The notes below the pieces were generated by a model. That model made no database searches and was not told the origin of the DNA. It saw only the letters and a program-made list of their open reading frames with translations. From contig JAKEFM010000284.1 of assembly GCA_022616055.1 (NCBI GenBank), positions 18,636-82,635 on the forward strand: a stretch of 64,000 nt of DNA. The letters are read 5' to 3'. The translations under genes were made by a program, and so were the position numbers. This document shows positions 1 through 64,000 of the stretch, piece by piece (position 1 is the stretch's first letter; the number at the start of each line of letters is the position of its first letter). The DNA is from Planctomycetota bacterium. Lineage in GTDB: Bacteria; Planctomycetota; UBA1135; JAKEFM01.

Positions 1-364
1 CTGGAAGGGGGAGGCCCACTTCCTCGGAGTCGCGGCGATGGCCATGCGGCGCGTGCTCGTCGACCACGCGCGCGCCAAGAAGGCCGAGAAGCGGGGCGGC
101 GGGCGGGAGCGGGTCGAGCTCGACGCCGAGCTCCCGCTCGACCTCGGCGAGGAGATCGACCTCGTCGCCCTCGACCGGGCGCTCGAGGAGCTCGCCGCGC
201 GCTCCGAGCGCCAGGTCCGCGTGGTCGAGCTGCGCTTCTTCGGAGGGCTCGACATGAAGAAGGTCGCCGAGACGCTCGGCATCGCCCTGCGGACGGCGGA
301 GGAGGACTGGCGCGTCGCGCGCGCCTGGCTCTCCTGGCGGCTGCGCCGCGAGGTCGAGGGATGA
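1..364 (+). CDS. ECF-type RNA polymerase sigma factor, C-terminal part (5' end lies outside the window)
   Basis: The frame is open from base 2 with no start in the window. Translation WKGEAHFLGVAAMAMRRVLVDHARAKKAEKRGGG...VVELRFFGGLDMKKVAETLGIALRTAEEDWRVARAWL is the linker plus sigma-70 region 4 HTH of an ECF sigma. The TGA overlaps the kinase ATG (ATGA at 361-364). Confidence 0.85.
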   Translation, partial: WKGEAHFLGVAAMAMRRVLVDHARAKKAEKRGGGRERVELDAELPLDLGEEIDLVALDRALEELAARSERQVRVVELRFFGGLDMKKVAETLGIALRTAEEDWRVARAWLSWRLRREVEG

Positions 365-3300
365 GGGATCCCCTCTACGACCGGGCGAGCGAGCTCTTCC
401 TCGCCGTCTGCGACCTCGCTCCGGCCGAACGGGAGGAGCGCCTCCAGCGCGCGTGCGTCGGGGACGCGGCGCTCCTCGCCCTGGTGCGCTCCCTGATCGG
501 GGGGGACGCGCGACCCCTGGTCCGCCTCGACGCCCCGGCCCTCGGTCCGGGCCTGGTCGATCCCTCCTCGTGGGAGAGGAGCCTGCCCGAGCGCGTGGCC
601 GGATACCGCGTCCTCTCCCGGATCGGGGAGGGGGGGATGGGCGTCGTCTTCCTCGCGGAGCAGGAGAAGCCCCGCCGACGGGTGGCCTTGAAGTGCATTC
701 GCACCCCCTTCGCCTCGGACGAGTTCCTGAAACGCTTCGAGCGCGAGGCGGAGATCCTCGGGTGGCTCAACCACCCGGGCATCGCGCAGGTCTTCGAGGC
801 GGGCACGGCCCGGGAGAACGGCCGGCCCTTCCCCTTCATCGCCATGGAGCTCGTCGACGGGAGGCCCTTGACGGAGTTCGCGGAGGCGGCCGGTCTCGGC
901 GTCCCGGCGCGCCTCGAGCTCCTCGCGGAGGTCTGCGACGCGGTCCACCACGCCCACGAGAAGGGGGTCATTCACCGCGACCTCAAGCCGCGCAACATCC
1001 TCGTGACGCCCGAGGGACGGCCGAAGGTCCTCGACTTCGGCGTGGCCCGCGCCGTCGAACCGGAGAAGGGGGAGGGCGCGTGGCGAACCCTCTCGGGCGA
1101 GCTGATCGGCACGCTTCCGACGATGAGCCCCGAGCAGCTCTCCCGCGATCCCTCGCAGGTCGACACGCGCAGCGACGTCTACGCCCTCGGGGTGGTCGCC
1201 TTCGAGCTCCTTGCCGGGCGCCTCCCGCACGACGTGACGGGCCTGCCGATGGACGAAGTCGTCCTCGCGATCGCGCGGGAGCCCGCCCCGCGGCTCCGCT
1301 CGATCCGCCCCGATCTCTCCGGCGACCTCGAGACGATCGTCGCCAAGGCGCTCGAGAAGGAGAGGAGCCGGCGTTACGCCTCGGCCGACGAGCTGGCGAA
1401 GGACCTGCGGCGCGTCCTGCGCCACGAGCCGATCGCGGCGCGGCCCCCGACCCTGCTCTACCACCTCGGGAAGTTCGCGCGCCGCAACAAGGCGCTCGTC
1501 GCGGGAGCGGCCCTCGGGGTCGCCGCCCTCCTCGCGGGCGCGATCGTCTCCCTCGGCCAGGCCGCTCGCGCGCGGGCCGCGGAGCGGACCTCCGAGGCGC
1601 GCGCGGCGCTCGCCCGGCGCCAGGGCTACCGCGCCTCGATCGCCGCCGCGCAGGGCGCGCTCGAGGCCCACGAGCCGCGCGAGGCGCGCCGCTACCTCGA
1701 GGAGGCCCCCGAGGAGGAGCGGCGCTGGGAGTGGCGTCACCTCTGGGCGCTCCTCGACGGCGGGCTCGGGCTCGTCCCCCCAGAGGAGGGCACCCTCGCC
1801 GCCGCGTTCGCCGCGGATCCCGAGGCGGTGCTGACGCTCTCGCGCGAGGGGGAGCTGGTCCGCCGGAACCCCGGACTCGGCGAGGTGATCGAGCGGCGCC
1901 CGCTCGGCGCGGGACCCCTTCTCTTCGGCGACTTCAGCGCCGACGGCCGCACGGTCGCCGCGCTCTTCGGGGCGGGCGGGAGCCGGGCGGCGGCATGGGA
2001 GACGCGGACGGGGGAGCGGACGTCGAGCGAGATCGAGCTCGGCCCCTCCTCGTGGCTCGCCGTCTCGGACGACGGCACGCGCCTCCTCGTCCAGGACAGC
2101 CTCAAGCCGCACGGCACGCTCCGGGTGCTCGCGCTCCCGGGCGGTGAGGAGGTGGCCTCCGCGCGATTCGTCGTCCACGCCGCCCATCTCGGGCCGGGCC
2201 GGTTCGTCTTCGGCGACTCCTACTCGAACAACTACGTCCGGGAGGAGTCCGGCGCCCGCATCTATCTCCCCACGGGGATCTTCCGCCAGACGACCTCCAT
2301 CGCGTCGTTCGAGGGGAACGCGACGATCCTCCTCGGCCTGAGCAACGGCAACATCCTGGAGATGGACCCGCTCGCCCGCGCGCCGGTGCGTGTCCTTGGG
2401 GGACACCGCGCCTCCGTCTCCTCGATCGACCCCGGGGCCGATCGCCTCGTCTCGGCGAGCGAGGACGGGACGCTCCGCGTCTGGCGGAAGGGGGAGGCGA
2501 GTCCGCGCTCGACGCTCTGCGGGAGCGAGGGGCGTCCGCTCCGCTCGGCCGCGCTCTCGCCCGACGCGCGCCGGGCGCTCGCGGTCACCGACGACGGGTC
2601 GGTCCGTCTCTGGGACCTCGAGCGGGAGGAGGGGGCCCAGCGCCTCACCCTCCACACGAGTTACGTCTACGACGTCGAGTTCTCGCCCGACGGCGCGCGC
2701 CTCGCCTCCTGCTCCTGGGACGGATCGCTCCGGGTGTGGGACGCCGAGGACGGCGAGCCCCTCGCCGTCCTCGAGGCCGGCCACCCCCTCCTCGACCTCG
2801 CCTGGTCCCCCGACGGCGCGACCCTCGCGGCGGGTTGCAAGGTCTCCGGCATGCACCGCTGGAACGCCGACACGGGCGAGGCGCTCCCCGAGGTCAGGAT
2901 CCCCGTCGAAATGTGGGTGAGCAGCGTCGCCTTCTCCCCCGACGGGCGACGGCTCGCCGCGGGGCTGCGCATCTTCTCGCGCTCGTACCGGGACGGCCTC
3001 GTCCTCGACGCGCGGACCGGCGAGGTCCTCGCCGACCTCGAGGTGGGGCCGGCCGAGTTCGACGCCGACGTCGCCTTCGACCCCGACGGCAGGCTCCTCC
3101 TCTCGGCCTCGCCCGCTCTCGTCGCCTTCGACCTCGAGTGGAAGGAGGCGCGGCGCACGTCGCCGCTCCCTTCGCAGCCCAACGCGCTCGCCGTGCGGCG
3201 GGACGGCGGGCTGCTCGCCACCGGTCACCGGGACTCCCGGATCCGCCTCTGGGACCCCCGCACGCTCGAATGCCTCCGCGAGATCGAGGGGCACAGGGGG

Positions 3301-3726
3301 AACGTCTACGGTCTCGCCTTCTCCCCCGACGGCACGCGCCTCGCCTCGGGAGCGGACGACGGGACGCTGCGCCTGTGGGACGTCGAGACCGGCGAACCCC
3401 TCGCCAAGTTCGAGGGGCACGGCGACTACGTCCATGCGGTCGCCTTCTCCCCCGACGGCCGGCAGGTCGCCACCGCGTCGGGCGACGGGACGATCCGCAT
3501 CTGGGACACCGTTCCGGAGCGCCTGCGCCGGCGCGCCGGACGAGAAGGCGCCCGGCTGCGGGAGCAGATGCGCCCGCGCGTCGATGCCCTCCTCGCCGAG
3601 CTCGGCGACCCCGCCGCGGTCGCCGCGCGCCTGCGCGGGGACCCTTCCCTGGATCCTTCGGCGCGCGAGGAGGCGCTGCGGGTCGTGCTCGCCACGGCCG
3701 CGGGGAGGCGCGGCACCGCCCGTTGA
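361..3726 (+). CDS. Membrane-spanning Ser/Thr protein kinase with C-terminal WD40 beta-propeller repeats
   Basis: 1121 aa. Hanks kinase motifs are present: GEGGMGVV, VALK, HRDLKPRNIL, DFG, SPEQ. There is one TM helix (ALVAGAALGVAALLAGAIVSL). WD40 signatures are repeated, e.g. GHRGNVYGLAFSPDGTRLASGADDGTLRLWD and GHGDYVHAVAFSPDGRQVATASGDGTIRIWD. Confidence 0.93.
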   Translation: MRDPLYDRASELFLAVCDLAPAEREERLQRACVGDAALLALVRSLIGGDARPLVRLDAPALGPGLVDPSSWERSLPERVAGYRVLSRIGEGGMGVVFLAEQEKPRRRVALKCIRTPFASDEFLKRFEREAEILGWLNHPGIAQVFEAGTARENGRPFPFIAMELVDGRPLTEFAEAAGLGVPARLELLAEVCDAVHHAHEKGVIHRDLKPRNILVTPEGRPKVLDFGVARAVEPEKGEGAWRTLSGELIGTLPTMSPEQLSRDPSQVDTRSDVYALGVVAFELLAGRLPHDVTGLPMDEVVLAIAREPAPRLRSIRPDLSGDLETIVAKALEKERSRRYASADELAKDLRRVLRHEPIAARPPTLLYHLGKFARRNKALVAGAALGVAALLAGAIVSLGQAARARAAERTSEARAALARRQGYRASIAAAQGALEAHEPREARRYLEEAPEEERRWEWRHLWALLDGGLGLVPPEEGTLAAAFAADPEAVLTLSREGELVRRNPGLGEVIERRPLGAGPLLFGDFSADGRTVAALFGAGGSRAAAWETRTGERTSSEIELGPSSWLAVSDDGTRLLVQDSLKPHGTLRVLALPGGEEVASARFVVHAAHLGPGRFVFGDSYSNNYVREESGARIYLPTGIFRQTTSIASFEGNATILLGLSNGNILEMDPLARAPVRVLGGHRASVSSIDPGADRLVSASEDGTLRVWRKGEASPRSTLCGSEGRPLRSAALSPDARRALAVTDDGSVRLWDLEREEGAQRLTLHTSYVYDVEFSPDGARLASCSWDGSLRVWDAEDGEPLAVLEAGHPLLDLAWSPDGATLAAGCKVSGMHRWNADTGEALPEVRIPVEMWVSSVAFSPDGRRLAAGLRIFSRSYRDGLVLDARTGEVLADLEVGPAEFDADVAFDPDGRLLLSASPALVAFDLEWKEARRTSPLPSQPNALAVRRDGGLLATGHRDSRIRLWDPRTLECLREIEGHRGNVYGLAFSPDGTRLASGADDGTLRLWDVETGEPLAKFEGHGDYVHAVAFSPDGRQVATASGDGTIRIWDTVPERLRRRAGREGARLREQMRPRVDALLAELGDPAAVAARLRGDPSLDPSAREEALRVVLATAAGRRGTAR

Positions 3727-3985
3727 CCCTATCCCCGGCGATGGAACCAGGCGGCCGCGCGGGCGAGGCGGTGGGCGTTCCCGAGCGCGACGGCAGCGAC
3801 GCGCATCCGGCGCGGTGTGTCGCGCCTCTGGGCGAGCCATCCGGAGGCCAGCGCGAGCGGCAGGCCGCGGAGGACGGAGGACGAGGAAGGGGCTCAGCGC
3901 TCCGCCACGTCGGGAGGGCACGGGATCCGAGAGATGCGGAACGACCCCCGTTCCCGGGATGGCAGTGGGGAGGGAGACGGATCCC

Positions 3986-6900
3986 TCACCTCGTCGTCGG
4001 AGGCTTGTAGACGGGGGGCTTCCGCGGCGGGCTCTTCTTGAGGGCGTCCATCGCGAGCGACACCGCCTTCTCGAGCTGCGGGTCCTTCCCCGCGATCATC
4101 TCCTTCGGCCACTCGACGACCTCGACGTCGGGGTGGACGCCGACGTTCTCGACGGCCCAGTTCCCCTCGGTGTCCATGATCCCGAAGGAGGCCGCCGTCA
4201 CGCTCCCCCCGTCCATGAGAGGGGGATAGCCCGAGATGCCGACGAGGCCGCCCCAGGTCCGGGTCCCGACGAGGGGGCCGATCTCCATCTTCTGGAAGAG
4301 GTAGGGCATCGCGTCGCCGCCCGAGCCCGCCATCTCGTTCACGACCATCACCTTCGGCCCCTCGATCGTCCCGAAGGGGGAGCGGCCGAGCCACTCCTCC
4401 CGGTTCATCCAGTAGCAGAGGACTTTCCGGTCGAGGACCGAGACGACGTAGTCGGCGAGCTGCCCGCCGTGGTTGAAGCGCTCGTCGAGGACGACCCCCT
4501 CCTTCCCGAGCTGGCTGTAGAAGTCGCGGTCGAAGGAGACCCTCCCCTGGAATCCGGTGTCGGGCATGTACACGTAGGCGAGGCGGCCCCCGGAGAGATC
4601 CTCGACGCGCATGCGGTTCGCCTCGACCCACGCCCGCTTGCGGAGGGACTGGTCGTCCGCAACCGGGACGACGGTCGCCGTCCGCGGGTTCGAGCCGTCC
4701 GGTTGCTCCGAGAGGGTGAGCTCCGTCTGGCGGTCCGCCGTGTGGACGAACGCCCGCTCGAGGTTCTCGGCCCCGGTCAGGGGGACGCCGTTGACGGCGA
4801 TCAGGTAGTCCCCGACCCGGGCGTCGACGCCGGGCTCGGTCAGCGGGGCGCGGAGCCCCGGGTTCCAGTTCTGCCCCGCGTAGATCCGGGCGATGCGGTG
4901 GCGGCCGTTCTCGACGGCGAAGTCGGCGCCGAGAAGACCGACGGGCGCCTCCCTCGGCACCTCGGGCATCTCCCCCCCGCCGACGTACTCGTGACCGCAG
5001 CACAGTTCCCCGATCATCTCCGCCACGAGGACGTTCAAGTCGGAGCGGTGGCGGACATGCGGGAGGAAGGCGCTCCAGCGGTCCCACATCTTCGGCCACT
5101 CGATGCCGTGCATGTTGCGGTCGTAGAAGTAGTCGCGCTCGATCCGCCACGCCTCGCGCAGGATCTGCGGCCACTCCCGCTCGGGGTCGACGCGGACCTT
5201 GACCGCGTCGACGGCGAGCGCCTTCTTCTCCTTCGCCTCGAGGTCCGCGAGGGACCACCCCTCCTTGGTGCGGAGGAGGAGGCTCTTGCCGTCCGCCGAG
5301 ATCTCGTAGTCCGCGACCCCCTTCGCGACCTCCTTCGCCTTGCGCTTCTTGAACTCGAAGGCCTTGAGGACCGTCCCGATCCGGGGCCCGTCCCCCTCCT
5401 CCTCCGGCGCTTCCGCCTCGACGAGGAAGTAGAGCGCCTTCTCCCCGCACTGGAGGGAGCCGTAGTCCCCCTCGGGGAGCGGGAGGGCGAGGACCCGCTG
5501 GTCGAGGCCCTCGGCGTCGAGGGCGGTCTTCGGGGGCTCCTTCTTCTTCGGCCGCGTCTCGGGGCCCGGCTCCTTCTCCTGTCCCTCCTCCTTCCCCTTC
5601 TCCTCGCCTTTCCCCTTCTCCTCCTCCTTCGCCCCCTTCTCCTCGTCCTCCTCCGCGTCGCCCACCCCCTCGTCGCTCCTCGGCGCGACCGGGCTCTTCT
5701 CCCCCTTCCGCAGCACGCAGACGTAGAGGTTGCCCCGGCCGTAGCGCGCGGCGGAGGCGCTCATGTCGAGGCCGAAGCGGTTCGGCCCGCTCGCGGTCGA
5801 GGCCCGGAAGAAGAGGAACTTCCCGTCCCGCGAGAAGCAGGGGCCGTCGGCCGAGCCGAAGGCGTCCGTGACGCGCAGGACCTTCCCCGTCGCGACCTCG
5901 AAGAGGGCGACGCGGTCGTAGGTCGTCGAGGGGTCGCGCTGCTCGAAGGCGATCCACGCCGAGTCCCCCGACCAGACGCCTGCCGGCCGCACGACGCCGA
6001 GGGAGCCGGCGCTGCGCCAGACGTCGGTCAGGGCGCCCGTCTCGAGCGTCACGAAGGCGAGGCGGTTCGTCTTGTCGTTGAAGAGGATCCTCTTCCCGTC
6101 GGGGCTCCACTTCGGGTCGTGGAAGAAGGCGCCTCCCCCGAGGTCGAAGGCCTTCGCCTCCTCCTTCCCGAGGTGGTCGCGCACGAGGAGGCGGTACTCC
6201 CCCGAGGCGTCCGAGAACCAGGCGACCTTCGTCCCGTCGGGCGACCAGACCGGGTCGCGGTCGTGGGCGGCCGGAGAGTTCGTGAGGTTCCGCGCGTCGC
6301 CGTGCTCCCTCGGCACCGTCACGACCTCCCCCCGGGTCTCGAAGACGGCGCGCTTCCCGTTCGGCGCGACGGAGGCCTTCCGGACGGACCCCTTCGCGTC
6401 CTGCCAGCGCGGGCGCCCCTCGAGCCCGTCGCTCGGGCAGAGGATCGAGAGGCGGGTCGACTGGTTCTTCCTCGGGTCGAGGAGGTGGATCGCCCCTCCC
6501 CGCTCGAAGGCGATCGCTCCTCCCCCCGCCGACATGTTCCGCACGCCGAAGTCGCGGAAATCCGTCACCCGCGTCGCCTCCTTCCCCCCAGGCTTGAATC
6601 TCCAGACGTTCATGACGCCGTCGCGGTCGGAGGCGAAGAAGACCTCCCCGTCGACGAAGCAGGGGAAGGTGTCGGTCGCGACGACGTGCGGGACCTGCTC
6701 GACCTCCTTCGTCGCGCGGTCGAAGATCCAGATCGGCGTCGTCCGGCCGCCCCGGTAGCGCTTCCAGGTCCGGAACGCGTCGGGGACCGGGGTGTAGACG
6801 ATCTTCCCCTCCCCGCCGAACGTCGCCCGGAAGGCCCTCGGGATCTCGAGGAGCTCCTCCGGCCCGCCGTCCACGGAGACGAGATAGAGCCGCGCCACCT

Positions 6901-7354
6901 CGGCGCCGCCGAGCCTCGGGCTGGCGAAGAGGACGCGCTTGCCGTCGGGGTGCCAGCCCACCACGCGATCGCCCATCGGGTGCCAGGTGAGGCGTTTCGG
7001 CGTCCCTCCCGTCGTCGGCAGCACGTAGACGTCTGCGTTCCCCTCGTACTGGCCGGTGAACGCGACGAGCCGTCCGTCGGGCGAGAAGCGCGGGCTCGAC
7101 TCGAGCCCGGCGTGGCTCGTGAGCCTCCGGGCGGTCCCGCCCGCGCGGGAGGCGATCCACACGTCGTTCGCGTAGACGAAGGCGACCTCGGCCGCCGAGA
7201 CGGTCGGGTCCTGGAGGAGGAGCGTCTCGCCCGCGGCGGCCGCGGGGGTCGGGACGGGCGCCTGGACCTGGACCGCCGTCGCCGGCCGGGCGCAGGCGGT
7301 GAGGGCCAGGATGGCGAGAGGGAGGGAACGGACGGCGTGGTGGCGGGGCGACAT
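3986..7354 (-). CDS. Exported tricorn-protease-like S41 peptidase (beta-propellers + PDZ-like + S41 core)
   Basis: 1122 aa with a signal peptide (LPLAILALTACARPATA). Propeller segments repeat (SPRFSPDGRLVAFTG, DPVWSPDGTKVAWFSD, DPKWSPDGKRILFND). The C-terminal S41-like core reads GGQLADYVVSVL...VVNEMAGSGGDAMPYLFQ. It carries an E/K-rich low-complexity insert. Confidence 0.85.
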   Translation of the reverse strand: MSPRHHAVRSLPLAILALTACARPATAVQVQAPVPTPAAAAGETLLLQDPTVSAAEVAFVYANDVWIASRAGGTARRLTSHAGLESSPRFSPDGRLVAFTGQYEGNADVYVLPTTGGTPKRLTWHPMGDRVVGWHPDGKRVLFASPRLGGAEVARLYLVSVDGGPEELLEIPRAFRATFGGEGKIVYTPVPDAFRTWKRYRGGRTTPIWIFDRATKEVEQVPHVVATDTFPCFVDGEVFFASDRDGVMNVWRFKPGGKEATRVTDFRDFGVRNMSAGGGAIAFERGGAIHLLDPRKNQSTRLSILCPSDGLEGRPRWQDAKGSVRKASVAPNGKRAVFETRGEVVTVPREHGDARNLTNSPAAHDRDPVWSPDGTKVAWFSDASGEYRLLVRDHLGKEEAKAFDLGGGAFFHDPKWSPDGKRILFNDKTNRLAFVTLETGALTDVWRSAGSLGVVRPAGVWSGDSAWIAFEQRDPSTTYDRVALFEVATGKVLRVTDAFGSADGPCFSRDGKFLFFRASTASGPNRFGLDMSASAARYGRGNLYVCVLRKGEKSPVAPRSDEGVGDAEEDEEKGAKEEEKGKGEEKGKEEGQEKEPGPETRPKKKEPPKTALDAEGLDQRVLALPLPEGDYGSLQCGEKALYFLVEAEAPEEEGDGPRIGTVLKAFEFKKRKAKEVAKGVADYEISADGKSLLLRTKEGWSLADLEAKEKKALAVDAVKVRVDPEREWPQILREAWRIERDYFYDRNMHGIEWPKMWDRWSAFLPHVRHRSDLNVLVAEMIGELCCGHEYVGGGEMPEVPREAPVGLLGADFAVENGRHRIARIYAGQNWNPGLRAPLTEPGVDARVGDYLIAVNGVPLTGAENLERAFVHTADRQTELTLSEQPDGSNPRTATVVPVADDQSLRKRAWVEANRMRVEDLSGGRLAYVYMPDTGFQGRVSFDRDFYSQLGKEGVVLDERFNHGGQLADYVVSVLDRKVLCYWMNREEWLGRSPFGTIEGPKVMVVNEMAGSGGDAMPYLFQKMEIGPLVGTRTWGGLVGISGYPPLMDGGSVTAASFGIMDTEGNWAVENVGVHPDVEVVEWPKEMIAGKDPQLEKAVSLAMDALKKSPPRKPPVYKPPTTR

Positions 7355-7430
7355 GCGGTCGGACTCCGGAGCGAGGAGCGCGCCGGGGACTCTATCGCGA
7401 TCGCGCGGCCTGCAGAGGGCCAGGCTCCGG

Positions 7431-7457
7431 GGAACCCGATGTCACGGCGAAGGGGTC
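7431..7457 (+). promoter_or_regulatory. Candidate ECF-type promoter (GGAACC-N18-GTC) upstream of sigma-fusion gene 1
   Basis: GGAACC lies at 7431-7436 and GTC at 7455-7457, about 22 nt before ATG 7479. The spacing is one nt longer than in the better match at 51803-51828, and the -10 reads GGTC rather than CGTC. Confidence 0.3.
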
Positions 7458-7478
7458 CGCGGGATATTCCAAGCGACC

Positions 7479-10439
7479 ATGGCCCCGGATCCCCTCCCCG
7501 CCCGGCCGGAGATCCTCCTCGCCAATGCCGACTGGGTGCGGGCGCTCGCCCGGAGCCTCGCGAGCGACTCCGCGGAGGCCGACGACCTGGAGCAGGAGAC
7601 CTGGCTCGCGGCCCTCGACCACCCGGCCCCCACGGGCGGACGGCTCCGACCCTGGCTCGTCCGGGTGCTGCGCAACCTCGTGCGGAAGAGGCGTCGAACC
7701 GACCTCCGCCGGAAAGCGAGGGAGGAGGCCTCCGCCGGACCCTCCCCTCCCGGCGATCCCGCGGCGCTCGTCGAGCGGATCTCGATTCAGCAAGACGTCG
7801 TCCGGACGGTGGTCGCCCTCGACGAGCCCTATCGGTCCACGCTCCTCCTCCGGTACTTCGAGGGGCTCGAGATCGGCGAGATCGCACGCCGCCAGAGGAT
7901 CCCCCACGCCACGGTCCGGCAGCGACTGAAGAGGGGGCGGGAGCGCCTCCGCGAACGGCTCCTCCCTCGCTATGGAGGTGATCGGGAGGCCTGGTCGGCC
8001 GCGATGCTGCGCCTCGCGGAAACGCTCCGACCGCACCCGGCGCCGCTCCCACCCGGGGTCCCGGTGCTCGCCGCCGCCGGGAAGAAGGTGGCGGTCGGGA
8101 TCGCCGCGACCCTCCTCGTCGGCGTCGTCGGCTGGAGGGCAGGGATCTTCCCCGTCGGGCCGCCCGCAAACCCGATCCCCCCGACACCCGTGGCGGAGGC
8201 CACGCCCTTCCCAGGGAACGAGCGGGAGACCGGGAGGTCGGCGGACGAGTCGAGGTCTCCGGGTGCCGTGCGACGTGCTGCGGTCGCGGCTTCGCCCGCG
8301 ACCGACGGAGGATCGGGAGACGCGACCGCGTCCGGCCGTCTCGTCGTCCGGGCGCGCTGGAGGGAGGACGGCAGGGCGGCGGAGGGAGTCGTGGCGGTGG
8401 TCGGGAGGCCGGGTTCGACGGACTCGTGGACGGCCTGCGCGGAGACCGACGATCGAGGTGAGGTCCACTTCGTGCGCCTCCTCGCCGGTCGGTTCCGGGC
8501 TGCCCTCTGGGGGGGCGAGGAGGAGGAGGTGCTCGTGGCCGGAGGGGAGGAGGTCCGCGTGGAGTTGTCGGTCCCGCGCGGATTCGCGGTCGTGGGACGC
8601 GTCGTCGACCAAGGAGAGAGAGGCGTCCCCTCGGCCGATCTCTGGCTCTCGGCTCCCGAGAATTCCCGGCTCGGACTCGTCGTCTGCAAGACGGACGAGT
8701 CGGGAGGGTTCCGCCTCCCGTTCGTGACGGTGGACCAGTTCATCGGGGCGCGTGCCGCCGGGAAGCCCCCTTCCTACCTGCAGTCCGTCCGCGGCCGACC
8801 GGGGGACGAGGTCCGGATCCGGATCGTCCTCGAAGATTCCACGGCCCGGCTCGCGGGGAGCGTCTTCGACGGCTCCGGGGCTCCCGTCGCGGGTGCGTCC
8901 GTCGCCGTCACCGACCCGGACCGGAACTCGACCGTCCTGCTCTTCGACGGTCGAGGGACCCGCAATCCGCCGCCGCAGTGGAAGGTGACGGACGGAAGCG
9001 GAGCGTTCCGGTTCGACTCCCTCGCGCCGAGGCGCCTGCTCCTGGTCGTCTGGGCGCGGGGATTCGGCCTGTTCCGCAGGGTGATGGAGGCGCCCTCCAC
9101 GGACGAGGAGGAGGTCCGCGTGACGCTCGAGCCGGAGGCGCGGGTGTCGGGTCGCGTGACGGACGACCGCGGCCGCCCTGTCGCTCGCGCGAGGGTGGAG
9201 CGGATCGGGCCCGAGTCCATCTCTCGGTCGAGCGTGACCTCGGACGAAGACGGACGGTTCGAGCTCGCCGACCTCCCCGCCGAGGAGGCGACCTTCACGG
9301 CCCGCCACGATCGCCTCGGATTCGCCCTCGTCCGGCTGCGGCCGGAGGCGGGTCGGACGAAGGAGTGGAACCCGGTCCTGGCGAAGGAGGGGGGGCTCTC
9401 CGGCGACCTCGCCGACGCGTCGGGCCGTCCGCTCGGGGGCTGGTCGATCACCGTCCGGGACCCCTCGGAGCGCGATGCGCGAGAGACGGTTGTCCAGACC
9501 CGCTCGGACGGGTCGTTCTCCGTCCCGCTCCCGCCGGAGGGGCGACTCGAGATCCAGGCCTGCGCGCCCGGGGCCTGGACGGAGTTCCCGGCGCTCGTGC
9601 GACGCGACGTCGATCCCGACGCCGGCCCGATCCACCTCGTCCTCGCCGAACCGGATCGCACGTTCGGCCGGATCCTCGGGGCCGTCGCCGACCCCGAGGG
9701 GAAGCCGTCGGACGACGCGCTCGTGAGCGTCGACTCTCCCGGCTCGGCCCTGTGGCGGGGGTTCGTCCCCGAGGCCGGGACCGGCCGATTCGAGATCGAA
9801 CGGGTTCCTCCGGGACCCTGCCTCGTGGAAGTGCGCCCCCGCGAGTTCCCCTGGGTGTCCCTCGGTTCGCTCGAGGTCCGGGCGGGCGAGGTCGTCGACG
9901 TCGGGGCGGTCCGCCTCCGGCGGGGAGGAACGCTGAGCGGCGAGATCACTGGCGCCGCGGAGGCGTCGCTCGCGACCCTCGAGATCGAGCTCGCCGCCGA
10001 GGAATGGAAGGCTGCGAGGCCCGTCAGCCGGACCGGCAAGCGATTCTGGACGGGAAGCCTCGCCCCGGGCCGCTATCGACTCTCGGTCCGAGGAGACGGC
10101 CTCTGGAGCGAGGGGGCCGAGTGCGAGGTCGAGGAGGGGCTCGCGAAGCGAGTCGAGATCGCGGTCGAGCGCGCGGGTCTCCGGCGGGCGCTCTTCGAGC
10201 TCCCGCCCGACGCGACCCGGCCCGGTTGGCTCTGGTGCGAGGTCTACCGGGACGAGGAGCCGATCTGGGTCTGGGGCATGGAACCTTCGCCCTGGCGCGC
10301 GCCGGAGGCCCGGATCTCCGTCCCCCCCGGCGTGTATCGCCTCCATGCGGGGACGGACACCGGCCTCTCCTACGAGGGGCCGCTCGAGATGGGGGCCGCC
10401 GGCGAGGAGGGACCCTCGCTCTCCGTCCCTCTGCGCTAG
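7479..10439 (+). CDS. ECF sigma factor fused to a TM helix and a ~700 aa extracytoplasmic CarboxypepD_reg-like repeat array (copy 1)
   Basis: 986 aa from ATG 7479; the track start at 7299 adds an R-rich, non-protein-like leader. Sigma region 2 reads DDLEQETWLAALDH...WLVRVLRNLVRKRRR. Region 4 reads LDEPYRSTLLLRYFEGLEIGEIARRQRIPHATVRQRLKRGRERL. The TM helix is KKVAVGIAATLLVGVVGW. At least five G-x-V-x-D-x-x-G-x-P motifs follow (GRVVDQGERGVPSADLWL, GSVFDGSGAPVAGASVAV, GRVTDDRGRPVARARVER, GDLADASGRPLGGWSITV, GAVADPEGKPSDDALVSV). Confidence 0.8.
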   Translation: MAPDPLPARPEILLANADWVRALARSLASDSAEADDLEQETWLAALDHPAPTGGRLRPWLVRVLRNLVRKRRRTDLRRKAREEASAGPSPPGDPAALVERISIQQDVVRTVVALDEPYRSTLLLRYFEGLEIGEIARRQRIPHATVRQRLKRGRERLRERLLPRYGGDREAWSAAMLRLAETLRPHPAPLPPGVPVLAAAGKKVAVGIAATLLVGVVGWRAGIFPVGPPANPIPPTPVAEATPFPGNERETGRSADESRSPGAVRRAAVAASPATDGGSGDATASGRLVVRARWREDGRAAEGVVAVVGRPGSTDSWTACAETDDRGEVHFVRLLAGRFRAALWGGEEEEVLVAGGEEVRVELSVPRGFAVVGRVVDQGERGVPSADLWLSAPENSRLGLVVCKTDESGGFRLPFVTVDQFIGARAAGKPPSYLQSVRGRPGDEVRIRIVLEDSTARLAGSVFDGSGAPVAGASVAVTDPDRNSTVLLFDGRGTRNPPPQWKVTDGSGAFRFDSLAPRRLLLVVWARGFGLFRRVMEAPSTDEEEVRVTLEPEARVSGRVTDDRGRPVARARVERIGPESISRSSVTSDEDGRFELADLPAEEATFTARHDRLGFALVRLRPEAGRTKEWNPVLAKEGGLSGDLADASGRPLGGWSITVRDPSERDARETVVQTRSDGSFSVPLPPEGRLEIQACAPGAWTEFPALVRRDVDPDAGPIHLVLAEPDRTFGRILGAVADPEGKPSDDALVSVDSPGSALWRGFVPEAGTGRFEIERVPPGPCLVEVRPREFPWVSLGSLEVRAGEVVDVGAVRLRRGGTLSGEITGAAEASLATLEIELAAEEWKAARPVSRTGKRFWTGSLAPGRYRLSVRGDGLWSEGAECEVEEGLAKRVEIAVERAGLRRALFELPPDATRPGWLWCEVYRDEEPIWVWGMEPSPWRAPEARISVPPGVYRLHAGTDTGLSYEGPLEMGAAGEEGPSLSVPLR

Positions 10440-10786
10440 ATCCCGACGCGAAGCTCGAGACCGTTGCTCGCCGTGACGAGGAACGGGGCGGCCGGATCGA
10501 GGAGGGCGGCCTGGAGGTAGAGGCTCGCGTTCGCGAGCACGGCCAGGATGGGAATCGGAATCGGGATGTCGACCGTCCCGGCGCCCGCCACGCCCGGAGC
10601 GCCGAGCTTCGTGAACGGGAGGAACGAGAGGAGCCCAGAGACGTAGCTCGTCATCCCGGGGACGGGAGTATCCGGGAAGGCGGCCTCGGCCGTCCCCACG
10701 GCGAGGAGGGCCGGTGCGCCGCCGAGCCCGCGCCGCAGCCGGACCGCGGCGGTCGTCGAGCCGGGACGGAGCGGCCCGGTCGCGCC
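10436..10786 (-). pseudogene. Orphan fragment encoding only the shared exoprotein C-terminal module (no passenger domain, no signal peptide)
   Basis: The minus-strand translation ...GLGGAPALLAVGTAEAAFPDTPVPGMTSYVSGLLSFLPFTKLGAPGVAGAGTVDIPIPIPILAVLANASLYLQAALLDPAAPFLVTASNGLELRVGI* aligns with the C-termini of the genes ending at 12855, 15011, 30086, 44764 and 49144. The upstream part of ORF 10436..10981 is R/S/P-rich and overlaps the start of the next gene. Confidence 0.45.
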
Positions 10787-10968
10787 TCGGACCGGCCCCG
10801 ACTCTACTGCCGAGGGGGACCGGGCGGAACCCGTCCCGGATCGAGGAGGAAGGGGGCACGCTTGACGGCTCCGAACCTCGACGGATAGCGTCAGCCGTGA
10901 ACGCGGATCCAAGAGAAGACCGGTTCGGGGGGAGGGCCCGCGTGAGTCCCGTTGTGTGAGGTGACGAC

Positions 10969-12855
10969 ATGATCCGGACACTCCTCGCGTCGACCCTCCT
11001 CCTCGCCCCTCTCGCCTCCGTCGCGACCGCCCAGTCGACGGCGTGCGTGGCCGGGGCGCCGGTCAGCTCCTACTGGGTCTGCCCCTACGCGTCCGGGTTC
11101 ACCTCGATCCTCGGCGATCCCGCGACCCAGTCGGTCGGATTCGGCTCCTGCTCGGACAATTCCCAGACGAACCCGAACGGGATCTCGATCCCCTTCGCCT
11201 TCTCCTACTTCGGATCGGCGACGAACTCCGTCCGGCCGAACACGAACGGCTCGATGAAGATCGGGTCGGGGGGAGGGGGAGACACGCCCGCGAACCAGGT
11301 CCTCCCCTCCACCGCGTCGCCCAACGGGATGGTGGCGCCCTTCTGGGACGACCTGAAGACGGGGCCGGTGGGCGATCCCTCCGCCATCTCCTACCTCGCG
11401 ACGCCCGCCTCCCTGATCGTCGAGTGGAACAACATGAAGTTCTCCGCGGCCGGCGCGTCGGGAGGCTCGCCGGGCCGGAACGGGAGCGTCACCTTCCAGG
11501 CCGCGCTCTTCCCGAACGGCGTGATCGAGTTCCGCTACGGGCCCTACACGCCCCCCGACACGACCACCTGCCCGCCGTACCCCGCGGACTCCTGCGGCTC
11601 CTCCTCGGCGTTCCCGCAGTCGGGGCCGACCGCGACGATCGGCCTCGAGAACACGGGCGGGACGGTCGGGGTCGACGGGACGGGGCTCGGAGGGGCGAAT
11701 CCCGCCCCCCCCCGCCACAACCTCCGCTTCACCCCCGCGACGGTGACCCCGGTCCCGGTCACCTACACGGTCACCTCGAACGGGACCCCCCCCTTCGCGT
11801 CGATCCAGGGCCTCCCGGGGACCATCCCGATGCTCCCGAGCCCGGGGTTCAACGACCCCGCGACCTGCCCGTCCTGCCCGGACAACTCGGGGTGGTTGCG
11901 CCAGCCGACGGCCGGGCCCGGCTCCGCGGCGAGCGGACCCGGGTCGATCCCCTGGCCCTTCACCCTCTTCGGGAGGGTCGCCCGCCACTTCAACCTCAAC
12001 GCGAACGGCATCCTCGTCCTCGGCGACCCGCTCGGCGGGGATCTCTCGTCGAACGCCTCCCCCTCGAGCAGCGCCGCCCCCAACTTCTACATCGCCCCGT
12101 TCTGGGACGACCTCGAGGCGACGGGGAGCTCCTTCGTGGGGGTGCGCCTCGGGAGCGTCCCGCCGTTCCGGACCCTGACGTTCGAGTGGAACGGCCTGGG
12201 GCTCTTCGACGGGACCTCGGGGGACTGCTCCGCGAGCGCCGACAGCGTCCGGATGCAGGTCGTCCTCCTCGAGGCCTCGGACAACATCGAGATCCGGTAC
12301 GACCCCACGAGCGTCCTCGGCGCGGGCTTCTCCGCCACCGCCGCGGTCGAGTCCGCCAGCGGTGCGTCCTCCGTGTCCACTCTCCCCGACTCGTCGAACG
12401 CCGCCCTCCCTCCGAGCAACGTCCTCCTCGACCCCTGCGACTGCGGAGCGGTCCGCTACCTCGGGCTCGGCTGCCCGGGGACGGGGGGCTTCGTCCCGAG
12501 GATCGGGACGACGGGCGTGGCGCCCGTCCTCGGCGCGGCGAACTTCGGCGTGACGATCACGGACGCGCTCGGGGGAGCGCCCGCGACCTTCGTCGTCGGG
12601 CTGGGTCCGCTCGGGCCGGGCGGACTCGTCGTCGTCCCGCCCTGCACGATGTGGGGCTTCGGGCTCCTGACGGCGGGGGGGGGACTGACGACCCCCGGGC
12701 CGCCCGGGTCGGGGACCCGCTGCGTCCTCGCGCCGATCCCGGCTGACCCCTCCCTGTCCTGCGGTACGCTCTCCCTCCAGGCCTCGGTCGTCGACCTCGG
12801 CGCCGCGAGCGGCCTCGTCGCGTTCACCGAGACGCTCCTCGTGACGATTCTCTAG
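10969..12855 (+). CDS. Secreted protein with two NIDO-like modules and the shared C-terminal module
   Basis: 628 aa. Signal peptide MIRTLLASTLLLAPLASVATAQS, with RBS GAGGTGA 5 nt upstream. The module is duplicated: FAFSYFG...VRPNTNG...APFWDDL...VEWNN...FQAALFPNGVIEFRY is followed by a second copy FTLFG...LNANG...APFWDDL...FEWNG...MQVVLLEASDNIEIRY. The C-terminus is ...PIPADPSLSCGTLSLQASVVD...TETLLVTIL. Confidence 0.85.
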   Translation: MIRTLLASTLLLAPLASVATAQSTACVAGAPVSSYWVCPYASGFTSILGDPATQSVGFGSCSDNSQTNPNGISIPFAFSYFGSATNSVRPNTNGSMKIGSGGGGDTPANQVLPSTASPNGMVAPFWDDLKTGPVGDPSAISYLATPASLIVEWNNMKFSAAGASGGSPGRNGSVTFQAALFPNGVIEFRYGPYTPPDTTTCPPYPADSCGSSSAFPQSGPTATIGLENTGGTVGVDGTGLGGANPAPPRHNLRFTPATVTPVPVTYTVTSNGTPPFASIQGLPGTIPMLPSPGFNDPATCPSCPDNSGWLRQPTAGPGSAASGPGSIPWPFTLFGRVARHFNLNANGILVLGDPLGGDLSSNASPSSSAAPNFYIAPFWDDLEATGSSFVGVRLGSVPPFRTLTFEWNGLGLFDGTSGDCSASADSVRMQVVLLEASDNIEIRYDPTSVLGAGFSATAAVESASGASSVSTLPDSSNAALPPSNVLLDPCDCGAVRYLGLGCPGTGGFVPRIGTTGVAPVLGAANFGVTITDALGGAPATFVVGLGPLGPGGLVVVPPCTMWGFGLLTAGGGLTTPGPPGSGTRCVLAPIPADPSLSCGTLSLQASVVDLGAASGLVAFTETLLVTIL

Positions 12856-12860
12856 CCCCT

Positions 12861-12921
12861 CGAAGGGGGGCCCGAGCGATACCGGAGCGCCGATCCGGGG
12901 TTTCTCGGAGGCCCCCCTTCG
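12861..12921 (+). other. Long intergenic stem-loop between two co-oriented exoprotein genes
   Basis: CGAAGGGGGGCC (12861-12872) pairs with GGCCCCCCTTCG (12910-12921). It extends through CCGAG/CTCGG, and there is a smaller competing hairpin CCCCT-cga-AGGGG right after the stop codon. Confidence 0.5.
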
Positions 12922-12944
12922 TCTCCAGCCCGGGAGGATCCGGC

Positions 12945-15011
12945 ATGCGACCCGCCACGATCCTGACGCTCCTCCTCGCCGCGCGGGCCTCCGCCCAGGG
13001 CTCCCCGACCGGCCTCGCCGCGACGGTCCAGTCCGGCCAGACCTTCCTCACCTGGAACGAGGTCGCCGGCGCGGGGGTGAAGTACCGCGTCTACCGCTCG
13101 ACCTCCCCGATCGCCTCCGCCGCGAGCCTCCCCTCCGCGGTCCTCCTCGGCGAGGTCGGCGACGCGACGAGCGAGAACGTCCGGGCGACGGGGCTCACCG
13201 GCGCGACGACCTTCTTCCGGATCACCGACCTCGGCCCCCCGCTCGCCGCCTCCCAGGGGCTCTTCGTCCACACGCAGACGGTCGCCGAGGACGCCTTCTA
13301 CGCGCTGACCTCCGTCGCCGGCGGCGTCGAGAACACCTCGATCGCGACCGGCGCGAACTCCCTCGCGGCGCCGGCGGTCGAGGTCCCGGCGATCCCGCGC
13401 CCCGTCCTCCAGGTCCTGCAGGGGGACCTGCGGGACTACGTCCACTGGGTCTCCGCCCACGACTCCCCCTTCGCCCCGGCGATGTGGAACGCGCCGAGCC
13501 GGGCCTTCAACCTCCGGGTCCGCTTCGATCCCTCGGCGAGCCCGCTCCCGCGCCCCGTCCTCCTCGTGATGCACGCCCGGGGAGGGAACTACGCGGCGAC
13601 GGGGATCCCCGACCTCTCCCATCCCGAGGCGGTGATCCTCTCCCCCGACGACTGGATCGGGGCCGCGCCGATGAACACGTTCTGGTACGGGATGAACGCG
13701 GGGTTCCCGGCGATCGGCTCGTTCCCCGGCTTCCTGAACGTCGACACCACCGTCCGCCGCGTGATGGCGGAACTGGACTTCGTCCAGGCCGAGTTCCCGA
13801 CCGACCCGGCCCGGGTCCACGCGCGCGGCGCCTCGATGGGCGGGATCGGGGCGGTCTTCCTCGCCTACCGTCACCCGGACCGGTTCGCGGCGGCCCACGC
13901 CGTGATCCCGAAGTTCGACTTCGGCTGCGCCGCGAACGGTTGCTGGATCGAGCCCCAGGCGGGGAACCAGCTGTGGGGCACCGTAGCCCAGAACCTCCCG
14001 ACGACCGACGGCATCGGCGTCTACGACCGGCTCGACCTCGGCTTCCTCGCGGGGATGGACCCCGGAACCGACCTCCCCCCGATCTTCGCGTTCAACGGCC
14101 GCAACGACGTCGTCGTCGGCTGGCCCGAGAAGCCCCCCACCTACGCGGCGATCCAGGCCGCCCGCCAGCCCGCGGAGTTCTACTGGGACGACGGGACGCA
14201 CGGCGCGCCGAATCCCGTCGGGGCGGGGCCCTGGGCGCAGGTGATCGGCCAGCGCAGGAACCTCCTCTGGAGCCTCCGGATCGACCAGGCGGTCCCCGCG
14301 TTCTCGAACCTGTCGGTCGACGACGACCCGGGCGACGGCGATCCCGACGTCGGCGACCTCGTCGGGACGATCAACGGGTACGCGACCTGGGACCTCGCCA
14401 CGATCGAGGACGAGGCGGACCATCACGCCCTCGTCGCGTCCCTCCGGACCGGGCCCGGACCGGACGCCTCCCCCTCCCCGTCCGCGACGGCGGACTGGAC
14501 TCCGCGCCGGCTCCAGGCCTTCCCCCGGGCGCCGGGGATGCACGCGAGGTTCTCGAACGAGCAGCAGCCCGCGGGCCTCCTGATCGACGACCGCGTCGTC
14601 ACGGCGGACGGCGACGGCGTGTTCACGGTCGGGGCCGCGACCCTGACGACGGCGGGGAACCTCCTCCGTCTGGAGACGATCGACCTCTCGTCGCTTCCCG
14701 CGCTCCTCGCGACCGGGGTCGTGCGCCCGGGCGGGTTCCTCCACCTGAACGTCTTCGGCGCCCCCGCCGAGCCCTCCTTCCTCTTCCTCGGGGTCCTCCC
14801 CGCCTCCTTCACGGTCCCCGGCATCTCCGGGACCGTCGGGATCGGCGATCCGACGCTCCTCGTGGGCGCGCCGATCGGCGTGGACGGGAAGCTCGTCGTC
14901 GCGATCCCCCTCGATCCGTCCCTCTCCTGCTTCATCGGGGCGACGGTGAGGTTCCAGGCGCTCGTGTCCCTCGCGCTCACGGGGACCGAGGTCGTGACGC
15001 TCCTCCCCTGA
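12945..15011 (+). CDS. Secreted alpha/beta-hydrolase (esterase-like) with an FN3-like N-terminus and the shared C-terminal module
   Basis: 688 aa. Signal peptide MRPATILTLLLAARASAQG. The nucleophile elbow GASMGG sits in HARGASMGGIGAVFLAYRHPDRF. The C-terminus ...VVAIPLDPSLSCFIGATVRFQALVSLALTGTEVVTLLP matches the shared module. Confidence 0.8.
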   Translation: MRPATILTLLLAARASAQGSPTGLAATVQSGQTFLTWNEVAGAGVKYRVYRSTSPIASAASLPSAVLLGEVGDATSENVRATGLTGATTFFRITDLGPPLAASQGLFVHTQTVAEDAFYALTSVAGGVENTSIATGANSLAAPAVEVPAIPRPVLQVLQGDLRDYVHWVSAHDSPFAPAMWNAPSRAFNLRVRFDPSASPLPRPVLLVMHARGGNYAATGIPDLSHPEAVILSPDDWIGAAPMNTFWYGMNAGFPAIGSFPGFLNVDTTVRRVMAELDFVQAEFPTDPARVHARGASMGGIGAVFLAYRHPDRFAAAHAVIPKFDFGCAANGCWIEPQAGNQLWGTVAQNLPTTDGIGVYDRLDLGFLAGMDPGTDLPPIFAFNGRNDVVVGWPEKPPTYAAIQAARQPAEFYWDDGTHGAPNPVGAGPWAQVIGQRRNLLWSLRIDQAVPAFSNLSVDDDPGDGDPDVGDLVGTINGYATWDLATIEDEADHHALVASLRTGPGPDASPSPSATADWTPRRLQAFPRAPGMHARFSNEQQPAGLLIDDRVVTADGDGVFTVGAATLTTAGNLLRLETIDLSSLPALLATGVVRPGGFLHLNVFGAPAEPSFLFLGVLPASFTVPGISGTVGIGDPTLLVGAPIGVDGKLVVAIPLDPSLSCFIGATVRFQALVSLALTGTEVVTLLP

Positions 15012-15070
15012 AGCCCCTCGGCGCCCGCCGGGGGAGGCACCCCGAGGCGCGGGGCCCGTCCTGCCCCGGA

Positions 15071-15099
15071 TTGAGATTCGGGGGAGCCCTTCGCATAAT
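15071..15099 (+). promoter_or_regulatory. Sigma-70-like promoter for hsp20 (TTGAGA-N17-CATAAT)
   Basis: TTGAGA at 15071-15076, an exactly 17-nt spacer, then CATAAT at 15094-15099. This AT-rich hexamer pair is unusual in the surrounding GC-rich sequence. It predicts a leader of about 110 nt before ATG 15220. Confidence 0.55.
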
Positions 15100-15219
15100 C
15101 GGGCCGCACGATACGAGGAGCGGCGGGATCGACGCCGGCCTTGCCCCTCCTCAGCGCGACGGGCGCGCGAGCGGGCACGCCGGTCGCGGAGGTGGATCCC
15201 GCCAGGAAGGACTCGCGTC

Positions 15220-15669
15220 ATGAGTCTCATGCGTTGGGACCCGTCCCGGGAACTGGAGGAAGTGAGCGAGCGGCTGAACCGGCTGTTCGGACGCCCGATC
15301 GCCACGCGGGAGACCGGCAAGGAGGCGCTCGCGACCCCCGACTGGACTCCCGTCCTCGACATCGTCGAGACTCCCGAGGAGTACGTGATCCAAGTGGAGG
15401 TGCCCGGGATCTCGAAGGAGAACGTCAAGGTCAACGTCGTGGAGGGGATCCTCCGGATCGAGGGGGAGCGCCGCCTGGAGAAGGAGGAGAAGGGGAAGAA
15501 GTTCCACCGTCTCGAGCGCTCCTACGGCACCTTCCTGCGGACCTTCGGCCTGCCCGAATACGTCGACGAGACCCAGGTTCGGGCGGAGTTCAAGGAGGGG
15601 ATCCTGACGGTCCGCCTCCCGAAGACGCAGAAGGCGAAGCCGAAGACGGTCGAGATCAAGGTGACCTAG
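15220..15669 (+). CDS. Hsp20/alpha-crystallin family small heat-shock protein
   Basis: 149 aa. The alpha-crystallin domain reads DIVETPEEYVIQVEVPGISKENVKVNVVEGILRIEGERR...FHRLERSYGTFLRTFGLPEYVDETQVRAEFKEGILTVRLPK. RBS AGGAAGGA lies upstream. Confidence 0.95.
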   Translation: MSLMRWDPSRELEEVSERLNRLFGRPIATRETGKEALATPDWTPVLDIVETPEEYVIQVEVPGISKENVKVNVVEGILRIEGERRLEKEEKGKKFHRLERSYGTFLRTFGLPEYVDETQVRAEFKEGILTVRLPKTQKAKPKTVEIKVT

Positions 15670-15704
15670 CGCCGGCCCGGATGCCGCCAGCCCGGTCGAC
15701 GGGT

Positions 15705-17147
15705 CTAGCGGGGGAGCGGCGCGACCGTGCCGGGGACGCCCTCGAAGATCGTGAGCGTCCCCGATTCCTCGTCCGCGGTGACGACGAGATTTCGCGAGGG
15801 GATCGCCACGACTCCCTCCGGCGAGTCCCCGGTCGGGAGGATCTGGCGGAGCGCCGGCGCCCCAGGCCGGTCGATGTCGAAGACCGCCATGAACGATCCC
15901 CGCTCGGCGAGGACGAACAGGTAGTCGCGGTCCCCGAAGGCGGCCGCCGCGACCCCCTCGACCTCGATCCCCCGCTTGCCGGATCTCCCCTCGGGGTAGC
16001 GGCCGAGGAGCGAGGCCGTCTTCTCGAGCAGGCCGCGGTCCTCCCAGAGGAGCGCCCCCTCCCTCGACCAGGCGCTGCACCCGCGCGCGCCCGTGAGGTC
16101 GAGCTCCCCCTCGTCGGCCGCGTAGATCGCGGTCCCGTCGGGGCTGAACGCGACGGCGTCGGGCATCCGCGCGCCGGCCGGCACGGGCTTGCCCGCCGCG
16201 TCCGTCGGGCCGGGATGCTTCCCGGCGACCACGTCGGCGGGGTAGGCCTCCGTGAAGGAGGTCTTCTCGTCCTCGGTCAGGTCCGCCGGTCGATCGCCGG
16301 CGGTCCCGACGGAGAAGACGGAGAGGATCCGGGGGGAGGCGGGCGTCGCGAGGTCGAGGAGGGCGATCCCGTTGTTCTCCTGGAGGGAGACGGCCGCCGT
16401 CTCGCCGTGGATCGCCACGAACTCCGGCTGCGGGTCCCCCGGGAAGAGGAGGCCGGCCTTCGCCAGGAGAGGCTCGGGGAGGGGGACGTCCTTCACCGCG
16501 GAGGCCTCCGGTCTCGCCGTGTCGAGGAGGACGACCTGGACGAGGCCCGGCGCGCTCGCGTCCATCGGGTGTCCCGGCCGCGTCTCCCGCGTGACGCGCC
16601 CCTCCTCGACGACCACCGGCTCGTTCTCGATCGCGACGACGGCGAGGAGCGTACCGGCGATCCGGGCCAGCTTGACGGAGTCGGGGTGGTGCCCGATCTC
16701 GACCGAGCCGGCGAGGGCGGGCGTGGCGGGCTCTCCCAGGTCGATGAGGAGGAGCCGCCCCGGCTCGGGCTTGCTCGGCCGGGATCCCGGCTCGGGCGGG
16801 CCGGTCCAGACCGTCGCGACGGCCCAGGTCCCGAGGATGGAGACGCTCGTCGGCTCCCCGGACACCGGGATGGACGCGAGGAGGGAAGGGGCCGAGGGAT
16901 CGGAGATGTCGACGATCCCGATGCGCTTTCGCGCCCCCTTCGAGTCGGTGTAGGCGAGGATCCTGCCGTCGGGCGAGGCCGCCACGATCTCCGCCTTGCC
17001 CGGGACGGCGAAGCCCTTCACGAGGCGGAAGGCGAGGCCCTCGTCTCCTCGGAGCCCGGTCGAGGCCGCGAGGCCGGCGGCGGCGAGGAGCCCGAGCGCC
17101 GAGGCGAGACCGAACCGGCGGCGCCAGGCGGGATCGGGTCCGTTCAA
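15705..17147 (-). CDS. Exported beta-propeller protein (choice-of-anchor-I / LVIVD-like; tentative)
   Basis: 480 aa from a TTG start. Signal peptide RRRFGLASALGLLAAAGLAAS. Strand-turn segments of the following type recur: EIVAASPDGRILAYTD, IGIVDISDPSAPSLL, GIALLDLATPASPRIL, MAVFDIDRPGAPAL. The family name rests on recollection only. Confidence 0.6.
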   Translation of the reverse strand: MNGPDPAWRRRFGLASALGLLAAAGLAASTGLRGDEGLAFRLVKGFAVPGKAEIVAASPDGRILAYTDSKGARKRIGIVDISDPSAPSLLASIPVSGEPTSVSILGTWAVATVWTGPPEPGSRPSKPEPGRLLLIDLGEPATPALAGSVEIGHHPDSVKLARIAGTLLAVVAIENEPVVVEEGRVTRETRPGHPMDASAPGLVQVVLLDTARPEASAVKDVPLPEPLLAKAGLLFPGDPQPEFVAIHGETAAVSLQENNGIALLDLATPASPRILSVFSVGTAGDRPADLTEDEKTSFTEAYPADVVAGKHPGPTDAAGKPVPAGARMPDAVAFSPDGTAIYAADEGELDLTGARGCSAWSREGALLWEDRGLLEKTASLLGRYPEGRSGKRGIEVEGVAAAAFGDRDYLFVLAERGSFMAVFDIDRPGAPALRQILPTGDSPEGVVAIPSRNLVVTADEESGTLTIFEGVPGTVAPLPR

Positions 17148-17253
17148 GTCGATGGGTCAGGCGGCGGCCTTCTCCCCCGAGACCGGGCCTCCCGGAACGA
17201 GAATACCACCCCTGTCCGGGGATCCGGATCGCGCGGAGGGAGACCGCGTCGCT

Positions 17254-20200
17254 CTACTTGAACGACTTCGCCTTCCCGTCGATCGTCTTCAGGAACTGGA
17301 CGAGGTCGGCGCGCATCAGCGGGTCGGCGACGAAGTGGTGCTGGACCCCGCCGTTGACATCCTGCGAGCCGTCGAGCACCTGCTCGAGCGTCTGGGCGAG
17401 GCCGCTGTAGAAGTAGGGCGCCGTCTCGTGGACGCTCAGCAGCGAGGGGATGTTGAACCCGTTCGCGCCGAGCGGGGCGACCGCCGCCCCGATGTCCGCC
17501 AGATTGCTGCGGATCTCGTTCACGCGGCCCCCGCCCGTGGTGAAGGTCCCGACGTTGATCAGGACGTTCGCCCCCTGCTTCGCCGTCTGGCGCAGCTCCG
17601 CGCCCACGACGCGCTCCTCGCCGAATCCCAGGCCGGTGTCCGTCGAGGGAGGCGCGCCGTAGTCGACCGTCGATTGCGTCCACTTCTTTCCGCTGTGGCA
17701 GCTCGCGCAGCTGAATCCCGTCTCGACGAGGTCGAGCTGCTTGAAGAGGAGGCGACCCCGCTTCGCCGCGAGATCCTTCTTGGAGACGGGGGCGACGCTC
17801 GGGCGGACGCCCTGGGCGATGAACGTGGCGATCGAGTCCTGGCGGGCGTCCCTGCCGCCGCTGCGCGCCGGCAGGAAGTTCGTCACGCCGGGGGGATTCG
17901 ACAGCGCGAGCCCGCGGCGGGCGCCCGACAGGTTCCCCCTCGAGACCCACACCCCGCTCGGCGTCCCCGGCGGACCGGGCGGGTCCGGAAGCTGGGGGTT
18001 CGCCCCGACGGTGTACTCGAGGACCGACGTCTGGTCCTCCCCGAGCTCGTCGACCCCTCCGACCACGAAGATCTGGTTCGTGCTCAGGGACCCCGCGATC
18101 CCGAACCGCGCGCGCGGGGAGGGGAGGGAGGTGTGCGGGGGAGGGACCACGGCCACGGCCTGCGCCGTGTACTCCTCCACCGTCGGCAGGACGGTGCCTG
18201 CGCCGTCCTCGCCTCCGATCACGAAGATCCGGGAGGAGACGCCGCGGAGAGCGGCGGCCGCGCCGAGGTTGCGCCGCAGCGTCAGCCCCGCCGGATTGAA
18301 CGCGGTCCAGGTTCCCGCCCCGGCCGGGTCGGCTTGGAAGCGCTGCACGGGGTTCGCGTTGGCGACCGAGGGGGCCCCCTCGGAGCCCGTGTTCCCGCAG
18401 ACGACGTGGATCAGCTGGAGCGGCTCCGCCGCATTGATTCCGCCGGCGGCGGCGATCCCGAACTGCGCGACCGCCGTGGGCAGTGCCGCGACCGTGCGCC
18501 AGACGTCGGTCGCGGGGTCGTACTCCTCGACGAGGGTCGTCGGCGAGGTCGTGGGCGCCGTGCTCACGTAGCCGCCGATCGCGTAGATCCGGGGGCCGAG
18601 AGGCGTCTCCACGGCCGCGGCTCCCAGGGAGTGCCGCGGCGTGAAGCCCGTGTACCCCTTCGTCGTCAGGGTGTTCGTGCGCGGATTGAACTCGAGGACC
18701 GCGTCGGTGACGGGGACGAGGGTGCCGTCCCCCGCCCCGCTCCGGCCGCCGAGGATGAACACCCGGTCGTCGGCGAGCGTGGCGACCGCGAAGTCCCGGC
18801 GCCCGGCGGCGAGGGCCGGCAGCGCGGCGCCGGCGGCGAGGTCGTTCGTCGTCCCGACGGCTCCCGTCACCTGCTGGAACTGCTCGAGAAGGGCCGAGTC
18901 CGTGGGCGTCGCGCCGCTCGTCCCGCCGATCGCGAGGAAGAGCCGGTCGTCGTCGATCAGCCCGCGGCCGCCGAAGACCCCGCGCGTGTTCAGCTCGAAG
19001 TCCTGGTTCTCGTCGCGCACCCCGCTCCAGTTGAGGATCCGCTGGTCGTGCGGCGCCTTCTTGTTGAACATCCCGTCGAGCGGGATCGTCTGCCGCGGGC
19101 CGGCGTCGAACATCCAGGTGACGTTGTCGGAGCGGCCGTTGGGGTGGCAGACGATGCATCCCCCCCAGGCGTCCGCCGACATCCGGCCGTCCGGCCCGCG
19201 GCCGCTGTAGAAGAGCTCCGCCCCCTGGTGGGCGGTCTCCTGCGGACTCCCCGCCGGCGGGAGGGGGGAGGAGAGCGCCGTCCAGGTGATCGCGGGGGCC
19301 GCCGGGTTCGAGATGTCGACCGCCGTCACGGACCGGCTGATGAAGTTGAACACGAACGCCCGCGTCCCCGACTCGTTGATCGCGACGCCGCGGGGCGCCT
19401 TCCCCGGGATCTCCGCGCCGCCCGGGTTCTCGAGGTCGACGCGCACCACTCCGTTCGGGTCTCCGTCGGACTCGGGCGCGCCGATCGTCGGGATCCCCCC
19501 CGCATCGACCGTGAGGCGGACGAGGAGGTTCGCGTGCTGGACGGCGATCCAGGCGTCGGATCCGTCCGGCCGCCAGGCGATCGCGACGGGGTTCGTGAGG
19601 AAGAAGCGCGGGGCGGGGGTGAAGTTGATCCCCTGGTTCAGGTTGAGGGGCGCCGTCTGGCGGACGAGCGGGTCGGTCTGGGCCGCCGTCACCTCGAGCC
19701 GGGTCGTCGTGTCGAAGACGGAGACGAGCCCCTGCGCCATCGTGTTGAAGCGGAGCGGACCGTTCGGCGAGGCCCCCGTGCTCACGACGTAGGCGAACCC
19801 TCCGGGGCGGATCGAGAGCGAGGCGAGCTGGTTCGGAAAGCAGCCCGTCGAGGTCGGAAAGGTCTGGGGGTTCGTCGAGGCCACCGCCGGGGTCGTCCCG
19901 CTGCCGGGCGCCAGCCGGCCGTTGGCGTTGAACCCCGTCACGGCCTGGGGGGCGAGCGCGACGGGATTCGGGGCCACCAGAGGCGTGTACGACGTCGCGC
20001 CGAAGGCGACGACGCGTCCCTCCCGCTGGTCGTCCTGCCCCTCCTCGACGCTCGACTTGCCCGGGGCGAGCCCGGCGAAGAAGAGGGGGACGAAGACGGT
20101 CTCGTCCGTGTCGTCCCCGTCCCCGTCGTCCGTGACGGCGATCGCCCGGGGGGAGGAGCCGAAGGGGGAGAGGTCGACCGTCGCGACGACGAGCGGCTTC

Positions 20201-20643
20201 AGGAGGGTCGCGTCGATCACGGAGACGGTGTTCGACGAGGCGTTCGCGACGTAGAGCCGCGTCCCGTTCGGCGACATCGCGGCCGCGGTCGGCTCGACCC
20301 CCACGCGGATCTTCCCCTTCTTCTTCAGGGTCGCGAGGTCGACGATCACGACCGTGCCGTCGAGGGCGTTCGTGACGAACGCCCGCGCGTCGCCCGGCTG
20401 CACGACGACGCTGCTCGGCTCGTTCCCGACCTTGATCTCGGCGAGCTTGACGGGCAGCGGCCCCGATGTGTCGAAGACGCTCACCGTCCTCGACTCGGGG
20501 TTGACGCACAGGAGGCGCTGCTCGTCGTGGGTGAGCGCGATCGGGCTCGACTGGAGGTGGCCACGCGCGAGAGCCGGCCCGACGACCCCGAGGAAAGCGG
20601 CGACGACGAGTCCAGGAAAACGAGGCGACCTCGATTGCGACAT
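17254..20643 (-). CDS. Large exported multidomain protein: YVTN-type beta-propeller + Kelch-like repeats + two c-type haem sites
   Basis: 1129 aa from ATG 20643, which has a GGGAG RBS inside ATGGGAGCCGCCATG. Signal peptide FPGLVVAAFLGVVGPALA. YVTN-like repeats: AFVTNALDGTVVIVDL, LYVANASSNTVSVIDA. Two CxxCH motifs: GGCIVCHPNG and FSCASCHSGKKW. Confidence 0.8.
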   Translation of the reverse strand: MSQSRSPRFPGLVVAAFLGVVGPALARGHLQSSPIALTHDEQRLLCVNPESRTVSVFDTSGPLPVKLAEIKVGNEPSSVVVQPGDARAFVTNALDGTVVIVDLATLKKKGKIRVGVEPTAAAMSPNGTRLYVANASSNTVSVIDATLLKPLVVATVDLSPFGSSPRAIAVTDDGDGDDTDETVFVPLFFAGLAPGKSSVEEGQDDQREGRVVAFGATSYTPLVAPNPVALAPQAVTGFNANGRLAPGSGTTPAVASTNPQTFPTSTGCFPNQLASLSIRPGGFAYVVSTGASPNGPLRFNTMAQGLVSVFDTTTRLEVTAAQTDPLVRQTAPLNLNQGINFTPAPRFFLTNPVAIAWRPDGSDAWIAVQHANLLVRLTVDAGGIPTIGAPESDGDPNGVVRVDLENPGGAEIPGKAPRGVAINESGTRAFVFNFISRSVTAVDISNPAAPAITWTALSSPLPPAGSPQETAHQGAELFYSGRGPDGRMSADAWGGCIVCHPNGRSDNVTWMFDAGPRQTIPLDGMFNKKAPHDQRILNWSGVRDENQDFELNTRGVFGGRGLIDDDRLFLAIGGTSGATPTDSALLEQFQQVTGAVGTTNDLAAGAALPALAAGRRDFAVATLADDRVFILGGRSGAGDGTLVPVTDAVLEFNPRTNTLTTKGYTGFTPRHSLGAAAVETPLGPRIYAIGGYVSTAPTTSPTTLVEEYDPATDVWRTVAALPTAVAQFGIAAAGGINAAEPLQLIHVVCGNTGSEGAPSVANANPVQRFQADPAGAGTWTAFNPAGLTLRRNLGAAAALRGVSSRIFVIGGEDGAGTVLPTVEEYTAQAVAVVPPPHTSLPSPRARFGIAGSLSTNQIFVVGGVDELGEDQTSVLEYTVGANPQLPDPPGPPGTPSGVWVSRGNLSGARRGLALSNPPGVTNFLPARSGGRDARQDSIATFIAQGVRPSVAPVSKKDLAAKRGRLLFKQLDLVETGFSCASCHSGKKWTQSTVDYGAPPSTDTGLGFGEERVVGAELRQTAKQGANVLINVGTFTTGGGRVNEIRSNLADIGAAVAPLGANGFNIPSLLSVHETAPYFYSGLAQTLEQVLDGSQDVNGGVQHHFVADPLMRADLVQFLKTIDGKAKSFK

Positions 20644-21173
20644 GGCGGCTCCCATTCTCGAATCGGCCGTTCGACACCCCCGGCCCGGAGGGGGAACGGA
20701 AGCGTACGGACCAGCGCGCTCCCGGGTCAAGGAACCCGAGCCGAACGAAGCGGCAGAGGGGGAGCGCGCCGGTCCCCCGTCGGCGCGCCTCCGGGGCGGG
20801 CCCGGAGAGTGGAAGCGCCGGAGCCCGCGCAACCTCCCGGGTCGCGCCGCCGGGACCTCCCCGACCCGGATCCACCCGCGGGTCCCTGGCGGGGGGGGGC
20901 CGCAGGGCCGCCCCCCGCCCGGCGTCCGGCCCTCCCTTCGAAGTCTGAAAACGACACTCGTCCGGCTTCTATCCAGGATTCGACCCAATTCTAGGACTGT
21001 GCAAGCCTAGATCCTGGTTCTTGGGGGTTGACAGGGTCCCCGCAGGATTCGATCCTCCCCGGCGCAAGCCCCGGCGCGGGCGGGACGCCGCCGGGACGAC
21101 GACCGCAACGGGAGGGACCTGAACGGCGCTGCGGCGGAAAAACCCTCCCGCGAAGAAGGAAGGAGTCCGTTCG

Positions 21174-22409
21174 ATGCGAAACAAGATGGGATTCGGTTTC
21201 TGGGTGGCCGCGGCTCTCCTGGGCGCCCCCCCCGCGGCGCTGGCGGACGGAGACTGCGTCGTCTCCGTGGACGACGGCGTGCTGATCGTCGAGGGGGACG
21301 AGGCGGACAACAACGTCTCCGTGATCGAGATCGCGCCGGGGGTCTGGGAGGTCGTCGGCAACGACGGCACCACCGTCAACGGCCTCGCCTCCGACACCTT
21401 CTCCGACGAGATCGAGGACATCCTCGTCGACCTGGGGGACGGGGACGACCTCTCCGACTACTCCGGGGAGATCCCCGGCGACCTGACGGTCCTCGGCGGG
21501 GCGGGGCGCAACGAGTTCCTCCTCTTCGCCTCCACCGTCGGCGGCGACGTCCTCGTCGAGAACGAGGGCTCGGGCGAGACCGACTTCCAGGAGGGGACCC
21601 TGATCGAGGGGGACCTGACGATCGTCAACGGCGAGGGTTTCGACGAGTCCAAGATCAGCGCCACCGAGATCGGCGGCGACGTCTCCATCGACAACGACGA
21701 CGGCGACCCGCTGACGGGCGCCTCGAGCGTGACCGACCTCGAGGAGGGCACCTTCGTCGGGGGCGACTTCGTCGTGGAGAACGGCGAGGGCTTCGACGCC
21801 CTCGACATCGGCGAGGCCGAGGTCGCGGGGGACCTCGTCATCTCGAACAAGGACGGCAACGAGCTGACCGGCGAGGGGAGCTCCACGGACGTCGAGGCCG
21901 TGATCGGCGGCGACCTGAAGGTCGACAACAAGACCGGGAGCGACGAGGTCGAGGTCGAGGAATCCGAGGTCGGCGGCGACGTCACGATCAAGAACCAGTC
22001 CGGCGACTCCGCCGTGCAGGTCCAGGACGCCGTCCTCGGCGGATCGCTCCTCGTCGACAACAAGGTGGGATTCGACGAGATCGAGCTCTCCGGGACCGAG
22101 GTGGACGGCGACGTCACCCTCAAGACCTACAACGGAGGGAGCGAGATCGTGCTCGGAGCCGAGGTCTCGATCGGGGGCGACCTCCTCGTCGACACCCGCA
22201 ACGGCTCCGACGCCATCACCCTGGAGGGCCTCCTCGTCGAGGGGGCCACCGCGATCCTCACGGGGCCGGCGGCCGACGTGCTCACGGTGATCGCCTCGGC
22301 CTTCGAGGAGGCCCTCACCGTCGACGGCGGTTCCGGCGCCGACACGTTCGCCGACGGGGGCGGCAACGGGTTCGCCGGCGGGATCCAGCTCACGAGCATC
22401 GGGCTCTAG
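21174..22409 (+). CDS. Secreted, extremely acidic repeat protein (solenoid-like 22/28-aa alternating repeats), paralog 1
   Basis: 411 aa. RBS GAAGGAAGGAG. Signal peptide FGFWVAAALLGAPPAALA. Repeats are of the type GDLTIVNGEGFDESKISATEIG / GDVSIDNDDGDPLTGASSVTDLEEGTFVG. D and E greatly outnumber K and R. The C-terminus has an RTX-like GGSGADTFADGGGNGF. Confidence 0.8.
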   Translation: MRNKMGFGFWVAAALLGAPPAALADGDCVVSVDDGVLIVEGDEADNNVSVIEIAPGVWEVVGNDGTTVNGLASDTFSDEIEDILVDLGDGDDLSDYSGEIPGDLTVLGGAGRNEFLLFASTVGGDVLVENEGSGETDFQEGTLIEGDLTIVNGEGFDESKISATEIGGDVSIDNDDGDPLTGASSVTDLEEGTFVGGDFVVENGEGFDALDIGEAEVAGDLVISNKDGNELTGEGSSTDVEAVIGGDLKVDNKTGSDEVEVEESEVGGDVTIKNQSGDSAVQVQDAVLGGSLLVDNKVGFDEIELSGTEVDGDVTLKTYNGGSEIVLGAEVSIGGDLLVDTRNGSDAITLEGLLVEGATAILTGPAADVLTVIASAFEEALTVDGGSGADTFADGGGNGFAGGIQLTSIGL

Positions 22410-22458
22410 TCGTCCCCTCCCCCGCCTTCCGGGCGGGGACGCGCCGGACGCAGACAAC

Positions 22459-22496
22459 GAGAGCGGCGGAGCCGGGCTCCGCCGCTCTCTCTTTCT
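22459..22496. terminator. Bidirectional intrinsic terminator between the convergent acidic-repeat genes
   Basis: A perfect 15-bp inverted repeat, GAGAGCGGCGGAGCC (22459-22473) / GGCTCCGCCGCTCTC (22475-22489), is followed by TCTTTCTTCGT on the plus strand. A second 7-bp GC hairpin (CCCCGCC/GGCGGGG) lies at 22420-22438. Confidence 0.7.
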
Positions 22497-22519
22497 TCGT
22501 ACCGGTCGGCGCGGCCGGC

Positions 22520-24082
22520 CTACGGGAAGCTCTCGAAGACGACGGACCCGACGAACGCGTTCCCGCCGAGGTCGGTGAAGAGGTCGATCCCGGATCCCCC
22601 CTCGGCCCGGAAACTGTTGAAGGCCGAGTTGAGGATCGTGAGGAGGTCGTCCCCGGACCCCGTCCGGATCGTCGTCTTGGCCGCCACCTCGAGGACGTCG
22701 AGCGTGACCGTGTCGATGCCGCCGCTCACCTCGTAGATGAGGGTGCTGCCGATCGAGACCCCGGCGAGCCCCGAGGAGGACTCCGTCAGGAAGTCGCTCC
22801 CGCCGGAGCCGAGCCGGATGTCGGCGAATCCGGCGATCGTCGTGTCGTCGAGGTTCACGGCGTCGAAGCCGGTGGACGCCTGGATCTTCAGGCTCCCCAT
22901 GGAGGCGTTCTCGATGTCGAGGCCGCTGCCGCCGCCGTCGACCCGGATGAAGACGCTCCCGACGATCGTCGAGCCCTCCTCGACGTCGACCTCGTCGAAG
23001 CCGGTCTCGGAGCGGACGGCGAGGCTCCCCAGGACGAGGGTGCCGTCGTCCACGCCGACCGAGCTCCCCTCGCCGAGCGCGTTGCCGGCGTAGTTGCGGA
23101 TGTCGACGCTGCCGAGGATCTCGGCCCCCTTGAGGCCCACCTCGTCGAAGCCGTCGCGGTTCTTGACGGTCAGGTTGCCGCCGAAGAACCCCGGCCCGAA
23201 GGAGGAGTCGCTCCCGAGGCCCGCCGCGTCGCCGTCGTTGTTCTCGACGAGGACGTTGTCCTTGCACACGGAGTCCTCGATCTCGACCTCGTCGAACCCG
23301 TCCTTGTTGATGATCCACACGAGGCCGCCTAGCTCCGCCTCGATGTCGGTCGAGCTGCCGAGGCCCGAGAGCTCGTCGCCGTCGCGGTTGTTGATGAAGA
23401 GGGTCCCGTCGACCGAGAAGTCCCCGATGTCGAGGGCGTCGAAGCCGACGCCGTTCTCCACGAGGAGGTCGCCGCCGATGACGCTGTCGTTCTCGCCGTC
23501 CGTGACGCTGGAGGCGCCCGTGAGCGCGTCGCCGTCGCCGTTGTCGATCAGGACGGTCCCCGCGACCTCCGCGGCGTCGAGCTTGAACTCGTCGAAGCCG
23601 TCGCCGTTGACGACGGTCAGGTTCCCCGCGATGAAGCTCCCCTCGAAGTCGGTTTCGCCGGAGCCGGCGTTCTCGACGAGGACGTCGCCGCCGACGTTGG
23701 AGTCGATGAGGAGGAACTCGTTGCGGTCGGCCCCGCCGAACACGGTGAGGCTCCCCGGGATCTCGCCGGAGACCGTCGTGAGGTCCGCGCCGGCGCCCAG
23801 GTCGACGACGATGTTCGTGACCCCGCCGGAGAGGGTGTCCGAGGCGAGGCCGTTGATCAGCGTGGTGAGGTCGCCGCTGACGACCCACGTGCCCGAGCCG
23901 GGCGGGGTCTCCGTGACGAAGATCGCGTTCGCGTCGGCGTCTCCTGTGACCAGGAGGACGCCGCCGGAGACGGACGCCGTGCACGAGCCGGCGGCGAGGC
24001 CGAGGCTCGGCGTCCCGAGAAGCGCCGAGGCGACGACGACGGCACGGGCAGCTCCGGAGAAGAGACGGTGGAACGGACTCAA
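22520..24082 (-). CDS. Secreted, extremely acidic repeat protein, paralog 2
   Basis: 520 aa from TTG 24082, chosen for the RBS GGAGGAGGAG 8 nt upstream; the track start at 24319 is R/G-rich. Signal peptide LFSGAARAVVVASALLGTPSLGLAA. The N-terminal module matches paralog 1 (C-x-x-SV-x-x-GVL-x-V-x-GD ... NGLASDT ... RNEFLL...VGGDVLVEN-GSGETDF), as do the repeats. Confidence 0.75.
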   Translation of the reverse strand: MSPFHRLFSGAARAVVVASALLGTPSLGLAAGSCTASVSGGVLLVTGDADANAIFVTETPPGSGTWVVSGDLTTLINGLASDTLSGGVTNIVVDLGAGADLTTVSGEIPGSLTVFGGADRNEFLLIDSNVGGDVLVENAGSGETDFEGSFIAGNLTVVNGDGFDEFKLDAAEVAGTVLIDNGDGDALTGASSVTDGENDSVIGGDLLVENGVGFDALDIGDFSVDGTLFINNRDGDELSGLGSSTDIEAELGGLVWIINKDGFDEVEIEDSVCKDNVLVENNDGDAAGLGSDSSFGPGFFGGNLTVKNRDGFDEVGLKGAEILGSVDIRNYAGNALGEGSSVGVDDGTLVLGSLAVRSETGFDEVDVEEGSTIVGSVFIRVDGGGSGLDIENASMGSLKIQASTGFDAVNLDDTTIAGFADIRLGSGGSDFLTESSSGLAGVSIGSTLIYEVSGGIDTVTLDVLEVAAKTTIRTGSGDDLLTILNSAFNSFRAEGGSGIDLFTDLGGNAFVGSVVFESFP

Positions 24083-24086
24083 GGCA

Positions 24087-24122
24087 ATCGCTCCTCCTCC
24101 CCGTGCCCTACACAGGAGCGAT
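24087..24122 (-). promoter_or_regulatory. 5'-UTR hairpin overlapping the Shine-Dalgarno of acidic-repeat gene 2
   Basis: A 9-bp inverted repeat, ATCGCTCCT (24087-24095) / AGGAGCGAT (24114-24122). In the minus-strand mRNA the 3' arm AGGAGCGAT is part of GGAGGAGGAGCGAT, which sits immediately 5' of TTG 24082. Confidence 0.4.
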
Positions 24123-24528
24123 ATCCTAGCGAGGCCCTCCGGGATTGGGAAGAGGGCTAGGAATGGGCGATCCTTCCGGCTCGGGGCCGGGGCGTCCGCC
24201 TCCCCCTCCAGGCCGCGAGCCCCGCCCTTTCCTCCGCGGCTCGACCGAGAACCCGCTCGACCCCCTCCGGCCGGGCGTGCACCCCTCCCCGCGAGACGCG
24301 CTCCCTCGCCGGCCGGCACGGATCCGTCAGAAGGTGGGGATCGCCGCGCCGACTCCCCTCCCCCCCCCGGAACGGAGATGATCCCCGCGGGAGGCCACCC
24401 TGCAGGACGCCGCGGACCTCGTTCTCCAGTTCGGCAGCCGGTCGGGGAGCTGGGTCACCCTGGGGCTCTTCGGGCTGGTCTGCGGCGCCCTCGGAGGCGT
24501 CGCGGCCCGGGAGTGCCGGCGGCGCGGC

Positions 24529-24867
24529 TTGCGGCGCAGGGCTGCGATGCTCGTCGGTCTCCCCCTCTTCCTCGGCCCCCTCGGCCTCGTCTACGGCTCG
24601 TCCCTCGGCGGGTTCTACGAGGCGCACGCCTCGGGGCCGCACCTGGTGCTCCGATACCTGTCCCCCCTCCGCACCGAGCGTCTCGCCTGGTCGGATCTCA
24701 CGCGGATCGAAGCGCACCCCGCCTTCCGCGGTCGGTGGCGTCTCCACCTCAGCCTCGCCTCGGGGGGCGAGCTCGAGAGCGCGACGGCGAATGTCGAGGC
24801 GGTCGAGACGGCGGCGCGGCTCCTGCAGGCGCGCCTGGGTGCGGCAGCCCGCGGCGAGGCGCGTTGA
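24529..24867 (+). CDS. Small membrane protein, possibly with a bacterial PH-like (bPH) domain; the true start is probably further upstream
   Basis: 112 aa from TTG 24529. The TM segment is MLVGLPLFLGPLGLVYG, followed by HLVLRYLSPLRTERLAWSDLTRIEAHPAFRGRWRLHLSLASGGELE. The same frame is open back to 24382 and encodes a second TM helix (WVTLGLFGLVCGALGGVAA), but it has no ATG, GTG or TTG. This implies a CTG start or a 1-nt indel relative to ATG 24377. Confidence 0.45.
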   Translation: MRRRAAMLVGLPLFLGPLGLVYGSSLGGFYEAHASGPHLVLRYLSPLRTERLAWSDLTRIEAHPAFRGRWRLHLSLASGGELESATANVEAVETAARLLQARLGAAARGEAR

Positions 24868-24940
24868 TCGGGGGCCGGAGGGCCCCTCGGGCCGCTCGCC
24901 CGAGGACCGACGGATCGGGGCGCCCCGACGCTCGGGCTTC

Positions 24941-25687
24941 ATGACCCACTCCCTGGTGCTCGCCCTCGCGTACGCGAGCGTGTGCGCCCTCTGGTGGGGA
25001 GTGCATCGCCTCGTCCCGCTCTGGCGGGATCCGGAGCGCCCCCGGTTCCCGCATCCCTGGAAGGAGGTCGCCATCGCGCTGCTCGCGGTCGTGGGAGTGG
25101 TGCTCCTCGGACAGCTCTGGGTCCGCGGGATCCGTTTCCCTGCGCGGGGCGCGTGGATTCCCCTGGTCGAGTCGTTGAACCAATTCCTCATCTTCTCGCC
25201 GATCCTGGCGGTGCCGTGCCTGCGGCGGCAGGGCTGGGCGAGCGCGTGGGTCCAGCGCCCCGCGCTGGGGGCACGACTCGCCCTGGGGCTCGGGTTGGCG
25301 ATCCTCGCGGTCTCGCTCTACTCGGCGCTGGAGCGCGGCGCACCGGATTGGGGGGAGACGATGCGGGGCGTCTTCACGCCGGCCCGGGCGCACCTGGCCG
25401 TTCAGGTCCTCCTCGAGGACCTGGCGATCGCGATCCTCTTCGTCCGAGTGTCCGCCGCGACGGGCCCGCGCGTGGCGATCTTGGCCGTGGCCGCGCTCTT
25501 TGCCGCCGCTCACATCCCCTCCATGCTCGCCCGCGGCGCCACGATCCAGGAGGTCGCGGGCCTGCTTCGCGATCTTGGGCTCGGCGTGCTGGTCCTGGGC
25601 ACGGCGTGGCGAAGCGCGGACGTCGCCTGGGTGTGGCCGGTCCACTACTCCCTCGACATGACGCAGTTCCTGAGCCGCCCGAACTGA
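24941..25687 (+). CDS. CPBP-family-like (CAAX/Abi) intramembrane protease, divergent
   Basis: 248 aa and polytopic. Motif 2 is F-x-x-x-H (LFAAAHIP) and motif 3 is H-x-x-x-D (VHYSLDM). Motif 1 is degenerate (LLEDLAIAILFVR instead of EExxxR). Confidence 0.55.
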   Translation: MTHSLVLALAYASVCALWWGVHRLVPLWRDPERPRFPHPWKEVAIALLAVVGVVLLGQLWVRGIRFPARGAWIPLVESLNQFLIFSPILAVPCLRRQGWASAWVQRPALGARLALGLGLAILAVSLYSALERGAPDWGETMRGVFTPARAHLAVQVLLEDLAIAILFVRVSAATGPRVAILAVAALFAAAHIPSMLARGATIQEVAGLLRDLGLGVLVLGTAWRSADVAWVWPVHYSLDMTQFLSRPN

Positions 25688-25753
25688 CGACGGCCCGGAC
25701 CCGACCCGCTCCCCGACCCGCCCGCCGGCGGCGGGACGGAGGGGCGCCCCCGC

Positions 25754-27151
25754 TCAGGCGGGCCTCTCCTTCCTCTTCGCCGCTCGCCTCGTCTCCTCGA
25801 GGCCCCCCGCCACCGAGTCCGTGCCCTTCGCGACCCGGTCGTTCCACGACTCGGATCCCGGCGGGCCCGGCGCCTCCTCCATCGAGATGCACCCCTCGAC
25901 CGGGCAGACGAGCGCGCAGAGGTTGCAGCCGACGCATTCCTCGAGGTGGACGAAGGGGACGTAGCGGTCGGGGAAGGAGCCCGGAGCGCGGACTGGCACC
26001 TTCGGGACCTCCTTCGGGACGACCGTGTGGCCGGCGGCGCGGGACTGCGCCTCGGTGCGACCGGGGAGGTGGATGCACTGGTGCGCGCCGTCCATGCAGG
26101 CGACGTAGCAGAGCTGGCAGCCGATGCACTTGCCGGGGTCGATCACCGCCTTGAGGCGGTAGTTGAGGTCGAGCTCGCCCCACTCGCGGAAGGCCGGGAC
26201 GGCGGCGCCGCGGAGGTCGTTCACCGACTTCAGACCTCTGGCGTCGAGGTAGTCCGAGAGCCCCTCGACCATGTCCTCGACGATCCGGAAGCCGTAGTGC
26301 ATGACGGCGGTGCAGACCTGGACGCTCGCCGCGCCGAGGGCGATGAACTCGGCCGCGTCGCGCCAGTTCGAGATGCCGCCGATGCCGGAGATCGGGAGGC
26401 GGGCCGTCGCCGGGTGGCGGGCGAGGCGGCCGATCATGTGGAGGGCGATCGGCTTCACGGCCGGCCCGCAGTAGCCGCCGTTCGTCGAGAAGGACCCGAC
26501 GCGCGGGAGCGGGACGAGGCGGTCGAGGTCGACCCCCATCAGGGACTGGAGGGTGTTGATCAGGGAGAGGCCGCGGGCGCCGCCGCGCAGGGCCGCCTCG
26601 GCGGGCTCCGTGATGTCCCCGACGTTCGGCGTGAGCTTGACGAGGACGGGGGTGCGCGCGAACTCGACGGCCCAGCGCGTGATCTCCTCGAGGACCTTCG
26701 GCTCCTGCCCGACGGCCGAGCCCATCCCCCGCTCGCACATCCCGTGGGGGCAGCCGAAGTTCAGCTCCAGGCCGTCGGCGCCGGCGTCCTCGGAACGGCG
26801 GATGACCTCCTTCCACTCCTCCTTCGTCTCGACCATCAGGGAGACGACGAGGGCGTTCCTGGGCCAGCGCTTCTTCACCTCCGCGATCTCCCGGAGGTTC
26901 TCCTCGATCGGGCGGTCGGTGATCAGCTCGATGTTGTTGAAGCCGATCATCCGCCGGTCCCCGTAGTCGATCGACCCGAAGCGGCTGTTCACGTTCACGA
27001 TCGGGTTCCCGATCGTCTTCCAGACCGCTCCCCCCCATCCCGCGTCGAACGCGCGGAGGACCTGGGCGGCGCTGTTCGCGGGGGGGCCCGAGGCGAGCCA
27101 GAAGGGGTTCGGGCTCCTGATCCCCGCGAAGTCGATCGAGAGATCCGCCAT
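25754..27151 (-). CDS. preA: NAD-dependent dihydropyrimidine dehydrogenase subunit PreA (DHOD-like TIM barrel + 2x 4Fe-4S)
   Basis: 465 aa from ATG 27151 (MADLSIDFAGIRSPNPFWLASGPP...). It contains NFGCPHGM and LTPNVGDI, and C-terminal ferredoxin motifs CIGCQLCYVAC and CVGCNLCALVCP. The 971-aa track ORF runs through because no upstream in-frame stop exists. Confidence 0.9.
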   Translation of the reverse strand: MADLSIDFAGIRSPNPFWLASGPPANSAAQVLRAFDAGWGGAVWKTIGNPIVNVNSRFGSIDYGDRRMIGFNNIELITDRPIEENLREIAEVKKRWPRNALVVSLMVETKEEWKEVIRRSEDAGADGLELNFGCPHGMCERGMGSAVGQEPKVLEEITRWAVEFARTPVLVKLTPNVGDITEPAEAALRGGARGLSLINTLQSLMGVDLDRLVPLPRVGSFSTNGGYCGPAVKPIALHMIGRLARHPATARLPISGIGGISNWRDAAEFIALGAASVQVCTAVMHYGFRIVEDMVEGLSDYLDARGLKSVNDLRGAAVPAFREWGELDLNYRLKAVIDPGKCIGCQLCYVACMDGAHQCIHLPGRTEAQSRAAGHTVVPKEVPKVPVRAPGSFPDRYVPFVHLEECVGCNLCALVCPVEGCISMEEAPGPPGSESWNDRVAKGTDSVAGGLEETRRAAKRKERPA

Positions 27152-27219
27152 CGTCGGGCGCCCGGTTCCGGCGCCGAGGGCGCGGAGCATAGCACGGCCC
27201 TCGGGAGGCCCGGATCCGG

Positions 27220-29484
27220 TCATCCACGGAAGGCCCGGCGGAGGGTCCCGAGGAAGCGCTCGATCTCGGCCTGAACCCCGGCGGACTGGCTCACGATCAT
27301 CAGGCGGTCCCAGTGCCCGATGCGCGCCTCCGGATAGTTCTGCCAGCTGGCCGGGGCCACCGAGCTCCGCAGGAGGTTGTCGAGGGCCTCGGCCGCCTCG
27401 TCCGGATCCTCGTCGACGTCGGCCTTCAAGAGATCCTCGATGTCGTAGAAGCGGAGCTCCATCGAGGGTCTCGGGCCGAGCGCCACGGCGTCCTCGCGGA
27501 CCGAGAGCGTGAGGTTCGAGAGGGTCGCCACCCACTCGACCGCCCGGGAGAGGGGCACGCGCTCCAGGTGGAGCGTGATCGGAAGGTCGGGGTCCGCATC
27601 CCGGTCGAGGAGGAGGGGGAGGCCGCACTCCGAGCGCAGCCAGGCGCAGGCGCCCTTCAGGGGGGCGGAGTCGAGATGGACGGAGACCTCTCGCCCGAGG
27701 GCCTGCTCGAGGGCCGCGGTCACCGGGGAAGGATCCGGCTCGCCGCCGCGGCCCCGGTTCCGGAGCTGGGTGAGGAACCGCGCGAGCTCGCGGTGGACCG
27801 CCTCGGTCTGGTTCACGAGGAGCAGTCCCTTCCAGTGCGCCACCCCCACCGACTCCCTCTCCCACGATTCCGGCACGACGACGCTCCGGATGAGGTCGAC
27901 CAGACGGTCGGGTCGATCGTCCTCCCCGCCGGAGACGAGCGGGCGGATGTCGTAGACCCGCTGCTCGTAGCGGGAAGGAACCGCCCCGCGCGGGGCGACG
28001 AAGACGGCCCCCTGGACGAGGCCCCACTCGAGTTCCGTCGCCTCGCAGAAGCGATCGAGCGCCCTCTCGAGCGTCACGTCCGCGGCTTCGAGGTCGAGGG
28101 CCTCCCCGGCGCGCTCCGCGAGGGTGTCCGGGTGGACGACGAGATCCACCTTCCCCTCCGCCCGCAGCCCGTCGAGGACGGCCCGGAAGGACGTGTCGGC
28201 GAAGCGGAGCGTCACCCGCGTCGCCAGTTTCCTCCGCAGATCCTCCTCCCACGACGGCGCCGAGCCGCGGCGCTCGACGTGGATCGGCTCGACCGCGGCC
28301 GGATCCTGCGCGGCGCCCGACCCTTTCTCGGCCGGCGGGGAGAGGGGCTGGGCGCCGGTGAAGGCGACGAGCACGATCCCGCCGCCCAGGGCGAAAGCCG
28401 ACGCCCGGCCGCGGCGGGAACCCGACTCGTGGTTCGCGATCATCGAAATCCTCCGTTTCATCTCCCGGTGCCCTTCGAGGATGGGGAGCAGGGCGGAGCG
28501 GCGCCCCCCGGCGGAGCAGCACTCGATCAGCTTGATCAGCGTCCGTCCGTAGACCCGCTGGAGCTCGGACCCCGCCGGCTGGAGGGCGGTCCAGTCCCGC
28601 GCCGACTCCCGCTCCGCGCGGATCCGGCGGGTGGAGAACCAGACCGCCGGGTTGAACCAGTGCACGCACTCGAGGAGGGCGAGCAGGGCGTTCAGCGGGC
28701 CGTCCCTCGCGCGGAGGTGCGCCAGCTCGTGGCGGAACACGCAGGCCAGCTCCTCGGCGGAGAATCGCCCCTCCAGATGCGGCGGGAGGAGCAGGCGAGG
28801 CCGCAGCAGACCGACGAGCGCGGGCGCCCGGACCGCGTCGGTCGCGAGGATCCGCGGGGGCCGCTTCACCCCGAGGGAGCGCGCGCTCGAGGCGAGCGCG
28901 TCGAGGACCGCGGGGTCCTCGACGGCGCGAGCCCCGCGCAGCGCCCGCGCGAAGCGGAACTCGAGGACGAGGATCCGGAGGGCGAGGACCGCGGCGACCG
29001 ACAGCCAGAGGAGGAGCGCCCAGCTCGCCCGGTCCCTCGACGGAGATCCCGGGCCGGCCGGTCCGGCCTCGAGCGTCGGGGCCGCGATCGGGGCGAGGAC
29101 GGCGGACTCGGTCCCGACGGCCGGCTTCGGAGCCTTCGGCGGCGGGACCTTGGGCTCCCTCCCCCGCTCGGGTCGCGGGGCCTCGTCCGCCCGCGCGACC
29201 TCCGCCGCCGGGCCAACCGGCGGAGCGGCGGAGCGCGGTCCGAGGGGAGCCGGGGCGGACGGGGCGGGCGCCAGGTTGAAGATGCTCCAGGGAGCCTCGG
29301 GCAAGGCCGGCACCAGCAGCCGCCCGACCACCAGGAGCCAGAGGGCGTAGCGCGCGTGCGGCGTCAGGAAGCGGCCCCCGAGACTGAGCGCCGCGAGGAT
29401 CAGGGCGGCGAGGACGGCCACCTGCCAGGTCGTCCGCCAGAGCCAGTCGAGGACCCCGGGCGCCAGCGAGTCGGCCGCGTTCAT
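27220..29484 (-). CDS. BlaR1-like M56 peptidase signal transducer with a non-PBP extracytoplasmic domain
   Basis: 754 aa with several TM helices. The zinc motif is HELAHLRARD. After the last TM helix (ASAFALGGGIVLVAFTG) come paired modules (RVYDIRPLV...VVPESWE...LLVNQTEAVHRELARFLTQLR and LRFYDIEDLL...VAPASWQ...MIVSQSAGVQAEIERFLGTLR), not a penicillin-binding fold. ATG 29484 overlaps the upstream stop (ATGA). Confidence 0.85.
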   Translation of the reverse strand: MNAADSLAPGVLDWLWRTTWQVAVLAALILAALSLGGRFLTPHARYALWLLVVGRLLVPALPEAPWSIFNLAPAPSAPAPLGPRSAAPPVGPAAEVARADEAPRPERGREPKVPPPKAPKPAVGTESAVLAPIAAPTLEAGPAGPGSPSRDRASWALLLWLSVAAVLALRILVLEFRFARALRGARAVEDPAVLDALASSARSLGVKRPPRILATDAVRAPALVGLLRPRLLLPPHLEGRFSAEELACVFRHELAHLRARDGPLNALLALLECVHWFNPAVWFSTRRIRAERESARDWTALQPAGSELQRVYGRTLIKLIECCSAGGRRSALLPILEGHREMKRRISMIANHESGSRRGRASAFALGGGIVLVAFTGAQPLSPPAEKGSGAAQDPAAVEPIHVERRGSAPSWEEDLRRKLATRVTLRFADTSFRAVLDGLRAEGKVDLVVHPDTLAERAGEALDLEAADVTLERALDRFCEATELEWGLVQGAVFVAPRGAVPSRYEQRVYDIRPLVSGGEDDRPDRLVDLIRSVVVPESWERESVGVAHWKGLLLVNQTEAVHRELARFLTQLRNRGRGGEPDPSPVTAALEQALGREVSVHLDSAPLKGACAWLRSECGLPLLLDRDADPDLPITLHLERVPLSRAVEWVATLSNLTLSVREDAVALGPRPSMELRFYDIEDLLKADVDEDPDEAAEALDNLLRSSVAPASWQNYPEARIGHWDRLMIVSQSAGVQAEIERFLGTLRRAFRG

Positions 29485-29861
29485 CCCCGCGGCTCCTTCT
29501 CCTCGAGGATCCGCCGCAGCTCCTCGATCTCCCCGCGGGTGAGGCGGCTTCGCTTCACGAAGTGGAGGAGGAGAGGGCTCGCCGACCCGTCGAAGACCCG
29601 CGCAACGAAGGATCGGCCCTCCGCGGCGACGCACGCCTCGCGGGAGACCGCCGGCTCGTAGAGGTAGCGCTTCCCGTCGGACTCGGTCGAGAGGACCCCC
29701 TTCTTGACGAGCCGCGCGAGGAGCGTCTTCACCGTCCGATCCGTCCAGGCGGCCTGCGGGCCGAGGGCCTGGGCGACCTGGCTTGCGGTCCGCGGGTGCT
29801 CCTCCCAGAGGACCCGCATCACCTTCCACTCGGCCTCCGAGATGCGCGGGGGCGCCTTCAT
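29481..29861 (-). CDS. BlaI/MecI/CopY family transcriptional repressor
   Basis: 126 aa. The winged-helix N-terminus reads ISEAEWKVMRVLWEEHPRTASQVAQAL...WTDRTVKTLLARLVKKGVL...DGKRYLYEP. It is translationally coupled to the M56 gene. Confidence 0.92.
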   Translation of the reverse strand: MKAPPRISEAEWKVMRVLWEEHPRTASQVAQALGPQAAWTDRTVKTLLARLVKKGVLSTESDGKRYLYEPAVSREACVAAEGRSFVARVFDGSASPLLLHFVKRSRLTRGEIEELRRILEEKEPRG

Positions 29862-29892
29862 CGAGAGCCTTCCTAGTCGCCGGGAACGGGAT

Positions 29893-29926
29893 GACTACAG
29901 CCGTAGTCTTGATTACAGCCGTAGTC
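29893..29926 (-). promoter_or_regulatory. Two tandem dyad operators upstream of the BlaI-like gene
   Basis: GACTACAGCCGTAGTC (29893-29908; a perfect GACTAC-N4-GTAGTC dyad) and GATTACAGCCGTAGTC (29911-29926) lie 32-65 nt upstream of the start codon. The TACA...GTA core is reminiscent of BlaI/MecI operators. Confidence 0.65.
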
Positions 29927-30085
29927 AATGGCCCCGCAGGGTGTTCGGGAGCCCGTGCCCGCCTCGCGACCCGGGAGGCGCTCCGGCGAACCCCTCCGAT
30001 GGCGAGGGGCGCGAGGCGGCTCCGCGAACGCCCCGCGTCGACGGTCGACGAACCCGCACACTGGCGGAGGCCCCCCCGCGGCGTC

Positions 30086-31801
30086 CTAGGGGAGGATCTG
30101 GACGGTCAGCCGCTGCGTCAGCGCTCCCATCGCGGGCGCCGGGCCGGGCGTCGCGACGAGCCACTGGAAGCGCGGGAGAGCGCCGATGAGGAGCGGGTTC
30201 GAAGGGACGGGAACGGTGACGAGGGCGATCCCGGAGGCGCCCGCCGGCAGCGGGATCAGGAAGTCGGGAAAGACGAGGAGGGTGCAGGCGGGGAACCCGA
30301 CGCCGCCGAGGGGGATCGAGAGGGAGGAGATCCCGGCGATCAGGAGGGTCGGCGCGAAGGGCTCGGCAGAGGAGAGCACGACGCCGAAGCCGGCGTTCCC
30401 GATCGACGGCGAGCCCGACGTCGAGAGGTACGGCAGGAACGGGGCGGCGCCCAGGCATCCGACCCCCGTCACGGTGGTGCCGGAAGGGAGGGGGGCGCCG
30501 GAGACGAGCTTCGCGCGGCCCGCGCCGGCGAGGGGAGTCGGATCGCCGACGAGGAGATCGGGGACGCCGTCGGAGTTGGAGTCCCCCACCCCCGCGAGGG
30601 CGGAGCCGAACTGGTCGGAGGAGCTCGACCCGTTGAACGCGAGGAGCGCGGCGCCGCTCGCTCCCGAGAACACCCTCACCTGGCCCGGGAGGAACCCGAC
30701 GACCTCGGGCGCGCCCACGGCGAAGTCCGGCACGAGGTCCCCGTTCACGTCCCCCACCCCGGCCACGGACGTGCCGAAGGCGCCCGCGCCGATCGTCCCG
30801 CTCACGGACAGGAGCGAGGTCGCGCTCGCCGGGGAGACGACCCTGGCGTAACCGGGACCGGTCGGGCCCGGGATGCCGAATTCCGGCGCCCCGACGAGCA
30901 GATCGGGGACGCCGTCGGCGTTCACGTCCCCCGCGCGATCGACGGAACGGCCCAGGTAGTCGTTGTTGGATTGCCCGGCGATCGTCAGGAGGACGGCGCC
31001 CGTGGCCCCGGAGAAGAGCCTCGCGTACCCGAAACCCGGCGTCGGGAAGACCCCGTCCTGCGGCGCGCCGACGAGGACGTCGGCGACGAGGTCGCCGTCC
31101 ACGTCCTCCACTCCGGCGAGCGAGGCTCCGAGCTGGTCGTTCGCCGCGGAGCCCGAGAACACCTGGAGAGTCGACGCGCTCGCTCCCGAGAAGATCGTCG
31201 CGCGGCCGGCCGAAGCGAGCCCGCCCGGCGACGCCGCGGGGGCCCCGACGACGATGTCGGCCGATCCATCCCCGTTGAGGTCCCCCGGCCCGGCGACGGC
31301 CCTTCCAAAACCCTCGCCGGCGGCGGACGCCACCAGGGTGAGGAGGAGGGTCCCCCCCGCTCCCGAGAAGACCTGGGCGTATCCCCCGGCCGTCGGCGAG
31401 GTGGCGGACAGCGGCGCCCCGACGATCACGTCGGGCGCGCCGTCCCCGTCCACGTCCCCCGCTCCCGCGACGGACCAGCCGAAGCGGTCCCCGGGGTTCG
31501 AGCCGGTGAGCGTGAAGAGGAGGACCCCGTCGACGGCCGAGATCGCGCGCGCGTAGCCGGGCGCGCTCGGGAGGGTGCCTCCCTGCGGCGCCCCGACGAT
31601 CAGGTCCGGGACGGCATCCCCGTTCAGGTCTCCCGCCCTCGCGACGGAGAACCCGAGGCCGTCGCCCGGGCTCGTGCCGCTGAAGGTCCGGAGCACCGTC
31701 GCCTGGCCCCAAGCGGGCGCGGCGAGCGCGAGCAGCGAGGTCGGGGCGAGAGGAAGCGCTCGGAGGAAGGGCTCGACGCGCGAGGCGGGCCGAAGAACCA
31801 T
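30086..31801 (-). CDS. Secreted seven-repeat FG-GAP (integrin-alpha-like) beta-propeller protein with the shared C-terminal module
   Basis: 571 aa. Signal peptide LPLAPTSLLALAAPAWG. There are seven FG-GAP/Ca-binding repeats (AGDLNGDAVPDLIVGAP, AGDVDGDGAPDVIVGAP, PGDLNGDGSADIVVGAP, VEDVDGDLVADVLVGAP, AGDVNADGVPDLLVGAP, VGDVNGDLVPDFAVGAP, VGDSNSDGVPDLLVGDP). The C-terminus is ...VPVPSNPLLIGALPRFQWLV...LTVQILP. Confidence 0.88.
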   Translation of the reverse strand: MVLRPASRVEPFLRALPLAPTSLLALAAPAWGQATVLRTFSGTSPGDGLGFSVARAGDLNGDAVPDLIVGAPQGGTLPSAPGYARAISAVDGVLLFTLTGSNPGDRFGWSVAGAGDVDGDGAPDVIVGAPLSATSPTAGGYAQVFSGAGGTLLLTLVASAAGEGFGRAVAGPGDLNGDGSADIVVGAPAASPGGLASAGRATIFSGASASTLQVFSGSAANDQLGASLAGVEDVDGDLVADVLVGAPQDGVFPTPGFGYARLFSGATGAVLLTIAGQSNNDYLGRSVDRAGDVNADGVPDLLVGAPEFGIPGPTGPGYARVVSPASATSLLSVSGTIGAGAFGTSVAGVGDVNGDLVPDFAVGAPEVVGFLPGQVRVFSGASGAALLAFNGSSSSDQFGSALAGVGDSNSDGVPDLLVGDPTPLAGAGRAKLVSGAPLPSGTTVTGVGCLGAAPFLPYLSTSGSPSIGNAGFGVVLSSAEPFAPTLLIAGISSLSIPLGGVGFPACTLLVFPDFLIPLPAGASGIALVTVPVPSNPLLIGALPRFQWLVATPGPAPAMGALTQRLTVQILP

Positions 31802-32091
31802 CGGAGCCTCCTGGCTTGCACGCCCTCGAGGAGCGCCGCCATCCTACCGCTCCGACGGGGAACCCAGACTCGCGGGCCGGATCGGGATCCGTCCGCCGCG
31901 GACCTCGGGGATAGGCGGGCTACGAGCGAGAGGTCACGCAACCTCTCGACCGCCCGATCCGGTCGTCGCGTGCAGAGCCTCGGCGTCGAGCCCCGCAGCC
32001 GCCGTGCGGTGGTCTTCCCGCGGAGCACGCGGACGTGCGGCGCGCGATTCGGCCCATCGGCTCGACCGACCGGCCCGGGCCGCGCGCAGGG

Positions 32092-32445
32092 TCATCTCAC
32101 GTAGGCCTTCGGCTGCGACCGCTTCTCGGTGGCCTTCCCTCGGAGGATCCGGATGTCGAGCCGCCCGTCCTCGACGCCGTCGAGGGAGTCGAGCGCCGCC
32201 ATCTCCGTCCTCAGGTCGTCCTTCGTGACCACGCCCTTGCGGTCGAGCCTCTCGAGGACGGCGCCGAGCAGGAGGGCGAGGAACCCCGCGTCCTTCTCCA
32301 GCTCGGCGACGCGCTTCGCGAGCCCGGCCGTCTCCCGGACTTGGCGAGCCCCCCGGCGGCCCTGGAGCATCACGAGCCGCTGCATCTGGTCGCCCTGCGT
32401 CGGGGTCTGAAGCAGCGAAGGGAAGTAGAACCCGAAGAGTCCCAT
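32092..32445 (-). CDS. Hypothetical small protein
   Basis: 117 aa from ATG 32445 (MGLFGFYFPSLLQTPTQGDQMQRLVMLQG...). The composition is protein-like and I recognise no family. Confidence 0.5.
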   Translation of the reverse strand: MGLFGFYFPSLLQTPTQGDQMQRLVMLQGRRGARQVRETAGLAKRVAELEKDAGFLALLLGAVLERLDRKGVVTKDDLRTEMAALDSLDGVEDGRLDIRILRGKATEKRSQPKAYVR

Positions 32446-32570
32446 CGGATCGCTCCTGCCTGGGGTCGCGCCGCCGTTCCATGTCCCGGAGGGCGCGACC
32501 CGACGACGGCCCCTTATCGGCTCGCCGCCTCCCGCGACTGGCGAGCGCGCCGCGGGGCGTCCCGACCCGC

Positions 32571-33929
32571 CTACAGCGCCCGGAGGAACGCGACGAGGTC
32601 CTTCTTCTCCGGCGCCCTCAGCTTCACGCCGAGGACGAGGTTGAAGAACTCGACCGCGTCGTCGAGGGTCGGCAGGCGGTCGTCGTGGAGGTAGGGAGGG
32701 GAGTCCTTGATGCCCCGCAGGGGGAAGGTCTTGATCGGGCCGTCGGCCGAGGACTTGCGCCCGTTGATCATCACCTCGTCGTGGAAGCGCTCCACGCGGA
32801 GGTTGTGCATCAGGTTGTCGGTGTAGTAGGGGGCGGGGTGGCACTCGCCGCACCTCGCCTTGCCGAAGAAGAGGGCCTCCCCGCGCAGCTCCCCCTCGCT
32901 CGCCTTCGCCTTGTCGAGCCGGCCGAACACGTCGAGCTTGGGCGCGGGCGGGAAGTCGAAGAGGTCCTGGACCTCCGCCATGAAGTGGACCTGGCTCCCC
33001 CGCTCGAGGATGTTCACCCCCTTGCGCTGGGCCTGGACGGGGTCGCCGTCGAAGTAGGCGGCCCGCTGCTCGAACTCCGTGAAGTCCTCGACGCTCTTCA
33101 TCGCGCGCTGGGAGCCGAACAGGCGCTGGATGTTCACCCCCCGGAGGGAGGGGGTGCCGATGCGGTGGCGGTGCTCGTTCGGGCGGATGTCGCCGACGGT
33201 GTGCGTGGCGGCGTTCGTGTGGCCGTTGGCGTGGCAGTCGAGGCAGGCGACCCCCTGGTGGGCGGCGAGGGCGCGGCGGTCCTCGGTGGCATTGAACTGC
33301 GCCTGCGGGAAGGGAGTGAGGAGGAGGCGCAGTCCCTCGAGCTGCTTCGGGTTGAGGGCGTCCTTGAAGAGGCTCTCGAAGTTGGCGAGCGTGACGAGCT
33401 GCCCCTTCGAGACGTCCCCCAGGTCCGGCCGCGTCGTGAGGTAGATCGGCGCGGGGAACTCGGGGAGAAGGTGCTGCGGCAGGTCGTAATCGAGGTCGAA
33501 GCGCGTGAGGTCGCGGCCGGTCTGCCGCTTGATCTCGTCGATCTGCGGCTGCGGGAAGATCATCCCCCCCGCCTCGTGGTGCGGATGCGGCAGCGGGTAA
33601 AAGCCGGCCGGCCAGAGCTTGTCGCGCTTGATCTCCTCGGGCGACAGCGCGGCGAGCTGCTCCCACGTCGCGCCCTTCGGCAGCCTCGCCCGGACGCCGT
33701 CCTGCACCGGCTTCCCCTTCGACATCGTGACGCCGGCGGCGGGTCGATCCGCGAGGTCGTAGCGCTCGGCGAGGAGCGTCTGCTGCCGCTTCGCGAACGT
33801 CGGCTTCTCCTGCTGGAGCCGCGTGACGAGGGCGGCGAAGTCCTCGGAGGCTGCGGAGACCAGGAGCGTGCTTCCGGCGAGGAGCGCAGCGCCCTTCACG
33901 GACCAGGAGCGGCAGAGGCGGATTCTCAT
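32571..33929 (-). CDS. Di-haem cytochrome c peroxidase / MauG family protein
   Basis: 452 aa from ATG 33929, with RBS GGAGGA. Signal peptide VKGAALLAGSTLLVSAAS. Two CxxCH sites: CLDCHANGH and CGECHPAPYY. Confidence 0.85.
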   Translation of the reverse strand: MRIRLCRSWSVKGAALLAGSTLLVSAASEDFAALVTRLQQEKPTFAKRQQTLLAERYDLADRPAAGVTMSKGKPVQDGVRARLPKGATWEQLAALSPEEIKRDKLWPAGFYPLPHPHHEAGGMIFPQPQIDEIKRQTGRDLTRFDLDYDLPQHLLPEFPAPIYLTTRPDLGDVSKGQLVTLANFESLFKDALNPKQLEGLRLLLTPFPQAQFNATEDRRALAAHQGVACLDCHANGHTNAATHTVGDIRPNEHRHRIGTPSLRGVNIQRLFGSQRAMKSVEDFTEFEQRAAYFDGDPVQAQRKGVNILERGSQVHFMAEVQDLFDFPPAPKLDVFGRLDKAKASEGELRGEALFFGKARCGECHPAPYYTDNLMHNLRVERFHDEVMINGRKSSADGPIKTFPLRGIKDSPPYLHDDRLPTLDDAVEFFNLVLGVKLRAPEKKDLVAFLRAL

Positions 33930-34037
33930 CGGGATCCTCCGGCGGGGTCGGTGCTTCGCATCGGGATCGGGGGACGGCTCGGGCGTCGCCCGGATCATCC
34001 GGAATCGACGGCCCCCGTCCAAGTTCCCGCCGCCCGG

Positions 34038-35384
34038 TCAACCGCTCGGTCGGGGGGAGCCTGTCCCCAGGAACGCGAGCATGTCGCGGACGGCCACCTT
34101 CGCCTCCGCGACGGCGTTGACGACCTCCTTCCCCCCGTTCACGCAGTCCCCGCCGCTCCAGACCCTCGGGTTCCCCGTCCGGTGCGTGGCCGGATCGACG
34201 ACGATCCTCCCCTTCGCGTCGACCTCGACGCCCGGGAACGACTTCGCGATTGCGGTCGCCCGGGACTGGCCGATGGCGACGGCGATCAGGTCGGTGGGGA
34301 TGCGCTCGTCGGTCCCCGGGATCGGGTTCCCCTCCTTCGCGGTGGTGACGCGGAGCGAGCGGACCCGGCCGTCGGGCGCGCGGAGGATCGCCATCGGGAC
34401 GCGGTTCTCGAGGAGGACGACCCCGTCGCGGCGGGCGTGGTCCATCTCGTGGCCGTACCCCTTCATCTCCGCCTCGGACCTCCGGTAGACCATCGCGACG
34501 AGGGGGACGCCGAGGAGGCGCAGCTCGTGCGCGGCGTCGATCGCCGTGTTCCCCCCGCCGACGACGAGCGCCTGCGCGACGCCGTCGAGGCGGAACCCCG
34601 CCTGCCCCTTGATCCGGGCGATCAGCTCGACGGCGCCGACGACCCCCGGCCCCTCCTCGCCGGGGATCCCGAGGGTCGAGTCGGCCCCGAGGCCGAGGCC
34701 GAGGAAGACGCCGTCGTACTCGGCGAGGAGCCGCTCCGGGGAGACGGCCCCGGGGCCCTCGCCGACCGCCGTCCCGGTGCGGACCTCGACGCCGAAGGAC
34801 TTGACCCACTCGATCTCGAAGAGGGCGTCGTCGGCGTGGAACTTGTACGGCGCGATCCCGAGGGAGTTGAGGCCGCCGGGGATCGACCGCCTCTCGAGGA
34901 TCGTCGCCGCGTGCCCCTCGAGGGCGAGGAGGGCCGCGGCGGAGAGGGAGGCGGGCCCGGCGCCGACGAGGGCGACCTTCCTCCCCGTCGCCGGCTTGCG
35001 CGAGAAGAGCGGGACGCCGTCCCGGAGGATCGACTCCGTCGCGAAGCGCTGGAGCCTCCCGATCTGGATCGGCGGGCGCTCCCAGGCGTTGTAGACGCAC
35101 GCCCCCGCGCAGAGGACCTCGACCGGGCAGACCCGGGCGCAGGAGTAGCCGAGGATGTTCGCGGAGAGGATCGTGCGGGCGGCCCCCTTGTGGTTTCCCG
35201 TCGCGATCTTCCGGATGAACGAGGGGATGTCGATCGCGGTCGGGCATCCCTGGATGCAGGGCGCGTCGACGCAGTAGAGGCAGCGGTTCGCCTCGGCGAT
35301 CGCCTCCCCCTGCGTGTAGAGGGGCTTGTAGTCCTCGAAGCGCTCCTCGAGCCGGTCGGGCGAGAGCGGAGAGCGATCGGCCAA
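34038..35384 (-). CDS. preT: NAD-dependent dihydropyrimidine dehydrogenase subunit PreT (GltD-like)
   Basis: 448 aa from TTG 35384, 2 nt after the upstream TAG. The Fe-S region is CLYCVDAPCIQGCP...CARVCP. Dinucleotide folds are VALVGAGPASLSAA and ALVVGGGNTAIDAA. WSGGDCVNG lies near the C-terminus. Confidence 0.88.
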   Translation of the reverse strand: MADRSPLSPDRLEERFEDYKPLYTQGEAIAEANRCLYCVDAPCIQGCPTAIDIPSFIRKIATGNHKGAARTILSANILGYSCARVCPVEVLCAGACVYNAWERPPIQIGRLQRFATESILRDGVPLFSRKPATGRKVALVGAGPASLSAAALLALEGHAATILERRSIPGGLNSLGIAPYKFHADDALFEIEWVKSFGVEVRTGTAVGEGPGAVSPERLLAEYDGVFLGLGLGADSTLGIPGEEGPGVVGAVELIARIKGQAGFRLDGVAQALVVGGGNTAIDAAHELRLLGVPLVAMVYRRSEAEMKGYGHEMDHARRDGVVLLENRVPMAILRAPDGRVRSLRVTTAKEGNPIPGTDERIPTDLIAVAIGQSRATAIAKSFPGVEVDAKGRIVVDPATHRTGNPRVWSGGDCVNGGKEVVNAVAEAKVAVRDMLAFLGTGSPRPSG

Positions 35385-35386
35385 CG

Positions 35387-36679
35387 CTACGCCCCCATCG
35401 CCGCGAGCGACTCCCCGAGGATCCTCACCCCCTCGTCGATCTCCGAGGCCTGGATCGTGAGGGGCGGGGAGATCCGGACGGCGTTCCCGTAGAGGCCCCC
35501 CTTCCCGATCAGGAGCCCCCGCTTCTTCGTCTCCTCGAACAGGCGAAGCACCGCCTTCGGGTTCGGCGTGCGGTCCTTCTTCGTCTCGTCGGCGACCAGC
35601 TCGATCGCCTGCATCAGGCCCATCCCGCGGACCTCGCCGATCGTGCGGGGGTGCTTCCTCTGGAGTTCCTCCAGCCCCTGGCGTAGCCGCTCCCCCTGGC
35701 GCGCCGCGTTCGCCGGGAGGTCGTGCTCCCGGATGTATCCGATCGTCGCGTTCGCCGCCGTGCAGGAGATCGGATTGCCGCCGAAGGTCGAGAGGGTGAG
35801 CCCCTTCAGCGCGTCGGCGACCGCGGGGGTCGCGATCGTCGCGCCGATCGGGAGGCCGTTCGCGATCCCCTTCGCCATCGTCATGACGTCGGGCTCGACG
35901 CCGTAGTTCTCGATCCCCCACATCCTCCCCGTCCGCCCGAAGCCGGTCTGGACCTCGTCCGAGATGAAGACGCCGCCGAAGCGGCGGACGATCTCCGCGG
36001 CGATCTCGAAGTACTCCTTCGGCGGGGTGATGAACCCCCCGACCCCGAGGATCGGCTCGGCCAGCATCCCGGCGACGCGGCCTGTCGTCGTCGTCTGGAT
36101 CAGCTCCTCGATGTCCTTCGCGCAGGCGACGCCGCAGGAGGGGTACTCGAGCTTGAGCGGGCAGCGGTAGCAGTAGGGCGCGGGGGCGTGCTTGATCGCC
36201 CCCACCTGCGTCGGGAGGTTGCGCCACGGGGCGTGGGCCGTCAGGGCCTGGGCGAGGAGGGAGCGCCCCGAGTAGCCGTGGCGCAGCGCGACCAGCTCGG
36301 CGTTCCCGGTCGCGACCTGGGCGAGCATCACCGCCGTCTCGTCCGCCTCGGTCCCCGAGGCGGTGAAGAAGCACTTCGAGAGCTTGCCGGGCGTGATCGA
36401 GGCGAGGGTCTCCGCGAGCGTGACGATCGGGATCGTCGGGTAGACCGTCGAGACGTGGCCGAGGCGGCCCATCTGCGCGATCACCGCCCCGTTCACCTCC
36501 GGATTCCCATGCCCGACCGAGATCGAGAGGATCCCGCCGAAGAAGTCGAGGTAGCTCTTTCCGTCGAGGTCCTTCAGCCTCACCCCCTTCCCCTCGGCGA
36601 GGACGACCGGCTCCTCGTAGTAGTTGAAAGTCCCGAAGAGGAACTCCTTGTGCTTCGCGCGGACGGTTCGGCTGTCCAT
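35387..36679 (-). CDS. Class-III (omega) aminotransferase, probable beta-alanine/aminobutyrate transaminase
   Basis: 430 aa from ATG 36679; a GTG at 36742 is an alternative start. Recognisable segments are SISVGHGNPEV, FISDEVQTGFGRTGRMWG and DVMTMAKGIANGLPIG (the PLP lysine). Confidence 0.88.
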   Translation of the reverse strand: MDSRTVRAKHKEFLFGTFNYYEEPVVLAEGKGVRLKDLDGKSYLDFFGGILSISVGHGNPEVNGAVIAQMGRLGHVSTVYPTIPIVTLAETLASITPGKLSKCFFTASGTEADETAVMLAQVATGNAELVALRHGYSGRSLLAQALTAHAPWRNLPTQVGAIKHAPAPYCYRCPLKLEYPSCGVACAKDIEELIQTTTTGRVAGMLAEPILGVGGFITPPKEYFEIAAEIVRRFGGVFISDEVQTGFGRTGRMWGIENYGVEPDVMTMAKGIANGLPIGATIATPAVADALKGLTLSTFGGNPISCTAANATIGYIREHDLPANAARQGERLRQGLEELQRKHPRTIGEVRGMGLMQAIELVADETKKDRTPNPKAVLRLFEETKKRGLLIGKGGLYGNAVRISPPLTIQASEIDEGVRILGESLAAMGA

Positions 36680-36796
36680 GGTCGGGGGGACCTCGGCGAG
36701 GGGGGGAGAGCGTAGCGCCTGCGGCTCGGCGCGGGGAGGCACGGATCCCGCCCGACCCGACTACACTCCCCGCTCCAACCTCGTAAGGAGAAGCCG

Positions 36797-37519
36797 ATGC
36801 CCCGCACGTCCTCGATCCGCACCGGAGCCGCCGGGTTCGCCGGAGGTCTCGCCCTCGCCGCCGTCGTCGCCTTCGGCCTCGGCGCGCGCGGCTCGTCCCA
36901 GCACGGGGCCGCCGGCGAGAAGAACTTCGCCCCCGTCGAGAAGATCCACCTCTACCTCTGCGCCTTTCACGTCGCGAAGGAGAACCCCTCCTTCCAGGTC
37001 GAGGCCCACCACTACTGCTCCCCGGTCTCCGAGGAGGTCCACCAGTGCGTCGTCTTCGACTCCAAGGAGGCGGGGGCGAAGCTCCTCGGCGTCGAGTACA
37101 TCGTGACCGAGAAGGTCTACCGCTCGCTCCCCGAGGGGGAGAAGAAGTTCTGGCACCCCCACGCCTACGAGATCCTCTCGGGACAGCTCGTCGCCCCGAA
37201 CCTCCCGAAGGAGGGGGACGAGGTCTTCCCGGGCCTGATCACGACCTGGGGGAAGACCTTCCATACCTGGCGCGACCCCTCGACCGCGGTCCCCATCGGC
37301 GAGCCGCTCCTCATGTGGTCGGCGAACGGCGACGGGCAGATCGCGCAGAAGCTCGTCGACAAGCGCGACGCCCAGTTCGGGATCTCGAGCGCGGCGATCC
37401 GCGAGCGGCGCAAGCCCTGGGGCTACGAGGTCCCGCAGATCCCGCCGCCGAAGTCCCTCGCCGACGTCGGCCGCCAGTGGACGGCGACCGGGCCCGACGA
37501 GCCGACGAAGAAGAAGTAG
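36797..37519 (+). CDS. DUF1264 (OBAP-like) family protein with an N-terminal signal/anchor
   Basis: 240 aa with an N-terminal hydrophobic segment GFAGGLALAAVVAFGLGA. Motifs AHHYC, HQCVVFDS, LLGVEYIVTEK, KFWHPHAYEI and FHTW. The family is assigned from memory of these motifs. Confidence 0.7.
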   Translation: MPRTSSIRTGAAGFAGGLALAAVVAFGLGARGSSQHGAAGEKNFAPVEKIHLYLCAFHVAKENPSFQVEAHHYCSPVSEEVHQCVVFDSKEAGAKLLGVEYIVTEKVYRSLPEGEKKFWHPHAYEILSGQLVAPNLPKEGDEVFPGLITTWGKTFHTWRDPSTAVPIGEPLLMWSANGDGQIAQKLVDKRDAQFGISSAAIRERRKPWGYEVPQIPPPKSLADVGRQWTATGPDEPTKKK

Positions 37520-37527
37520 CGGGCCGG

Positions 37528-38826
37528 TCAGCGGCCGGGATCGAGTTGGACGACGGCGGGCTTCGCCTTCGCGAACCGCCCCGCGACGACCGTCTGGAAG
37601 CCCTCAAGGTCGAGCGCCTCCAGGGAGGCGGCGAGCGCTCCCAGATCGCCGAGAGGGAGGGCGAACCGCATCCGCTGAAGCTCCATGTTCCCGAGCGCAG
37701 TCGATCGGGGCACGTTCGGCGGGAGCGGCGGCAGCCGCCGCTCCTTCATGAGCGCGAGGATGCCGTCGCGGGCGGAGCGGAATCCCTCCTTCGTGACCCC
37801 TCCGTCTCGCGCCAGTCCGGCGACGCGCTCGGGGACGAAGGAGAGGAGGGTCCCCCTCGCCTCGTCGTTCTCGACGACCTCCGTCAGTTGGACCAGGAGG
37901 AGCCCCTCCACGTCCCCGTGGACGAGGGCTGCGCGGACGACCGCCTGCACGTCGTGGTCGAAAGCGATGCGCGCGGAGAGGATGCGGTAGGCGACGAGGA
38001 AGGCCGCGAACTCGGGGTCCCCGGGCGCCGGAGCCGGCCACGCGAAGAGGAGGTGGCTCGTCGCGCCGTCCCAGGTCCCCCGCCCGGACCGCGGCGCGCC
38101 CCGCTTCGCCGGTGGAGCCTCCGGCTTCGGAACCTTCCCGAAGGCCTCCTCGACGACGGGGCGCACGACCGCGGGGTCGAAACCGCCCGCGACGACCAGC
38201 ATCGCGCGATCGGGCCGGAACGTCCGCTCGTGGAAGGCGCGGACGTCCTCCACGGTGTAGGCCCCGGTCCTCGCCCGGAACGGGACCTCGCTTTTCCCGT
38301 GGAAGGCGATCTGCGCGAGCGCCATCAGGGCGAACTTGGAGGTGATTCCTTTCCGCTGGGACTCGAGGTTCTCCAGCTCGCCGAGAGCGCGGGGGATCTC
38401 CCGCTTCAGGACCTCCGGATCGAAGTTCCTCCCCGCGAGCCGCGCGGCCTGCACCCGGACCGCGAGGAGGACCTCGGCGGTCTCCACTCGAAGGTCGAAG
38501 TACATGAAGTCGGCGAGGGTCTCCCCGTTCGCCCTCCCCGACCCGTACCAGCGCGCGATCGCCGCCGACTCCTCCGAGCCCGGCGGGGCGTTGAACACCG
38601 CCATGTGCTCGACGACGTGGGCGAGATGAGGGGAGCCGGCCGGCTCCTCGAGCGAGCCGGCGCGCACGGCGAGGAGGAGGATGGCCTCGGCTTCCCCCGC
38701 GACCGGGACGAGCCTCACCCGCAAGCCGTTCGGTAGGGTGAACTCCACGGGCTCCCGCGCGGCGGAGGAGAAGGCGCCGAGAGAAGCGAGGATCGGGAGG
38801 AGGAGGGTTTGCCTGGGGACTCGCAC
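37528..38826 (-). CDS. M16 (pitrilysin/insulinase) family zinc peptidase, exported
   Basis: 432 aa from GTG 38826 (M-RVPRQTLLLPILASLGAFSSAA signal). The inverted zinc motif HxxEH sits in SPHLAHVVEHMAV. Confidence 0.8.
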   Translation of the reverse strand: MRVPRQTLLLPILASLGAFSSAAREPVEFTLPNGLRVRLVPVAGEAEAILLLAVRAGSLEEPAGSPHLAHVVEHMAVFNAPPGSEESAAIARWYGSGRANGETLADFMYFDLRVETAEVLLAVRVQAARLAGRNFDPEVLKREIPRALGELENLESQRKGITSKFALMALAQIAFHGKSEVPFRARTGAYTVEDVRAFHERTFRPDRAMLVVAGGFDPAVVRPVVEEAFGKVPKPEAPPAKRGAPRSGRGTWDGATSHLLFAWPAPAPGDPEFAAFLVAYRILSARIAFDHDVQAVVRAALVHGDVEGLLLVQLTEVVENDEARGTLLSFVPERVAGLARDGGVTKEGFRSARDGILALMKERRLPPLPPNVPRSTALGNMELQRMRFALPLGDLGALAASLEALDLEGFQTVVAGRFAKAKPAVVQLDPGR

Positions 38827-38867
38827 CCGCGCGGTTCGACGGGGGAACGACCTTCGAGGGCGCGAAC

Positions 38868-40244
38868 CTATCGCGTCGCGCGCCGGAGGTACTGCCCCCG
38901 GCCGGGCTTGCCGACGAACTTCCCCTTCTCCACGACCACCTCGCCCCGGGAGAGCACCGTATCGCTCACCCCCCTCACGCGGCGGCCCTCGTAGGGGTTG
39001 TAGTCGACCTTCATGTGGTGGGTCTTCGCCGACAGGACCGCCTCCGCCTTGGGGTCGAAGACGACGAGGTCGGCGTCCGAGCCCGGCGCGATCGTCCCCT
39101 TCCGCGGGAAGAGGCCGAAGATCTTCGCCGGCGCGGTCGAGGCGAGCTCGACCCAGCGGTGGAGCGAGATCCGGCCCGCGACGACGCCGCCGTCGTGGAG
39201 GAGGCTCATCCTCGTCTCGATCCCGGGGGCGCCGTTCGGGATCTTCCGGAAGTCCCCCTTCCCGAGCTCCTTCTGCTCCTTCATGCAGAAGGGGCAGTGA
39301 TCGGTCGAGACGACCTGGAGGTCGTTCAGGCGCAGCCCCCGCCAGAGGCTCTCCTGCTTCTCCTTCGCCCGGAGCGGCGGGCTCATCACGTACTTCGCCC
39401 CGTCGAAGCCGGGCTCCTCGTAGTTCTCGTACGAGAGGAAGAGGTACTGCGGGCAGGTCTCGGCGAAGGCGGGGATCCCGCGGTGTCTCGCGGCCGCGAC
39501 TTCCTCGAGCGCCTCGGCCGCCGAGAGGTGGACGATGTAGACGGGCACCCCCGCCACCTCGGCGAGCGCGATGGCGCGGTTCGTCGCCTCGGCCTCGAGC
39601 CGCGCCGGCCGAGTGATCGCGTGGTACTTGGGCGCCGTGTTTCCCTGCGCGAAGGCCTGCTCGGCGATCACGTCGATCACCGGGCCGTTCTCGGCGTGCA
39701 TGCAGATCGTCGCCCCCAGCTCCCCGGAGCGCTGCAGGATCCGGAAGATCGAGGCGTCGTCCAGGTAGAGGACGCCAGGGTAGGCCATGAAGAGCTTGAA
39801 GGAGGTCACCCCCTCCTTGACCAGCTCCCCCATCTCCTTGCGGAGGGCCTCCGTCGACTCCCGCATGACCATGTGGAACCCGTAGTCGATCGCGGCCTTC
39901 CCCTCCGCCTTCCCCATCCAGGTCTCCCACGCCTGGCGCAGCGTGCCGCCGCGATCCTGGACCGCGAAGTCGACGATCGTCGTCGTCCCGCCGAACGCGG
40001 CCGCGATCGTCCCGCTCTGGAAGTCGTCGGCCGACGTCGTCCCGCCGAAGGGCATGTCGAGGTGCGTGTGGACGTCGACCCCGCCGGGGATCACGTACTT
40101 CCCCGAGGCGTCGATCGACTTGTCGACCTGGATCCAGGAGAGGTCGGTCCCGACCTGGGCGATCCTCTCCCCGTCGATCAGCACGTCGCCTCTGTAGTGG
40201 TCGACCGCCGTGACGACCGTTCCGCCTCGAATCAAGGTCTTCAT
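38868..40244 (-). CDS. Dihydropyrimidinase (D-hydantoinase)
   Basis: 458 aa: MKTLIRGGTVVTAVD...DVLIDGERIAQVG...IPGGVDVHTHLDMPFGGTTSADDF...FKLFMAYPG...HAENG. This is the cyclic amidohydrolase signature. Confidence 0.92.
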   Translation of the reverse strand: MKTLIRGGTVVTAVDHYRGDVLIDGERIAQVGTDLSWIQVDKSIDASGKYVIPGGVDVHTHLDMPFGGTTSADDFQSGTIAAAFGGTTTIVDFAVQDRGGTLRQAWETWMGKAEGKAAIDYGFHMVMRESTEALRKEMGELVKEGVTSFKLFMAYPGVLYLDDASIFRILQRSGELGATICMHAENGPVIDVIAEQAFAQGNTAPKYHAITRPARLEAEATNRAIALAEVAGVPVYIVHLSAAEALEEVAAARHRGIPAFAETCPQYLFLSYENYEEPGFDGAKYVMSPPLRAKEKQESLWRGLRLNDLQVVSTDHCPFCMKEQKELGKGDFRKIPNGAPGIETRMSLLHDGGVVAGRISLHRWVELASTAPAKIFGLFPRKGTIAPGSDADLVVFDPKAEAVLSAKTHHMKVDYNPYEGRRVRGVSDTVLSRGEVVVEKGKFVGKPGRGQYLRRATR

Positions 40245-40287
40245 CGCTCCACCCTTTCCTTCCTTCCGAGGTGACCAGCGGCCGCTT

Positions 40288-41160
40288 TCACGGGAGCAGG
40301 TGCGAGAGCTCCTGGTACGTCTCGGGGCGCCGGTCGCGGAAGAACTGCCAGGTCCGGCGGACCTCCTCGATCATGTCGAGGTCCATCGACGCGACGACGA
40401 GCTCGTCCCTGTCCTCGGACCCCTCGGCGAGGACCTTCCCGCGCGGGTCGCAGAAGTACGAGGTCCCGTAGAACTTGCCGATGTTCCAGGGGGCTTCGAC
40501 CCCGACGCGGTTGATCGCGCCGACGAAGAAGCCGTTCGCGACGGCGTGAGCGGGTTGCTCCAGCTTCCAGAGGTACTGGGAGAGCCCGGCGACGGTGGCC
40601 GAGGGGTTGAAGACGATCTCCGCGCCGTGGAGGCCGAGCAGGCGGGCCCCCTCCGGGAAGTGTCGGTCGTAGCAGATGTAGACGCCGATCGCGGCGAAGC
40701 GCGTCTTGAAGACCGGGTAGCCGAGGTTCCCCGGCTTGAAGAAGTACTTCTCCCAGAAGCCCGCGGTGTGCGGGATGTGGGTCTTCCGGTACTTCCCGAG
40801 GTAGCCGCCGTCGGCGTCGAGGACGGCGGCCGTGTTGTAGTAGACCCCCGCCATCTCCCGCTCGTAGAGCGGGACGACGATCGCCATCTTGTGCTTCGCG
40901 GCGAGCTTCGAGAGCCGCGCGACGGTCGGCCCGGGGACCTCCTCGGCGAGGTCGCACCACCGGGAGTCCTGGCTCGGGCAGAAGTAGGGGCCGTTGAAGA
41001 CCTCCTGGAGGCAGAGGATCTGCACCCCCTTCTTCCCCGCCTCCTCGATGAAGGGGAGGTGCTTCTCGAACATCGCCTCGCGCACCTTCGCGATCGGCGC
41101 GGCGGGATCGTTCACCGCGTTGCTGCACTGGATCAGTCCTCCGAGGACGGTGCGGGGCAT
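40288..41160 (-). CDS. Beta-ureidopropionase / N-carbamoyl-beta-alanine amidohydrolase (nitrilase superfamily)
   Basis: 290 aa. The CN-hydrolase catalytic residues occur in context: LCLQEVF (Glu), KYRKTHIP (Lys), IGVYICYDRHFPE (Cys). Confidence 0.88.
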   Translation of the reverse strand: MPRTVLGGLIQCSNAVNDPAAPIAKVREAMFEKHLPFIEEAGKKGVQILCLQEVFNGPYFCPSQDSRWCDLAEEVPGPTVARLSKLAAKHKMAIVVPLYEREMAGVYYNTAAVLDADGGYLGKYRKTHIPHTAGFWEKYFFKPGNLGYPVFKTRFAAIGVYICYDRHFPEGARLLGLHGAEIVFNPSATVAGLSQYLWKLEQPAHAVANGFFVGAINRVGVEAPWNIGKFYGTSYFCDPRGKVLAEGSEDRDELVVASMDLDMIEEVRRTWQFFRDRRPETYQELSHLLP

Positions 41161-41223
41161 CTAGCTCGAACCTCCTTCCTCGATCGTCCGGCTCAAGGGA
41201 GCTCCTTGGTCAGGTCCGCGGGC

Positions 41224-41517
41224 CTACGGGACACGGATCAGTTCCTTCTCGATCACCTCCCAGTTCCGGGCCTTGATGGCTCTCCGGGAGACGAGATCCG
41301 TCCGCACTCCCAGCAGATCCTCGATCTCCTCGGCGAGGTCGACGAATCGGAGACCGATCGACGGATCGACGTCGACGATCACGTCCACGTCGCTGTCCTC
41401 GCGCTGCTCTCCCCGCGCGTACGACCCGAAGAGGGCGAGTCGCCGGACGCCGAACCGCCTGGCCAGCTCCGGCTTGGCTTGCGCGAGGAGCCGGAGGATC
41501 TCCTGCGTCGCCTTCAC
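41224..41517 (-). CDS. Minimal nucleotidyltransferase (MNT-type antitoxin-like), no adjacent HepT/HEPN partner
   Basis: The NTase motif is RRLALFGSYARGEQREDSDVDVIVDVD. I prefer the GTG 41517 start (97 aa, the typical MNT size); TTG 41568 is the alternative. Confidence 0.75.
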   Translation of the reverse strand: MKATQEILRLLAQAKPELARRFGVRRLALFGSYARGEQREDSDVDVIVDVDPSIGLRFVDLAEEIEDLLGVRTDLVSRRAIKARNWEVIEKELIRVP

Positions 41518-42007
41518 TGGGAGTCGGAGTGCTCCACCTGGTCGCTCGACCGGATCCCTCGCCTCCAAACGCCGCGGGGCACCCCGGTCGAGCCTCCGCC
41601 CCGGAGCCCGCGGGCTGCGCGAGCTGCGTCCTCCCCGGGGTCAGCCAAGGAGCGATCGCTCGCGAGGAACGCGAAGGGGCGGCTCGGGAGATCCATGGTC
41701 GGACGAGGGGTCCGGTCTCGAGCCGGGATTATGCCGGAGACGGCCGGATTCCGGGGGGCCGGCGGTTTCGCGCGGATTCCCTCGAGGCCATGGAGCGAGC
41801 GCCGCGGCCGCAGCGCCAGGACACCCCGCCTCGCCGGAGCGTGCGGATCCGCGCGGCTCCTTCGACGGCATGGGCGTTGCCCCAGCTCCTTCGCTGGTCC
41901 CGCGCGGCGTTTCCGCGAAACCTCCCGCGCTCCGCCGGCCCCCGGGCGGATCGACGCGGGTCCCCTCGCGCGCGTCCGCTCCTTCCACCGAGGTCGGAGA
42001 TTCGCCC

Positions 42008-44764
42008 ATGAAGAAGACATTTTTCGCCTCCGCGGCGCTCTCGATCGCGTGTGGCGTCGCCTCCGCTCAGGCCCCCGTCCTCTCGCCCCTCCAGTTCCTC
42101 CCCGGCGACGGGACGATCGGGCCGGCCGCGGGAGAGCAGCGTGCCCCCACGCTCGTCCCCGGCGGGACCGGGTTCCTCGCCGTCTGGGAGGACGCGCGGA
42201 CGGACCTCGTGCCGAACTACCTCGCCGACCAGGGTGGCTTCGACGTCTACGCGTCGCGGCTCGACGCCCTCGGGACCCCGATCGACCTCCTCCCGATCGT
42301 CGTCTCCGAGGCGTTCGGCGACCAGGAGCGCCCGCGCGCCGCGTGGAACGGCCAGGACTGGCTCGTCGTCTGGACGAACCAGGAACCGATCGGCTCCTTC
42401 TACGGGCCCGCGATCCGCGCCGCGCGCATCTCCGCGGCGGGAGTGTTCCTCGACGCCACCTCGATCCTCCTCCCCGTCCCCGCGAACATCGGGGAAGACC
42501 TCCTCTTCGGCGTCGCGAGCGACGGAAGCAACTGGCTGGTCGTCTGGAAGGACTTCGTCGGACCCACCGCCGTGATCCGGGGCTCCCGGATCTCCCCGCT
42601 CGGGACGCTGCTCGACACGACCCCGGTGACGCTCGCCACCGTCCCGAGCCAGGCCTACCACGGCGAGGTCGTCTTCGGTCACGGCGCCTACCTCGTCGTC
42701 TGGAACCACTGGACGGGGTCGGGGAACGACGACGTCTTCGGTCGGCGCTTCACCCCGGCCCTCGCGCCGCTCGGGGGGATGTTCCCGATCGCGGCCGACG
42801 ACGACTACGACGTGTGGCCCTCGGTCGCCGTCGGCCCCGCCGGGTTCTTCGTCGCCTGGGAGAACTACAACTCCTGCTGCGTCGGAGGCGGCGGAAAGGT
42901 CTTCGGCGCCCGCCTCAGCCCGACCGGACAGGTCCTCGATCCGGCGGGGATCCTGATCTCGGCGACGACCGACTTCACCACCGGGCGCACCCCCTCCGCC
43001 TGCGCCGACGGCTCGCAGTGGTACGTCACCTGGACCTACGAGTCCGGGACCGCGTTCCAGCAGCTGCACGCCGCGCGCGTGTCGGGAGCGGGAGCGGTCC
43101 TCGATCCGGGGGGCTTCCTCGTCCAGCCGACGGGCTCCGCGCAAACCGAGTCGGCGGTCGGCGCGGCCCCCGGAGGCGGAGCGGTCGTCGCATGGACCGA
43201 CGACCTCGCCGGAGGGGTCGATCCGTACGACGTCTTTTCGGCGCCGCTGACCTCGGGCGGAGGGGCGGGGACCGCGAACAGCGTGACGCTCGGCGCGCCG
43301 GCCCAGGTCCGCCCGCGCCTGGCGTGGACGGGGAGCGACTACCTCGCCGTCTTCGTGAGCCGCGTCTCGGGGAGCAACCGGATCCTCGGCCAGCGCCTCG
43401 ACGCCTCGGGGAACGCGATCGACGCGGTCCCCTTCGAGATCGCGGGGCCGAGCGCGGCGCTCCGCTCCCCCGCGGTCGCCTGGGACGGGAGCGAGCACAT
43501 CGTCGTCTGGAGCGAGGGCTCGGTCGTCCTCGGGCGGCGCCTCGACGCGGCGGGGACGCCCCTCGATCTCGCCCCCTTCTCGATCATGCCCGGGGCCGCT
43601 CCCGACGTCTCCGCGCTCGGCGGGGACTTCCTCGTCGTCGCCACGCACGCGCCGTCGAACCCGCAGTTCCGCTTCACCTTCGCGGCGCGGGTGCGAGGCT
43701 TCGACGGGCTCGTGCTGGATCCGACGCCCCTCCAGCTCGGCCAGTACTTCGCCGTCGCCCCGAAGGTCGCGGCCTTCGGGACGCAGTGGATCGCCGTCTG
43801 GGAGAGACACTTCTCCCACGACGATCCGCACGCGAACGTCCACGCGGCATTCGTGACCGCGGCGGGGACGAGCCCCGGGGAGTTCGCGATGACCGGCGGA
43901 TCGGTCTTCCACAACGCCGCGGCGGTCGCGTCGGACGGGGCGAGCGCCCTCGTCGCGTGGGCCGACAACACCCCGAGCATCCAGAGCGCGAACCTCTCCG
44001 CCCGCCGCGTCCTCCCGAACGGGTCGATGCTCCCGATCCTCACCCTCAACGCCGCCGCGAATGTGCAGGCCTACCCCGCCCTCGCGTGGGACGGCGGCGA
44101 GTTCGTCGCGGCGTTCGAGGACCACCGGAACGCGGCCCTCTTCTTCGATCTCCGCGGCGACCTCTACGGCGCGAGGCTCGATGCGGCGGGGACGGTCCTC
44201 GATCCGGCGGGCTTCGCCGTCGCCTCCGGGGCGCCGCCCCAGATGAACCCCGCCGTCGCGGGCGGGCCGACCGGGAGCGCGGCCCTCGCCGGGGCTCAGT
44301 TCGGCTCCGGCTCGCCGTACGCCTCCTACCGCGTGGGGCTCAGGATCCTCGACCCGCCGAGCCCGTGCGCCGGCTCGTTCGTCGCCTACGGGTCCGGACT
44401 CCTCGGCACGGGAGGATTCGTCCCGGCTCTGGCCGGGACCGGATGCCCGACGATCGGCTCCACGATCGGTTGGACGGTGGCGAACGGGCGAGGCGCCGCG
44501 CCGGGCCTCCTCGCCTACGGGGCCTCTCCGGCCTCGATCCCGTTCTTCGGGGGGACGGCGCTCGTGACTCCGCTCCTCTTCGTCCCCTTCACGCTTGGCG
44601 GGACTCCCGGGGAGGCCGGGGCGGGCTCGACCTCCTTCGCGATCGCGATCCCGAACAACCCCGCCTTCGCCGGGACCGTCCACTACACCCAGGGGGTCGT
44701 CCTCGATCCGCTCGCGCCCCAGGGTCTCGCCTTCACCGCGGGCCTCGAGACGCACGTCGAATGA
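42008..44764 (+). CDS. Secreted protein built from ~14 copies of a ~55-aa W-x-D/aromatic repeat, with the shared C-terminal module
   Basis: 918 aa from ATG 42008. Signal peptide MKKTFFASAALSIACGVASAQA. Repeats of the form ...P-x-(V/A)AW(D/N)G-x-x-(W/Y)L(V/A)VW...(Y/F)GAR(L/I)...G-x-x-LD-x-x-G-(F/I)... occur, e.g. RPRAAWNGQDWLVVWTNQ, SPAVAWDGSEHIVVWSEG, YPALAWDGGEFVAAFEDH...LYGARLDAAGTVLDPAGFAV. The C-terminus is ...AIAIPNNPAFAGTVHYTQGVVLDP...GLETHVE. Confidence 0.85.
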   Translation: MKKTFFASAALSIACGVASAQAPVLSPLQFLPGDGTIGPAAGEQRAPTLVPGGTGFLAVWEDARTDLVPNYLADQGGFDVYASRLDALGTPIDLLPIVVSEAFGDQERPRAAWNGQDWLVVWTNQEPIGSFYGPAIRAARISAAGVFLDATSILLPVPANIGEDLLFGVASDGSNWLVVWKDFVGPTAVIRGSRISPLGTLLDTTPVTLATVPSQAYHGEVVFGHGAYLVVWNHWTGSGNDDVFGRRFTPALAPLGGMFPIAADDDYDVWPSVAVGPAGFFVAWENYNSCCVGGGGKVFGARLSPTGQVLDPAGILISATTDFTTGRTPSACADGSQWYVTWTYESGTAFQQLHAARVSGAGAVLDPGGFLVQPTGSAQTESAVGAAPGGGAVVAWTDDLAGGVDPYDVFSAPLTSGGGAGTANSVTLGAPAQVRPRLAWTGSDYLAVFVSRVSGSNRILGQRLDASGNAIDAVPFEIAGPSAALRSPAVAWDGSEHIVVWSEGSVVLGRRLDAAGTPLDLAPFSIMPGAAPDVSALGGDFLVVATHAPSNPQFRFTFAARVRGFDGLVLDPTPLQLGQYFAVAPKVAAFGTQWIAVWERHFSHDDPHANVHAAFVTAAGTSPGEFAMTGGSVFHNAAAVASDGASALVAWADNTPSIQSANLSARRVLPNGSMLPILTLNAAANVQAYPALAWDGGEFVAAFEDHRNAALFFDLRGDLYGARLDAAGTVLDPAGFAVASGAPPQMNPAVAGGPTGSAALAGAQFGSGSPYASYRVGLRILDPPSPCAGSFVAYGSGLLGTGGFVPALAGTGCPTIGSTIGWTVANGRGAAPGLLAYGASPASIPFFGGTALVTPLLFVPFTLGGTPGEAGAGSTSFAIAIPNNPAFAGTVHYTQGVVLDPLAPQGLAFTAGLETHVE

Positions 44765-44805
44765 CGGCCGCCTAGGACCACCTCCCCGGCATCGCTCACC
44801 GCGCG

Positions 44806-44835
44806 GCTCGATCCGTCCGGCGGGACGGCTCGAGC
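44806..44835. terminator. Hairpin between convergent genes (candidate bidirectional terminator)
   Basis: GCTCGATCCGTCC (44806-44818) / GGACGGCTCGAGC (44823-44835) form a 13-bp stem with one mismatch and a GGCG loop. No clear U-tract follows. Confidence 0.45.
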
Positions 44836-44842
44836 CGCACCT

Positions 44843-45217
44843 CTACTTCCGGACGGGCGCGCAGAGTTCGAGGTCGTGGCCGTCGGGATCGGCGAAGTAG
44901 AGCGAGACGGCCGGCATCCACTCGTGGAAGACCGGGCCCTGCACCGCGACGCCTCGCTCGCGGAGCGCCGCGGCGGCCGCCTCGACGTCCTTCTCCGCGA
45001 CGGCGAAGGCGAAGTGCTGGGTCGGCCAGTTCCCCGCGTCCTCCTGGAGCACGACCATCCCCGCCTCGCCCCCGACGCGCAGGAAGAGCCACTTCCTCTT
45101 CTCGTCGCGGATCCCCTCCTCGAAGCCGAGGATCTCCCGGTAGAACGGCTCCGCGCGGGCGAGGCTCTTAACGCGGATGGCGACCTCGAAGAGGCCCCGG
45201 ATCGGGAGCGCCGCCAT
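44843..45217 (-). CDS. VOC/glyoxalase-family protein
   Basis: 124 aa: FEVAIRVKSLARAEPFYREILGFEE...HFAFAV...LYFADPDGHDLEL. Its ATG overlaps the mmsA stop (ATGA at 45217). Confidence 0.85.
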   Translation of the reverse strand: MAALPIRGLFEVAIRVKSLARAEPFYREILGFEEGIRDEKRKWLFLRVGGEAGMVVLQEDAGNWPTQHFAFAVAEKDVEAAAAALRERGVAVQGPVFHEWMPAVSLYFADPDGHDLELCAPVRK

Positions 45218-46671
45218 CAGAACCACCTCGTGATGACGACCTTCCGCTCCGTGAAGAAGTCGATCGCGGCGTCGCCGTGGGCCTTCAAGTCCCCGAAGAA
45301 GGAGCCCTTCGCGCCGCCGAAGGGGAAGAAGGCCATCGGCGCGGCGATGCCGACGTTGACGCCGATCATCCCGGGGTGCGCGCGCTGGCGGTACTCCCGG
45401 GCGTGCTTCCCGCTCGAGGTGTAGATCGAGGAGGCGTTGCCGTACTCGCTCGCGTTGACGAGGCCGATCGCGTCTTCCAGGCCCTCCGCGCGCATCAGGC
45501 AGACGACGGGGCCGAAGATCTCGTCCTTCGCCACGGACATCTGCGGCCGGACGTCCTCGAAGATCGTCGGCCCGACCCAGTTCCCTCCGGGGAGGTCGGG
45601 GACCGAAGACTTGCGGCCGTCGAGGAGGAGGCGCGCCCCCTCCTTCACGCCGGCCTCGACGTAGGAGAGGACGCGGTCCTTCGCCCGGGGCGAGATGACG
45701 GGGCCCATCGTCACGCCCGCCTCCGCCCCGTTCCCGAGCCGGATCGCCTTCGCCGCGGCGAGGAGACCGTCCCGGACTTTCCCGTACGCCTCCCCCACCC
45801 CGACGACGATCGAGCCGGCGAGGCAGCGCTGCCCGGCGCAGCCGAAGATCGAGTCGCAGACGTTCTGGACCGCCTTCGGCATGTCGGCGTCGGGCATGAC
45901 GACGATGAAGTTCTTCGCACCCCCCAGCGCCTGGACGCGCTTGCCGTTCTCCGCGCAGGTCCGGTAGACGTGCCGGGCGACGGCGGAGGAGCCGACGAAG
46001 GAGACGCCGCGGACTCCCGGGTTGGCGCAGAAGGCGTCGACGACGTCCTTCGCCCCGTTCACGAGGTTCACGACGCCGGGGGGAAGCCCGGCCTCGGCGA
46101 GCAGCTCGAAGACCCGCCGCTGCGAGAGGGGGACCTGCTCCGAGGGCTTGAGGACGAAGGTGTTCCCGCAGGCGACCGCGTAGGGGAGGAACCAGAGCGG
46201 CACCATCGGGGGGAAGTTGAAGGGGGTGATCGCGGCGAAGACGCCGAGGGGCTGGCGCGTCGCCTCGCAGTCGATCCCGCGCGCGACGTCCTCGAGGCTC
46301 TTCCCCATCATCAGCGTCGGGATCCCGCAGGCGTGCTCGACGTTTTCGATCCCGCGGCCGACGTCGCTCCTCGACTCGGCGAGCGTCTTTCCGTTCTCGG
46401 ACGTGCAGATGCGCCCGATCTCCTCCCGGTGCGCGTCGAGGAGACCCTTGAACTTGAAGAGGTACCGCGCGCGCTCGACGGGGGGCGTCTCGCGCCAGGC
46501 GGGGAAGGCCTTCGCGGCGGCGCCGACCGCGTCGTCGACGTCCCCGGCAGTCGAGAGGGGGACCCGGGCGAGGATCTCCCCCGTCGCCGGGTTCTTCACG
46601 TCGAGGAGGGTCGTCCCGCGGGAGGGGACCCACGACCCGCCAATGTAGTTCGAGAGCGTGGGGACGGTCAT
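45217..46671 (-). CDS. mmsA: CoA-acylating methylmalonate/malonate-semialdehyde dehydrogenase
   Basis: 484 aa from ATG 46671, with a GGAG RBS 9 nt upstream. It begins MTVPTLSNYIGGSWV... The diagnostic segment is ITPFNFPPMVPLWFLPYAVACGNTFVLKPSEQVP, and the catalytic Cys is in FGCAGQRCLA. Confidence 0.9.
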   Translation of the reverse strand: MTVPTLSNYIGGSWVPSRGTTLLDVKNPATGEILARVPLSTAGDVDDAVGAAAKAFPAWRETPPVERARYLFKFKGLLDAHREEIGRICTSENGKTLAESRSDVGRGIENVEHACGIPTLMMGKSLEDVARGIDCEATRQPLGVFAAITPFNFPPMVPLWFLPYAVACGNTFVLKPSEQVPLSQRRVFELLAEAGLPPGVVNLVNGAKDVVDAFCANPGVRGVSFVGSSAVARHVYRTCAENGKRVQALGGAKNFIVVMPDADMPKAVQNVCDSIFGCAGQRCLAGSIVVGVGEAYGKVRDGLLAAAKAIRLGNGAEAGVTMGPVISPRAKDRVLSYVEAGVKEGARLLLDGRKSSVPDLPGGNWVGPTIFEDVRPQMSVAKDEIFGPVVCLMRAEGLEDAIGLVNASEYGNASSIYTSSGKHAREYRQRAHPGMIGVNVGIAAPMAFFPFGGAKGSFFGDLKAHGDAAIDFFTERKVVITRWF

Positions 46672-46754
46672 CGCGGCGGTCTCCGGGGGAAGAGGGCCTC
46701 CTCCGTAGCCTAGCACCGAGCCGGGTCGCGAGATCCTCCCGCGTCCCAGGGTGG

Positions 46755-46780
46755 GCAACCGGGGACCCGCCGCGCGCGTT
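46755..46780 (+). promoter_or_regulatory. Candidate ECF-type promoter (GCAACC-N16-CGTT) upstream of the hypothetical exported protein
   Basis: GCAACC at 46755-46760, a 16-nt spacer, then CGTTAT at 46777-46782. GGAGG RBS at 46794-46798 and ATG at 46805. Confidence 0.3.
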
Positions 46781-46804
46781 ATCGTACGGGTCCGGAGGCG
46801 CGCC

Positions 46805-48361
46805 ATGTGTCCGAACCCGCGTCCGTTCCTCCTCGCCGCGGCTTTCTCCTTCCTCTCCGCCTCGTCCACGCCGTCTCCCGCGCTCCCCTCCGAGGGACGG
46901 CTCTCGACGGGGAGGGTCACTCTCCTCTCCCGCGCGAGGCACGACGACTACGCGAAGGCGACGTTCAGCTTCGAGCAGGCCACCCGGAACGAGCACGGAA
47001 GGGACGGCCGATGGAAGGACCCGGAGCTCCAGTTCGGGAGCGGCGGAGACTTCTTCGACGTCCACCTGGTCACGGACGACCGGAGCGTCGTCGTCGACCT
47101 GGGGGAGCGCCCGCTCGAGGATCCGGGACCGCTCCCGACGTTTCCGGCGTGGAAGGCCCACGTGACGACGCGCGCTCCCGCCGTCGCCGGCCACCTCTAC
47201 GCGGTCCACACGAAGGACACCGACTCCGACCACGCGAGCCTGTTCCGGGTGACGGAGCTCCTCCCCGGGGAGCGCTGCACGCTCGAGTGGGTCTGCTGGG
47301 TACCCGCCCCGCGGGTGGAGCGTCCCGGCCTCGACCTGCTTCCGGGGATCCGCGACCGTCTCTCGGTCGTGCTCGACGACGCGATCCGCCTCGACCGTCG
47401 CGCGGAGGAGGAGCGCGTCGGCCGACTGGGAGAGAGCCCGGAGGTGGTTCTCCAGGTCCGCACAGGGGCGCAAGGGGGGAACCGGAGCCGCCTGCGCCTC
47501 GACGGGTCGACCGAGCGGCTACCGGACGAGATGAATCCGAGGGAGCTGGACTTCTCGCAGCCCCCGGAGAAGGGCTCCGCGCCGACCTGGTTCGCGAAGG
47601 TCGGCCTGGTGCCCGCGGACCGCGTCCTCGTCGTCGAATCGGTGGAGATCTGCGCGGCCGCGCCCGGCGACGGCAACGGCCTCGGCGAGGCCGCCGTGAG
47701 CCTGCCCTGCGGCGAGATCTTCCGGCTCCAAGACCAGGAGGGCCCGGTCCGCCTCCGGCTCGAGGGCTTGGCCCTGGTGCGCAAGGGCGAGGAGGACCGC
47801 GTCGCCGTCGAGCTCGCCAACTCGAGCGCCATCAACGCGCGGATCCACGGGCGGCTCGTCTCCCCGGAGGAGGCGACGCGCCTGGAGCCGCTCCCCTTCC
47901 TCACGTCCCCTACCTCGGGCGGGGAACCCCGCGCGGTCCTCCAGATCCGGGCCGGGGCCGGCGGCGGGAACCCCAATCGCCTGACTCTCCTCGGGAAGGC
48001 CACCCCGTACCTCGACCGGATCTCCTACGAGCCGCTCTCCTTCGAGAAGCCCGTCTCGATGCACGAGAGGTCCGTCGGCTACACGAGCGGGCTACGGATC
48101 CCCCCCGGCAAGGTCTTCGTCCTCACGAGCGCCTCCTGGACGGGCACGGCGGCGGGGGACTCCAACGGCCACGGCGAGTTCCTCCTGAAGGTCGGCGGCA
48201 CCGTCCTCGCTCACGTGCGGGACTCGAAGGAGCCGGTCCAGGGAGCCTGGTCGGGCCGGATCGAGATCCGCCGCGGGGAGGAGGGGAGAGTGTTCCTCGA
48301 GGTCGCCAACTCGAGCAGCGGGGACGTCCTGCTCGAAGGGGGGTTCGAGGGGGCGAGGTAG
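46805..48361 (+). CDS. Hypothetical exported protein with an internal tandem duplication
   Basis: 518 aa from ATG 46805. Signal-like N-terminus MCPNPRPFLLAAAFSFLSASS. The two halves share VVLQVRTGAQGGNRSRLRLDG / AVLQIRAGAGGGNPNRLTLLG, APGDGNGLGEA / AAGDSNGHGEF and RVAVELANSSA / RVFLEVANSSS. I recognise no family. Confidence 0.7.
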   Translation: MCPNPRPFLLAAAFSFLSASSTPSPALPSEGRLSTGRVTLLSRARHDDYAKATFSFEQATRNEHGRDGRWKDPELQFGSGGDFFDVHLVTDDRSVVVDLGERPLEDPGPLPTFPAWKAHVTTRAPAVAGHLYAVHTKDTDSDHASLFRVTELLPGERCTLEWVCWVPAPRVERPGLDLLPGIRDRLSVVLDDAIRLDRRAEEERVGRLGESPEVVLQVRTGAQGGNRSRLRLDGSTERLPDEMNPRELDFSQPPEKGSAPTWFAKVGLVPADRVLVVESVEICAAAPGDGNGLGEAAVSLPCGEIFRLQDQEGPVRLRLEGLALVRKGEEDRVAVELANSSAINARIHGRLVSPEEATRLEPLPFLTSPTSGGEPRAVLQIRAGAGGGNPNRLTLLGKATPYLDRISYEPLSFEKPVSMHERSVGYTSGLRIPPGKVFVLTSASWTGTAAGDSNGHGEFLLKVGGTVLAHVRDSKEPVQGAWSGRIEIRRGEEGRVFLEVANSSSGDVLLEGGFEGAR

Positions 48362-48603
48362 AGGCCGTGCTTCCGGGGTCTTCCCGCCGCGGCGGTGCCC
48401 CGCTCCCCGCCAGGGTCGAAGGGGCGCGCCCAGGCTCCGGCATATAGGCCCCTCCGCACGGGCGAGTCGATCCCGACCGGCGCGACGGCGATCCGCGCCG
48501 CGCGCCGGTTCCTCGAAGGCCGCGGATCCGTCCCGCCGGTTCGGCGTGGACGGGACGCGCGCCGGTCCGAAGAATCCGTGGGCCCGTTCGGCGGAGCGCC
48601 AGC

Positions 48604-49032
48604 TTGGATCCCGTCGCCCTCGTCCTGGTCTTCGTCGTCCTCGCGGTCCTCATCCGCGTCGCTGCGGGGAGCTTCGACAAGGAGCGGATCGAGAGGTACG
48701 TCGAGGAGCGCGGCGGACGGGTGATCAGCATCTCCTGGGCGCCCGTCGGCAAGGGGTGGTTCGGCGAGCGGAACGACCGTCTCTACGAGGTGGTCTACTA
48801 CGATCGAAAGGGAGACCAGCGCTTCGCGACCTGCAAGACGAGCCTCTTCTCCGGGGTCTACTGGACGGACGATCGCGTTTCCCACCATCGCCCCGAGGAG
48901 CTCGGCGGGCCACCGGGAGGTGCGGCCGACGACGAGGCGCGGCAACTGCGCGAGGAGAACTCGAAGCTGCGGGAGGAGCTGCGGCGGATCCGCCGCGAGC
49001 ACGACGAGAAGCTGCCCCCGCCGCAAGGGTGA
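48604..49032 (+). CDS. Hypothetical N-terminally anchored protein with a C-terminal coiled coil
   Basis: 142 aa from TTG 48604. The TM helix is VALVLVFVVLAVLIRVAAG, the globular part is YEVVYYDRKGDQRFATCKTSLFSGVYW, and the coiled coil is ARQLREENSKLREELRRIRREHDE. Confidence 0.6.
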   Translation: MDPVALVLVFVVLAVLIRVAAGSFDKERIERYVEERGGRVISISWAPVGKGWFGERNDRLYEVVYYDRKGDQRFATCKTSLFSGVYWTDDRVSHHRPEELGGPPGGAADDEARQLREENSKLREELRRIRREHDEKLPPPQG

Positions 49033-49067
49033 GGCCGCCACTTCCGTGTCGGCCCCGTTCCATCGGA

Positions 49068-49098
49068 GGCGGGCCGCCGGGACTGCCGGCCGCCCGCC
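49068..49098. terminator. GC-rich hairpin between convergent genes
   Basis: GGCGGGCCGCCGG (49068-49080) / CCGGCCGCCCGCC (49086-49098) form a 13-bp stem with one mismatch and a GACTG loop. Confidence 0.45.
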
Positions 49099-49143
49099 GC
49101 CGCCGAACGGCGACGGCCGCGACTCCCCGTTCGCGCCCGGAGA

Positions 49144-51765
49144 TCAGAGATTGGTCACGGTCGTGACCTCGAGATTCGTGAACCGGAGCGGCGGCCCGAC
49201 CACGGCCTGCCAGAAGAGCGACTGGCCGACGAGGGCGGGGTTCGCGGGGACCGGGAACGTGACGCTCGCGCGCCCCTGCAGGTCGAGGACGCCTCCCGCG
49301 ACGAAGAACAGAGTCGGGGGGAAGAGTCGGAGCGTGCCGAACGGAGGCAGGGGAATGCTCGCGTTCCCCGCCGACGCGGCGAGGAGCCACGTTCCGTTCG
49401 CGGGTCCGTCCACGTCCAGGCTCAGAGGCTTCCCCATCCGCGGGATCCCGCGCCAGGAGGATTGCCGGGCCAGGTTCGTGTAGAGGCGTTCCGGACCCCA
49501 TGCCCCGACGAAGGCGTCGAAGTCTCCGTCCCCATCGACGTCGCCGAGCGCGACCGCCTGGGGGGTGTCCATCAGGAACGGCAGCGCCGTCATCGGCGCG
49601 GGCAAGAAGGCGCCGGTCCCTCCGTTCAAGTGCAGGAGAAGCTCCCCGGCGGTGCCGTAACCCCCGATCGCCGCCAACGCATCGAGGTCGCCGTCCCCGT
49701 CGACGTCCCCGAGCGCGACCGCCGCCGTCGGATCGACATTGGCTGAGAGGTTGGTCGTCGTGAAGACTCCCGTGCCCGCGTTGAGGAGGAGCCGATCCTG
49801 CCCGTCCTTCCCGACAACCGCGTCGAGGTCGCCGTCCCCGTCGACATCTCCGAGCGCGAGGGCGCTCGTGGATCCGGGAAGGGCGGGCAGGCTACCCGCG
49901 GTGACGTCCGCGAAGGAGCCGGTGCCGCTGTTCAGGAGCAAGCGGTCCGCTCCCGCCACATAGCTCCCCACGAGCGCATCGAGGTCGCCGTCCCCGTCCA
50001 GGTCTCCGAGAGCGACGGCCCGCGTGTCGCCGAGGACGCTGGGCAGGTTCCCCAACGTGGCATCCGTGAACTGTCCTCCGCCGGTGTTCCGAAGGAGGCG
50101 ATTCTGGATGCCCGGGCATCCGGCGCATTGCGACCCTTTCCCCACGAACCCGTCCAAGTCGCCGTCTCCGTCCAGGTCTCCGAGAGCGACCGCCCTCGTC
50201 GGCTCGAGCTCGGACGCGAACGGGAGGTTCGAGGCCGTGACGTCCGTGAAGACCCCGTTCCCCGCGTTGGAATACAGCTCGGTCAGGTCCGAGTAGAGGG
50301 GATTGCCCGTGTTGGCCCTTCCGAGGAGGACGTCCAGGTCCCCGTCGCCGTCCACGTCGCCGAGCGCGATCGAGAGGGTCTGGCCGTTCAGTCCCGGGAG
50401 GTTCGTCGCGGTGACGTCCGCGAACAATCCCCCGTCGCCGCGGAGGTAGAGACGGTCCTGCCCCGAGTTTCCCGCGAAGGCGTCGAGGTCTCCGTCCCCG
50501 TCGAGGTCGCCGAGGGCGACCGTCCACGTCTGGCCCTGGCGGAACCCGACGATCGTCGACGTGACGTCTGTGAAGGTCCCGTTGCCGTTGTTCAGGAGGA
50601 GGCGGTCTTCGCCCCGCGCCGGCGCGGCCGGGAAGAACAGGAACGAGGATTCGACGGCGTTCCCGATGAACGCGTCGAGGTCCCCGTCGCCGTCGACGTC
50701 TCCGAGAGCGACCACCGCCGTACGGTCGAGCAGGACGGGAAGGTTCGTCGTCGTGGCGTCGGTGAAGACCCCCGTCCCGCCGTTCAGGAAGAGCCGGCTC
50801 TGCCCGCTGGGCGGCGTGTTGGGACCGCCGGAATCCGCCACGAGCGCGTCGAGGTCGCCGTCCCCGTCCACGTCCCCGAGGGCAATGGATGTCGTGAGGG
50901 TCGGCGCGGCGGGGAGATTCGTCGCCGTCACGTCGGCGAAGACCCCCGTCCCGGCGTTGAGGTACAGGCGGGTCTGCCCGGGAGGACCCGTCGCAGGGCC
51001 GGACACTCCTAAGAACGCGTCGAGGTCGCCGTCCCCGTCCACATCCCCGAGGGCGACCACCGAGCTGCCGCCAGGAGGCAGGTTGATCCCCGTGACGTTC
51101 GTGAAGACCCCCGTCCCGCCGTTGAGGTAGAGAAGGGTCTGGCTCCCACCCCCGATGAACGCGTCGAGGTCGCCGTCCCCGTCCACGTCCCCGAGGGCGA
51201 CCGCCGAGCCGCCGGCAGGAGGGACGTTGATCGCCGTCGCGTCCGTGAAGACCCCCGTCCCGCCGTTGAGGTAGAGCCGGTTCTGGCCCCCGCTCCCAAC
51301 GAACGCGTCGAGGTCGCCGTCCCCATCGACGTCCCCGAGGGCCACGGCATACGAATAGTCGCCCTGGACGGGGAGGTTGGTCGCGGTCGCGTTCAGGAAG
51401 ACTCCTCCCCCTCCATTCAGGAAGAGCTGGTCCTGGCCCGAGTTCGCGACGAATGCGTCGAGGTCGCCGTCCCCGTCCACGTCCCCGAGGGCGACCGCTC
51501 CCGAACCGCTCTGCCAGACCGAGACGACGAGCGGCGAGAGGTCCGTGAAGACTCCCGCGCCGTCGTTCAGGCAGATGCGGGGCGGATCAGGGGCGGTCGC
51601 TCGGAACTGGTCGAGGTCGCCGTCCCCGTCGAGGTCCCCGAACGCGACGGCCGTCGACAGGTCCCTGTCGGGCGGGAGCATCTGGTGCGTGAGACCGAAC
51701 CGCTGGGCCCAGACGGGGGCTGCCGACCCGAGAAGCGCGGACGCGAAAAAGACGCGACGCCGCAT
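49144..51765 (-). CDS. Secreted 14-repeat VCBS/FG-GAP-like protein with the shared C-terminal module
   Basis: 873 aa. RBS AAGGAGG. Signal peptide MRRRVFFASALLGSAAPVWA. There are 14 copies of (V/A)ALGD(V/L)DGDGDLDAF...LYLNGGTGVFTDVT. The C-terminus is ...VTFPVPANPALVGQSLFWQAVVGPPLRFTNLEVTTVTNL. Confidence 0.9.
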   Translation of the reverse strand: MRRRVFFASALLGSAAPVWAQRFGLTHQMLPPDRDLSTAVAFGDLDGDGDLDQFRATAPDPPRICLNDGAGVFTDLSPLVVSVWQSGSGAVALGDVDGDGDLDAFVANSGQDQLFLNGGGGVFLNATATNLPVQGDYSYAVALGDVDGDGDLDAFVGSGGQNRLYLNGGTGVFTDATAINVPPAGGSAVALGDVDGDGDLDAFIGGGSQTLLYLNGGTGVFTNVTGINLPPGGSSVVALGDVDGDGDLDAFLGVSGPATGPPGQTRLYLNAGTGVFADVTATNLPAAPTLTTSIALGDVDGDGDLDALVADSGGPNTPPSGQSRLFLNGGTGVFTDATTTNLPVLLDRTAVVALGDVDGDGDLDAFIGNAVESSFLFFPAAPARGEDRLLLNNGNGTFTDVTSTIVGFRQGQTWTVALGDLDGDGDLDAFAGNSGQDRLYLRGDGGLFADVTATNLPGLNGQTLSIALGDVDGDGDLDVLLGRANTGNPLYSDLTELYSNAGNGVFTDVTASNLPFASELEPTRAVALGDLDGDGDLDGFVGKGSQCAGCPGIQNRLLRNTGGGQFTDATLGNLPSVLGDTRAVALGDLDGDGDLDALVGSYVAGADRLLLNSGTGSFADVTAGSLPALPGSTSALALGDVDGDGDLDAVVGKDGQDRLLLNAGTGVFTTTNLSANVDPTAAVALGDVDGDGDLDALAAIGGYGTAGELLLHLNGGTGAFLPAPMTALPFLMDTPQAVALGDVDGDGDFDAFVGAWGPERLYTNLARQSSWRGIPRMGKPLSLDVDGPANGTWLLAASAGNASIPLPPFGTLRLFPPTLFFVAGGVLDLQGRASVTFPVPANPALVGQSLFWQAVVGPPLRFTNLEVTTVTNL
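49520..51640 (-). repeat. Tandem coding repeats (about 150-190 nt units) inside the VCBS gene
   Basis: A nucleotide-level near-identical core, GCGTCGAGGTCGCCGTCCCCGTC(C/G)ACGTC(C/T)CCGAG(G/A)GCGAC, recurs about 14 times on the plus strand. It is the antisense of the ALGDVDGDGDLDA codons. Confidence 0.85.
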
Positions 51766-51802
51766 GGTCGACCTCCTTGCAGGGAATCCGCCAGAAGGGT
51801 CC

Positions 51803-51828
51803 GACGCCTCCGCGGGACGGAAGGTTCC
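51803..51828 (-). promoter_or_regulatory. ECF-type promoter GGAACC-N16-CGTC upstream of the VCBS exoprotein gene
   Basis: The minus strand reads cacgaGGGAACCttccgtcccgcggaggCGTCggaccc. The -35 GGAACC is at 51828-51823 and the -10 CGTC at 51806-51803, with an exactly 16-nt spacer. It lies about 37 nt upstream of ATG 51765, and the AAGGAGG RBS falls in between. Confidence 0.5.
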
Positions 51829-51955
51829 CTCGTGGTCCGGCGAGCGGGCGAGGCACGCACCCTCGTCGGGTCCTCCGGGAGAAGCGCGCGCATCCTACTC
51901 CTCGGAGGGCGGGCCAGACAGGCGCCCAGACCGGCGGGACGGAGTACCGGCGTCT

Positions 51956-54900
51956 TCAGCGGCGGATCGAGACCTCGACCCGCTCGCGCGGCTTCACGAC
52001 GACCGGGACGCGGCGCGAGAGATCCTCGCGCTGGTCGGCCGCGGGCGGGCCGTCCTTCCGGAGGTCTCGCTGCACGCAGGCCTCGTAGGAGCCCGGCAGG
52101 ACGTCCGGGAAGAGAACGCGGTCCTCCGGAATCCGGTCGCGGAAGAGGATCGCCTCGCGCCGCGGGAGATCTCCCTCCTTCGGGATCAGGACGACGCGCG
52201 AGGTCTCATCGTCCCCGAGGTCGAACGAAGGGTCGAGGCTCACCTCGACACTCCCATGCACGGGCACGACGATTCTCGCTTCGGGAATCCGAGGAGAGTG
52301 AGCCACGTCGTAGGTCCGCCCGCCGACGCGGGCTTGGATCACGACGTCGTCGGCCGGGAGGCCGGACAGCTCGTAGCGGCCCTCGTCGAGTGGCCTCACC
52401 CCGATCACCAGCCCACCGAGGATCCTCACTTGCGCGGACGTCGGTCTTCCTTCCTCGTCCTCGACGCTGACGACGACCTGGTGGCCGCGAGTCAGCCGGA
52501 ACTCGAGCGGGGTGCCGTCCTCCGGAATCCGGAGGTCCTCGAACGCCCTCGCGACGAATCCGACGCTGGAGATCGTCACGCGGGCTCTGTCCGCGTAGAG
52601 CTTCTCCATCCGGAAGGACCCCGTCGCGTCCGTCTGAACCCCGGCGCCGAACGGGCGGATCTCGACCCTCACCTGAGCACCGGCGAGGGGCCGGCCCTCT
52701 TCGTCGAGCACCCTCCCGCGGAAGTCCCTCGGTCGCGTCCGGATCACCGCTTCCACCACCCGCGTCTCGAACTCGCCGAGGGGAGGGAGCTCCCTCTCCT
52801 CCACGACGAAGCCGCACCAGTCGAGGACCCGGAGCGTCAGCGGAAGCGAAGGTCGGAGGGAACAGAGGCGCGCACGGCCGGCTCCGTCGGGAGAGAAGGT
52901 CCTCGTCCCTCCTCGGGCGTCGACGCTTTGACTCTGGGACCGGCTCGCGCCCGCCGCCACGTGCGCCTTGGCGGGATTCCAACCCCCCCCGCCCGCGAAG
53001 AAGGGCTCCCGGGAGAACAGGGCGACGTCGAGCTCCGGCGGGACGCCTCCCTCAGGGGTGCGGAGGAGGACCTCGAGCATGTTCGAAGACGGGAGGGTGA
53101 CCACGAGGGGCGCGTTCATTGCCGCCGGAACGGGGACCTCCACGGCCGCGTAGCCGAGGGCCCCGACGACGATCCGCGACACGTCGAAGCTCGCGCCGCG
53201 AAGGAGGCCCCGGCCTTCCGCGTCGGTCGGCACGCTCTTTCTTTCCTCGTCGTCGTCCGGGAGAGCCACGGCGTTCTCGACGGGCCGACCCGACGGGTCG
53301 CGCACGACGAAGTGGAGGTCGCGGGTCGTCGCGAGCTCCACGTCGCCGAGGTCCCATCCCGGAGGAAGCTCCGCCCGCTCGAAGGGGATCGATCGGTGGC
53401 CGCGGCCATCCTTCCCGGAGACCGTCACGATCCCCCGACGAAAACCCTGGTAGATGCCGGAGATCGGGACGCGGAAGCGCCCCTTCTCGTCGGCGGTGCC
53501 GCCGACCAGGGCTTCCATCCTGAGGGTGTCCTTCTCGCCGACGATCGTCAGGGATGCCTGCACGACGGGGTTCGGCACGGGTTCCCTTCCCCCCGGCTCG
53601 ACGACGCGGCCGACGAGCGCTGGAACTCGCACGAGTTCGATCCTCAGGCCCTCGACGGGCGCGCGGAAACCGAGGGTTTGTCCTCCACCCGACGCGGTCT
53701 CGTAGCCGAACGGCAGATCGAGGCTTCCGCTCCAGTCCTCCGGCAGACCGGCGAAGCGGAAGGCCCCGCTCTCGTCCGTCCCCTGCGTGAGCCCCGCCGG
53801 CCCGCCCGGATCGTGACCGAGGCTGGCCCAGGCCGAATCGGGGATCCCTTCCACACGCAGGAGCGCGCGTTCCGAAGAGAGCGAGAGCCCGAGCGCCTCC
53901 TCCGGCGCGCGGCCGTCGACGAGGATCCACCCGGAGACCGCGGCACCCTCGTCCAGGACGACCTCCCGGCGACCCGGCGAGAGCACGATTCCCTCCAGAT
54001 GAGGCGCCGTCGCCGGCGCGATCGCGAGGAGCGTCGCGGCCTCTCCGTTGCCGGGGACGGCGATCTCGCCTCGCTCGTTCGCCGCCCCGGCGAAGAGGAT
54101 CTTCTCGCCGGCGAAGACCGCCGCCTTCGCCCCCGGGACAGCGCGCCGGTGGGAGTCCACGAGGGTGAGGACGGCGTGGGCCCTGGGCGCGAATTCGGTC
54201 CTCCGGGTCGCGCCGTCCGCGGGATCCGCGACGGGGGACTGCGAGACCGTTTTTCCGGTGGATCCAGGGACGGTGGAGTCGAGGCCCGGCGCGGTCGAGA
54301 CGAGACCGGTCCCCGGCGAAGACCCGAGCCAGAGGTACCCGGATCCCCCCGCGGCGAGGAGGACCCCGACGAGGGCAACTTTCTTGGTCATCGCAGTGAC
54401 TCCGATAGAAACGGCCGCCGTACCCATGGAACCCGACAGCCCGGCGACCGTCGCCGGGAACGCGCCCTCAGCATGTCGGAGGACCTGCGCGCGGATCGCG
54501 GCGAGCCCGCGCGAGGGCGCGAGACAGAGGACGGAGCCGACCGCGAAGCTCGGGGGGAGCGCTTTCCGGAGGAGCTTCAGCCCACGGTGGATCCGCACGT
54601 GGGCCGCGTTGAGCGAGATCCCGAGCGCCGAGGCGATCTCGCTCGGGCTCCTCCCCTCGACGAGGTACTCCCGGATCGCGCCGGAGTAGGTGGCGGGGAG
54701 CTCCTCCACGGTCTTCCCGAGCCTTTCCCGGAGCTCGCGCTCGGAGGCCTCCGCCAGCGGGTCGGGCGCCGCCCGCTCGGGCACCCGGGCGGGATCGGGC
54801 ACCCTCTCGGCGCGACGCCGCGCCTCCATCGCGCGGTGCGCGAGGATGCCGATCATCCAGGGGAGGAACCGGCGCTCGGGGTCGTACTGCGCGCGCTTCT

Positions 54901-55081
54901 CGATCGCCGCGAGGAAGGTCGCCTGGAGCGCGTCCTCCGCCTCGGCCTCGTCGCCGCAGAGGTGTCGCGCGATCCCGAGGAGCTCGGGCGCCGCGAGGTC
55001 GAACACCTTCCCGAGCGCCGAGACGTCCCCGCGCTCCTGGAATCGCCTGTAGAGCCGATCGAGCTTCCGGTCCTTCGTCAC
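51956..55081 (-). CDS. ECF sigma factor fused to a TM helix and a ~750 aa CarboxypepD_reg-like repeat array (copy 2)
   Basis: 1041 aa from GTG 55081; the track start at 55471 adds an R/P/G-rich leader. Sigma region 2 reads EAEDALQATFLAAIEKRAQYDPERRFLPWMIGILAHRAMEARRR. Region 4 reads LPATYSGAIREYLVEGRSPSEIASALGISLNAAHVRIHRGLKLLRKAL. The TM helix is KKVALVGVLLAAGGSGYLWLG. The repeats include GRVVEPGGREPVPNPVV, FVVRDPSGRPVENAVAL, GRVLDEEGRPLAGAQVRV and VSVEDEEGRPTSAQVRI. Confidence 0.8.
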   Translation of the reverse strand: MTKDRKLDRLYRRFQERGDVSALGKVFDLAAPELLGIARHLCGDEAEAEDALQATFLAAIEKRAQYDPERRFLPWMIGILAHRAMEARRRAERVPDPARVPERAAPDPLAEASERELRERLGKTVEELPATYSGAIREYLVEGRSPSEIASALGISLNAAHVRIHRGLKLLRKALPPSFAVGSVLCLAPSRGLAAIRAQVLRHAEGAFPATVAGLSGSMGTAAVSIGVTAMTKKVALVGVLLAAGGSGYLWLGSSPGTGLVSTAPGLDSTVPGSTGKTVSQSPVADPADGATRRTEFAPRAHAVLTLVDSHRRAVPGAKAAVFAGEKILFAGAANERGEIAVPGNGEAATLLAIAPATAPHLEGIVLSPGRREVVLDEGAAVSGWILVDGRAPEEALGLSLSSERALLRVEGIPDSAWASLGHDPGGPAGLTQGTDESGAFRFAGLPEDWSGSLDLPFGYETASGGGQTLGFRAPVEGLRIELVRVPALVGRVVEPGGREPVPNPVVQASLTIVGEKDTLRMEALVGGTADEKGRFRVPISGIYQGFRRGIVTVSGKDGRGHRSIPFERAELPPGWDLGDVELATTRDLHFVVRDPSGRPVENAVALPDDDEERKSVPTDAEGRGLLRGASFDVSRIVVGALGYAAVEVPVPAAMNAPLVVTLPSSNMLEVLLRTPEGGVPPELDVALFSREPFFAGGGGWNPAKAHVAAGASRSQSQSVDARGGTRTFSPDGAGRARLCSLRPSLPLTLRVLDWCGFVVEERELPPLGEFETRVVEAVIRTRPRDFRGRVLDEEGRPLAGAQVRVEIRPFGAGVQTDATGSFRMEKLYADRARVTISSVGFVARAFEDLRIPEDGTPLEFRLTRGHQVVVSVEDEEGRPTSAQVRILGGLVIGVRPLDEGRYELSGLPADDVVIQARVGGRTYDVAHSPRIPEARIVVPVHGSVEVSLDPSFDLGDDETSRVVLIPKEGDLPRREAILFRDRIPEDRVLFPDVLPGSYEACVQRDLRKDGPPAADQREDLSRRVPVVVKPRERVEVSIRR

Positions 55082-55302
55082 GCCTCTACTGGACGGAAGG
55101 GACGGCAACCTTACACGGGATCCTCCCGGGGGAGCCCCTCCGCGAACCGTCTCCCCCTCCCGGGGAGGGCGCCTCGCCCTTCTTCCAGGCGCCGGCCGAC
55201 GGGACCGTACGCGAGCCGCGAGGGGAAGAAGTCCCACTCCGTGTAACCCTCCGGCGTCCTTAGGGGAGGGAGAGCCCGGTCGCCGGGTGGGACCCGGTCG
55301 GA

Positions 55303-55656
55303 GTGAAGTCGAAGGCGAGGGAGAATCTGGAGGCTGCGCGACGGCTTTTCGCGCTCGGGCTGCTGAACGCGGCCGCGAGCCGCCTCTACTACGCGGTTTT
55401 CCAGGCCGCCGTGCACGCGCTCCTCCGCCGCAGCGGATCGCCGGCCGATGCGCGACGAGGGGCACGGGCATGGAGCCATGGGAGAGTCGAAGGCCTGGTC
55501 GGAGGGATCCGGGGGCAACCCGAGGATCAGGTCCTGTTCCAGGAACTCAGGGCGCTACGGGAGTGTGCGGATTACGATCGCGAGTCCGTGACCAAGCGGG
55601 AGATCGACCGATGTTGGCCCGACGCGGAGCGGTTCGTACGGCGGGTGACGTCGTGA
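55303..55656 (+). CDS. HEPN domain protein
   Basis: 117 aa from GTG 55303: KSKARENLEAARRLFALGLLNAAASRLYYAVFQAAVHALL...ELRALRECADYD...DAERFVRRV. This matches the HEPN pattern (an A-x-x-x-Y-Y-A helix plus R-x-x-A-D-Y). Confidence 0.75.
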   Translation: MKSKARENLEAARRLFALGLLNAAASRLYYAVFQAAVHALLRRSGSPADARRGARAWSHGRVEGLVGGIRGQPEDQVLFQELRALRECADYDRESVTKREIDRCWPDAERFVRRVTS

Positions 55657-56021
55657 GGGACGTGCGATTCAAGGCGTTGAGGCTGGCGATCGAGACCCGG
55701 TGGCCCGGCAGTCGCGTGGTCTGGGAACCTTACGTCTCGCCGGACGACCCCGCTATCCGGGGATGGGTCCACATCCTCCACGTCCCCGACCGCGAGGTCT
55801 TCGAGGCAGGACACCTGGCCGTGCGGCTCGCGTGCGACCTGTTCCCCGGACCGTCCCGGTTCTTCGTCCGCGCCGTGCTGCCCGAGCACGAGGCGTCCAT
55901 GCTTCGCCGCCTGCGGCTGCGACCGGGTAGCGCGAGGGACGGACGCAGGCGCCGCGGATCCTCGGCGCGGGCGCCCTCGTCGGCGCGCCGGCGGTCCGTG
56001 CGGGCCCGAGCCCGGGCCTGA
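55653..56021 (+). CDS. Hypothetical protein, translationally coupled to the HEPN gene
   Basis: GTG 55653 overlaps the HEPN TGA (GTGA). The first ~90 aa are protein-like (VRDVRFKALRLAIETRWPGSRVVWEPYVSPDDPAIRGWVHILHVPDREVFEAGHLAVRLACDLFPG...). The R-rich tail may be read-through of a GC-rich spacer. No NTase GS-x10-D-x-D motif is present. Confidence 0.4.
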   Translation: MRDVRFKALRLAIETRWPGSRVVWEPYVSPDDPAIRGWVHILHVPDREVFEAGHLAVRLACDLFPGPSRFFVRAVLPEHEASMLRRLRLRPGSARDGRRRRGSSARAPSSARRRSVRARARA

Positions 56022-56208
56022 CGGGAGTTCGCCTCCCGCTCCCCGACATCCGACCGGCGCCCGCCTCCGTAACGAGGGGTTGGAGCCGCAGGGTGGATCC
56101 TGCGGTGGCGCCCGACCCTCCGGCGCCGCCATCTCCCACCACTCTTCGGGCTCCCCGTGCATTCCGCGGCCGCCCGCTGCGACCTCGTTCCGAAGGAGCA
56201 CCACTCCC

Positions 56209-57762
56209 GTGAACCAGACCCGACGCCTATTCGCCCGAGGCCTCGCCCTGACGCTCGCGCTCCCGCCGAGCGCGTTCGCGAGCAACCACCGAGAGGCCCC
56301 GATCACCGCCCTCGACCACAAGGCCGACATCACCGACATCTACGCGTTCGTGAGCTACGCCCCCGGCCAGGCGCGGGGGACGCCCCCCTCGAAGGTGACG
56401 CTGGTCATGGGGGTCGACCCGCTCCTTGAGCCGGGGAACGGTCCGACGCTCTTCCCGTTCGACCCGGCGATCCTCTACGAGATCAAGGTCGACAACGACC
56501 ACGACGCGCGGGCCGACGTCACGTTCCAGTTCCGGTTCGCGACGGAGGTCCAGCTCCCGAACGTCTTCACGTCGGTCGCCGGTTTCGGCCCGATCGGCGC
56601 CTTCCAGCCCGGCACGACGAACCTCGTCGTGCCGCCCCGGATCACCTCGTTCGACAACCCGGGCCTGAACCTCCGGCAGACCTACACGGTCCGCGTGGAG
56701 CGGTCGAGCGGTCCGGACCTCGACCTCGAGAACCCGAACGGCTCCCCGTTCTTCGCCGTCCCGGCGAACGCCGGTCCCCGGACGATGGACTACGAGGCCC
56801 TCTACGCGGCCGGGACCTACGCGCTGCCGAACGGGATCTCGGTCTTCGCCGGCACGACGGACGACGCGTTCTGGATCGACCTCGGCGCCACCTTCGACAC
56901 CGCGAACTTCCGGACCCTCGGCAGCGGGGTGCCGGGCGTCCTCACGGCGGCCGAGGACGCCTCGACCGTGAACCTCGCGAGCGACACCGTCTCCGGCTAC
57001 GGCGTGAACACGATCGCCGTCGAGGTCCCGATCGAGATGCTGACGAGCACGGGACAGATCGAGCCCGCGGATTCGCCGGAGGCGACCATCGGGGTGTGGT
57101 GCTCGACCTCGCGCCAGAAGACGACCGTGCGGCGCTCGCCCCTCCCCGCCCAGAACAAGGGGAAGTGGAGGCAGGTCCAGCGGATGGGGAACCCCCTGAT
57201 CAACGAGCTGCTGATCGGGATCGGCTCGAAGGACCGCTTCTCGATGGACCAGCCGGAGAACGACGCGCAGTTCGGCGCCTTCTTCCTCGATCCGCCGATC
57301 GTCGGAGTCGTCGAGGCGCTCTACGGCGGCGCCCTCTCGGTCCCGGCCGCGCCGCGCAACGATCTCCTCCCGCTGGTGCAGTACATGGCGCCGATCGCGG
57401 CGGCGGGGACCCCGGTCGGCCCGATCGCGGACGTCCTGCGGCTCAACACGGGAGTGCCCGCCACGCCGACCGCGTCGGCGAGCCGCCTCGGACTGATCGG
57501 CGGGGACCCCGCGGGATTCCCCAACGGCCGGCGGATCTTCGACGACGTGACGGACGTGACGCTCCGCGTCGCGATCGGCGGCGTCCTCGTGAGCCCGCCC
57601 TTCCCGGGCTTCACGCCGGGGATCAACGACCGGCTCGGCGACGGCGTCAACGTCGACGACCAGCCCTACCACGACCTCTTCCCCTACGTCGGTTCGTGCC
57701 CGAGCGGGCGCAACCGCCGCCACGTCGACCCGGGCGAGCCCGGCGGCGGCCCGATCGACTGA
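56209..57762 (+). CDS. DUF4331 family exported protein
   Basis: 517 aa from GTG 56209, with RBS GAAGGAG 9 nt upstream. Signal peptide RRLFARGLALTLALPPSAFA. The mature N-terminus SNHREAPITALDHKADITDIYAFVS is the hallmark of DUF4331. Confidence 0.8.
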   Translation: MNQTRRLFARGLALTLALPPSAFASNHREAPITALDHKADITDIYAFVSYAPGQARGTPPSKVTLVMGVDPLLEPGNGPTLFPFDPAILYEIKVDNDHDARADVTFQFRFATEVQLPNVFTSVAGFGPIGAFQPGTTNLVVPPRITSFDNPGLNLRQTYTVRVERSSGPDLDLENPNGSPFFAVPANAGPRTMDYEALYAAGTYALPNGISVFAGTTDDAFWIDLGATFDTANFRTLGSGVPGVLTAAEDASTVNLASDTVSGYGVNTIAVEVPIEMLTSTGQIEPADSPEATIGVWCSTSRQKTTVRRSPLPAQNKGKWRQVQRMGNPLINELLIGIGSKDRFSMDQPENDAQFGAFFLDPPIVGVVEALYGGALSVPAAPRNDLLPLVQYMAPIAAAGTPVGPIADVLRLNTGVPATPTASASRLGLIGGDPAGFPNGRRIFDDVTDVTLRVAIGGVLVSPPFPGFTPGINDRLGDGVNVDDQPYHDLFPYVGSCPSGRNRRHVDPGEPGGGPID

Positions 57763-57791
57763 GCGGCGCCGAAGACGAGAGGAACCCCACC

Positions 57792-59048
57792 ATGATCTCC
57801 CTCCTCCTCCTCCTCCCGAGCCTCGTCCAGGAGCCCGCGAAGACCTCGCCGGCGGAACGAGCGATCGCTCAGGCGAGGAAGGCGATCGAGAAGTCGCCGG
57901 CAAGGGCCGAGCCCTGGAACGCCCTCGCCTTCGCCTTCGCGCGCCGGGCGCGAGAGACGTCGGATCCGACCTTCTACGAGCAGGCCGAGGACGTCGTCGA
58001 CAAGTCCCTCGAGATCTCCCCCGACAACTTCGAGGGGAGGAAGGCCGAGGTCTGGGTCCTCCTTGGCAAGCACGAGTTCGGCCGGGCGCTCGCGGAGGCG
58101 AGGGTCCTGAATCGCAGGGCGCCCGACGACGTCCTCGTCTACGGGCTCCTCGCCGACGCCGCGGCCGAGCTCGGGAGGTACGACGAGGCGGAGAAGGCGG
58201 TCGACTGGATGCTCGACCTCCGGCCCGGGAACGTCCCCGCGCTCACGAGGGCCGCCTATCTCCGGGAGGTGTTCGGCGACGTCGACGGCGCCCTGGAAGG
58301 GATGAACCAGGCCTTCGAGCAGGTGAACCCGTCCGAGACCGAGGACCGGACCTGGATCCTGACCCACGTGGGTCACCTCCATCTCTCCGTCGGGAAGGTC
58401 GAGGAGGCCGAGGGGGCGCTGACGGCCGCCCTCGACCTCTTCCCCGGCTACCCCTACGCGCTCGCCCAGCTCGCCCGTGTCCGGACGGCGCAGGGAAGGC
58501 ACGCCGAGGCGGCGGACCTCCTGAAGCGACGCTGCGAGGCCGCCCCCCATCCCGAGAACCACTTCGACCTCGCCGTCGCCCTCGAGCGGGCCGGGAAGGG
58601 GGAGGAGGCCGCCGCCCTGTTCGCGAAGTTCGAGCGGCTCGCCCGCCGGGAGATGGAGGGGGCCGACAACTCCAACCGTGAGCTCGTCGCCTACTACCTC
58701 GACCACTCCCGCTCGAAGGTCTTCGGAAAGGAGGAGGCCCTCCGGATCGCCCGCCGCGAGGCGGGACACCGGCGGGACCTCCTCACCCTCGATTGCCTCG
58801 CCCGGGCTCTCTCGGCGAACGGCGAGGACGCGCAGGCGCGGAAGGAGATCGAGGCGGCCCTCGCCGTCGGGACCCGGGACGCGAGGATCCTCTTCCACGC
58901 GGGCTCGATCGCGGCGAGGCAGGGGGATCGCGAGGCGGCGGCGGGCTATCTCCGCACGTCGCTCGAGGCGAACCCCCTTTCCGAGGTCGCCGAGGCGGCG
59001 AGGAAGGCGCTCGAGACCCTCGAGCCTGCGAAGACCGCCGCGCGCTGA
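57792..59048 (+). CDS. Tetratricopeptide-repeat protein (exported)
   Basis: 418 aa. Signal-like N-terminus MISLLLLLPSLVQ. TPR-like helical hairpins recur (W-x-x-L-A-x-A-F..., YGLLADAAAELGRYDEAEKAVDWMLDLRPGN, ALAQLARVRTAQGRHAEAADLLKR). Confidence 0.8.
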   Translation: MISLLLLLPSLVQEPAKTSPAERAIAQARKAIEKSPARAEPWNALAFAFARRARETSDPTFYEQAEDVVDKSLEISPDNFEGRKAEVWVLLGKHEFGRALAEARVLNRRAPDDVLVYGLLADAAAELGRYDEAEKAVDWMLDLRPGNVPALTRAAYLREVFGDVDGALEGMNQAFEQVNPSETEDRTWILTHVGHLHLSVGKVEEAEGALTAALDLFPGYPYALAQLARVRTAQGRHAEAADLLKRRCEAAPHPENHFDLAVALERAGKGEEAAALFAKFERLARREMEGADNSNRELVAYYLDHSRSKVFGKEEALRIARREAGHRRDLLTLDCLARALSANGEDAQARKEIEAALAVGTRDARILFHAGSIAARQGDREAAAGYLRTSLEANPLSEVAEAARKALETLEPAKTAAR

Positions 59049-59109
59049 CCGCTCTTGGGGACGGGGGCCTCCGGACGCAAGATCGCCGTCCCGTCCGCGC
59101 GGAGGCCCC

Positions 59110-59910
59110 ATGACCCCACTCGTCCTCGCCCTCTCCCTCCTCCAACAGGAGAAGCCCGACGTCGTCTCCACCCGGTCGATGGACCGGATCAACTGGATGG
59201 AGTTCCGCGACGCCGTCCCCTCGAAGGTCCGGACGGTCCTCCTCCCGACCGGGACCCTCGAGCCCCACGGCGTGATCCCGAACGGCGCCGACAACCTCGC
59301 CCCTGCCGCCCTCGCCGAGGCCCTCGCCCGGAGGCTCAACGCCCTCGTCGCCCCGACGCTCCCCTACGGCGTCACGGGGAGCCTGGGCGCCTACCCGGGC
59401 GCCTTCAGCGTGAGCGAGGAGGCCTACCGGCCGTTCGTCCGGGAGGTCCTGGAGGGGCTCGCCCGCAACGGCTTCCGGAACCTCGTCGTCCTGAACGGGC
59501 ACGGCGGCCCGCAGACCGACATCCTGAACGCCGTCGCCGCCGACGTGGGCGCCGGGATGGGCGTCCGGACCCTCGTCGTCAACTGGTGGTCGACCTGCTC
59601 CGACGTGACGAAGGAGGTCTTCGGGGAGGACGGCGGGCACGCGGGGTGGAACGAGACCGCCTTCATCCAGGCGATCGCCCCGGACACGGTCCACCCCGAG
59701 CGGTACTCGGCCGACCTCGCCCTCCCCTACCCGCCGCCCCGGACCTGGTCCGCCTACCCCTTCCCCGCCACGATCGGCCTCTACCGCCCCGGGGAGGGGC
59801 TCCCCCGGTTCGATCCGGAGAAGGCCCGGACCTATTTCGAGCGCGTGCGGGACCACGTCGGAGCCCTCGTCGAGGACGTCATCCGGAGGTGGGACGCGGC
59901 GGGGGTTTGA
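59110..59910 (+). CDS. Creatininase/creatinine amidohydrolase family protein
   Basis: 266 aa with RBS GGAGG. Recognisable segments are VLLPTGTLEPHGVIPNGADN, LNGHGGP and GGHAGWNETA. Confidence 0.8.
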   Translation: MTPLVLALSLLQQEKPDVVSTRSMDRINWMEFRDAVPSKVRTVLLPTGTLEPHGVIPNGADNLAPAALAEALARRLNALVAPTLPYGVTGSLGAYPGAFSVSEEAYRPFVREVLEGLARNGFRNLVVLNGHGGPQTDILNAVAADVGAGMGVRTLVVNWWSTCSDVTKEVFGEDGGHAGWNETAFIQAIAPDTVHPERYSADLALPYPPPRTWSAYPFPATIGLYRPGEGLPRFDPEKARTYFERVRDHVGALVEDVIRRWDAAGV

Positions 59911-59948
59911 TCTTTCCGAAGGGAGTCGGCTACCTTCCTTCCCAAGGA

Positions 59949-60743
59949 ATGATCCTCCTCGCCCCCTGCCTCCTCGCCCTTCCCCTCGCGGAACGGGTGG
60001 AACTCCGGACCGACGACAAGTTCCTCGTCGTCGGGGACTACCAGGCCCCGAAAGGGGTCGCGAAGGGGACGCGCGTCCCCGCCGTCCTCCTCCTCCACGA
60101 CGCGATGGGGAGCCGGGCCGACGTCGCGGCGATCGCGGACGCGCTCGCGGCCGCGAAGATCGCCTCCCTCCGGATCGACCTGCGCGGCCACGGGGACAGT
60201 CGGACCTCCGAAGGGAGCGCGGAACCCCTCGACTTCAAGCAGGCGGAGTTCCGCGGGGAGAAGCCCTTCACCAAGATGCACCGAGAGGCGCGCGCCGCCG
60301 TCGAGCACTTCGAGGGTCGGGAGGAGGTGGATGCCGGGAACCTCGGGATCCTCGGCCTCGGCTCGGGAGGCTCGCTCGCGCTCCACTTCGCCGCAGGGGA
60401 GGAGAACGTCCGCGCGGCGGTCGCGGTCTGCCCGCCGGCACTCTCCGACCGGGGGTTCGACCTCGCGGAGGACCTGAAGAAGCTCGGCGCCCGCCCGATC
60501 CTCCTCGTCTGCGACAAGAAGGGGGAGCCGGTCGCCCTCGACCTCAAGAAGTTCGCCGCGCTCGCGGCCGGCGCGAAGCCGCTCGAGGTCCGCGTGACGA
60601 AGGAGGACGGAGCCGAGGCGGTCGCGCGCTTCCAGAGGCAGAGGAAGCAGAAGGGGATGGCGGCCGCCCTCCTCGAGGTGGAGAAGGGGCTCGACCGGGC
60701 GCTCGCGGCGTGGATCCGGGACCGGCTCGCCCCGGCGAAGTAG
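59949..60743 (+). CDS. Alpha/beta hydrolase (dienelactone-hydrolase-like), exported
   Basis: 264 aa. Signal peptide MILLAPCLLALPLA. Other segments are AVLLLHDAMGSRAD and DLRGHGDS. The nucleophile elbow G-x-S-x-G sits in ILGLGSGGSLAL. Confidence 0.75.
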   Translation: MILLAPCLLALPLAERVELRTDDKFLVVGDYQAPKGVAKGTRVPAVLLLHDAMGSRADVAAIADALAAAKIASLRIDLRGHGDSRTSEGSAEPLDFKQAEFRGEKPFTKMHREARAAVEHFEGREEVDAGNLGILGLGSGGSLALHFAAGEENVRAAVAVCPPALSDRGFDLAEDLKKLGARPILLVCDKKGEPVALDLKKFAALAAGAKPLEVRVTKEDGAEAVARFQRQRKQKGMAAALLEVEKGLDRALAAWIRDRLAPAK

Positions 60744-60755
60744 GCTAGGGGCGCC

Positions 60756-61223
60756 TCAGCGCGCGCCCGGCCGCTTCCCGCGCAGCTCCGCGACGAGGCC
60801 CCGGACGCACGTGGCGACCCGGTTGAACGTGTTCCGGAACGCCTCGGGCTCCAGGCCGAAGGGATCGGGGATGTCCTCCGAGGTGGCGTCGAAGGCGCCG
60901 AGGAGCGCGACCTTGCCAAGCGCCCCCGTCTCGTCGCGGAATCGCTTCAGTTCCTCGAGGTGGCGCTTCCCCATGCCGACGAGGAGGTCCGCCTCGCGCA
61001 CCACCGCCGCGTCGAGCGGCCTCGATCTGTATCCCGACAGCTCGACCCCAAACTCCCGGGCGACGATGACCCCGACGTCCGGCACCTTCTGGCCGGCCAT
61101 CGCCATCGTCCCCGCGGAGGAGGCCCTCGTGTCGAGGCTCGCCTTGGCCGCCTCGACGTTGAACAGGGCCTCCGCGAAGGGGGAGCGACAGAGGTTCCCC
61201 GTGCAGACGAAGAGGATCTTCAC
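60756..61223 (-). CDS. Low-molecular-weight protein-tyrosine phosphatase
   Basis: 155 aa from GTG 61223 (GTGA overlap with the nadK stop). The P-loop is VKILFVCTGNLCRSP (C-x5-R-S), and the downstream DPFG loop carries the general acid Asp. Confidence 0.88.
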   Translation of the reverse strand: MKILFVCTGNLCRSPFAEALFNVEAAKASLDTRASSAGTMAMAGQKVPDVGVIVAREFGVELSGYRSRPLDAAVVREADLLVGMGKRHLEELKRFRDETGALGKVALLGAFDATSEDIPDPFGLEPEAFRNTFNRVATCVRGLVAELRGKRPGAR

Positions 61224-62083
61224 CGCTTCCTCGCCAGGCGCGGCGGCTCGACGGGGACCTGGAGGTCGAAGGCCCCCTTCCACCCGAGGGTGTTCCGGAG
61301 CCGCGCGTAGTAGTCCCCTCCGACGGTCACGAGCCGGAACCGGGGCTTCGCGCGGGCGATCCCGATCCGGTCCTTCGCCCCGACCTCGACCCACTCCTGG
61401 CCGTCGGCGGCGAAGAGCGCCCCCTCGGCCGGCTCCCGGACCTGCAGCTCGACCGCCTCGTCTGCGGGGACGACGAGGGGCCGGTTGGTCAGGGTGTGGG
61501 GGCAGATCGGCGTCACGATGAAGGCGTCGAGGCCGGGGCCGACGATCGGCCCGCCCGCGGCGAGCCCGTAGCCGGTCGCCCCCGTCGGCGTCGCCACGAT
61601 GAGGCCGTCGCCGCGGTAGGCCGTGATCCCCTTCCCGCCGAGGAAGACCTCGATCGTCACCATCCCCGCGCGCGGGACCCTCTCGACGACGGCGTCGTTG
61701 AGCGCGAGGCCGCTCCACCGGACCTTCCCCCCCGCGCGGACCTCGAGGGAGAGCATCATCCTCTCCTCGACCTCGTGGCGCCCCTCGAGGACGCGCTCGA
61801 GGGCGTCCTTCACCTCCTCGGGCCGGACCGCGGCGAGGAAGCCGAGGCGCCCGAGGTTCACCCCGAGGGTCGGGACGGGATTCCCGGCGAGGCTCCGCGC
61901 CGCCCCGAGGATCGATCCGTCCCCGCCGAGGACGAGGAGGAGGTCGGCCTGGAGCCGGTCGAGCCCGGCGCCATCCATCTCGACGCCCACGACCTCGACG
62001 CGACGCCGCAGCCAGGGGAGGAGATCGTCGAGGACGGCGCGGACGGACCCCTTGCGGCGGTCGCCGAGGACGTGGACGCGCAT
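61220..62083 (-). CDS. nadK: NAD+ kinase
   Basis: 287 aa from ATG 62083 (ATGA overlap with the dxs stop). Motifs are LLLVLGGDGSILGAAR, LGVNLGRLGFL, RGDGLIVATPTGATGY and ICPHTL. Confidence 0.92.
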   Translation of the reverse strand: MRVHVLGDRRKGSVRAVLDDLLPWLRRRVEVVGVEMDGAGLDRLQADLLLVLGGDGSILGAARSLAGNPVPTLGVNLGRLGFLAAVRPEEVKDALERVLEGRHEVEERMMLSLEVRAGGKVRWSGLALNDAVVERVPRAGMVTIEVFLGGKGITAYRGDGLIVATPTGATGYGLAAGGPIVGPGLDAFIVTPICPHTLTNRPLVVPADEAVELQVREPAEGALFAADGQEWVEVGAKDRIGIARAKPRFRLVTVGGDYYARLRNTLGWKGAFDLQVPVEPPRLARKR

Positions 62084-64000
62084 CAGCCGAGCCGACGCGC
62101 GATCTCCTCGGCGACGGCGGCGGCGTCGAGGCCCGCTCCCCGGAGCTGATCTTCCCGCGAGGCGTGATCGATGAAGCGGTCGGGCACCGCGAAGCGGTGC
62201 AGGCGGGCGCGGGCTCCCGTCGCCTCCCCGAGCCGCTCGAGGACGGCCGAGCCGAACCCTCCCGCGTCGGCGTGGTCCTCGATCGTGAAGATCCACCGGT
62301 ACCGCGCGAAGGCGGCGTCGAGCGCCTCCCCGTCGAGGGGCTTGGCGAACCGGGCGTTCACGACCTCGAGGTCGATCCCCCGGCCGGCGAGGAGATCGGC
62401 CGCCTTCAAGGCGGTCCCGGCCATCGCCCCGAGGGAGAAGATCGCGGCGTGGCTCCCCGGGCGCAGCCGTTCGGCCTTCCCCAGTTCGATGGGAGAGCGG
62501 GGCGTGGGCCCGACCTCGGGGTCGGGGCACGACGCCCTCGGGTACCTAAGCGCCACGATGCGACCGGACTGCACGGCCCACCCGAGCATCATCCGTAGTT
62601 CCGTCTCGTCCCGGGGAGAAAGGAGGAGGATCCGGGGGTAGGTCCGCAGGAAAGCGATGTCGAACAAGCCGTTATGCGTGGGCCCGTCCTCCCCCACCAG
62701 CCCGGCCCGATCGAGGGCGAAGACGACCGGGGCCTCCGAGACGAGGACCTCCTGGAAGACCTGGTCGAGGCCTCTCTGGAGGAAGGTCGAGTAGATCGCC
62801 GCGACCGGGCGCATGCCCGCCCGCGCGAGGGCGGCGGAGAAGGCGACCGCGTGCTGCTCGGTGATCCCGGTGTCGAAGAACCGGTCGGGGAACTTCTCGG
62901 CGAAGGGGCGGAGCCCCGTGCCGTCGGGCATCGCCGCCGTGATCGCGACGACCTTCGGGTCCCGGGCGGCGACCTCGAGCATCGCGTCGCAGAAGGCCTG
63001 GGTGAACGACCTCTTCGGGCTCACCTTGACCGGGGCGACCTTCGTGGGGTCCTCCCCGACCGCCGGCTTGGGCTTCGGCGTCACCCCGTGCAGGCGCTGG
63101 GGGTCGGTCTCCGCGCCCTTCCCCCCCTTCCCCTTCTGCGTGAGGACGTGGAGGACGACGACCCCGTCGATCCGCTTCACGCGCTCGAGGACGTCGAGGA
63201 CCTTTAGCACGTCGTGCCCGTCGACCGGGCCGTAGTACTTGAGCCCGAGCGCCTCGAAGACGTGGCCCGGCACGATCACGTGGCGGGCGAGCTGGGCGAC
63301 GTCCTCCAGCGCCTGCTCGACCTTGTCGCCGAGCTTCCCCATCCGCTCGAGCCACTTGTCGAGCTCCTTCCGCGCCCCCGTGTAGAGGGGGCCCGTCCTC
63401 ACCCGCGTCAGGTACTCGGAGAGGGCGCCGACGGTCTTCGCGATCGACCACTCGTTGTCGTTCAGGACGACGAGGAGATCGCGCTTCTGGATCCCCGCGG
63501 CGTTGAGCGCCTCGAAGGCGACCCCGCAGCCCAGCGAAGCGTCGCCGATGACGGCGACGACGCGGCGGTCCTCGGCGAGGAGGTCGGCGCCGGCCTTCAG
63601 GCCGAGGGCGAGGGAGATCGAGGTCCCCGCGTGCCCCGTCGTGAAGAGGTCGTAGGGGGACTCCTGCGCGCACTGGAAGCCCGAGAGCCCCCCCTTCTGC
63701 CGGATCGTCCCGAATCGCCCGCGCCGCCCGGTGAGGAGCTTGTGGGGATAGGTCTGGTGGCCGACGTCCCAGACGAGGCGGTCCTTCCGGAAGTCGAAGG
63801 CGTGGTGGAGCGCCACCGTCAGCTCGACGACCCCGAGGTTCGAGCCGAGGTGGCCCCCGGTCTTCTCGAGGGTCTCGAAGATCGTCTGGCGGATCTCCGC
63901 CGCGAGCCGCGGCAGCGCCTCGCGCGGCAGCCGCCGGAGGTCCTCCGGCGAGTCGATCGTCGGGAGGATCGGCTCCGCGGGGATCGCGGCGCCGGCGGCG
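62083..64000 (-). CDS. dxs: 1-deoxy-D-xylulose-5-phosphate synthase (5' end at or beyond the window edge)
   Basis: The frame stays open to base 64000. Translation is ...PILPTIDSPEDLRRLPREALPRLAAEIRQTIFETLEKTGGHLGSNLGVVELTVALHHAFDFRKDRLVWDVGHQTYPHKLLTGR...TTGHAGTSISLALG...IGDASLGCGVAFEALN. Confidence 0.95.
   Translation of the reverse strand, partial: AAGAAIPAEPILPTIDSPEDLRRLPREALPRLAAEIRQTIFETLEKTGGHLGSNLGVVELTVALHHAFDFRKDRLVWDVGHQTYPHKLLTGRRGRFGTIRQKGGLSGFQCAQESPYDLFTTGHAGTSISLALGLKAGADLLAEDRRVVAVIGDASLGCGVAFEALNAAGIQKRDLLVVLNDNEWSIAKTVGALSEYLTRVRTGPLYTGARKELDKWLERMGKLGDKVEQALEDVAQLARHVIVPGHVFEALGLKYYGPVDGHDVLKVLDVLERVKRIDGVVVLHVLTQKGKGGKGAETDPQRLHGVTPKPKPAVGEDPTKVAPVKVSPKRSFTQAFCDAMLEVAARDPKVVAITAAMPDGTGLRPFAEKFPDRFFDTGITEQHAVAFSAALARAGMRPVAAIYSTFLQRGLDQVFQEVLVSEAPVVFALDRAGLVGEDGPTHNGLFDIAFLRTYPRILLLSPRDETELRMMLGWAVQSGRIVALRYPRASCPDPEVGPTPRSPIELGKAERLRPGSHAAIFSLGAMAGTALKAADLLAGRGIDLEVVNARFAKPLDGEALDAAFARYRWIFTIEDHADAGGFGSAVLERLGEATGARARLHRFAVPDRFIDHASREDQLRGAGLDAAAVAEEIARRLG

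Follow-up and report, generated by a model that had tools for sequence, protein, structure and literature searches.

The forward strand of the 64,000-nucleotide stretch of DNA analysed here (the window) carries, at positions 7479-10439, one uninterrupted open reading frame of 986 codons that starts with ATG and ends with the stop codon at 10437-10439. The predicted product, termed copy 1, is a 986-aa single-pass membrane-anchored ECF sigma factor, identical to the database protein P0001 ([quoted passage not shown]). Copy 1 displays a complete ECF sigma factor, a 40-aa linker, one hydrophobic helix and an ectodomain of ~700 aa, in this order. Analysis with Pfam, NCBIfam, AlphaFold and a hydrophobicity scale thus confirmed the original prediction, in which a complete ECF sigma factor reads on, with no intervening stop codon, into a short linker, a single transmembrane (TM) helix and a ~700-aa CarboxypepD_reg-type array. 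The divergent neighbour (3986-7354) encodes an S41/tricorn protease with PD40, PDZ_Tricorn, Tricorn_C1 and Peptidase_S41 domains, and a Ser/Thr kinase-WD40 gene lies upstream (361-3726). A paralogue of the same architecture, termed copy 2, occupies positions 51956-55081 of the reverse strand and encodes a 1041-aa protein with an ECF sigma part, a TM helix and a CarboxypepD_reg ectodomain.

Domain structure of copy 1

The sigma part comprises Sigma-70 region 2, responsible for core RNA polymerase binding and -10 recognition, at aa 15-74 (7521-7700; Pfam PF04542, 4e-11; AlphaFold pLDDT >90) and Sigma-70 region 4, with the -35 recognition helix-turn-helix, at aa 107-164 (7797-7970; Pfam PF08281 Sigma70_r4_2 over aa 107-157, 6e-10). 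The linker connecting the two regions extends from approximately aa 75 to aa 106, and its ~32 aa lie below the 50 aa that delimit ECF sigma factors. The protein scores 69.5 bits against NCBIfam TIGR02937 (sigma70-ECF; cut-off 42.9), and no match to Sigma70_r1 or Sigma70_r3 was found in Pfam at E<=1. By these domain criteria, copy 1 is an ECF (group 4) member of the sigma-70 family. The nearest solved structures to the sigma part are SigE, SigL and SigW, and a Foldseek comparison of region 4 with the DNA-bound region 4 of sigmaE (2h27) gave a TM-score of 0.81, normalised to the target, and an rmsd of 1.3 Å. Across the family W59 of region 2 is invariant, D36, Q39 and L60 are nearly invariant, and region 4 holds the family signature EPYRSTxLLRYFEGL. 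This invariance of the RNA-polymerase- and DNA-contacting motifs argues that the sigma part is under selection as a sigma factor.

Region 4 is separated from the TM helix by ~40 aa, a length that is conserved in the family. This linker contains a family-specific helix at aa 166-183 (GGDREAWSAAMLRLAETL; 7974-8027), identified by alignment and AlphaFold, with the consensus GGDRxAW..AL.PLA, in which W172, L176 and R169 are conserved in 78/92, 72/92 and 71/92 aligned sequences, respectively. The AlphaFold model of the N-terminal part places the helix at aa 169-183 (pLDDT 84-92), and no Pfam family covers it. The helix is possibly autoinhibitory, or possibly a protease or adaptor site. Since the predicted arrangement of regions 2 and 4 has a pTM of 0.53 and presents global TM-scores of 0.3-0.4 to both anti-sigma-bound and polymerase-bound solved sigma factors, matching neither state globally, autoinhibition by this conserved helix stays a proposal. 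The expectation that the linker holds no classical anti-sigma domain was borne out, as the copy 1 protein gave no Pfam match to zf-HC2, RskA, FecR or DUF4880 at E<=1. The linker also lacks a cysteine or histidine cluster, and only ~40 aa are available for a ZAS or FecR domain.

The single TM helix (aa 203-220; 8085-8138) is preceded by KK, and the two criteria for its assignment were a hydrophobicity scale and the AlphaFold helix at aa 203-220. The hydrophobic peak, KVAVGIAATLLVGVVGW (aa 203-219), has a Kyte-Doolittle value of 1.87 over a 17-aa window, which places the helix, containing three glycines, among the less hydrophobic of the family (mean 2.22). Of 120 homologues, 116 share a peak of at least 1.6 at this position (median residue 200). 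With 820 aa after region 4, exceeding 50 aa, and a conserved TM helix, copy 1 falls among those ECF sigma factors that have a membrane-spanning C-terminal extension. In the 120 homologues acidic residues are scarcer before the helix (0.26) than after it (1.73), and K+R counts are equal on both sides across the family; the acidic-residue bias is the one feature that would point to an N-in orientation.

The TM helix is followed by a proline-rich spacer, predicted to be disordered and extracytoplasmic (aa 221-282; 8139-8324; pLDDT <50). Proline constitutes 18% of the 60 aa past the helix in copy 1, compared with a family average of 12%. The ectodomain proper (aa 283-986; 8325-10436) comprises eight tandem β-sandwich domains of the transthyretin-like/CarboxypepD_reg type. 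Pfam PF13620 (CarboxypepD_reg) matches six stretches (E=5e-53; 177.8 bits against a cut-off of 32.3), the AlphaFold model of aa 283-986 displays all eight β-sandwich domains, mostly with pLDDT >90, and their alignment reveals the motif G.V.D..G.P..GA.V / TD..G.F. A structural similarity search with the model of the whole protein using Foldseek returned only generic β-sandwich arrays (MG, CnaB and SdrD-B type), with no enzyme fold and no clue to a ligand. In agreement with the original prediction, no description of a CarboxypepD_reg-type ectodomain on sigma factors was found in the literature searched.

Family, gene neighbourhood and promoter motif

Copy 1 belongs to a large family in Planctomycetota. 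A search with its aa 1-225 yielded at least 1,795 clusters (50% identity) at E<=1e-30, and the best 150 clusters are mostly 700-1300 aa long. All 286 full-length matches combine a sigma part with CarboxypepD_reg. Among 47 complete genes from reference genomes, picked by the sigma4 DNA motif alone in a degenerate DNA pattern scan, CarboxypepD_reg was present in 44 and WD40 in none. One relative is found in the cultured Saltatorellus ferox Poly30. A homologue search with the sigma part alone returned mostly fragments.

The probability that the fusion arose as an artefact of assembly or annotation, a frameshift or missed stop having merged a normal ECF sigma gene with the gene of another membrane protein, is close to negligible. 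High-GC DNA yields many long spurious ORFs and some relatives look split, with a short sigma gene accompanied by fragments, but the split cases examined occur in error-prone contigs: an aromatic lyase gene is broken into three pieces at locus L123, and L124 and L125 contain many short called genes. In copy 1, a GC3 of 0.88 compared with a GC2 of 0.58 marks a single continuous coding frame. The unbroken fusion is kept in hundreds of independent assemblies, with alignments that cross the junction, and a frameshift artefact is thus very unlikely. The short relatives P0191, P0160 and P0168 were considered artefacts because they derive from fragmented, apparently frameshift-ridden long-read contigs. 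Natural split versions consisting of a sigma gene and a separate TM-ectodomain gene, which would make the extension a former anti-sigma factor, were rejected for the short relatives examined.

Copy 2 belongs to a different sigma lineage, with ~30% identity to copy 1 in the sigma part. Its relatives include P0198 (identical), P0199 (89%) and P0200 (64%), and WD40-fused ECFs, with a TM peak at residues 250-280, surfaced as distant relatives of its sigma part. The two copies show that, within a single genome, transthyretin-like arrays have been joined to sigma parts of at least two different lineages.

The gene neighbourhood of copy 1 is not conserved, the top families accounting for at most 4 of the 62 genes flanking the 47 family members. 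Anti-sigma genes are not among the recurrent families of this set, none lies beside copy 1 in the window and the four homologue loci that were distinct, out of five retrieved, likewise lack one. Within the neighbourhoods compared, neither copy 1 nor its relatives adjoin a separate anti-sigma gene. S41 is likewise not among the families that recur in the 62 flanking genes, and no called gene of the four distinct homologue loci contains an S41 domain. The proposed connection with the divergent tricorn/S41 protease found no support in this comparison, and the protease was rejected as a conserved partner, there being no recurrent neighbour of any kind. The Ser/Thr kinase-WD40 gene was discarded as a regulator, kinases representing only 2 of the 62 flanking genes in relatives.

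Upstream of family genes, TGAACC occurs in the sense orientation in 21/82 cases, compared with 2/82 in antisense, 2/76 in coding sequence and an average of 2.7 (maximum 7) after shuffling. Classical ECF patterns (GGAAC/AAC-N16-17-CGT) are not enriched upstream of family genes, and no TGAACC-type site was found upstream of copy 2. In front of copy 1, a candidate ECF-type promoter on the forward strand (7431-7457) comprises a -35-like GGAACC (7431-7436), a 15-nt spacer and a -10-like GGGGTC (7452-7457), 22 nt before the ATG. As the composite pattern is not above chance across the whole window, this element is a suggestion only and a candidate for autoregulation of copy 1.

Comparison with known membrane-associated sigma factors

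The novelty assigned to copy 1 was overstated. Genome analyses of Planctomycetes had already revealed ECF sigma factors that continue directly into a TM helix and a large ectodomain of repeats, with no anti-sigma domain, namely the WD40-fused ECF01-Gob/ECF57 type (PMC8999054, PMC8567305, PMC11032199). Similar to copy 1, ECF57 (formerly ECF01-Gob) is found mainly in the same phylum with many paralogues per genome, comprises an ECF core that leads, via a linker and a single TM helix, into a large extension of repeat domains (700-900 aa), and has neither an anti-sigma domain nor a conserved partner gene. Differences were observed in both the extension and the sigma part. The ECF57 extension is WD40, whereas that of the copy 1 family is a CarboxypepD_reg β-sandwich array and no WD40 was detected in copy 1 with Pfam. 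Conserved cysteines are reported for ECF57 proteins in sigma2 and in sigma4, one in each (PMC8999054). In the alignment these residues lie within GVCRR (sigma2) and LLCCLEG (sigma4) of the WD40-fused P0256-P0267 and are missing from both copies; aa 1-200 of copy 1 are free of cysteine, and in copy 2 the ECF57 cysteine columns are occupied by other residues. In addition, the linker measures ~80 aa in WD40-fused ECFs, in contrast with the ~40 aa, carrying the GGDRxAW..AL.PLA motif, of the copy 1 family. Copy 1 was thus set apart from ECF57 by published features (WD40 and cysteines) together with the alignment with WD40-fused ECFs.

Other systems combine a similar logic with a recognisable anti-sigma element. 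IutY of Pseudomonas putida (ECF243), whose activation by regulated proteolysis (Prc and RseP) was shown experimentally (PMC8999054), resembles copy 1 in its N-terminal ECF sigma factor, one TM helix and periplasmic sensor part. However, IutY possesses a FecR-type anti-sigma domain and a TonB-dependent receptor partner, which are absent from the copy 1 protein and from its nearby genes, respectively, and it belongs to a different sigma lineage and phylum. ECF52, ECF53 and ECF48 of Actinobacteria, including SCO4117 of Streptomyces coelicolor, share with copy 1 a TM-bearing extension, a proline-rich extracytoplasmic segment and a β-rich ectodomain. In these groups the extension contains TM helices and the β-rich ectodomain is carbohydrate-binding, and proteolytic activation has been proposed (PMC8999054). 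In contrast with copy 1, the stretch leading from sigma4 to the membrane includes a zinc-finger (ZAS-like) anti-sigma domain, and both phylum and ectodomain family differ. RpoE-RseA and SigW-RsiW, whose sigma domains are homologous to those of copy 1, follow the same logic as that proposed here, with the sigma factor at the membrane, a sensor outside and site-1/site-2 release. Their sigma/anti-sigma interface is non-covalent, whereas in copy 1 the connection is a covalent bond and no anti-sigma gene is adjacent. Thus, as its ectodomain type and sigma lineage differ from those of ECF57 and IutY/ECF52, copy 1 represents a new version of a recognised design and not a new principle.

Possible modes of activation

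With a probability slightly above even, copy 1 is a one-polypeptide transmembrane signalling device, in which the sigma factor is tethered at the membrane and freed by regulated proteolysis. The ECF sigma factor would lie in the cytoplasm, with the eight-domain transthyretin-like stalk, presented beyond the membrane on the proline-rich spacer, acting as sensor. The membrane tether, possibly aided by the conserved post-sigma4 helix, would keep the sigma factor off RNA polymerase. Upon a signal at the ectodomain, which may be a ligand, contact with a surface, or damage or trimming by a protease of the periplasm, the glycine-rich TM helix would be cut by an intramembrane protease of the site-2 type, freeing a sigma fragment of ~20-23 kDa. 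This fragment would then bind core RNA polymerase and direct transcription from TGAACC-N15-16-GTC-type promoters, its own included. Release by regulated intramembrane proteolysis has precedents in IutY (ECF243; Prc and RseP) and in SCO4117 (ECF52), where it is proposed (PMC8999054). Against this reading, the 62 flanking genes reveal no linkage of a site-1 or site-2 protease gene to the family and none was found in the window, the TM helix is only moderately hydrophobic (Kyte-Doolittle 1.87) and K+R residues are equal on both of its sides.

The neighbouring tricorn/S41 protease (3986-7354) might be considered a dedicated site-1 protease that trims the copy 1 ectodomain. By its domains it is truly an S41/tricorn protein, its N-terminus is signal-peptide/lipobox-like, and in IutY and related systems it is an S41 protease, Prc, that makes the site-1 cut (PMC8999054). 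This role is nevertheless highly improbable, given that the sigma/protease pairing is unconserved in the 62 flanking genes and the four distinct homologue loci, that the one faint S41 match near a frameshifted relative is not meaningful, and that no family-type promoter faces the protease gene. Proteolysis might, alternatively, be dispensable. ToxR, TcpP and CadC are ordinary activators that work at membrane-proximal DNA, and copy 1 could similarly be active while anchored, recruiting RNA polymerase to membrane-proximal DNA under control of the ectodomain through clustering or conformation. The lack of a protease genetically linked to the family is consistent with this, as is the linker of at least 40 aa after sigma4, which is conserved in length and could be a flexible tether; WD40-fused planctomycetal ECFs were, moreover, recovered in detergent-soluble (membrane) fractions of Tuwongella (PMC8567305). 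Yet sigma4 must dock on the β-flap and the -35 DNA, for which a 40-aa tether that is half helical has a short reach, and to our knowledge there is no membrane-bound sigma factor with demonstrated activity. IutY, in which sigma and anti-sigma are fused, requires cleavage for activity (PMC8999054). Activity in the anchored state is therefore improbable.

The post-sigma4 helix (GGDRxAW..AL.PLA) might instead constitute a minimal built-in anti-sigma element that folds between sigma2 and sigma4 and is relieved conformationally by the signal from across the membrane, proteolysis being secondary or absent. Apart from the sigma domains, it is the sole cytoplasmic element that is conserved (W172 78/92, R169 71/92), and it is predicted with high confidence (pLDDT 84-92), and the C-terminal extensions of ECF41 and ECF42, which contact the sigma core (PMC7826278), offer an analogy. 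Its 15-18 residues are, however, far below any known anti-sigma domain, the geometry between the domains is predicted with low confidence (pTM 0.53), and it is difficult to see how a conformational signal would travel across a single TM helix plus a disordered spacer, so that we regard this mechanism as unlikely. A more far-reaching proposal is that these proteins, numbering thousands across Planctomycetota and some Myxococcota, make up the largest class of "one-component" transmembrane sigma factors yet to be recognised and signal like no studied sigma factor, either transcribing while anchored or using the 15-18-residue helix as a new minimal anti-sigma element switched by the β-sandwich stalk; to this we likewise give little credence.

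With release by regulated proteolysis as the preferred reading, the general picture of ECF regulation is unchanged. The coupling of transthyretin-like arrays to sigma factors of two lineages bears on the birth of signalling proteins by domain shuffling. The family also provides a clean test case for the activation of a covalently anchored sigma factor, a question common to planctomycetal ECFs with large C-terminal extensions, as it combines at least 1,795 clusters, a simple architecture, a short one-motif linker and an apparent promoter motif with a cultured representative, Saltatorellus ferox Poly30.

Architecture and predicted structure of copy 1

Copy 1, a fusion of an ECF sigma factor, one transmembrane (TM) helix and a CarboxypepD_reg array, is encoded by 986 open codons extending from an ATG at 7479 to 10439 on the forward strand. 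The window is 72% G+C and displays overlapping long ORFs on all frames, so that openness alone is weak evidence; the frame was taken as genuine because its G+C content by codon position is that of a real gene (GC3 of 0.88, GC2 of 0.58). An identical 986-residue record (P0001), named 'sigma-70 family RNA polymerase sigma factor', derives from a Planctomycetes MAG. The three domain families expected in the original prediction were all matched by Pfam, comprising Sigma70_r2 (residues 15-74; 4e-11), Sigma70_r4_2 (residues 107-157; 6e-10) and CarboxypepD_reg (6 stretches; 5e-53). Copy 1 also passed TIGR02937, the general ECF model of NCBIfam (69.5 bits vs 42.9), and no specific NCBIfam subfamily model; among solved structures, SigE and SigL of M. 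tuberculosis and SigW of B. subtilis are nearest to it in sequence. Its sole strongly hydrophobic stretch, KVAVGIAATLLVGVVGW, occupies residues 203-219 and is separated from sigma4 by the predicted linker of ~40 residues. No anti-sigma family (zf-HC2, RskA, FecR/DUF4880 etc.) is matched by Pfam in copy 1 even at E≤1, in agreement with the claim that the linker holds no classical anti-sigma domain. Copy 1 is a real feature, and its description as a complete sigma followed by a short linker, a TM helix and a β-sandwich array proved accurate by Pfam, NCBIfam, hydrophobicity and AlphaFold2.

The full-length AlphaFold2 model envisaged in the original prediction was built from an alignment of 92 sequences and has a mean pLDDT of 84. 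Both sigma domains display high confidence and are followed, immediately past sigma4, by an additional helix (residues 169-183). Residues 184-280, which include the TM helix (203-220) and a proline-rich spacer, display low confidence, and the ectodomain (residues 283-986) comprises eight β-sandwich domains with pLDDT mostly above 90. The motif G.V.D..G.P..GA.V ... TD..G.F is common to six or seven of the eight domains and is not found in the last. A Foldseek search of the PDB with copy 1 matched solely generic tandem β-sandwich arrays (alpha-2-macroglobulin MG domains, Gram-positive pilins, SdrD B repeats and the TIE protein), with no enzyme or defined ligand-binding fold among the matches.

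The additional helix corresponds to a segment conserved in the family directly past sigma4, RLD...GGDR.AW..AL.PLA, in which R169, W172 and L176 are retained in 71, 78 and 72 of 92 sequences, respectively; it is the sole conserved cytoplasmic element besides the sigma domains. In a separate model of residues 1-230 this helix presents a pLDDT of 84-92, higher than in the full-length model. The arrangement of sigma2 and sigma4 is not fixed by the shorter model (pTM 0.53), and its global TM-scores are just 0.3-0.4 to both polymerase-bound and anti-sigma-bound ECF sigmas, while sigma4 alone superposes on region 4 of sigmaE at 1.3 Å.

A conserved family of sigma fusions

A search with full-length copy 1 revealed 286 matches at E≤1e-5. 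Sigma domains and CarboxypepD_reg occur together in all 120 matches listed, which are 600-1450 residues long and come, by name, from Planctomycetes/Planctomycetota or Kofleriaceae (Myxococcota) MAGs; with alignments running through the linker, the notion that the fusion is an assembly artefact is scarcely credible. A hydrophobic peak (K-D ≥1.6) is located at median residue 200 in 116 of these homologues. Across the 120, acidic residues around the peak number 0.26 on the sigma side versus 1.73 on the far side, and the K+R count is the same on both sides. For copy 1 we infer an N-in/C-out topology, given that no signal peptide is present and that the sigma has to reside in the cytoplasm.

The family is very large: when residues 1-225 were searched exhaustively with HMMER against 1.84 billion cluster representatives, at least 1,795 proteins matched at E≤1e-30, and the best 150 of these are mostly 700-1300 residues long, with alignments continuing across the linker into the TM helix. 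As an independent test, one genome per species was scanned with a DNA pattern for the sigma4 signature EPYRSTxLLR only. This revealed 117 loci, nearly all in Planctomycetota MAGs, a few in Myxococcota and one in a cultured organism, Saltatorellus ferox Poly30, whose gene, on NZ_CP036434.1 at about 2,237,200-2,240,000 and beyond, contains r2, r4_2 and CarboxypepD_reg. CarboxypepD_reg was identified in 44 of the 47 complete genes (at least 600 residues past the motif) and WD40 in none. Homologues keeping the same fusion exist, and the fusion is a conserved family and no accident. Single MAGs contain multiple paralogues, with five pattern matches in one.

Relatives with a short separate sigma gene were considered as a natural form and rejected. 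They were read as sequencing errors because neighbouring genes in the same contigs are also fragmented; the contigs at L123, L124 and L125 come from long reads or low coverage and show many short gene calls, and at L123 an adjacent aromatic lyase gene is in three pieces. Family members that look 'stand-alone' in databases are often frameshift artefacts.

In some members (among them P0032, P0040, P0047, P0052, P0054, P0077, P0086, P0099 and P0117), several of which are named Kofleriaceae, PDZ domains (PF17820/PF00595/PF13180) supplement the β-sandwich ectodomain, a feature that by analogy may recall peptide sensing of the DegS/RseP type; one genome-derived member contains an FGE-sulfatase domain. 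The copy 1 protein sequence is also found at L113 (CBRGOK010000040.1), in a GTDB representative MAG, and copies 1 and 2 (P0001/P0198) are both NCBI-annotated on one 85-kb Planctomycetes MAG contig. Their nearest cultured relatives belong to the Saltatorellus/Engelhardtia clade, described as especially ECF-sigma-rich (bioRxiv 10.1101/817700).

Genomic neighbourhood, candidate promoter and activation

Divergent from copy 1 lies the gene for an exported tricorn-type S41 protease (3986-7354, reverse strand; 1122 residues) with PD40 repeats, Tricorn_C1, PDZ_Tricorn and Peptidase_S41, a signal sequence resembling those of lipoproteins (…LAILALTAC…) and an unusual insert that is acidic and rich in lysine/glutamate (…EEDEEKGAKEEEKGKGEEKGKEEGQEKE…). 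Convergent with it is the gene for a 1121-residue Ser/Thr kinase (361-3726, forward strand) that contains a hydrophobic segment and ends in a WD40 propeller, a protein type typical of planctomycetal signalling; no conserved link between this gene type and the sigma family was found. Directly downstream of copy 1, the gene for a large, probably secreted protein with a weak NIDO-like match (10969-12855, forward strand) could be co-transcribed with it, and an esterase gene is also located downstream. At four distinct homologue loci (five retrieved) the neighbours are unrelated, and in a set of 62 genes next to 47 family members each Pfam family occurs at most four times, with S41 proteases, M50 site-2 proteases and anti-sigma factors absent from the recurrent families. 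As the neighbourhood is not conserved, the suggested link between the tricorn gene and copy 1 is unsupported, and that its product is a dedicated protease for copy 1 is very improbable, despite its adjacent position. Family members behave as stand-alone genes, in agreement with Pinto and da Fonseca on planctomycetal ECFs with C-terminal extensions (PMC7671368).

Elsewhere the window encodes two other large, probably secreted proteins, a 1244-residue Kelch-repeat protein (17254-20988, reverse strand) and a 1163-residue protein with no Pfam match (41273-44764, forward strand). A cluster resembling reductive pyrimidine/beta-alanine catabolism (34038-41160) comprises a dihydropyrimidine dehydrogenase-like Fer4_20/Pyr_redox_2 protein, a class-III aminotransferase, DUF1264, an amidohydrolase and a CN-hydrolase; an aldehyde dehydrogenase is encoded at 45217-46920.

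Classical GGAAC/AAC-N16-17-CGT patterns were not enriched upstream of family genes. In contrast to its controls (antisense 2/82, coding 2/76, shuffles mean 2.7 and maximum 7), sense TGAACC occurs in 21 of 82 family upstream regions, typically 30-45 nt ahead of the start codon and often with GGTGTC, GGGACT or GGGGTC 15-16 nt past it; such loci include L016, L017, L030, L041, L048, L055, L075 and L088. Copy 1 presents GGAACC (7431-7436)-N15-GGGGTC (7452-7457), 22 nt ahead of its ATG. The TGAACC-type element is a candidate family-specific ECF promoter, and a promoter of its own is probable for copy 1. Positive autoregulation is common in ECF sigmas; the upstream motif would fit it, which would mean that the sigma gains access to RNA polymerase in vivo. 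This reading is only suggestive, since the pattern is not above chance within the whole window.

Regulated proteolysis, which would activate the membrane-anchored sigma, is the mechanism we prefer, with modest confidence, because experiments have established it for IutY, the only fused sigma studied, where Prc and RseP make the cuts, and because it has been proposed for ECF52/53 (PMC8999054). The TM helix, rich in glycine and moderately hydrophobic, would also suit an intramembrane protease. The conserved helix past sigma4 could instead mediate a conformational switch, which we regard as unlikely, and it is rather doubtful that the sigma acts while still membrane-tethered. The window contains a further proteolysis-based transmembrane signalling pair, a BlaI/MecI-type repressor (29484-29894, reverse strand; Penicillinase_R, 2e-34) and, immediately downstream, a BlaR1-type M56 peptidase sensor (27220-29928, reverse strand; 3e-46). 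The sensor carries a long C-terminal extension, and its true start is probably further downstream because the listed ORF start overlaps the repressor gene.

Relation to known ECF groups and to copy 2

Membrane-spanning C-terminal extensions have already been described in three kinds of ECF sigmas (PMC8999054, PMC7826278, PMC8567305, PMC11032199). IutY/ECF243 contains a FecR-type and actinobacterial ECF48/52/53 a zinc-finger anti-sigma domain (PMC8999054), whereas copy 1 has none by Pfam at E≤1. The third, planctomycetal ECF57 (ECF01-Gob), carries WD40 repeats; a planctomycetal genome has 5.3 copies on average, and no member of the group has been studied (PMC7826278, PMC8999054, PMC8567305, PMC11032199). 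WD40-fused ECFs, recovered as distant relatives by the copy 2 search, share the design, since they likewise present one TM helix past sigma4. Unlike ECF57, the family lacks WD40, as seen in copy 1 and the 47 complete genes, and both conserved ECF57 cysteines are missing in copies 1 and 2. A full-text literature search for carboxypeptidase-regulatory domains with sigma factors returned nothing relevant, and the main text of the ECF classification papers does not mention these domains; the family may already carry an ECF catalogue number. The claim of novelty stands for the ectodomain type, not found described for sigmas in the papers searched, and not for the principle of a sigma with its own transmembrane sensor and no anti-sigma factor, which is already recognised. 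Judged by the literature searched, what is new lies in the ectodomain type, in the sigma lineage and in the helix conserved past sigma4.

Copy 2, a 1041-residue paralogue with the layout of copy 1 (51956-55081, reverse strand), belongs to a different sigma lineage; its sigma part is ~30% identical to that of copy 1, and neither the EPYRST nor the GGDRxAW motif is present. Its conserved relatives (89%, 64%, 34%...) include cultured Engelhardtia mirabilis proteins without the β-sandwich array. An FG-GAP/VCBS repeat protein (49144-51765, reverse strand) directly follows copy 2 on the same strand, another is encoded at 30086-31801 (reverse strand), and FG-GAP proteins lie on both sides of the homologue P0013 (L002); they may be recurrently associated with copy-2-like or related genes. 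The ectodomains of copies 1 and 2 present no detectable pairwise similarity. One genome thus has this kind of sensor module joined to no fewer than two sigma lineages, in keeping with the domain shuffling that has been proposed for planctomycetal ECFs (PMC7671368).

Follow-up and report, generated by a model that had tools for sequence, protein, structure and literature searches.

In the PEP-CTERM/exosortase, LPXTG/sortase, MYXO-CTERM, and GlyGly-CTERM systems, many exported proteins carry a common C-terminal tag. These tags are short tripartite sorting signals of ∼25 to 35 residues (a motif, a transmembrane helix, and a basic tail) that act with a dedicated protease. Dockerins are ∼70-aa calcium-binding helical repeats, and secreted proteases have pre-peptidase C-terminal domains that are removed. 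The T9SS machinery, including PorV, Sov/SprA, and PorU, belongs to the Bacteroidota. To our knowledge, protein transport across or onto the unusual envelope of Planctomycetota is poorly understood. The T9SS CTD of RgpB from Porphyromonas gingivalis is a seven-strand Ig-like beta-sandwich (PMC4804311).

The stretch of DNA analyzed here (the window; 64 kb, 72% GC) contains six copies of one C-terminal module of 105 to 141 aa each. Five of these form the C termini of full proteins (A to E), and the sixth (F) is a decaying 3′ gene remnant (Table 1). BLASTP comparisons between the C termini of the copies gave E values from 5e−13 (D versus F) to 1e−5 for most pairs, with copy B the weakest (2e−3 to 0.07). 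An HMM constructed from the six copies, a check proposed in the sequence-only reading of this DNA, recovered exactly six copies in the six-frame translation of the window and nothing further, the next best match having an E value of 0.65. The modules on the five proteins and the additional copy on the minus strand were confirmed at the locations given in that reading.

Table 1 Genes and gene remnant carrying the C-terminal module in the window
Name	Position	Strand	Length (aa)	Description	Module position
A	10969..12855	+	628	Exported; signal peptide and NIDO-like passenger	∼12430-12852
B	12945..15011	+	688	Exported esterase (alpha/beta hydrolase); divergent short-form module	∼14694-15008
C	30086..31801	−	571	Exported FG-GAP propeller protein	∼30089-30478
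D	42008..44764	+	918	Exported; passenger without Pfam match	∼44357-44761
E	49144..51765	−	873	Exported FG-GAP_3 (VCBS) repeat protein; short-form module	∼49147-49485
F	10439..10798	−		Orphan module; 3′ remnant of a gene for an ∼870-aa protein	

G, A, P, and L are abundant in the sequences, and the resemblance of copy B to the other copies is weak; similarity arising by chance, or from the Gly/Ala/Pro-rich composition of translations at 72% genomic GC, was therefore considered. An independent profile, built without window sequences, matched D (E value, 1e−39), F (3e−27), C (3e−22), A (1e−21; residues 496 to 627), and E (6e−9). Copy B was missed by this profile at the search-space size of the window search, and in a direct test its score was weak at 21.7 bits, whereas 500 shuffles had a mean of 0.2, a standard deviation of 1.75, and a maximum of 8.8 bits; the weakest copies scored 21.7 to 47 bits against ≤8.8 bits for the shuffled controls. 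These scores, together with the absence of any further matching six-frame ORF in the window and a confident structure model (see below), refuted the artifact explanation, to which we assign a negligible probability. The GC3 of the modules (0.88 to 0.97) was typical of coding sequence in the window.

All five full proteins have N termini like those of Sec signal peptides (for example, MIRTLLASTLLLAPLASVATAQ in A, which resembles a signal peptide, and MKKTFFASAALSIACGVASAQ in D); four of these end in AQ and that of C in GQ. A crude hydropathy rule scored A, B, D, and E as positive and C as borderline. The start of D was corrected to the ATG at position 42008, which gives a protein of 918 aa. Several of the passengers named in the sequence-only reading were identified by Pfam, namely, Esterase in B (E value, 1.8e−8), FG-GAP in C (5e−38), and FG-GAP_3 in E (6e−104). 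The NIDO assignment for A fell just under the cutoff at 24 bits, and the repeats that make up the passenger of D gave no match in a Pfam scan. The module of C is of a two-cysteine 'GxGC...C.LL' subtype (subfamily alignment A4). The earlier account of the copies was revised in two respects. Those of B and E are now seen as short forms in which the first strand ('YGxGxxGxGG') is missing. Copy F also lacks this strand; it shares 65% identity with the final 118 aa of an 870-aa protein (P0017). It is not an intact gene, having neither a start codon nor a signal peptide, and its GC3 falls from 0.89 inside the module to 0.58 upstream.

AlphaFold modeled the D module as an all-beta structure of ten strands (pLDDT, 97.2; pTM, 0.87), and the short form of E with the same strand order as the full form (pLDDT, 75.5). 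The module is therefore confidently predicted to be a beta-sandwich domain of ∼125 residues with ten strands, or 105 to 113 residues in the short form. Foldseek searches of the PDB returned generic sandwiches only (TM, 0.36 to 0.53; E value, ≥4e−3), with Ig-like/E-set sandwiches at the top of the list; a generic Ig-like class, with two antiparallel sheets, is a candidate for the fold. In agreement with the earlier statement that there is no terminal transmembrane helix, the C-terminal residues form a beta-strand (for example, '..GLEVTIG') rather than a hydrophobic helix, both in the sequences and in the AlphaFold model. Conserved positions are mostly Gly/Pro at turns, with a Gln (98%) and an Asp (93%) near the last strands. 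The possibility that the invariant Gln forms an ester or isopeptide cross-link with a Thr was considered and dropped, because conservation of the candidate Thr does not extend to the whole family.

Cysteines of the 'GxGC' and 'C.LL' motifs co-occur: 40 members carry the pair, 105 lack it entirely, and 16 have just one of the two. This covariation suggests that the pairs form extracytoplasmic disulfides, which would fit oxidative folding outside the cytoplasm. Other subtypes, as read from their sequences, appear to carry a Cys pair elsewhere. No cleavage motif and no flexible linker could be identified at the junction between passenger and module. A Cys is frequent at position −6 or −7 of this junction.

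Scans against Pfam and NCBIfam using the six window proteins (E value, ≤0.1) and 31 family modules (E value, ≤1) gave no match to the T9SS CTD profiles (type A, TIGR04183/PF18962; type B, TIGR04131), nor any match over the module to curated -CTERM sorting-signal models. Dockerin (PF00404) and SLH (PF00395) likewise gave no Pfam match over the module, and no Pfam family, including PPC (PF04151), bacterial Ig-like, and CBM families, covered any of the 31 modules or the module in 92 full-length proteins. A sequence profile search of the PDB returned one spurious match (E value, 0.93), T9SS CTDs were absent from the top 50 structural neighbors identified in the PDB by Foldseek, and literature searches found no description of the domain. 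The module family is absent from the curated libraries searched (Pfam and NCBIfam). Hence, no well-characterized domain was matched among Pfam, NCBIfam, PDB sequences, or PDB folds, and the impression that the module differs from T9SS CTD, PEP-CTERM, MYXO-CTERM, and LPXTG signals was upheld by the NCBIfam and Pfam scans across 31 members even at an E value of ≤1.

The signal peptide, diverse passengers, and extreme C-terminal domain of T9SS cargo (PMC4804311) are all found with the module, a resemblance in architecture alone. In both cases a folded beta-sandwich (predicted for the module) lies at the extreme C terminus, and the Sec-exported carriers have passengers of very different kinds; each genome has many paralogs, encoded by dispersed genes, and conservation falls mainly on structural positions. 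Diverse passengers and many paralogs per genome are also features of PEP-CTERM cargo. The module could on these grounds be a divergent member of a known signal, whether T9SS CTD, PEP-CTERM, MYXO-CTERM, or LPXTG. However, it shares no sequence or profile similarity with T9SS CTDs, its ∼125 aa and ten strands in the model do not correspond to the seven-strand sandwich of the RgpB CTD (PMC4804311), and all its named hosts are Planctomycetota, whereas T9SS hosts are Bacteroidota. Rare N-terminal and internal placements also set it apart, and neither the window nor the 33 related loci contained PorU/PorV/Sov-type machinery. The short C-terminal signals, although recognized by the same comparative logic, differ from the module, which is a folded domain of >100 aa that lacks a terminal helix and has no match in NCBIfam. 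Overall, membership in a known signal family appears very improbable.

To determine the extent of the family, an exhaustive profile search was conducted, which identified 5,379 clusters (representatives at 50% identity) at an E value of ≤1e−3, 589 of them at ≤1e−10. Word-indexed protein searches gave few matches, mostly unnamed, and had poor reach into this Gly/Ala-rich family. Locus searches were limited to the two-cysteine subtype, since general alignments contain no conserved stretch of 7 to 10 residues, and the locus sample drawn from this subtype alone covers 2 genomes and 7 metagenome contigs. All members are from uncultured organisms whose lineages are known from metagenomes only, and all NCBI-named members are Planctomycetota MAGs. 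As far as the named sequences show, the domain appears specific to uncultured Planctomycetota. Paralogy was extensive: for a single subtype, one MAG contains at least 13 loci and a second MAG 7. Tandem pairs were present at several loci.

The module ended within 3 residues of the C terminus in 156 of the 163 proteins examined (96%), and in raw DNA loci 40 of 41 matches ended within 3 residues of the stop codon; it therefore does not occur internally as often as at the C terminus. Five members (∼3% of 163) carry the domain elsewhere, either directly after the signal peptide (P0033, P0059, and P0091) or internally (P0064 and P0129), each with continuous, sensible sequence on either side. These placements indicate an autonomous folded domain for which a free C terminus is not essential. 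Depending on which of two crude rules was applied, 76 to 88 of 103 full-length homologs (74 to 85%) were positive for a signal peptide, so that most carriers have N termini of this kind. Pfam analysis of the 92 full-length proteins identified FG-GAP passengers in 29 (approximately one third) and, more rarely, BNR, beta-helix, subtilase S8, carboxypeptidase M14, alpha/beta hydrolase, and lactonase-like propeller passengers. No passenger family was common to all 92, and many are not glycan-active enzymes.

The generic sandwich fold makes a binding domain equally possible. The module could be a ligand-binding or adhesion domain, of a CBM-like or Ig-like E-set type specific to this lineage, that lets many secreted enzymes and propeller proteins attach to a shared substrate or surface in the environment and plays no part in sorting. 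Its weak PDB neighbors (TM, 0.36 to 0.53) include a porphyran-binding CBM, a glycoside hydrolase accessory domain, LPMOs, and Ig-like receptors; like such accessory domains it is a beta-sandwich present on hydrolases, which are common among the carriers, and folds autonomously, as its N-terminal or internal position in some proteins indicates. Against this, even the best of these neighbors are distant (E value, ≥4e−3), no Pfam CBM, Ig, or other family was matched, and the conserved positions are nearly all Gly/Pro, with no conserved aromatic platform or binding residues visible among them. Furthermore, FG-GAP propellers, which are not glycan-active enzymes, account for one third of the passengers. 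A restriction to the extreme C terminus as tight as the 96% found here is not known to be usual for CBMs. A ligand-binding or adhesion role is thus a possibility that we hold to be real, albeit unlikely.

A structural, folding, or oligomerization role was also considered, in which the module would stabilize exported proteins, as a cap at the C terminus or an intramolecular chaperone, and possibly be removed later. The tight joining to the passenger with no linker, the disulfide patterns in the module, and the presence of proteases (S8 and M14) among the carriers are consistent with such a role. However, a single folding aid is unlikely to serve passengers whose folds are unrelated; no Pfam PPC match was obtained, and some small proteins (P0001 and P0004; 175 aa) comprise little besides a signal peptide and the module. 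We therefore consider this role improbable.

The sequence-only reading had proposed that the module is a sorting or anchoring tag. The architecture is in favor of this proposal, given the signal peptides, diverse passengers, paralogs, and C-terminal position, whereas a partner gene was not found: no processing or secretion gene, receptor, protease, or translocon, and none of the T9SS machinery (PorV, Sov/SprA, and PorU), was identified in the window or in the 33 related loci. Using tblastn of the window genes against the loci and all-against-all clustering of flanking ORFs from 31 sequences, no conserved neighbor gene was identified; these comparisons returned nothing beyond local synteny and a Ser/Thr kinase family that is abundant. 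Cargo genes dispersed over the genome and served by one pathway would be expected to give such a result. ECF sigma/CarboxypepD_reg fusion genes lie beside A/B and E; tblastn against the loci showed that they are not a general neighbor.

The best explanation, to which we give about an even chance, is that the domain is an autonomously folding, disulfide-stabilized sandwich that acts as a common sorting or anchoring handle. Carriers would enter the periplasm via the Sec pathway, and disulfides would form after export. The folded domain would then be recognized by one cellular partner; both this recognition and the action of the partner are what we infer. The partner could be a receptor that holds the protein on the cell surface, by a dockerin-like or SLH-like logic, or an outer membrane export route, by a logic like that of the T9SS CTD, and in either case many unrelated enzymes and adhesin-like propellers would reach one shared destination. 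Dockerin and SLH systems similarly place one mostly C-terminal module on many unrelated secreted proteins per organism, tolerate occasional other positions, and bind one cell surface partner, as is proposed here. In contrast to the helical dockerins, the module is an all-beta sandwich in the model, it has no Pfam dockerin or SLH match, and we know of no cohesin-like partner for it. A sorting or surface-anchoring role is thus credible but unproven. A more specific proposal, that a yet-undescribed export or surface attachment pathway of Planctomycetota, functionally analogous and not evolutionarily related to the T9SS CTD system of Bacteroidota, uses the module as its recognition domain, is tentative and in our estimate rather doubtful. 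Were it correct, the cargo proteins marked in this way would number in the thousands across uncultured lineages.

If the domain marks the C termini of exported enzymes and adhesin-like proteins, this family of >5,000 clusters (50% identity) would predict the surface and secreted proteome of these organisms, offer a handle for tracing the partner machinery by phylogenetic profiling, and provide a candidate tag for protein display. Even as a mere binding domain, it would constitute a large and well-defined family whose structure is modeled with confidence and which the searched Pfam and NCBIfam libraries lack.

Close relatives of several of the window proteins were identified. Protein P0015, encoded on the related contig L001, is a near-identical ortholog of A, a protein identical to B is encoded by MAG GCA_973789155.1, and E has close homologs in P0001, P0004, P0006, P0009, and P0011. 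Contig L001 also carries copy F, where a further deletion of ∼250 bp lies inside it.

Pairwise BLASTP comparison of the C-terminal 150 residues supported the module (∼105 to 141 amino acids) shared by the products of genes A to E and a sixth, orphan copy, F. E values were 1e−5 to 1e−8 among A, C, D, and E, with a best value of 5e−13 for D versus F, while B was weakly similar to the other copies (2e−3 to 0.07). An HMM built from the six copies matched only those six in a six-frame translation of the window. To avoid circularity, an independent profile was generated from 154 database modules, leaving out all window-like sequences. With the search space set to 1e6, this profile recovered D (1e−39), F (3e−27), C (3e−22), A (1e−21), and E (6e−9), with B below detection. 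Tested directly against this profile, B scored 21.7 bits, co-linear across profile positions 16 to 112; shuffled controls (n = 500) averaged 0.2 bits (SD, 1.75; maximum, 8.8). B and E are short forms without the N-terminal YGxGxxGxGG segment. The common module that the sequence-only reading had proposed for five proteins is confirmed by all three approaches, weakly for B, and a chance resemblance is effectively excluded.

Pfam searches bore out the proposal that the passengers, the protein parts ahead of the module, are unrelated. The NIDO assignment of A was stronger in its ortholog P0015 (32 bits), and the passenger of D had no Pfam or NCBIfam matches. This D passenger appears repetitive. 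The GC3 of A to E (0.89 to 0.97) was typical for genes of the window (72% GC). All five N termini resemble Sec signal peptides, ending in AQ in four and GQ in C; a crude hydropathy rule scored A, B, D, and E as positive and C as borderline.

Module-bearing genes and neighboring features in the window
Feature	Coordinates	Strand	Description
Kinase	361-3726	+	Ser/Thr kinase-WD40 repeat fusion protein, 1,121 aa
Sigma fusion	7299-10439	+	Large ECF sigma/CarboxypepD_reg fusion, directly upstream of F/A/B
Copy F	10439-10798	-	Between gene upstream and gene A
Gene A	10969-12855	+	NIDO-like passenger, 24 bits (Pfam)
Gene B	12945-15011	+	Esterase/alpha-beta hydrolase passenger (Pfam)
Catabolism-like set	25754-27217, 34038-35384, 35387-36742, 38868-40244, 40288-41160, 45217-46920	all -	Pyrimidine/beta-alanine catabolism-like
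Sensor	27220-29928	-	BlaR1-type M56 peptidase/sensor, 902 aa, immediately downstream of C, same strand
Gene C	30086-31801	-	FG-GAP passenger (Pfam)
Gene D	42008-44764	+	Start corrected to ATG at 42008; passenger without Pfam match
Passenger of D	42008-44356	+	∼780 aa
Gene E	49144-51765	-	FG-GAP_3 (former VCBS family) passenger (Pfam)
Sigma fusion	51956-55471	-	Large ECF sigma/CarboxypepD_reg fusion, directly upstream of E

An exhaustive profile search of 1.84 billion cluster representatives identified 5,379 proteins at E ≤ 1e−3 and 589 at E ≤ 1e−10. Internal placement was not as frequent as C-terminal placement: the module lay 0 to 3 residues from the C terminus in 156 of 163 sequences inspected, with five real exceptions. 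In P0033, P0059, and P0091, a ∼480-aa subfamily, a signal peptide is followed directly by the module and then a lactonase/YncE-like propeller; the module is internal in the subtilase P0064 and in P0129. Six-frame translations, which are independent of gene calls, placed the module ≤3 residues from a stop codon in 25/26 matches from the closely related contig L001 and genome loci and in 15/15 from further loci, the sole exception being a partial fragment. With the sub-pattern QW[YL][VI][VA][DT]PGP alone, 13 loci were found in the MAG DASRRH01 and 7 in CBRGOK01, and adjacent pairs of module genes were common in the loci examined. All nine NCBI-named members came from Planctomycetota or Planctomycetes MAGs, and one related locus also carried a PSCyt2/PSD1-DUF1501 gene pair, which is typical of Planctomycetota.

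Passengers were diverse among the 92 full-length members, with no Pfam family common to all; FG-GAP occurred in 29, and others included BNR, beta-helix, S8, M14, alpha/beta hydrolases, and lactonase-like propellers. By two crude rules, 74 to 85% of full-length members had signal-peptide-like N termini; several negatives start within repeats and look truncated. Two compact architectures were also seen: P0003, P0005, P0007, P0012, and P0014 (∼210 aa) have only a short Gly-rich motif ('GGGYDLSWHTFDGGG...GQPDAG...') between signal peptide and module, and P0001 and P0004 (175 aa) have a single FG-GAP repeat between the signal peptide and a short-form module.

No Pfam or NCBIfam model matched the module in the window proteins, in 31 family modules even at E ≤ 1, or over the module of the 92 full-length proteins. 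A profile search of PDB sequences gave no match, and literature searches turned up no account of the module. AlphaFold2 with a 31-sequence alignment predicted a ten-stranded, all-beta fold for the D module (pLDDT, 97.2; pTM, 0.87), and the strands predicted for the short form of E came in an identical order, though with less confidence (pLDDT, 75.5). Foldseek returned nothing below an E value of 4e−3 in the PDB, the neighbors being generic sandwiches (TM, 0.36 to 0.53) such as LPMOs, transglutaminase barrels, LAIR/KIR, NPC2, and a porphyran CBM. The T9SS CTD is a sandwich, seven-stranded and Ig-like, and is cleaved by PorU (PMC4804311); the module is larger, unrelated in sequence, and from a different host phylum. 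Unlike PEP-CTERM/LPXTG-type signals, it has no transmembrane helix or basic tail. The dissimilarity to these signals noted from the sequence alone held, and membership in a known signal family is so improbable as to be effectively excluded. The module is a real, very large domain family whose fold is predicted confidently and which none of the curated libraries searched contains.

Family-wide, conserved positions were mostly Gly and Pro. Two polar positions were also prominent: the penultimate strand has a Gln (98%), shortly followed by an Asp (93%). The cysteines of the GxGC and C.LL motifs co-vary (both in 40 members, neither in 105, unpaired in 16). In other subtypes, as read from the sequences, a Cys 6 to 7 residues ahead of YG is apparently paired with the GTGC Cys or a penultimate 'xIC x'. 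Such cysteine patterns would fit alternative disulfides and a domain that folds outside the cytoplasm.

Neither secretion nor processing genes were found in the window, which also encodes a Tricorn-like protease and Hsp20. Across 33 related loci, no neighbor recurred except an abundant kinase family and local synteny. Four other loci have homologs of the Ser/Thr kinase-WD40 protein close to module genes, which probably reflects the abundance of that family in these genomes. Both sigma fusions contain ECF sigma-70 regions 2 and 4 and many CarboxypepD_reg repeats; their arrangement with module genes is kept in L001, and in related loci they were not general neighbors. The BlaR1-type ORF as listed begins with TTG, and its N terminus is uncertain. 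Interleaved with C and D is a set comprising DHO_dh+Fer4, Fer4_20+Pyr_redox_2, a class-III aminotransferase, an amidohydrolase, a CN hydrolase, and an aldehyde dehydrogenase, which resembles reductive pyrimidine/beta-alanine catabolism. In the metagenome contig L026, a module gene adjoins homologs of three of these.

The distribution of the module in uncultured Planctomycetota is cargo-like. With confidence and doubt in about equal measure, we favor a shared handle that would be recognized by a cellular partner for surface retention or outer-membrane export, because earlier cargo tags were identified from just such an architecture: a signal peptide, an arbitrary passenger, and the same folded domain last, on numerous paralogs in each genome whose genes are dispersed. 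The sorting or anchoring tag first suggested is thus partly supported; against it, no partner was found in the window or the 33 related loci, the rare N-terminal and internal placements indicate that a free C terminus is not required, and the fold is generic. These same observations keep two alternatives alive, a plain binding or adhesion domain, which is possible but rather unlikely, and a structural or folding role, which is less plausible still. No flexible linker or recognizable cleavage motif was seen at the passenger-module junction.

Copy F is a relic, the decaying remnant of a gene. It has neither a start codon nor a signal peptide, GC3 upstream of its module drops to 0.58, and it shares 65% identity with the last 118 residues of P0017, an 870-aa protein. 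At the same spot in L001 (∼9781 to 9814), a further ∼250 bp inside F is missing relative to the window, so the two relatives are at different stages of its loss. An 87-aa fragment (P0018) was annotated by a gene caller in a relative.

Follow-up and report, generated by a model that had tools for sequence, protein, structure and literature searches.

Substrates of type I secretion systems (T1SS) carry an uncleaved C-terminal signal and no N-terminal signal peptide, and the ABC and MFP genes that serve them are usually linked. Region IV of the Marinomonas adhesin MpAFP is made of 19- to 21-aa RTX-like repeats that form a Ca2+-bound β-helix within a surface adhesin, and the ice face of this domain (MpIBP) is a flat, uncharged Thr/Asx array built on the 19-aa repeat xGTGNDxuxuGGxuxGxux (PMC3492233). 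Here we compare these systems with a pair of hyper-acidic repeat proteins, A and B, encoded in a 64,000-nucleotide stretch of planctomycete DNA (the window).

A convergent pair of intact genes

The gene coordinates put forward in an earlier note on this DNA agreed with our check of the open reading frames and with the NCBI calls. Gene A (L0323_20820; 21174..22409, + strand) has an ATG start and a ribosome-binding site (RBS), encodes a 411-aa hyper-acidic, predicted secreted β-helix protein and is an exact match to P0001. Gene B (L0323_20825; 22520..24082, − strand) has a TTG start and encodes a 520-aa acidic paralogue, likewise predicted to be a secreted β-helix. The genes converge and their products are paralogues, as had been claimed (52% identity across 362 aa, E = 1e-97). 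In-frame GC3 was 0.97 for A and 0.975 for B, and Shine-Dalgarno-like sequences lie 8 nt upstream of both starts, AAGGAG for A (21160..21165, + strand) and GGAGGAGGAG for B (24091..24100, − strand). Between the genes lies a common GC-rich hairpin with a TCTTTCTT tail (22459..22499, + strand), which is 94% conserved in a second MAG. The note had described a perfect 15-bp hairpin; two perfectly complementary 15-nt arms (22459-22489) indeed flank one central base, but folding gave 14 bp and a 3-nt loop. The TCTTTCTT stands 3' of the hairpin on the + strand, and the − strand has a poor U-tract; the structure is terminator-like for gene A, with a weaker U-tract for gene B. A sigma-70 promoter scan, which is uninformative for a planctomycete of 72% GC, gave no match; Rfam returned neither a riboswitch nor any RNA family, at gathering thresholds across the window or at E ≤ 1 across the locus, and a tblastn search of the window for further paralogues was negative.

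The pair is syntenic in the second MAG, where both ORFs are intact and of the same length. Comparison with these orthologues gave a dN/dS of 0.60 to 0.65 and a nonsynonymous rate about five times that of a housekeeping neighbor. GC3, RBSs, syntenic orthologues and a dN/dS below 1 establish A and B as real genes. That they are instead decaying or functionless repeat ORFs, chance survivors in a high-GC genome, might be argued from the high dN/dS and the absence of annotation and of a conserved context, but it is scarcely credible in view of same-length intact ORFs in two MAGs, a dN/dS < 1 and a GC3 of 0.97, the conservation of scaffold residues, signal peptides, RBS and terminator, the thousands of family members and the confident AlphaFold2 (AF2) models. 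No conserved gene neighborhood hinting at function was found in the contexts examined.

Repeat units and predicted fold

The base repeat of both proteins is a 22-aa unit, G-D-h-x-h-x-N-x-x-G-F-D-E-h-x-h-x-x-x-x-h-G. Among 41 units, positions 3 and 5 were always hydrophobic (100%), and G10 (93%), G1 (90%), D12 (78%), N7 (71%) and F11 (66%) were the consensus residues; non-core positions were mostly 34 to 61% Asp/Glu, and Thr dominated none. An alternation of 22- and 28-aa units had been proposed. HMM-anchored unit spacings (21,22,22,22,29,22,27,22,22,22,23 in A; 21,22,29,22,27,22,27,22,(28),23,21,22 in B) establish that a 22/27-29 alternation is real, but it extends over part of the array only: B has four pairs, and A has just two and then reverts to plain 22-aa units. 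The longer units, every second one in the paired region, are 22-aa units with a 5- to 7-aa loop insertion, and orthologues and paralogues repeat the same spacing. In autocorrelation, A gave 0.39 and 0.32 at lags 22 and 44 versus a shuffle maximum of 0.02, and B just exceeded the shuffle maximum at lags 49 to 51 (−0.24 versus −0.27). Tandem Repeats Finder detected no tandem array at the DNA level, and the units are therefore considered old and diverged.

In A, an N-terminal cap module (aa 25-101; 21246..21476, + strand; C-x-x-SV-x-x-GVL-x-V-x-GD ... DGTTVNG ... DLGDGDD) is conserved in all subfamily members and recognizable in the broad-family consensus; the N-terminal part of the RTX protein P0200 contains a comparable stretch. 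It is followed by the repeat array (aa 102-378; 21477..22307, + strand), about 12 to 13 coils of 22 aa as judged from unit HMM spacing and three DSSP strands per unit, with long units of 29 aa (aa 168-196) and 27 aa (aa 219-245). The C-terminal cap (aa 379-411; 22308..22406, + strand; RTX nonapeptide GGSGADTFA, then GGN-x-F ... L-x-S-I), supported by regex count and conservation, is a conserved module of the subfamily that about 100 of 159 family members also have. In B, the alternating region (aa 153-351; 23030..23626, − strand), supported by the unit HMM and dips in pLDDT, comprises four pairs of a 22-aa and then a 27- to 29-aa unit, and the extended turn of its long units reads N-x-D-G-[DN]-x-L-[TS]-G-x-x-S-x-T-D. 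The motifs that had been quoted (C-x-x-SV-x-x-GVL-x-V-x-GD, NGLASDT, RNEFLL, VGGDVLVEN-GSGETDF and the C-terminal GGSG-x-D-x-F-x-D-x-GGN) recurred in both proteins. The N-terminal Cys, supposedly conserved, is not subfamily-wide, being absent from P0003; A has a single Cys. Anchoring as a lipoprotein through this residue was rejected, since residues −3 to −1 misfit a lipobox and P0003 has no Cys.

AF2 modeling, one of the checks that the note had asked for, upheld its reading of a β-solenoid. All-β solenoids in which each 22-aa coil has three strands were predicted with high confidence for A (pLDDT 91.1, pTM 0.88) and B (pLDDT 86.9, pTM 0.84), with pLDDT in B falling to 63-75 precisely at the four long loops; AF2 models as such do not display ions. 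The most probable Foldseek match of A (probability 1.0, fourth by E-value; TM 0.41/0.53; 17 to 19% identity) was 3p4g, the Ca2+-bound RTX-like β-helix of Marinomonas antifreeze/adhesin region IV. This is the closest solved structure to A, and the resemblance is weak; E for A was about 0.02. For B the best match reached E = 0.05 with a probability of 0.23, and the remaining matches of both proteins were all parallel β-helices and insignificant (TM ≤ 0.3). Single-sequence and profile searches of PDB sequences gave no meaningful match. The match of A to 3p4g, also a repeat β-helix (PMC3492233), could speak for an ice-binding (antifreeze or ice-adhesion) protein like MpIBP region IV. This is highly improbable, as the repeat has 22 aa versus 19 aa, most positions outside the core are Asp/Glu with no Thr ladder, B did not convincingly retrieve 3p4g and a cold habitat is not documented.

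Family, export and acidity

The note had been unable to assign a known repeat family, and no described one matched: A and B had zero matches at E ≤ 10 in Pfam-A and NCBIfam, and the models without a match at this threshold include bactofilin (DUF583), RTX/HemolysinCabind (PF00353), Beta_helix/NosD, pentapeptide, hexapeptide, Pectate_lyase and autotransporter. For ten relatives Pfam gave sub-threshold noise only, no family passing its curated cutoff. An exhaustive profile search with A, B and close relatives retrieved 3,726 cluster representatives at E ≤ 1e-3, of which 1,141 remained at E ≤ 1e-10, and the named members were mostly from Planctomycetota; scans of GTDB genomes and JGI metagenomes yielded no close relatives. 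The family architecture consists of an N-cap, 22-aa repeats (consensus VGGNLTVKNGDGDDSVSLSDSE) and a C-cap, DGGxGxDT...GN.F....GFE. A and B share all three elements (N-cap V-x-V-x-x-G-x-L-x-I-x-GD-x-x-x-N ... DGTT-x-NG; repeats G-G-[ND]-h-x-h-x-N-G-x-G-x-D; C-cap DGGxGxD...GN...FE), which are also visible in the consensus of 100 distant matches and align with A and B. The broad-family profile additionally retrieved giant Planctomycetota proteins with PF00353 or dockerin domains, and an extreme C-terminal module ([h]E...P) is present in about 60% of family members. Full-text literature searches, Pfam and NCBIfam yielded no paper or model describing the family, which is an undescribed repeat family inside a known fold class. 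Within it the hyper-acidic subfamily is rare: the top 159 members have a median D+E of 13% and K+R of 6%, versus 16 to 24% and 2 to 3.5% in A, B and P0005. Phe at unit position 11 and alternating long-loop units also set these three proteins apart from the wider family.

The RTX-like ending reported by the note was found as one strict RTX nonapeptide per protein (aa 385 in A, aa 495 in B), and the full N-x-x-G-x-D turn in only 4 of roughly 13 to 17 coils per protein. When aligned to a PF00353 protein, the unit HMM fell into register with its GGxGxD repeats (N7-x-x-G10-x-D12-x-h14 versus G-G-x-G-x-D-x-U), although this alignment is individually insignificant, and the subfamily profile by itself did not match RTX proteins. 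From this motif resemblance we infer that A and B could bind Ca2+; the conserved Asn may form an Asn ladder instead of a Ca2+ ligand. ABC, MFP (HlyD) and TolC domains were found neither in the window ORFs scanned nor in four homologue contexts, and a T1SS may possibly be encoded elsewhere in the genome. Genuine RTX exoproteins served by such a system would account for the C-terminal GGSGxDxF nonapeptide, the low pI, the RTX-like turn register, the [h]E...P module of about 60% of the family and PF00353 in giant relatives. We nevertheless consider this very unlikely, because PF00353 has no match in A or B, there is one strict nonapeptide per protein, ABC, MFP and TolC are missing from the ORFs scanned in the window and beside homologues, and both proteins have an N-terminal Sec-type signal peptide, absent from T1SS substrates.

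Export of A and B is supported by the putative signal peptides at both N termini and by the cell-surface motif of relatives. In A the signal peptide would span aa 1-24 (21174..21245, + strand; MRNK, a hydrophobic core and ALA↓DG; pLDDT < 50 for residues 1-20) and in B about aa 1-30 (23993..24082, − strand; pLDDT < 50 for residues 1-28, predicted helix 10-21), both as read from the sequence, and relatives have N termini equivalent to that of A. The LEPRxLL (PF07595-type) N terminus is a planctomycete cell-surface motif (PMC8567305). It is present in about two thirds of relatives and absent from A and B, which instead have a classical Sec signal, as does about 40% of the family. The Sec signal alone is recognizable in A and B, with no outer-membrane anchor, lipobox or known sorting domain, and the genes stand alone without secretion partners, all of which would suit a divalent-cation buffer or envelope spacer exported by Sec and kept in the periplasm. 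However, relatives carry the cell-surface motif, giant homologues look adhesin-like and exposed proteins more typically have a high dN/dS, which makes a periplasmic role decidedly unlikely.

The claim that Asp and Glu dominate and Lys and Arg are nearly absent held for charge (D+E 21.4% in A and 16.0% in B; K+R 2.7% and 3.5%), but the commonest residue is Gly, at about 17%. Computed net charges are −77 (A) and −65 (B), with a pI of about 4. Most neighboring gene products have a pI of 5.2 to 10.9, the exception being one FG-GAP protein (net −21, pI near 4); the acidity is specific to A and B. A halophile proteome as its cause was ruled out because most neighbors have an ordinary pI. Net charges of the orthologues are nearly the same (−77/−75 and −65/−69) despite 24 to 25 acidic positions gained or lost per comparison, which suggests selection on bulk charge; the high nonsynonymous rate together with the kept net charge cleanly illustrates selection acting on a bulk property and not on individual residues. 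A protein-specific, extreme net charge that is kept while single acidic sites turn over, on acidic residues that the models place on a rigid, regularly spaced lattice, would also fit a polyanion that mainly sequesters or templates Ca, Mg, Fe or other metals, or controls carbonate, phosphate or oxide nucleation at the cell surface, and not mainly an adhesin or scaffold. We regard this as unlikely, since no linked biomineralization or metal-handling genes occur in five genomic contexts examined; it overlaps with our best explanation and does not exclude it. For the S-layer, ice-binding and mineral roles floated in the earlier note, nothing specific was found.

Proposed architecture and known solenoids

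Our best explanation, held with middling confidence, is that A and B are exported polyanionic β-helix rods that probably bind cations and serve as adhesive or structural proteins of the surface or extracellular matrix, for which we infer the export route, cation binding and role. Sec would export both proteins, which would fold outside the cytoplasm into an elongated, three-sided parallel β-helix, probably right-handed. Each 22-residue unit would form one coil. Strand 1 (h-x-h-x-N) would pass through a tight turn at Gly (x-x-G-F) into strand 2 (D-E-h-x-h), and after an acidic turn the short third strand would lead to a turn made of G-G-D. The core would be filled by the hydrophobic residues at positions 3, 5, 14, 16 and 21 and by a stacked Phe at position 11, and Asp/Glu at most other positions presumably face outward and would therefore make the rod polyanionic; from the coil count its length may be very roughly 6 to 9 nm. 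In alternate coils the first turn would be longer by 5 to 7 residues (D-G-D-x-L-T-G-x-x-S), and these loops would protrude in line along one edge. The N/G-x-x-G-x-D-x-h turn appears to share the RTX nonapeptide register, and by analogy with RTX β-rolls and MpIBP region IV several coils may bind Ca2+ or another divalent cation.

More tentatively, and with rather less expectation that it is right, we propose a third Ca2+-binding solenoid architecture, beside the 18-residue RTX β-roll and the 19-residue MpIBP helix, with an RTX-like Gly-Asp turn per 22-residue three-sided coil and export by Sec or surface signals, not by type I secretion. A and B would then be the hyper-acidic extreme of a large, mostly planctomycetal family, and with their alternating long loops and conserved bulk charge they would serve as a surface rod dedicated to binding cations or minerals at high capacity, possibly as a heteromer. 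The Planctomycetota cell envelope is still debated, and a family with thousands of members for which the sources searched hold no Pfam or NCBIfam model, solved structure or name would, once defined, provide annotation for many predicted surface proteins of this phylum. If cation binding is true, a Sec-exported 22-residue design joins the few Ca2+-dependent β-solenoids, and protein engineers gain a rigid, very highly charged repeat scaffold; if A and B are plain structural β-helices, the result is a routine family description.

Compared with known systems, A and B resemble RTX β-roll proteins in that Gly/Asp-rich turns lead into a short strand, the pI is low and a single canonical GGxGxDxUx stands at the C terminus, and they resemble the RTX protein P0200 in the N-terminal module GVL-x-V-x-GD-x-x-x-N-x-I. 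Their predicted coil differs, with 22 residues and three strands versus 18 residues and two strands in RTX; they have no PF00353 match and no tandem nonapeptides, and they carry a putative N-terminal signal peptide, with no T1SS genes among the ORFs scanned. Like right-handed parallel β-helices (pectate lyase/PbH1, autotransporter passengers, tailspikes), they would have about 22 residues and three strands per coil and possibly an Asn ladder and an aromatic stack, but no Pfam model of those proteins matched and A and B have no β-barrel translocator domain. With MpIBP region IV (3p4g) they share tandem repeats of about 20 residues with G-x-G-x-D-x-h-x-h in an extended, here modeled, parallel β-helix, acidity and a predicted extracytoplasmic location. 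There is no match at the sequence level, and the structural match of B is weak. Whereas MpIBP has 19- to 21-aa units, forms a single module within a T1SS adhesin of 1.5 MDa and presents a neutral Thr/Asx face, A and B have units of 22 and 27 to 29 aa that depart from the MpIBP repeat consensus, are stand-alone proteins of 41 to 52 kDa with putative Sec signals and are rich in Asp/Glu.

Genes A and B and their surroundings

Genes A (21174-22409, + strand, 411 aa) and B (22520-24082, - strand, 520 aa, TTG start), each preceded at 8 nt by a Shine-Dalgarno-like sequence, face each other across a 110-nt spacer in a window with a G+C content of ~72% that showed protein-level identity to the MAG 'Planctomycetes bacterium' (assembly GCA_973789155.1, locus tags L0323_20820 and L0323_20825). 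In-frame GC3 was 0.97 in A and B versus a GC2 of 0.41 to 0.46, a pattern that genuine genes of this genome should show; long antisense ORFs around them were rejected as the usual high-GC artefacts. The two genes were indeed paralogous (52% identity over 362 residues, E 1e-97). Of the perfect 15-bp hairpin claimed between them, the hairpin itself was present (22459-22489, followed by TCTTTCTT on the + strand) but folded as 14 pairs with a 3-nt loop. A second, smaller GC-rich hairpin (TCCCCGCC...GGCGGGGA, 22409-22444) lies between the end of A and this main terminator hairpin, immediately after the stop codon, and folding of the spacer exceeded that of its own shuffles (z -3.7 and -2.9).

Gene A is divergent from the gene for a 1,129-aa secreted beta-propeller protein (17254-20643, - strand; faint YNCE/Kelch matches) with two CxxCH haem-binding motifs (CIVCH and CASCH). 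On the other side, B is transcribed away from a 106-aa gene, beyond which lie genes for a PreA-like dihydropyrimidine dehydrogenase, BlaR1/BlaI and an FG-GAP protein. Homologues elsewhere were located in neighbourhoods unrelated to that in the window, and partner genes for A and B therefore cannot be proposed. P0005, a 372-aa paralogue from the same MAG that is more acidic than A and B (net charge -82; L004 10001-11119, contig CCZJXZ010000120.1), has different surroundings, with genes for glycosyltransferases, an ABC exporter, MacB/FtsX, APH-type kinases and inositol-1-phosphate synthase that together are a possible cell-envelope glycoconjugate cluster.

Elsewhere in the window, a loose cluster of five genes on the - strand (25754-27190, 35387-36742, 38868-40244, 40288-41160 and 45217-46920), encoding in this order a PreA-like DHO_dh+Fer4 protein, a class-III aminotransferase, an amidohydrolase, a CN-hydrolase and an aldehyde dehydrogenase, resembles a reductive pyrimidine/beta-alanine catabolic pathway. 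Two long ORFs (7299-10439, + strand; 51956-55471, - strand), each with ECF sigma-70 regions 2 and 4 and CarboxypepD_reg domains, probably arose where the ORF finder joined a sigma factor gene to the secreted-protein gene downstream of it, an arrangement that the window has twice. A gene for a fusion of Ser/Thr protein kinase and WD40 propeller (361-3726, + strand) adjoins that for a Tricorn-like protease (3986-7354, - strand; PD40, Tricorn_C1, PDZ_Tricorn and Peptidase_S41).

Composition, repeats and predicted fold

All motifs quoted in the earlier note were found in A and B; the N-terminal Cys described there as conserved was not borne out as such, being absent from subfamily member P0003. 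The extreme acidity and paucity of Lys and Arg were confirmed, with D+E at 21.4% in A and 16.0% in B, K+R at 2.7% and 3.5%, and net charges of -77 and -65, respectively. Most neighbouring gene products had a pI of 5.2 to 10.9, the sole exception being an FG-GAP protein (net charge -21), so that a proteome-wide, halophile source of the acidity was ruled out.

Unit positions, placed by a profile made from twelve 22-aa units, were spaced by 21, 22, 22, 22, 29, 22, 27, 22, 22, 22 and 23 residues in A and by 21, 22, 29, 22, 27, 22, 27, 22, (28), 23, 21 and 22 residues in B. Autocorrelation in A had maxima at lags 22 and 44, well above shuffles; the maximum in B, at lags 49 to 51, only just exceeded the shuffle maximum. 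Together, spacings and autocorrelation indicate that the alternation of 22 with 27 to 29 residues is genuine, although the 22/28-aa periodicity noted earlier comprises four unit pairs in B and only two in A. The short units (n = 41) had the consensus G-D-[LV]-x-[VI]-x-N-x-x-G-F-D-E-h-x-h-[ED]-[DE]-x-x-h-G, with positions 3 and 5 hydrophobic in 100% and G1, G10 and D12 conserved at 78 to 93%, and long units differed from them solely in that 5 to 7 residues are inserted into the turn that follows the Asn (N-x-D-G-[DN]-x-L-[TS]-G-x-x-S-x-T-D). Position 4 of the unit makes a semi-hydrophobic stripe, a candidate interface for a heteromer. No DNA-level repeat was found in the A/B region.

AlphaFold2 models built on a 13-sequence alignment had a pLDDT of 91.1 and a pTM of 0.88 for A and a pLDDT of 86.9 and a pTM of 0.84 for B. 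Values below 50 were confined to the signal peptides (predicted mature chains: aa 25-411 of A, aa 31-520 of B), and in B the pLDDT dropped to 63 to 75 exactly at the four long loops. DSSP assigned three strands per unit (positions 3-7, 12-16 and 20-21). The models thus bear out the suggested beta-solenoid, and A and B are very probably three-sided, with ~22 residues per coil.

Family distribution and divergence

As the earlier note had found, no known repeat family could be assigned: Pfam-A and NCBIfam models gave no match to A or B even at E <= 10, and PDB sequence searches were empty. A word-indexed search of 5.8 billion proteins returned only 13 relatives; when the subfamily profile was run exhaustively with HMMER, it retrieved 3,726 cluster representatives at E <= 1e-3, 1,141 at E <= 1e-10 and 32 at E <= 1e-30. 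Ten of these relatives, labelled 'hypothetical protein' at source, contained no Pfam family above threshold. A consensus drawn from 100 distant members has either a Sec signal or LEPRxLL, followed by an N-terminal module (G-N-V-x-x-x-V-x-G-G-x-L-x-I-x-GD-x-x-x-N ... DGTTING), many 22-aa units (VGGNLTVKNGDGDDSVSLSDSE) and a C-terminal module (DGGxGxDT...GN.F......GFE). LEPRxLL, which matches Pfam PF07595, described as a planctomycete-specific cell-surface signal (PMC8567305), was picked up by a crude pattern in roughly two of every three of the 159 best matches. Named members were mostly Planctomycetota, including the cultured Mariniblastus fucicola (homologue P0188).

The broad profile also picked up giant proteins with PF00353 (RTX) or dockerin domains, which the subfamily profile by itself did not match; in at least one (P0169), the 22-aa repeat region adjoins canonical RTX repeats without overlapping them. 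Five giant Planctomycetota proteins from outside the window (P0160, P0169, P0172, P0178 and P0188; 1,800 to 2,960 aa) combine several tandem 22-aa-repeat solenoid blocks with RTX or dockerin domains, and A and B may be stand-alone versions of an adhesin module. The hyper-acidic subfamily is rare, being limited to A, B, P0005, orthologues from a single other MAG and a handful of metagenome proteins (P0004, P0014, P0017, P0020 and P0027), with no close relatives in GTDB representatives or JGI metagenome contigs.

In that other MAG (GCA_975197015.1), synteny on contig L003 extends over the convergent pair, its hairpin and the PreA-like neighbour (window 21174-24082 versus L003 2385-5303; window 25754-27148 versus L003 2-1396). 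The stretch at 24900-25700 (+ strand), with the gene for a 248-aa membrane protein, has no counterpart there, its flanks being alignable, and resembles an insertion or deletion that separates the two related MAGs. Amino acid identity was 94.6% for the PreA-like protein (dS 0.23, dN/dS 0.13), 79% for A (dS 0.20, dN/dS 0.65) and 74% for B (dS 0.29, dN/dS 0.60); A and B thus changed ~5-fold more than this neighbour at similar synonymous divergence (dS 0.20 to 0.29). Scaffold positions were only slightly more conserved than the rest (0.78 to 0.82 versus 0.70 to 0.72), and net charges were held (-77/-75 for A, -65/-69 for B) despite 24 to 25 acidic gains or losses per comparison. This pattern of substitution fits an exposed protein in which selection acts on the fold and the overall charge, not on specific side chains; that A and B are non-functional is unlikely.

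Interpretation and relation to RTX proteins

Most likely, A and B are exported and form polyanionic beta-helical rods that bind divalent cations, acting as components of the surface or matrix. Export is probable and putative cation binding is slightly favoured; any particular biological role is at best tentative. Interaction with minerals or metals and retention in the periplasm are compatible variants of this reading, and ice binding is unlikely.

A strict GGxGxDxUx nonapeptide occurs once in A and once in B, each time inside the C-terminal cap, and each protein has four N-x-x-G-x-D turns. When aligned with the repeats of the RTX protein P0200, the unit HMM kept a constant register (N7 to G1, G10 to G4, D12 to D6, h14 to U8), each alignment being statistically insignificant, and the N terminus of P0200 has a stretch resembling the N-terminal cap ('SAGVLSVFGDNLDNSIVA...'). 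Region IV of MpAFP has been described as 19- to 21-aa RTX-like repeats making a Ca2+-bound beta-solenoid (PMC3492233). From these turn and nonapeptide counts, the P0200 likeness and the MpAFP description, we infer by analogy that A and B may work like an RTX-type Ca2+ beta-helix. That they are true RTX proteins is unlikely: A and B carry an N-terminal signal peptide and do not match the PF00353 model, and no type I secretion (T1SS) genes were found among the scanned ORFs; PF00353 membership was rejected on these grounds. Full-text literature searches found no paper describing the 22-aa-repeat family. Neither the fold class nor the general notion of a solenoid of acidic Gly/Asp repeats is new; the 22-aa family itself has no database model, and the alternating long-loop form and the extreme charge are confined to the subfamily.
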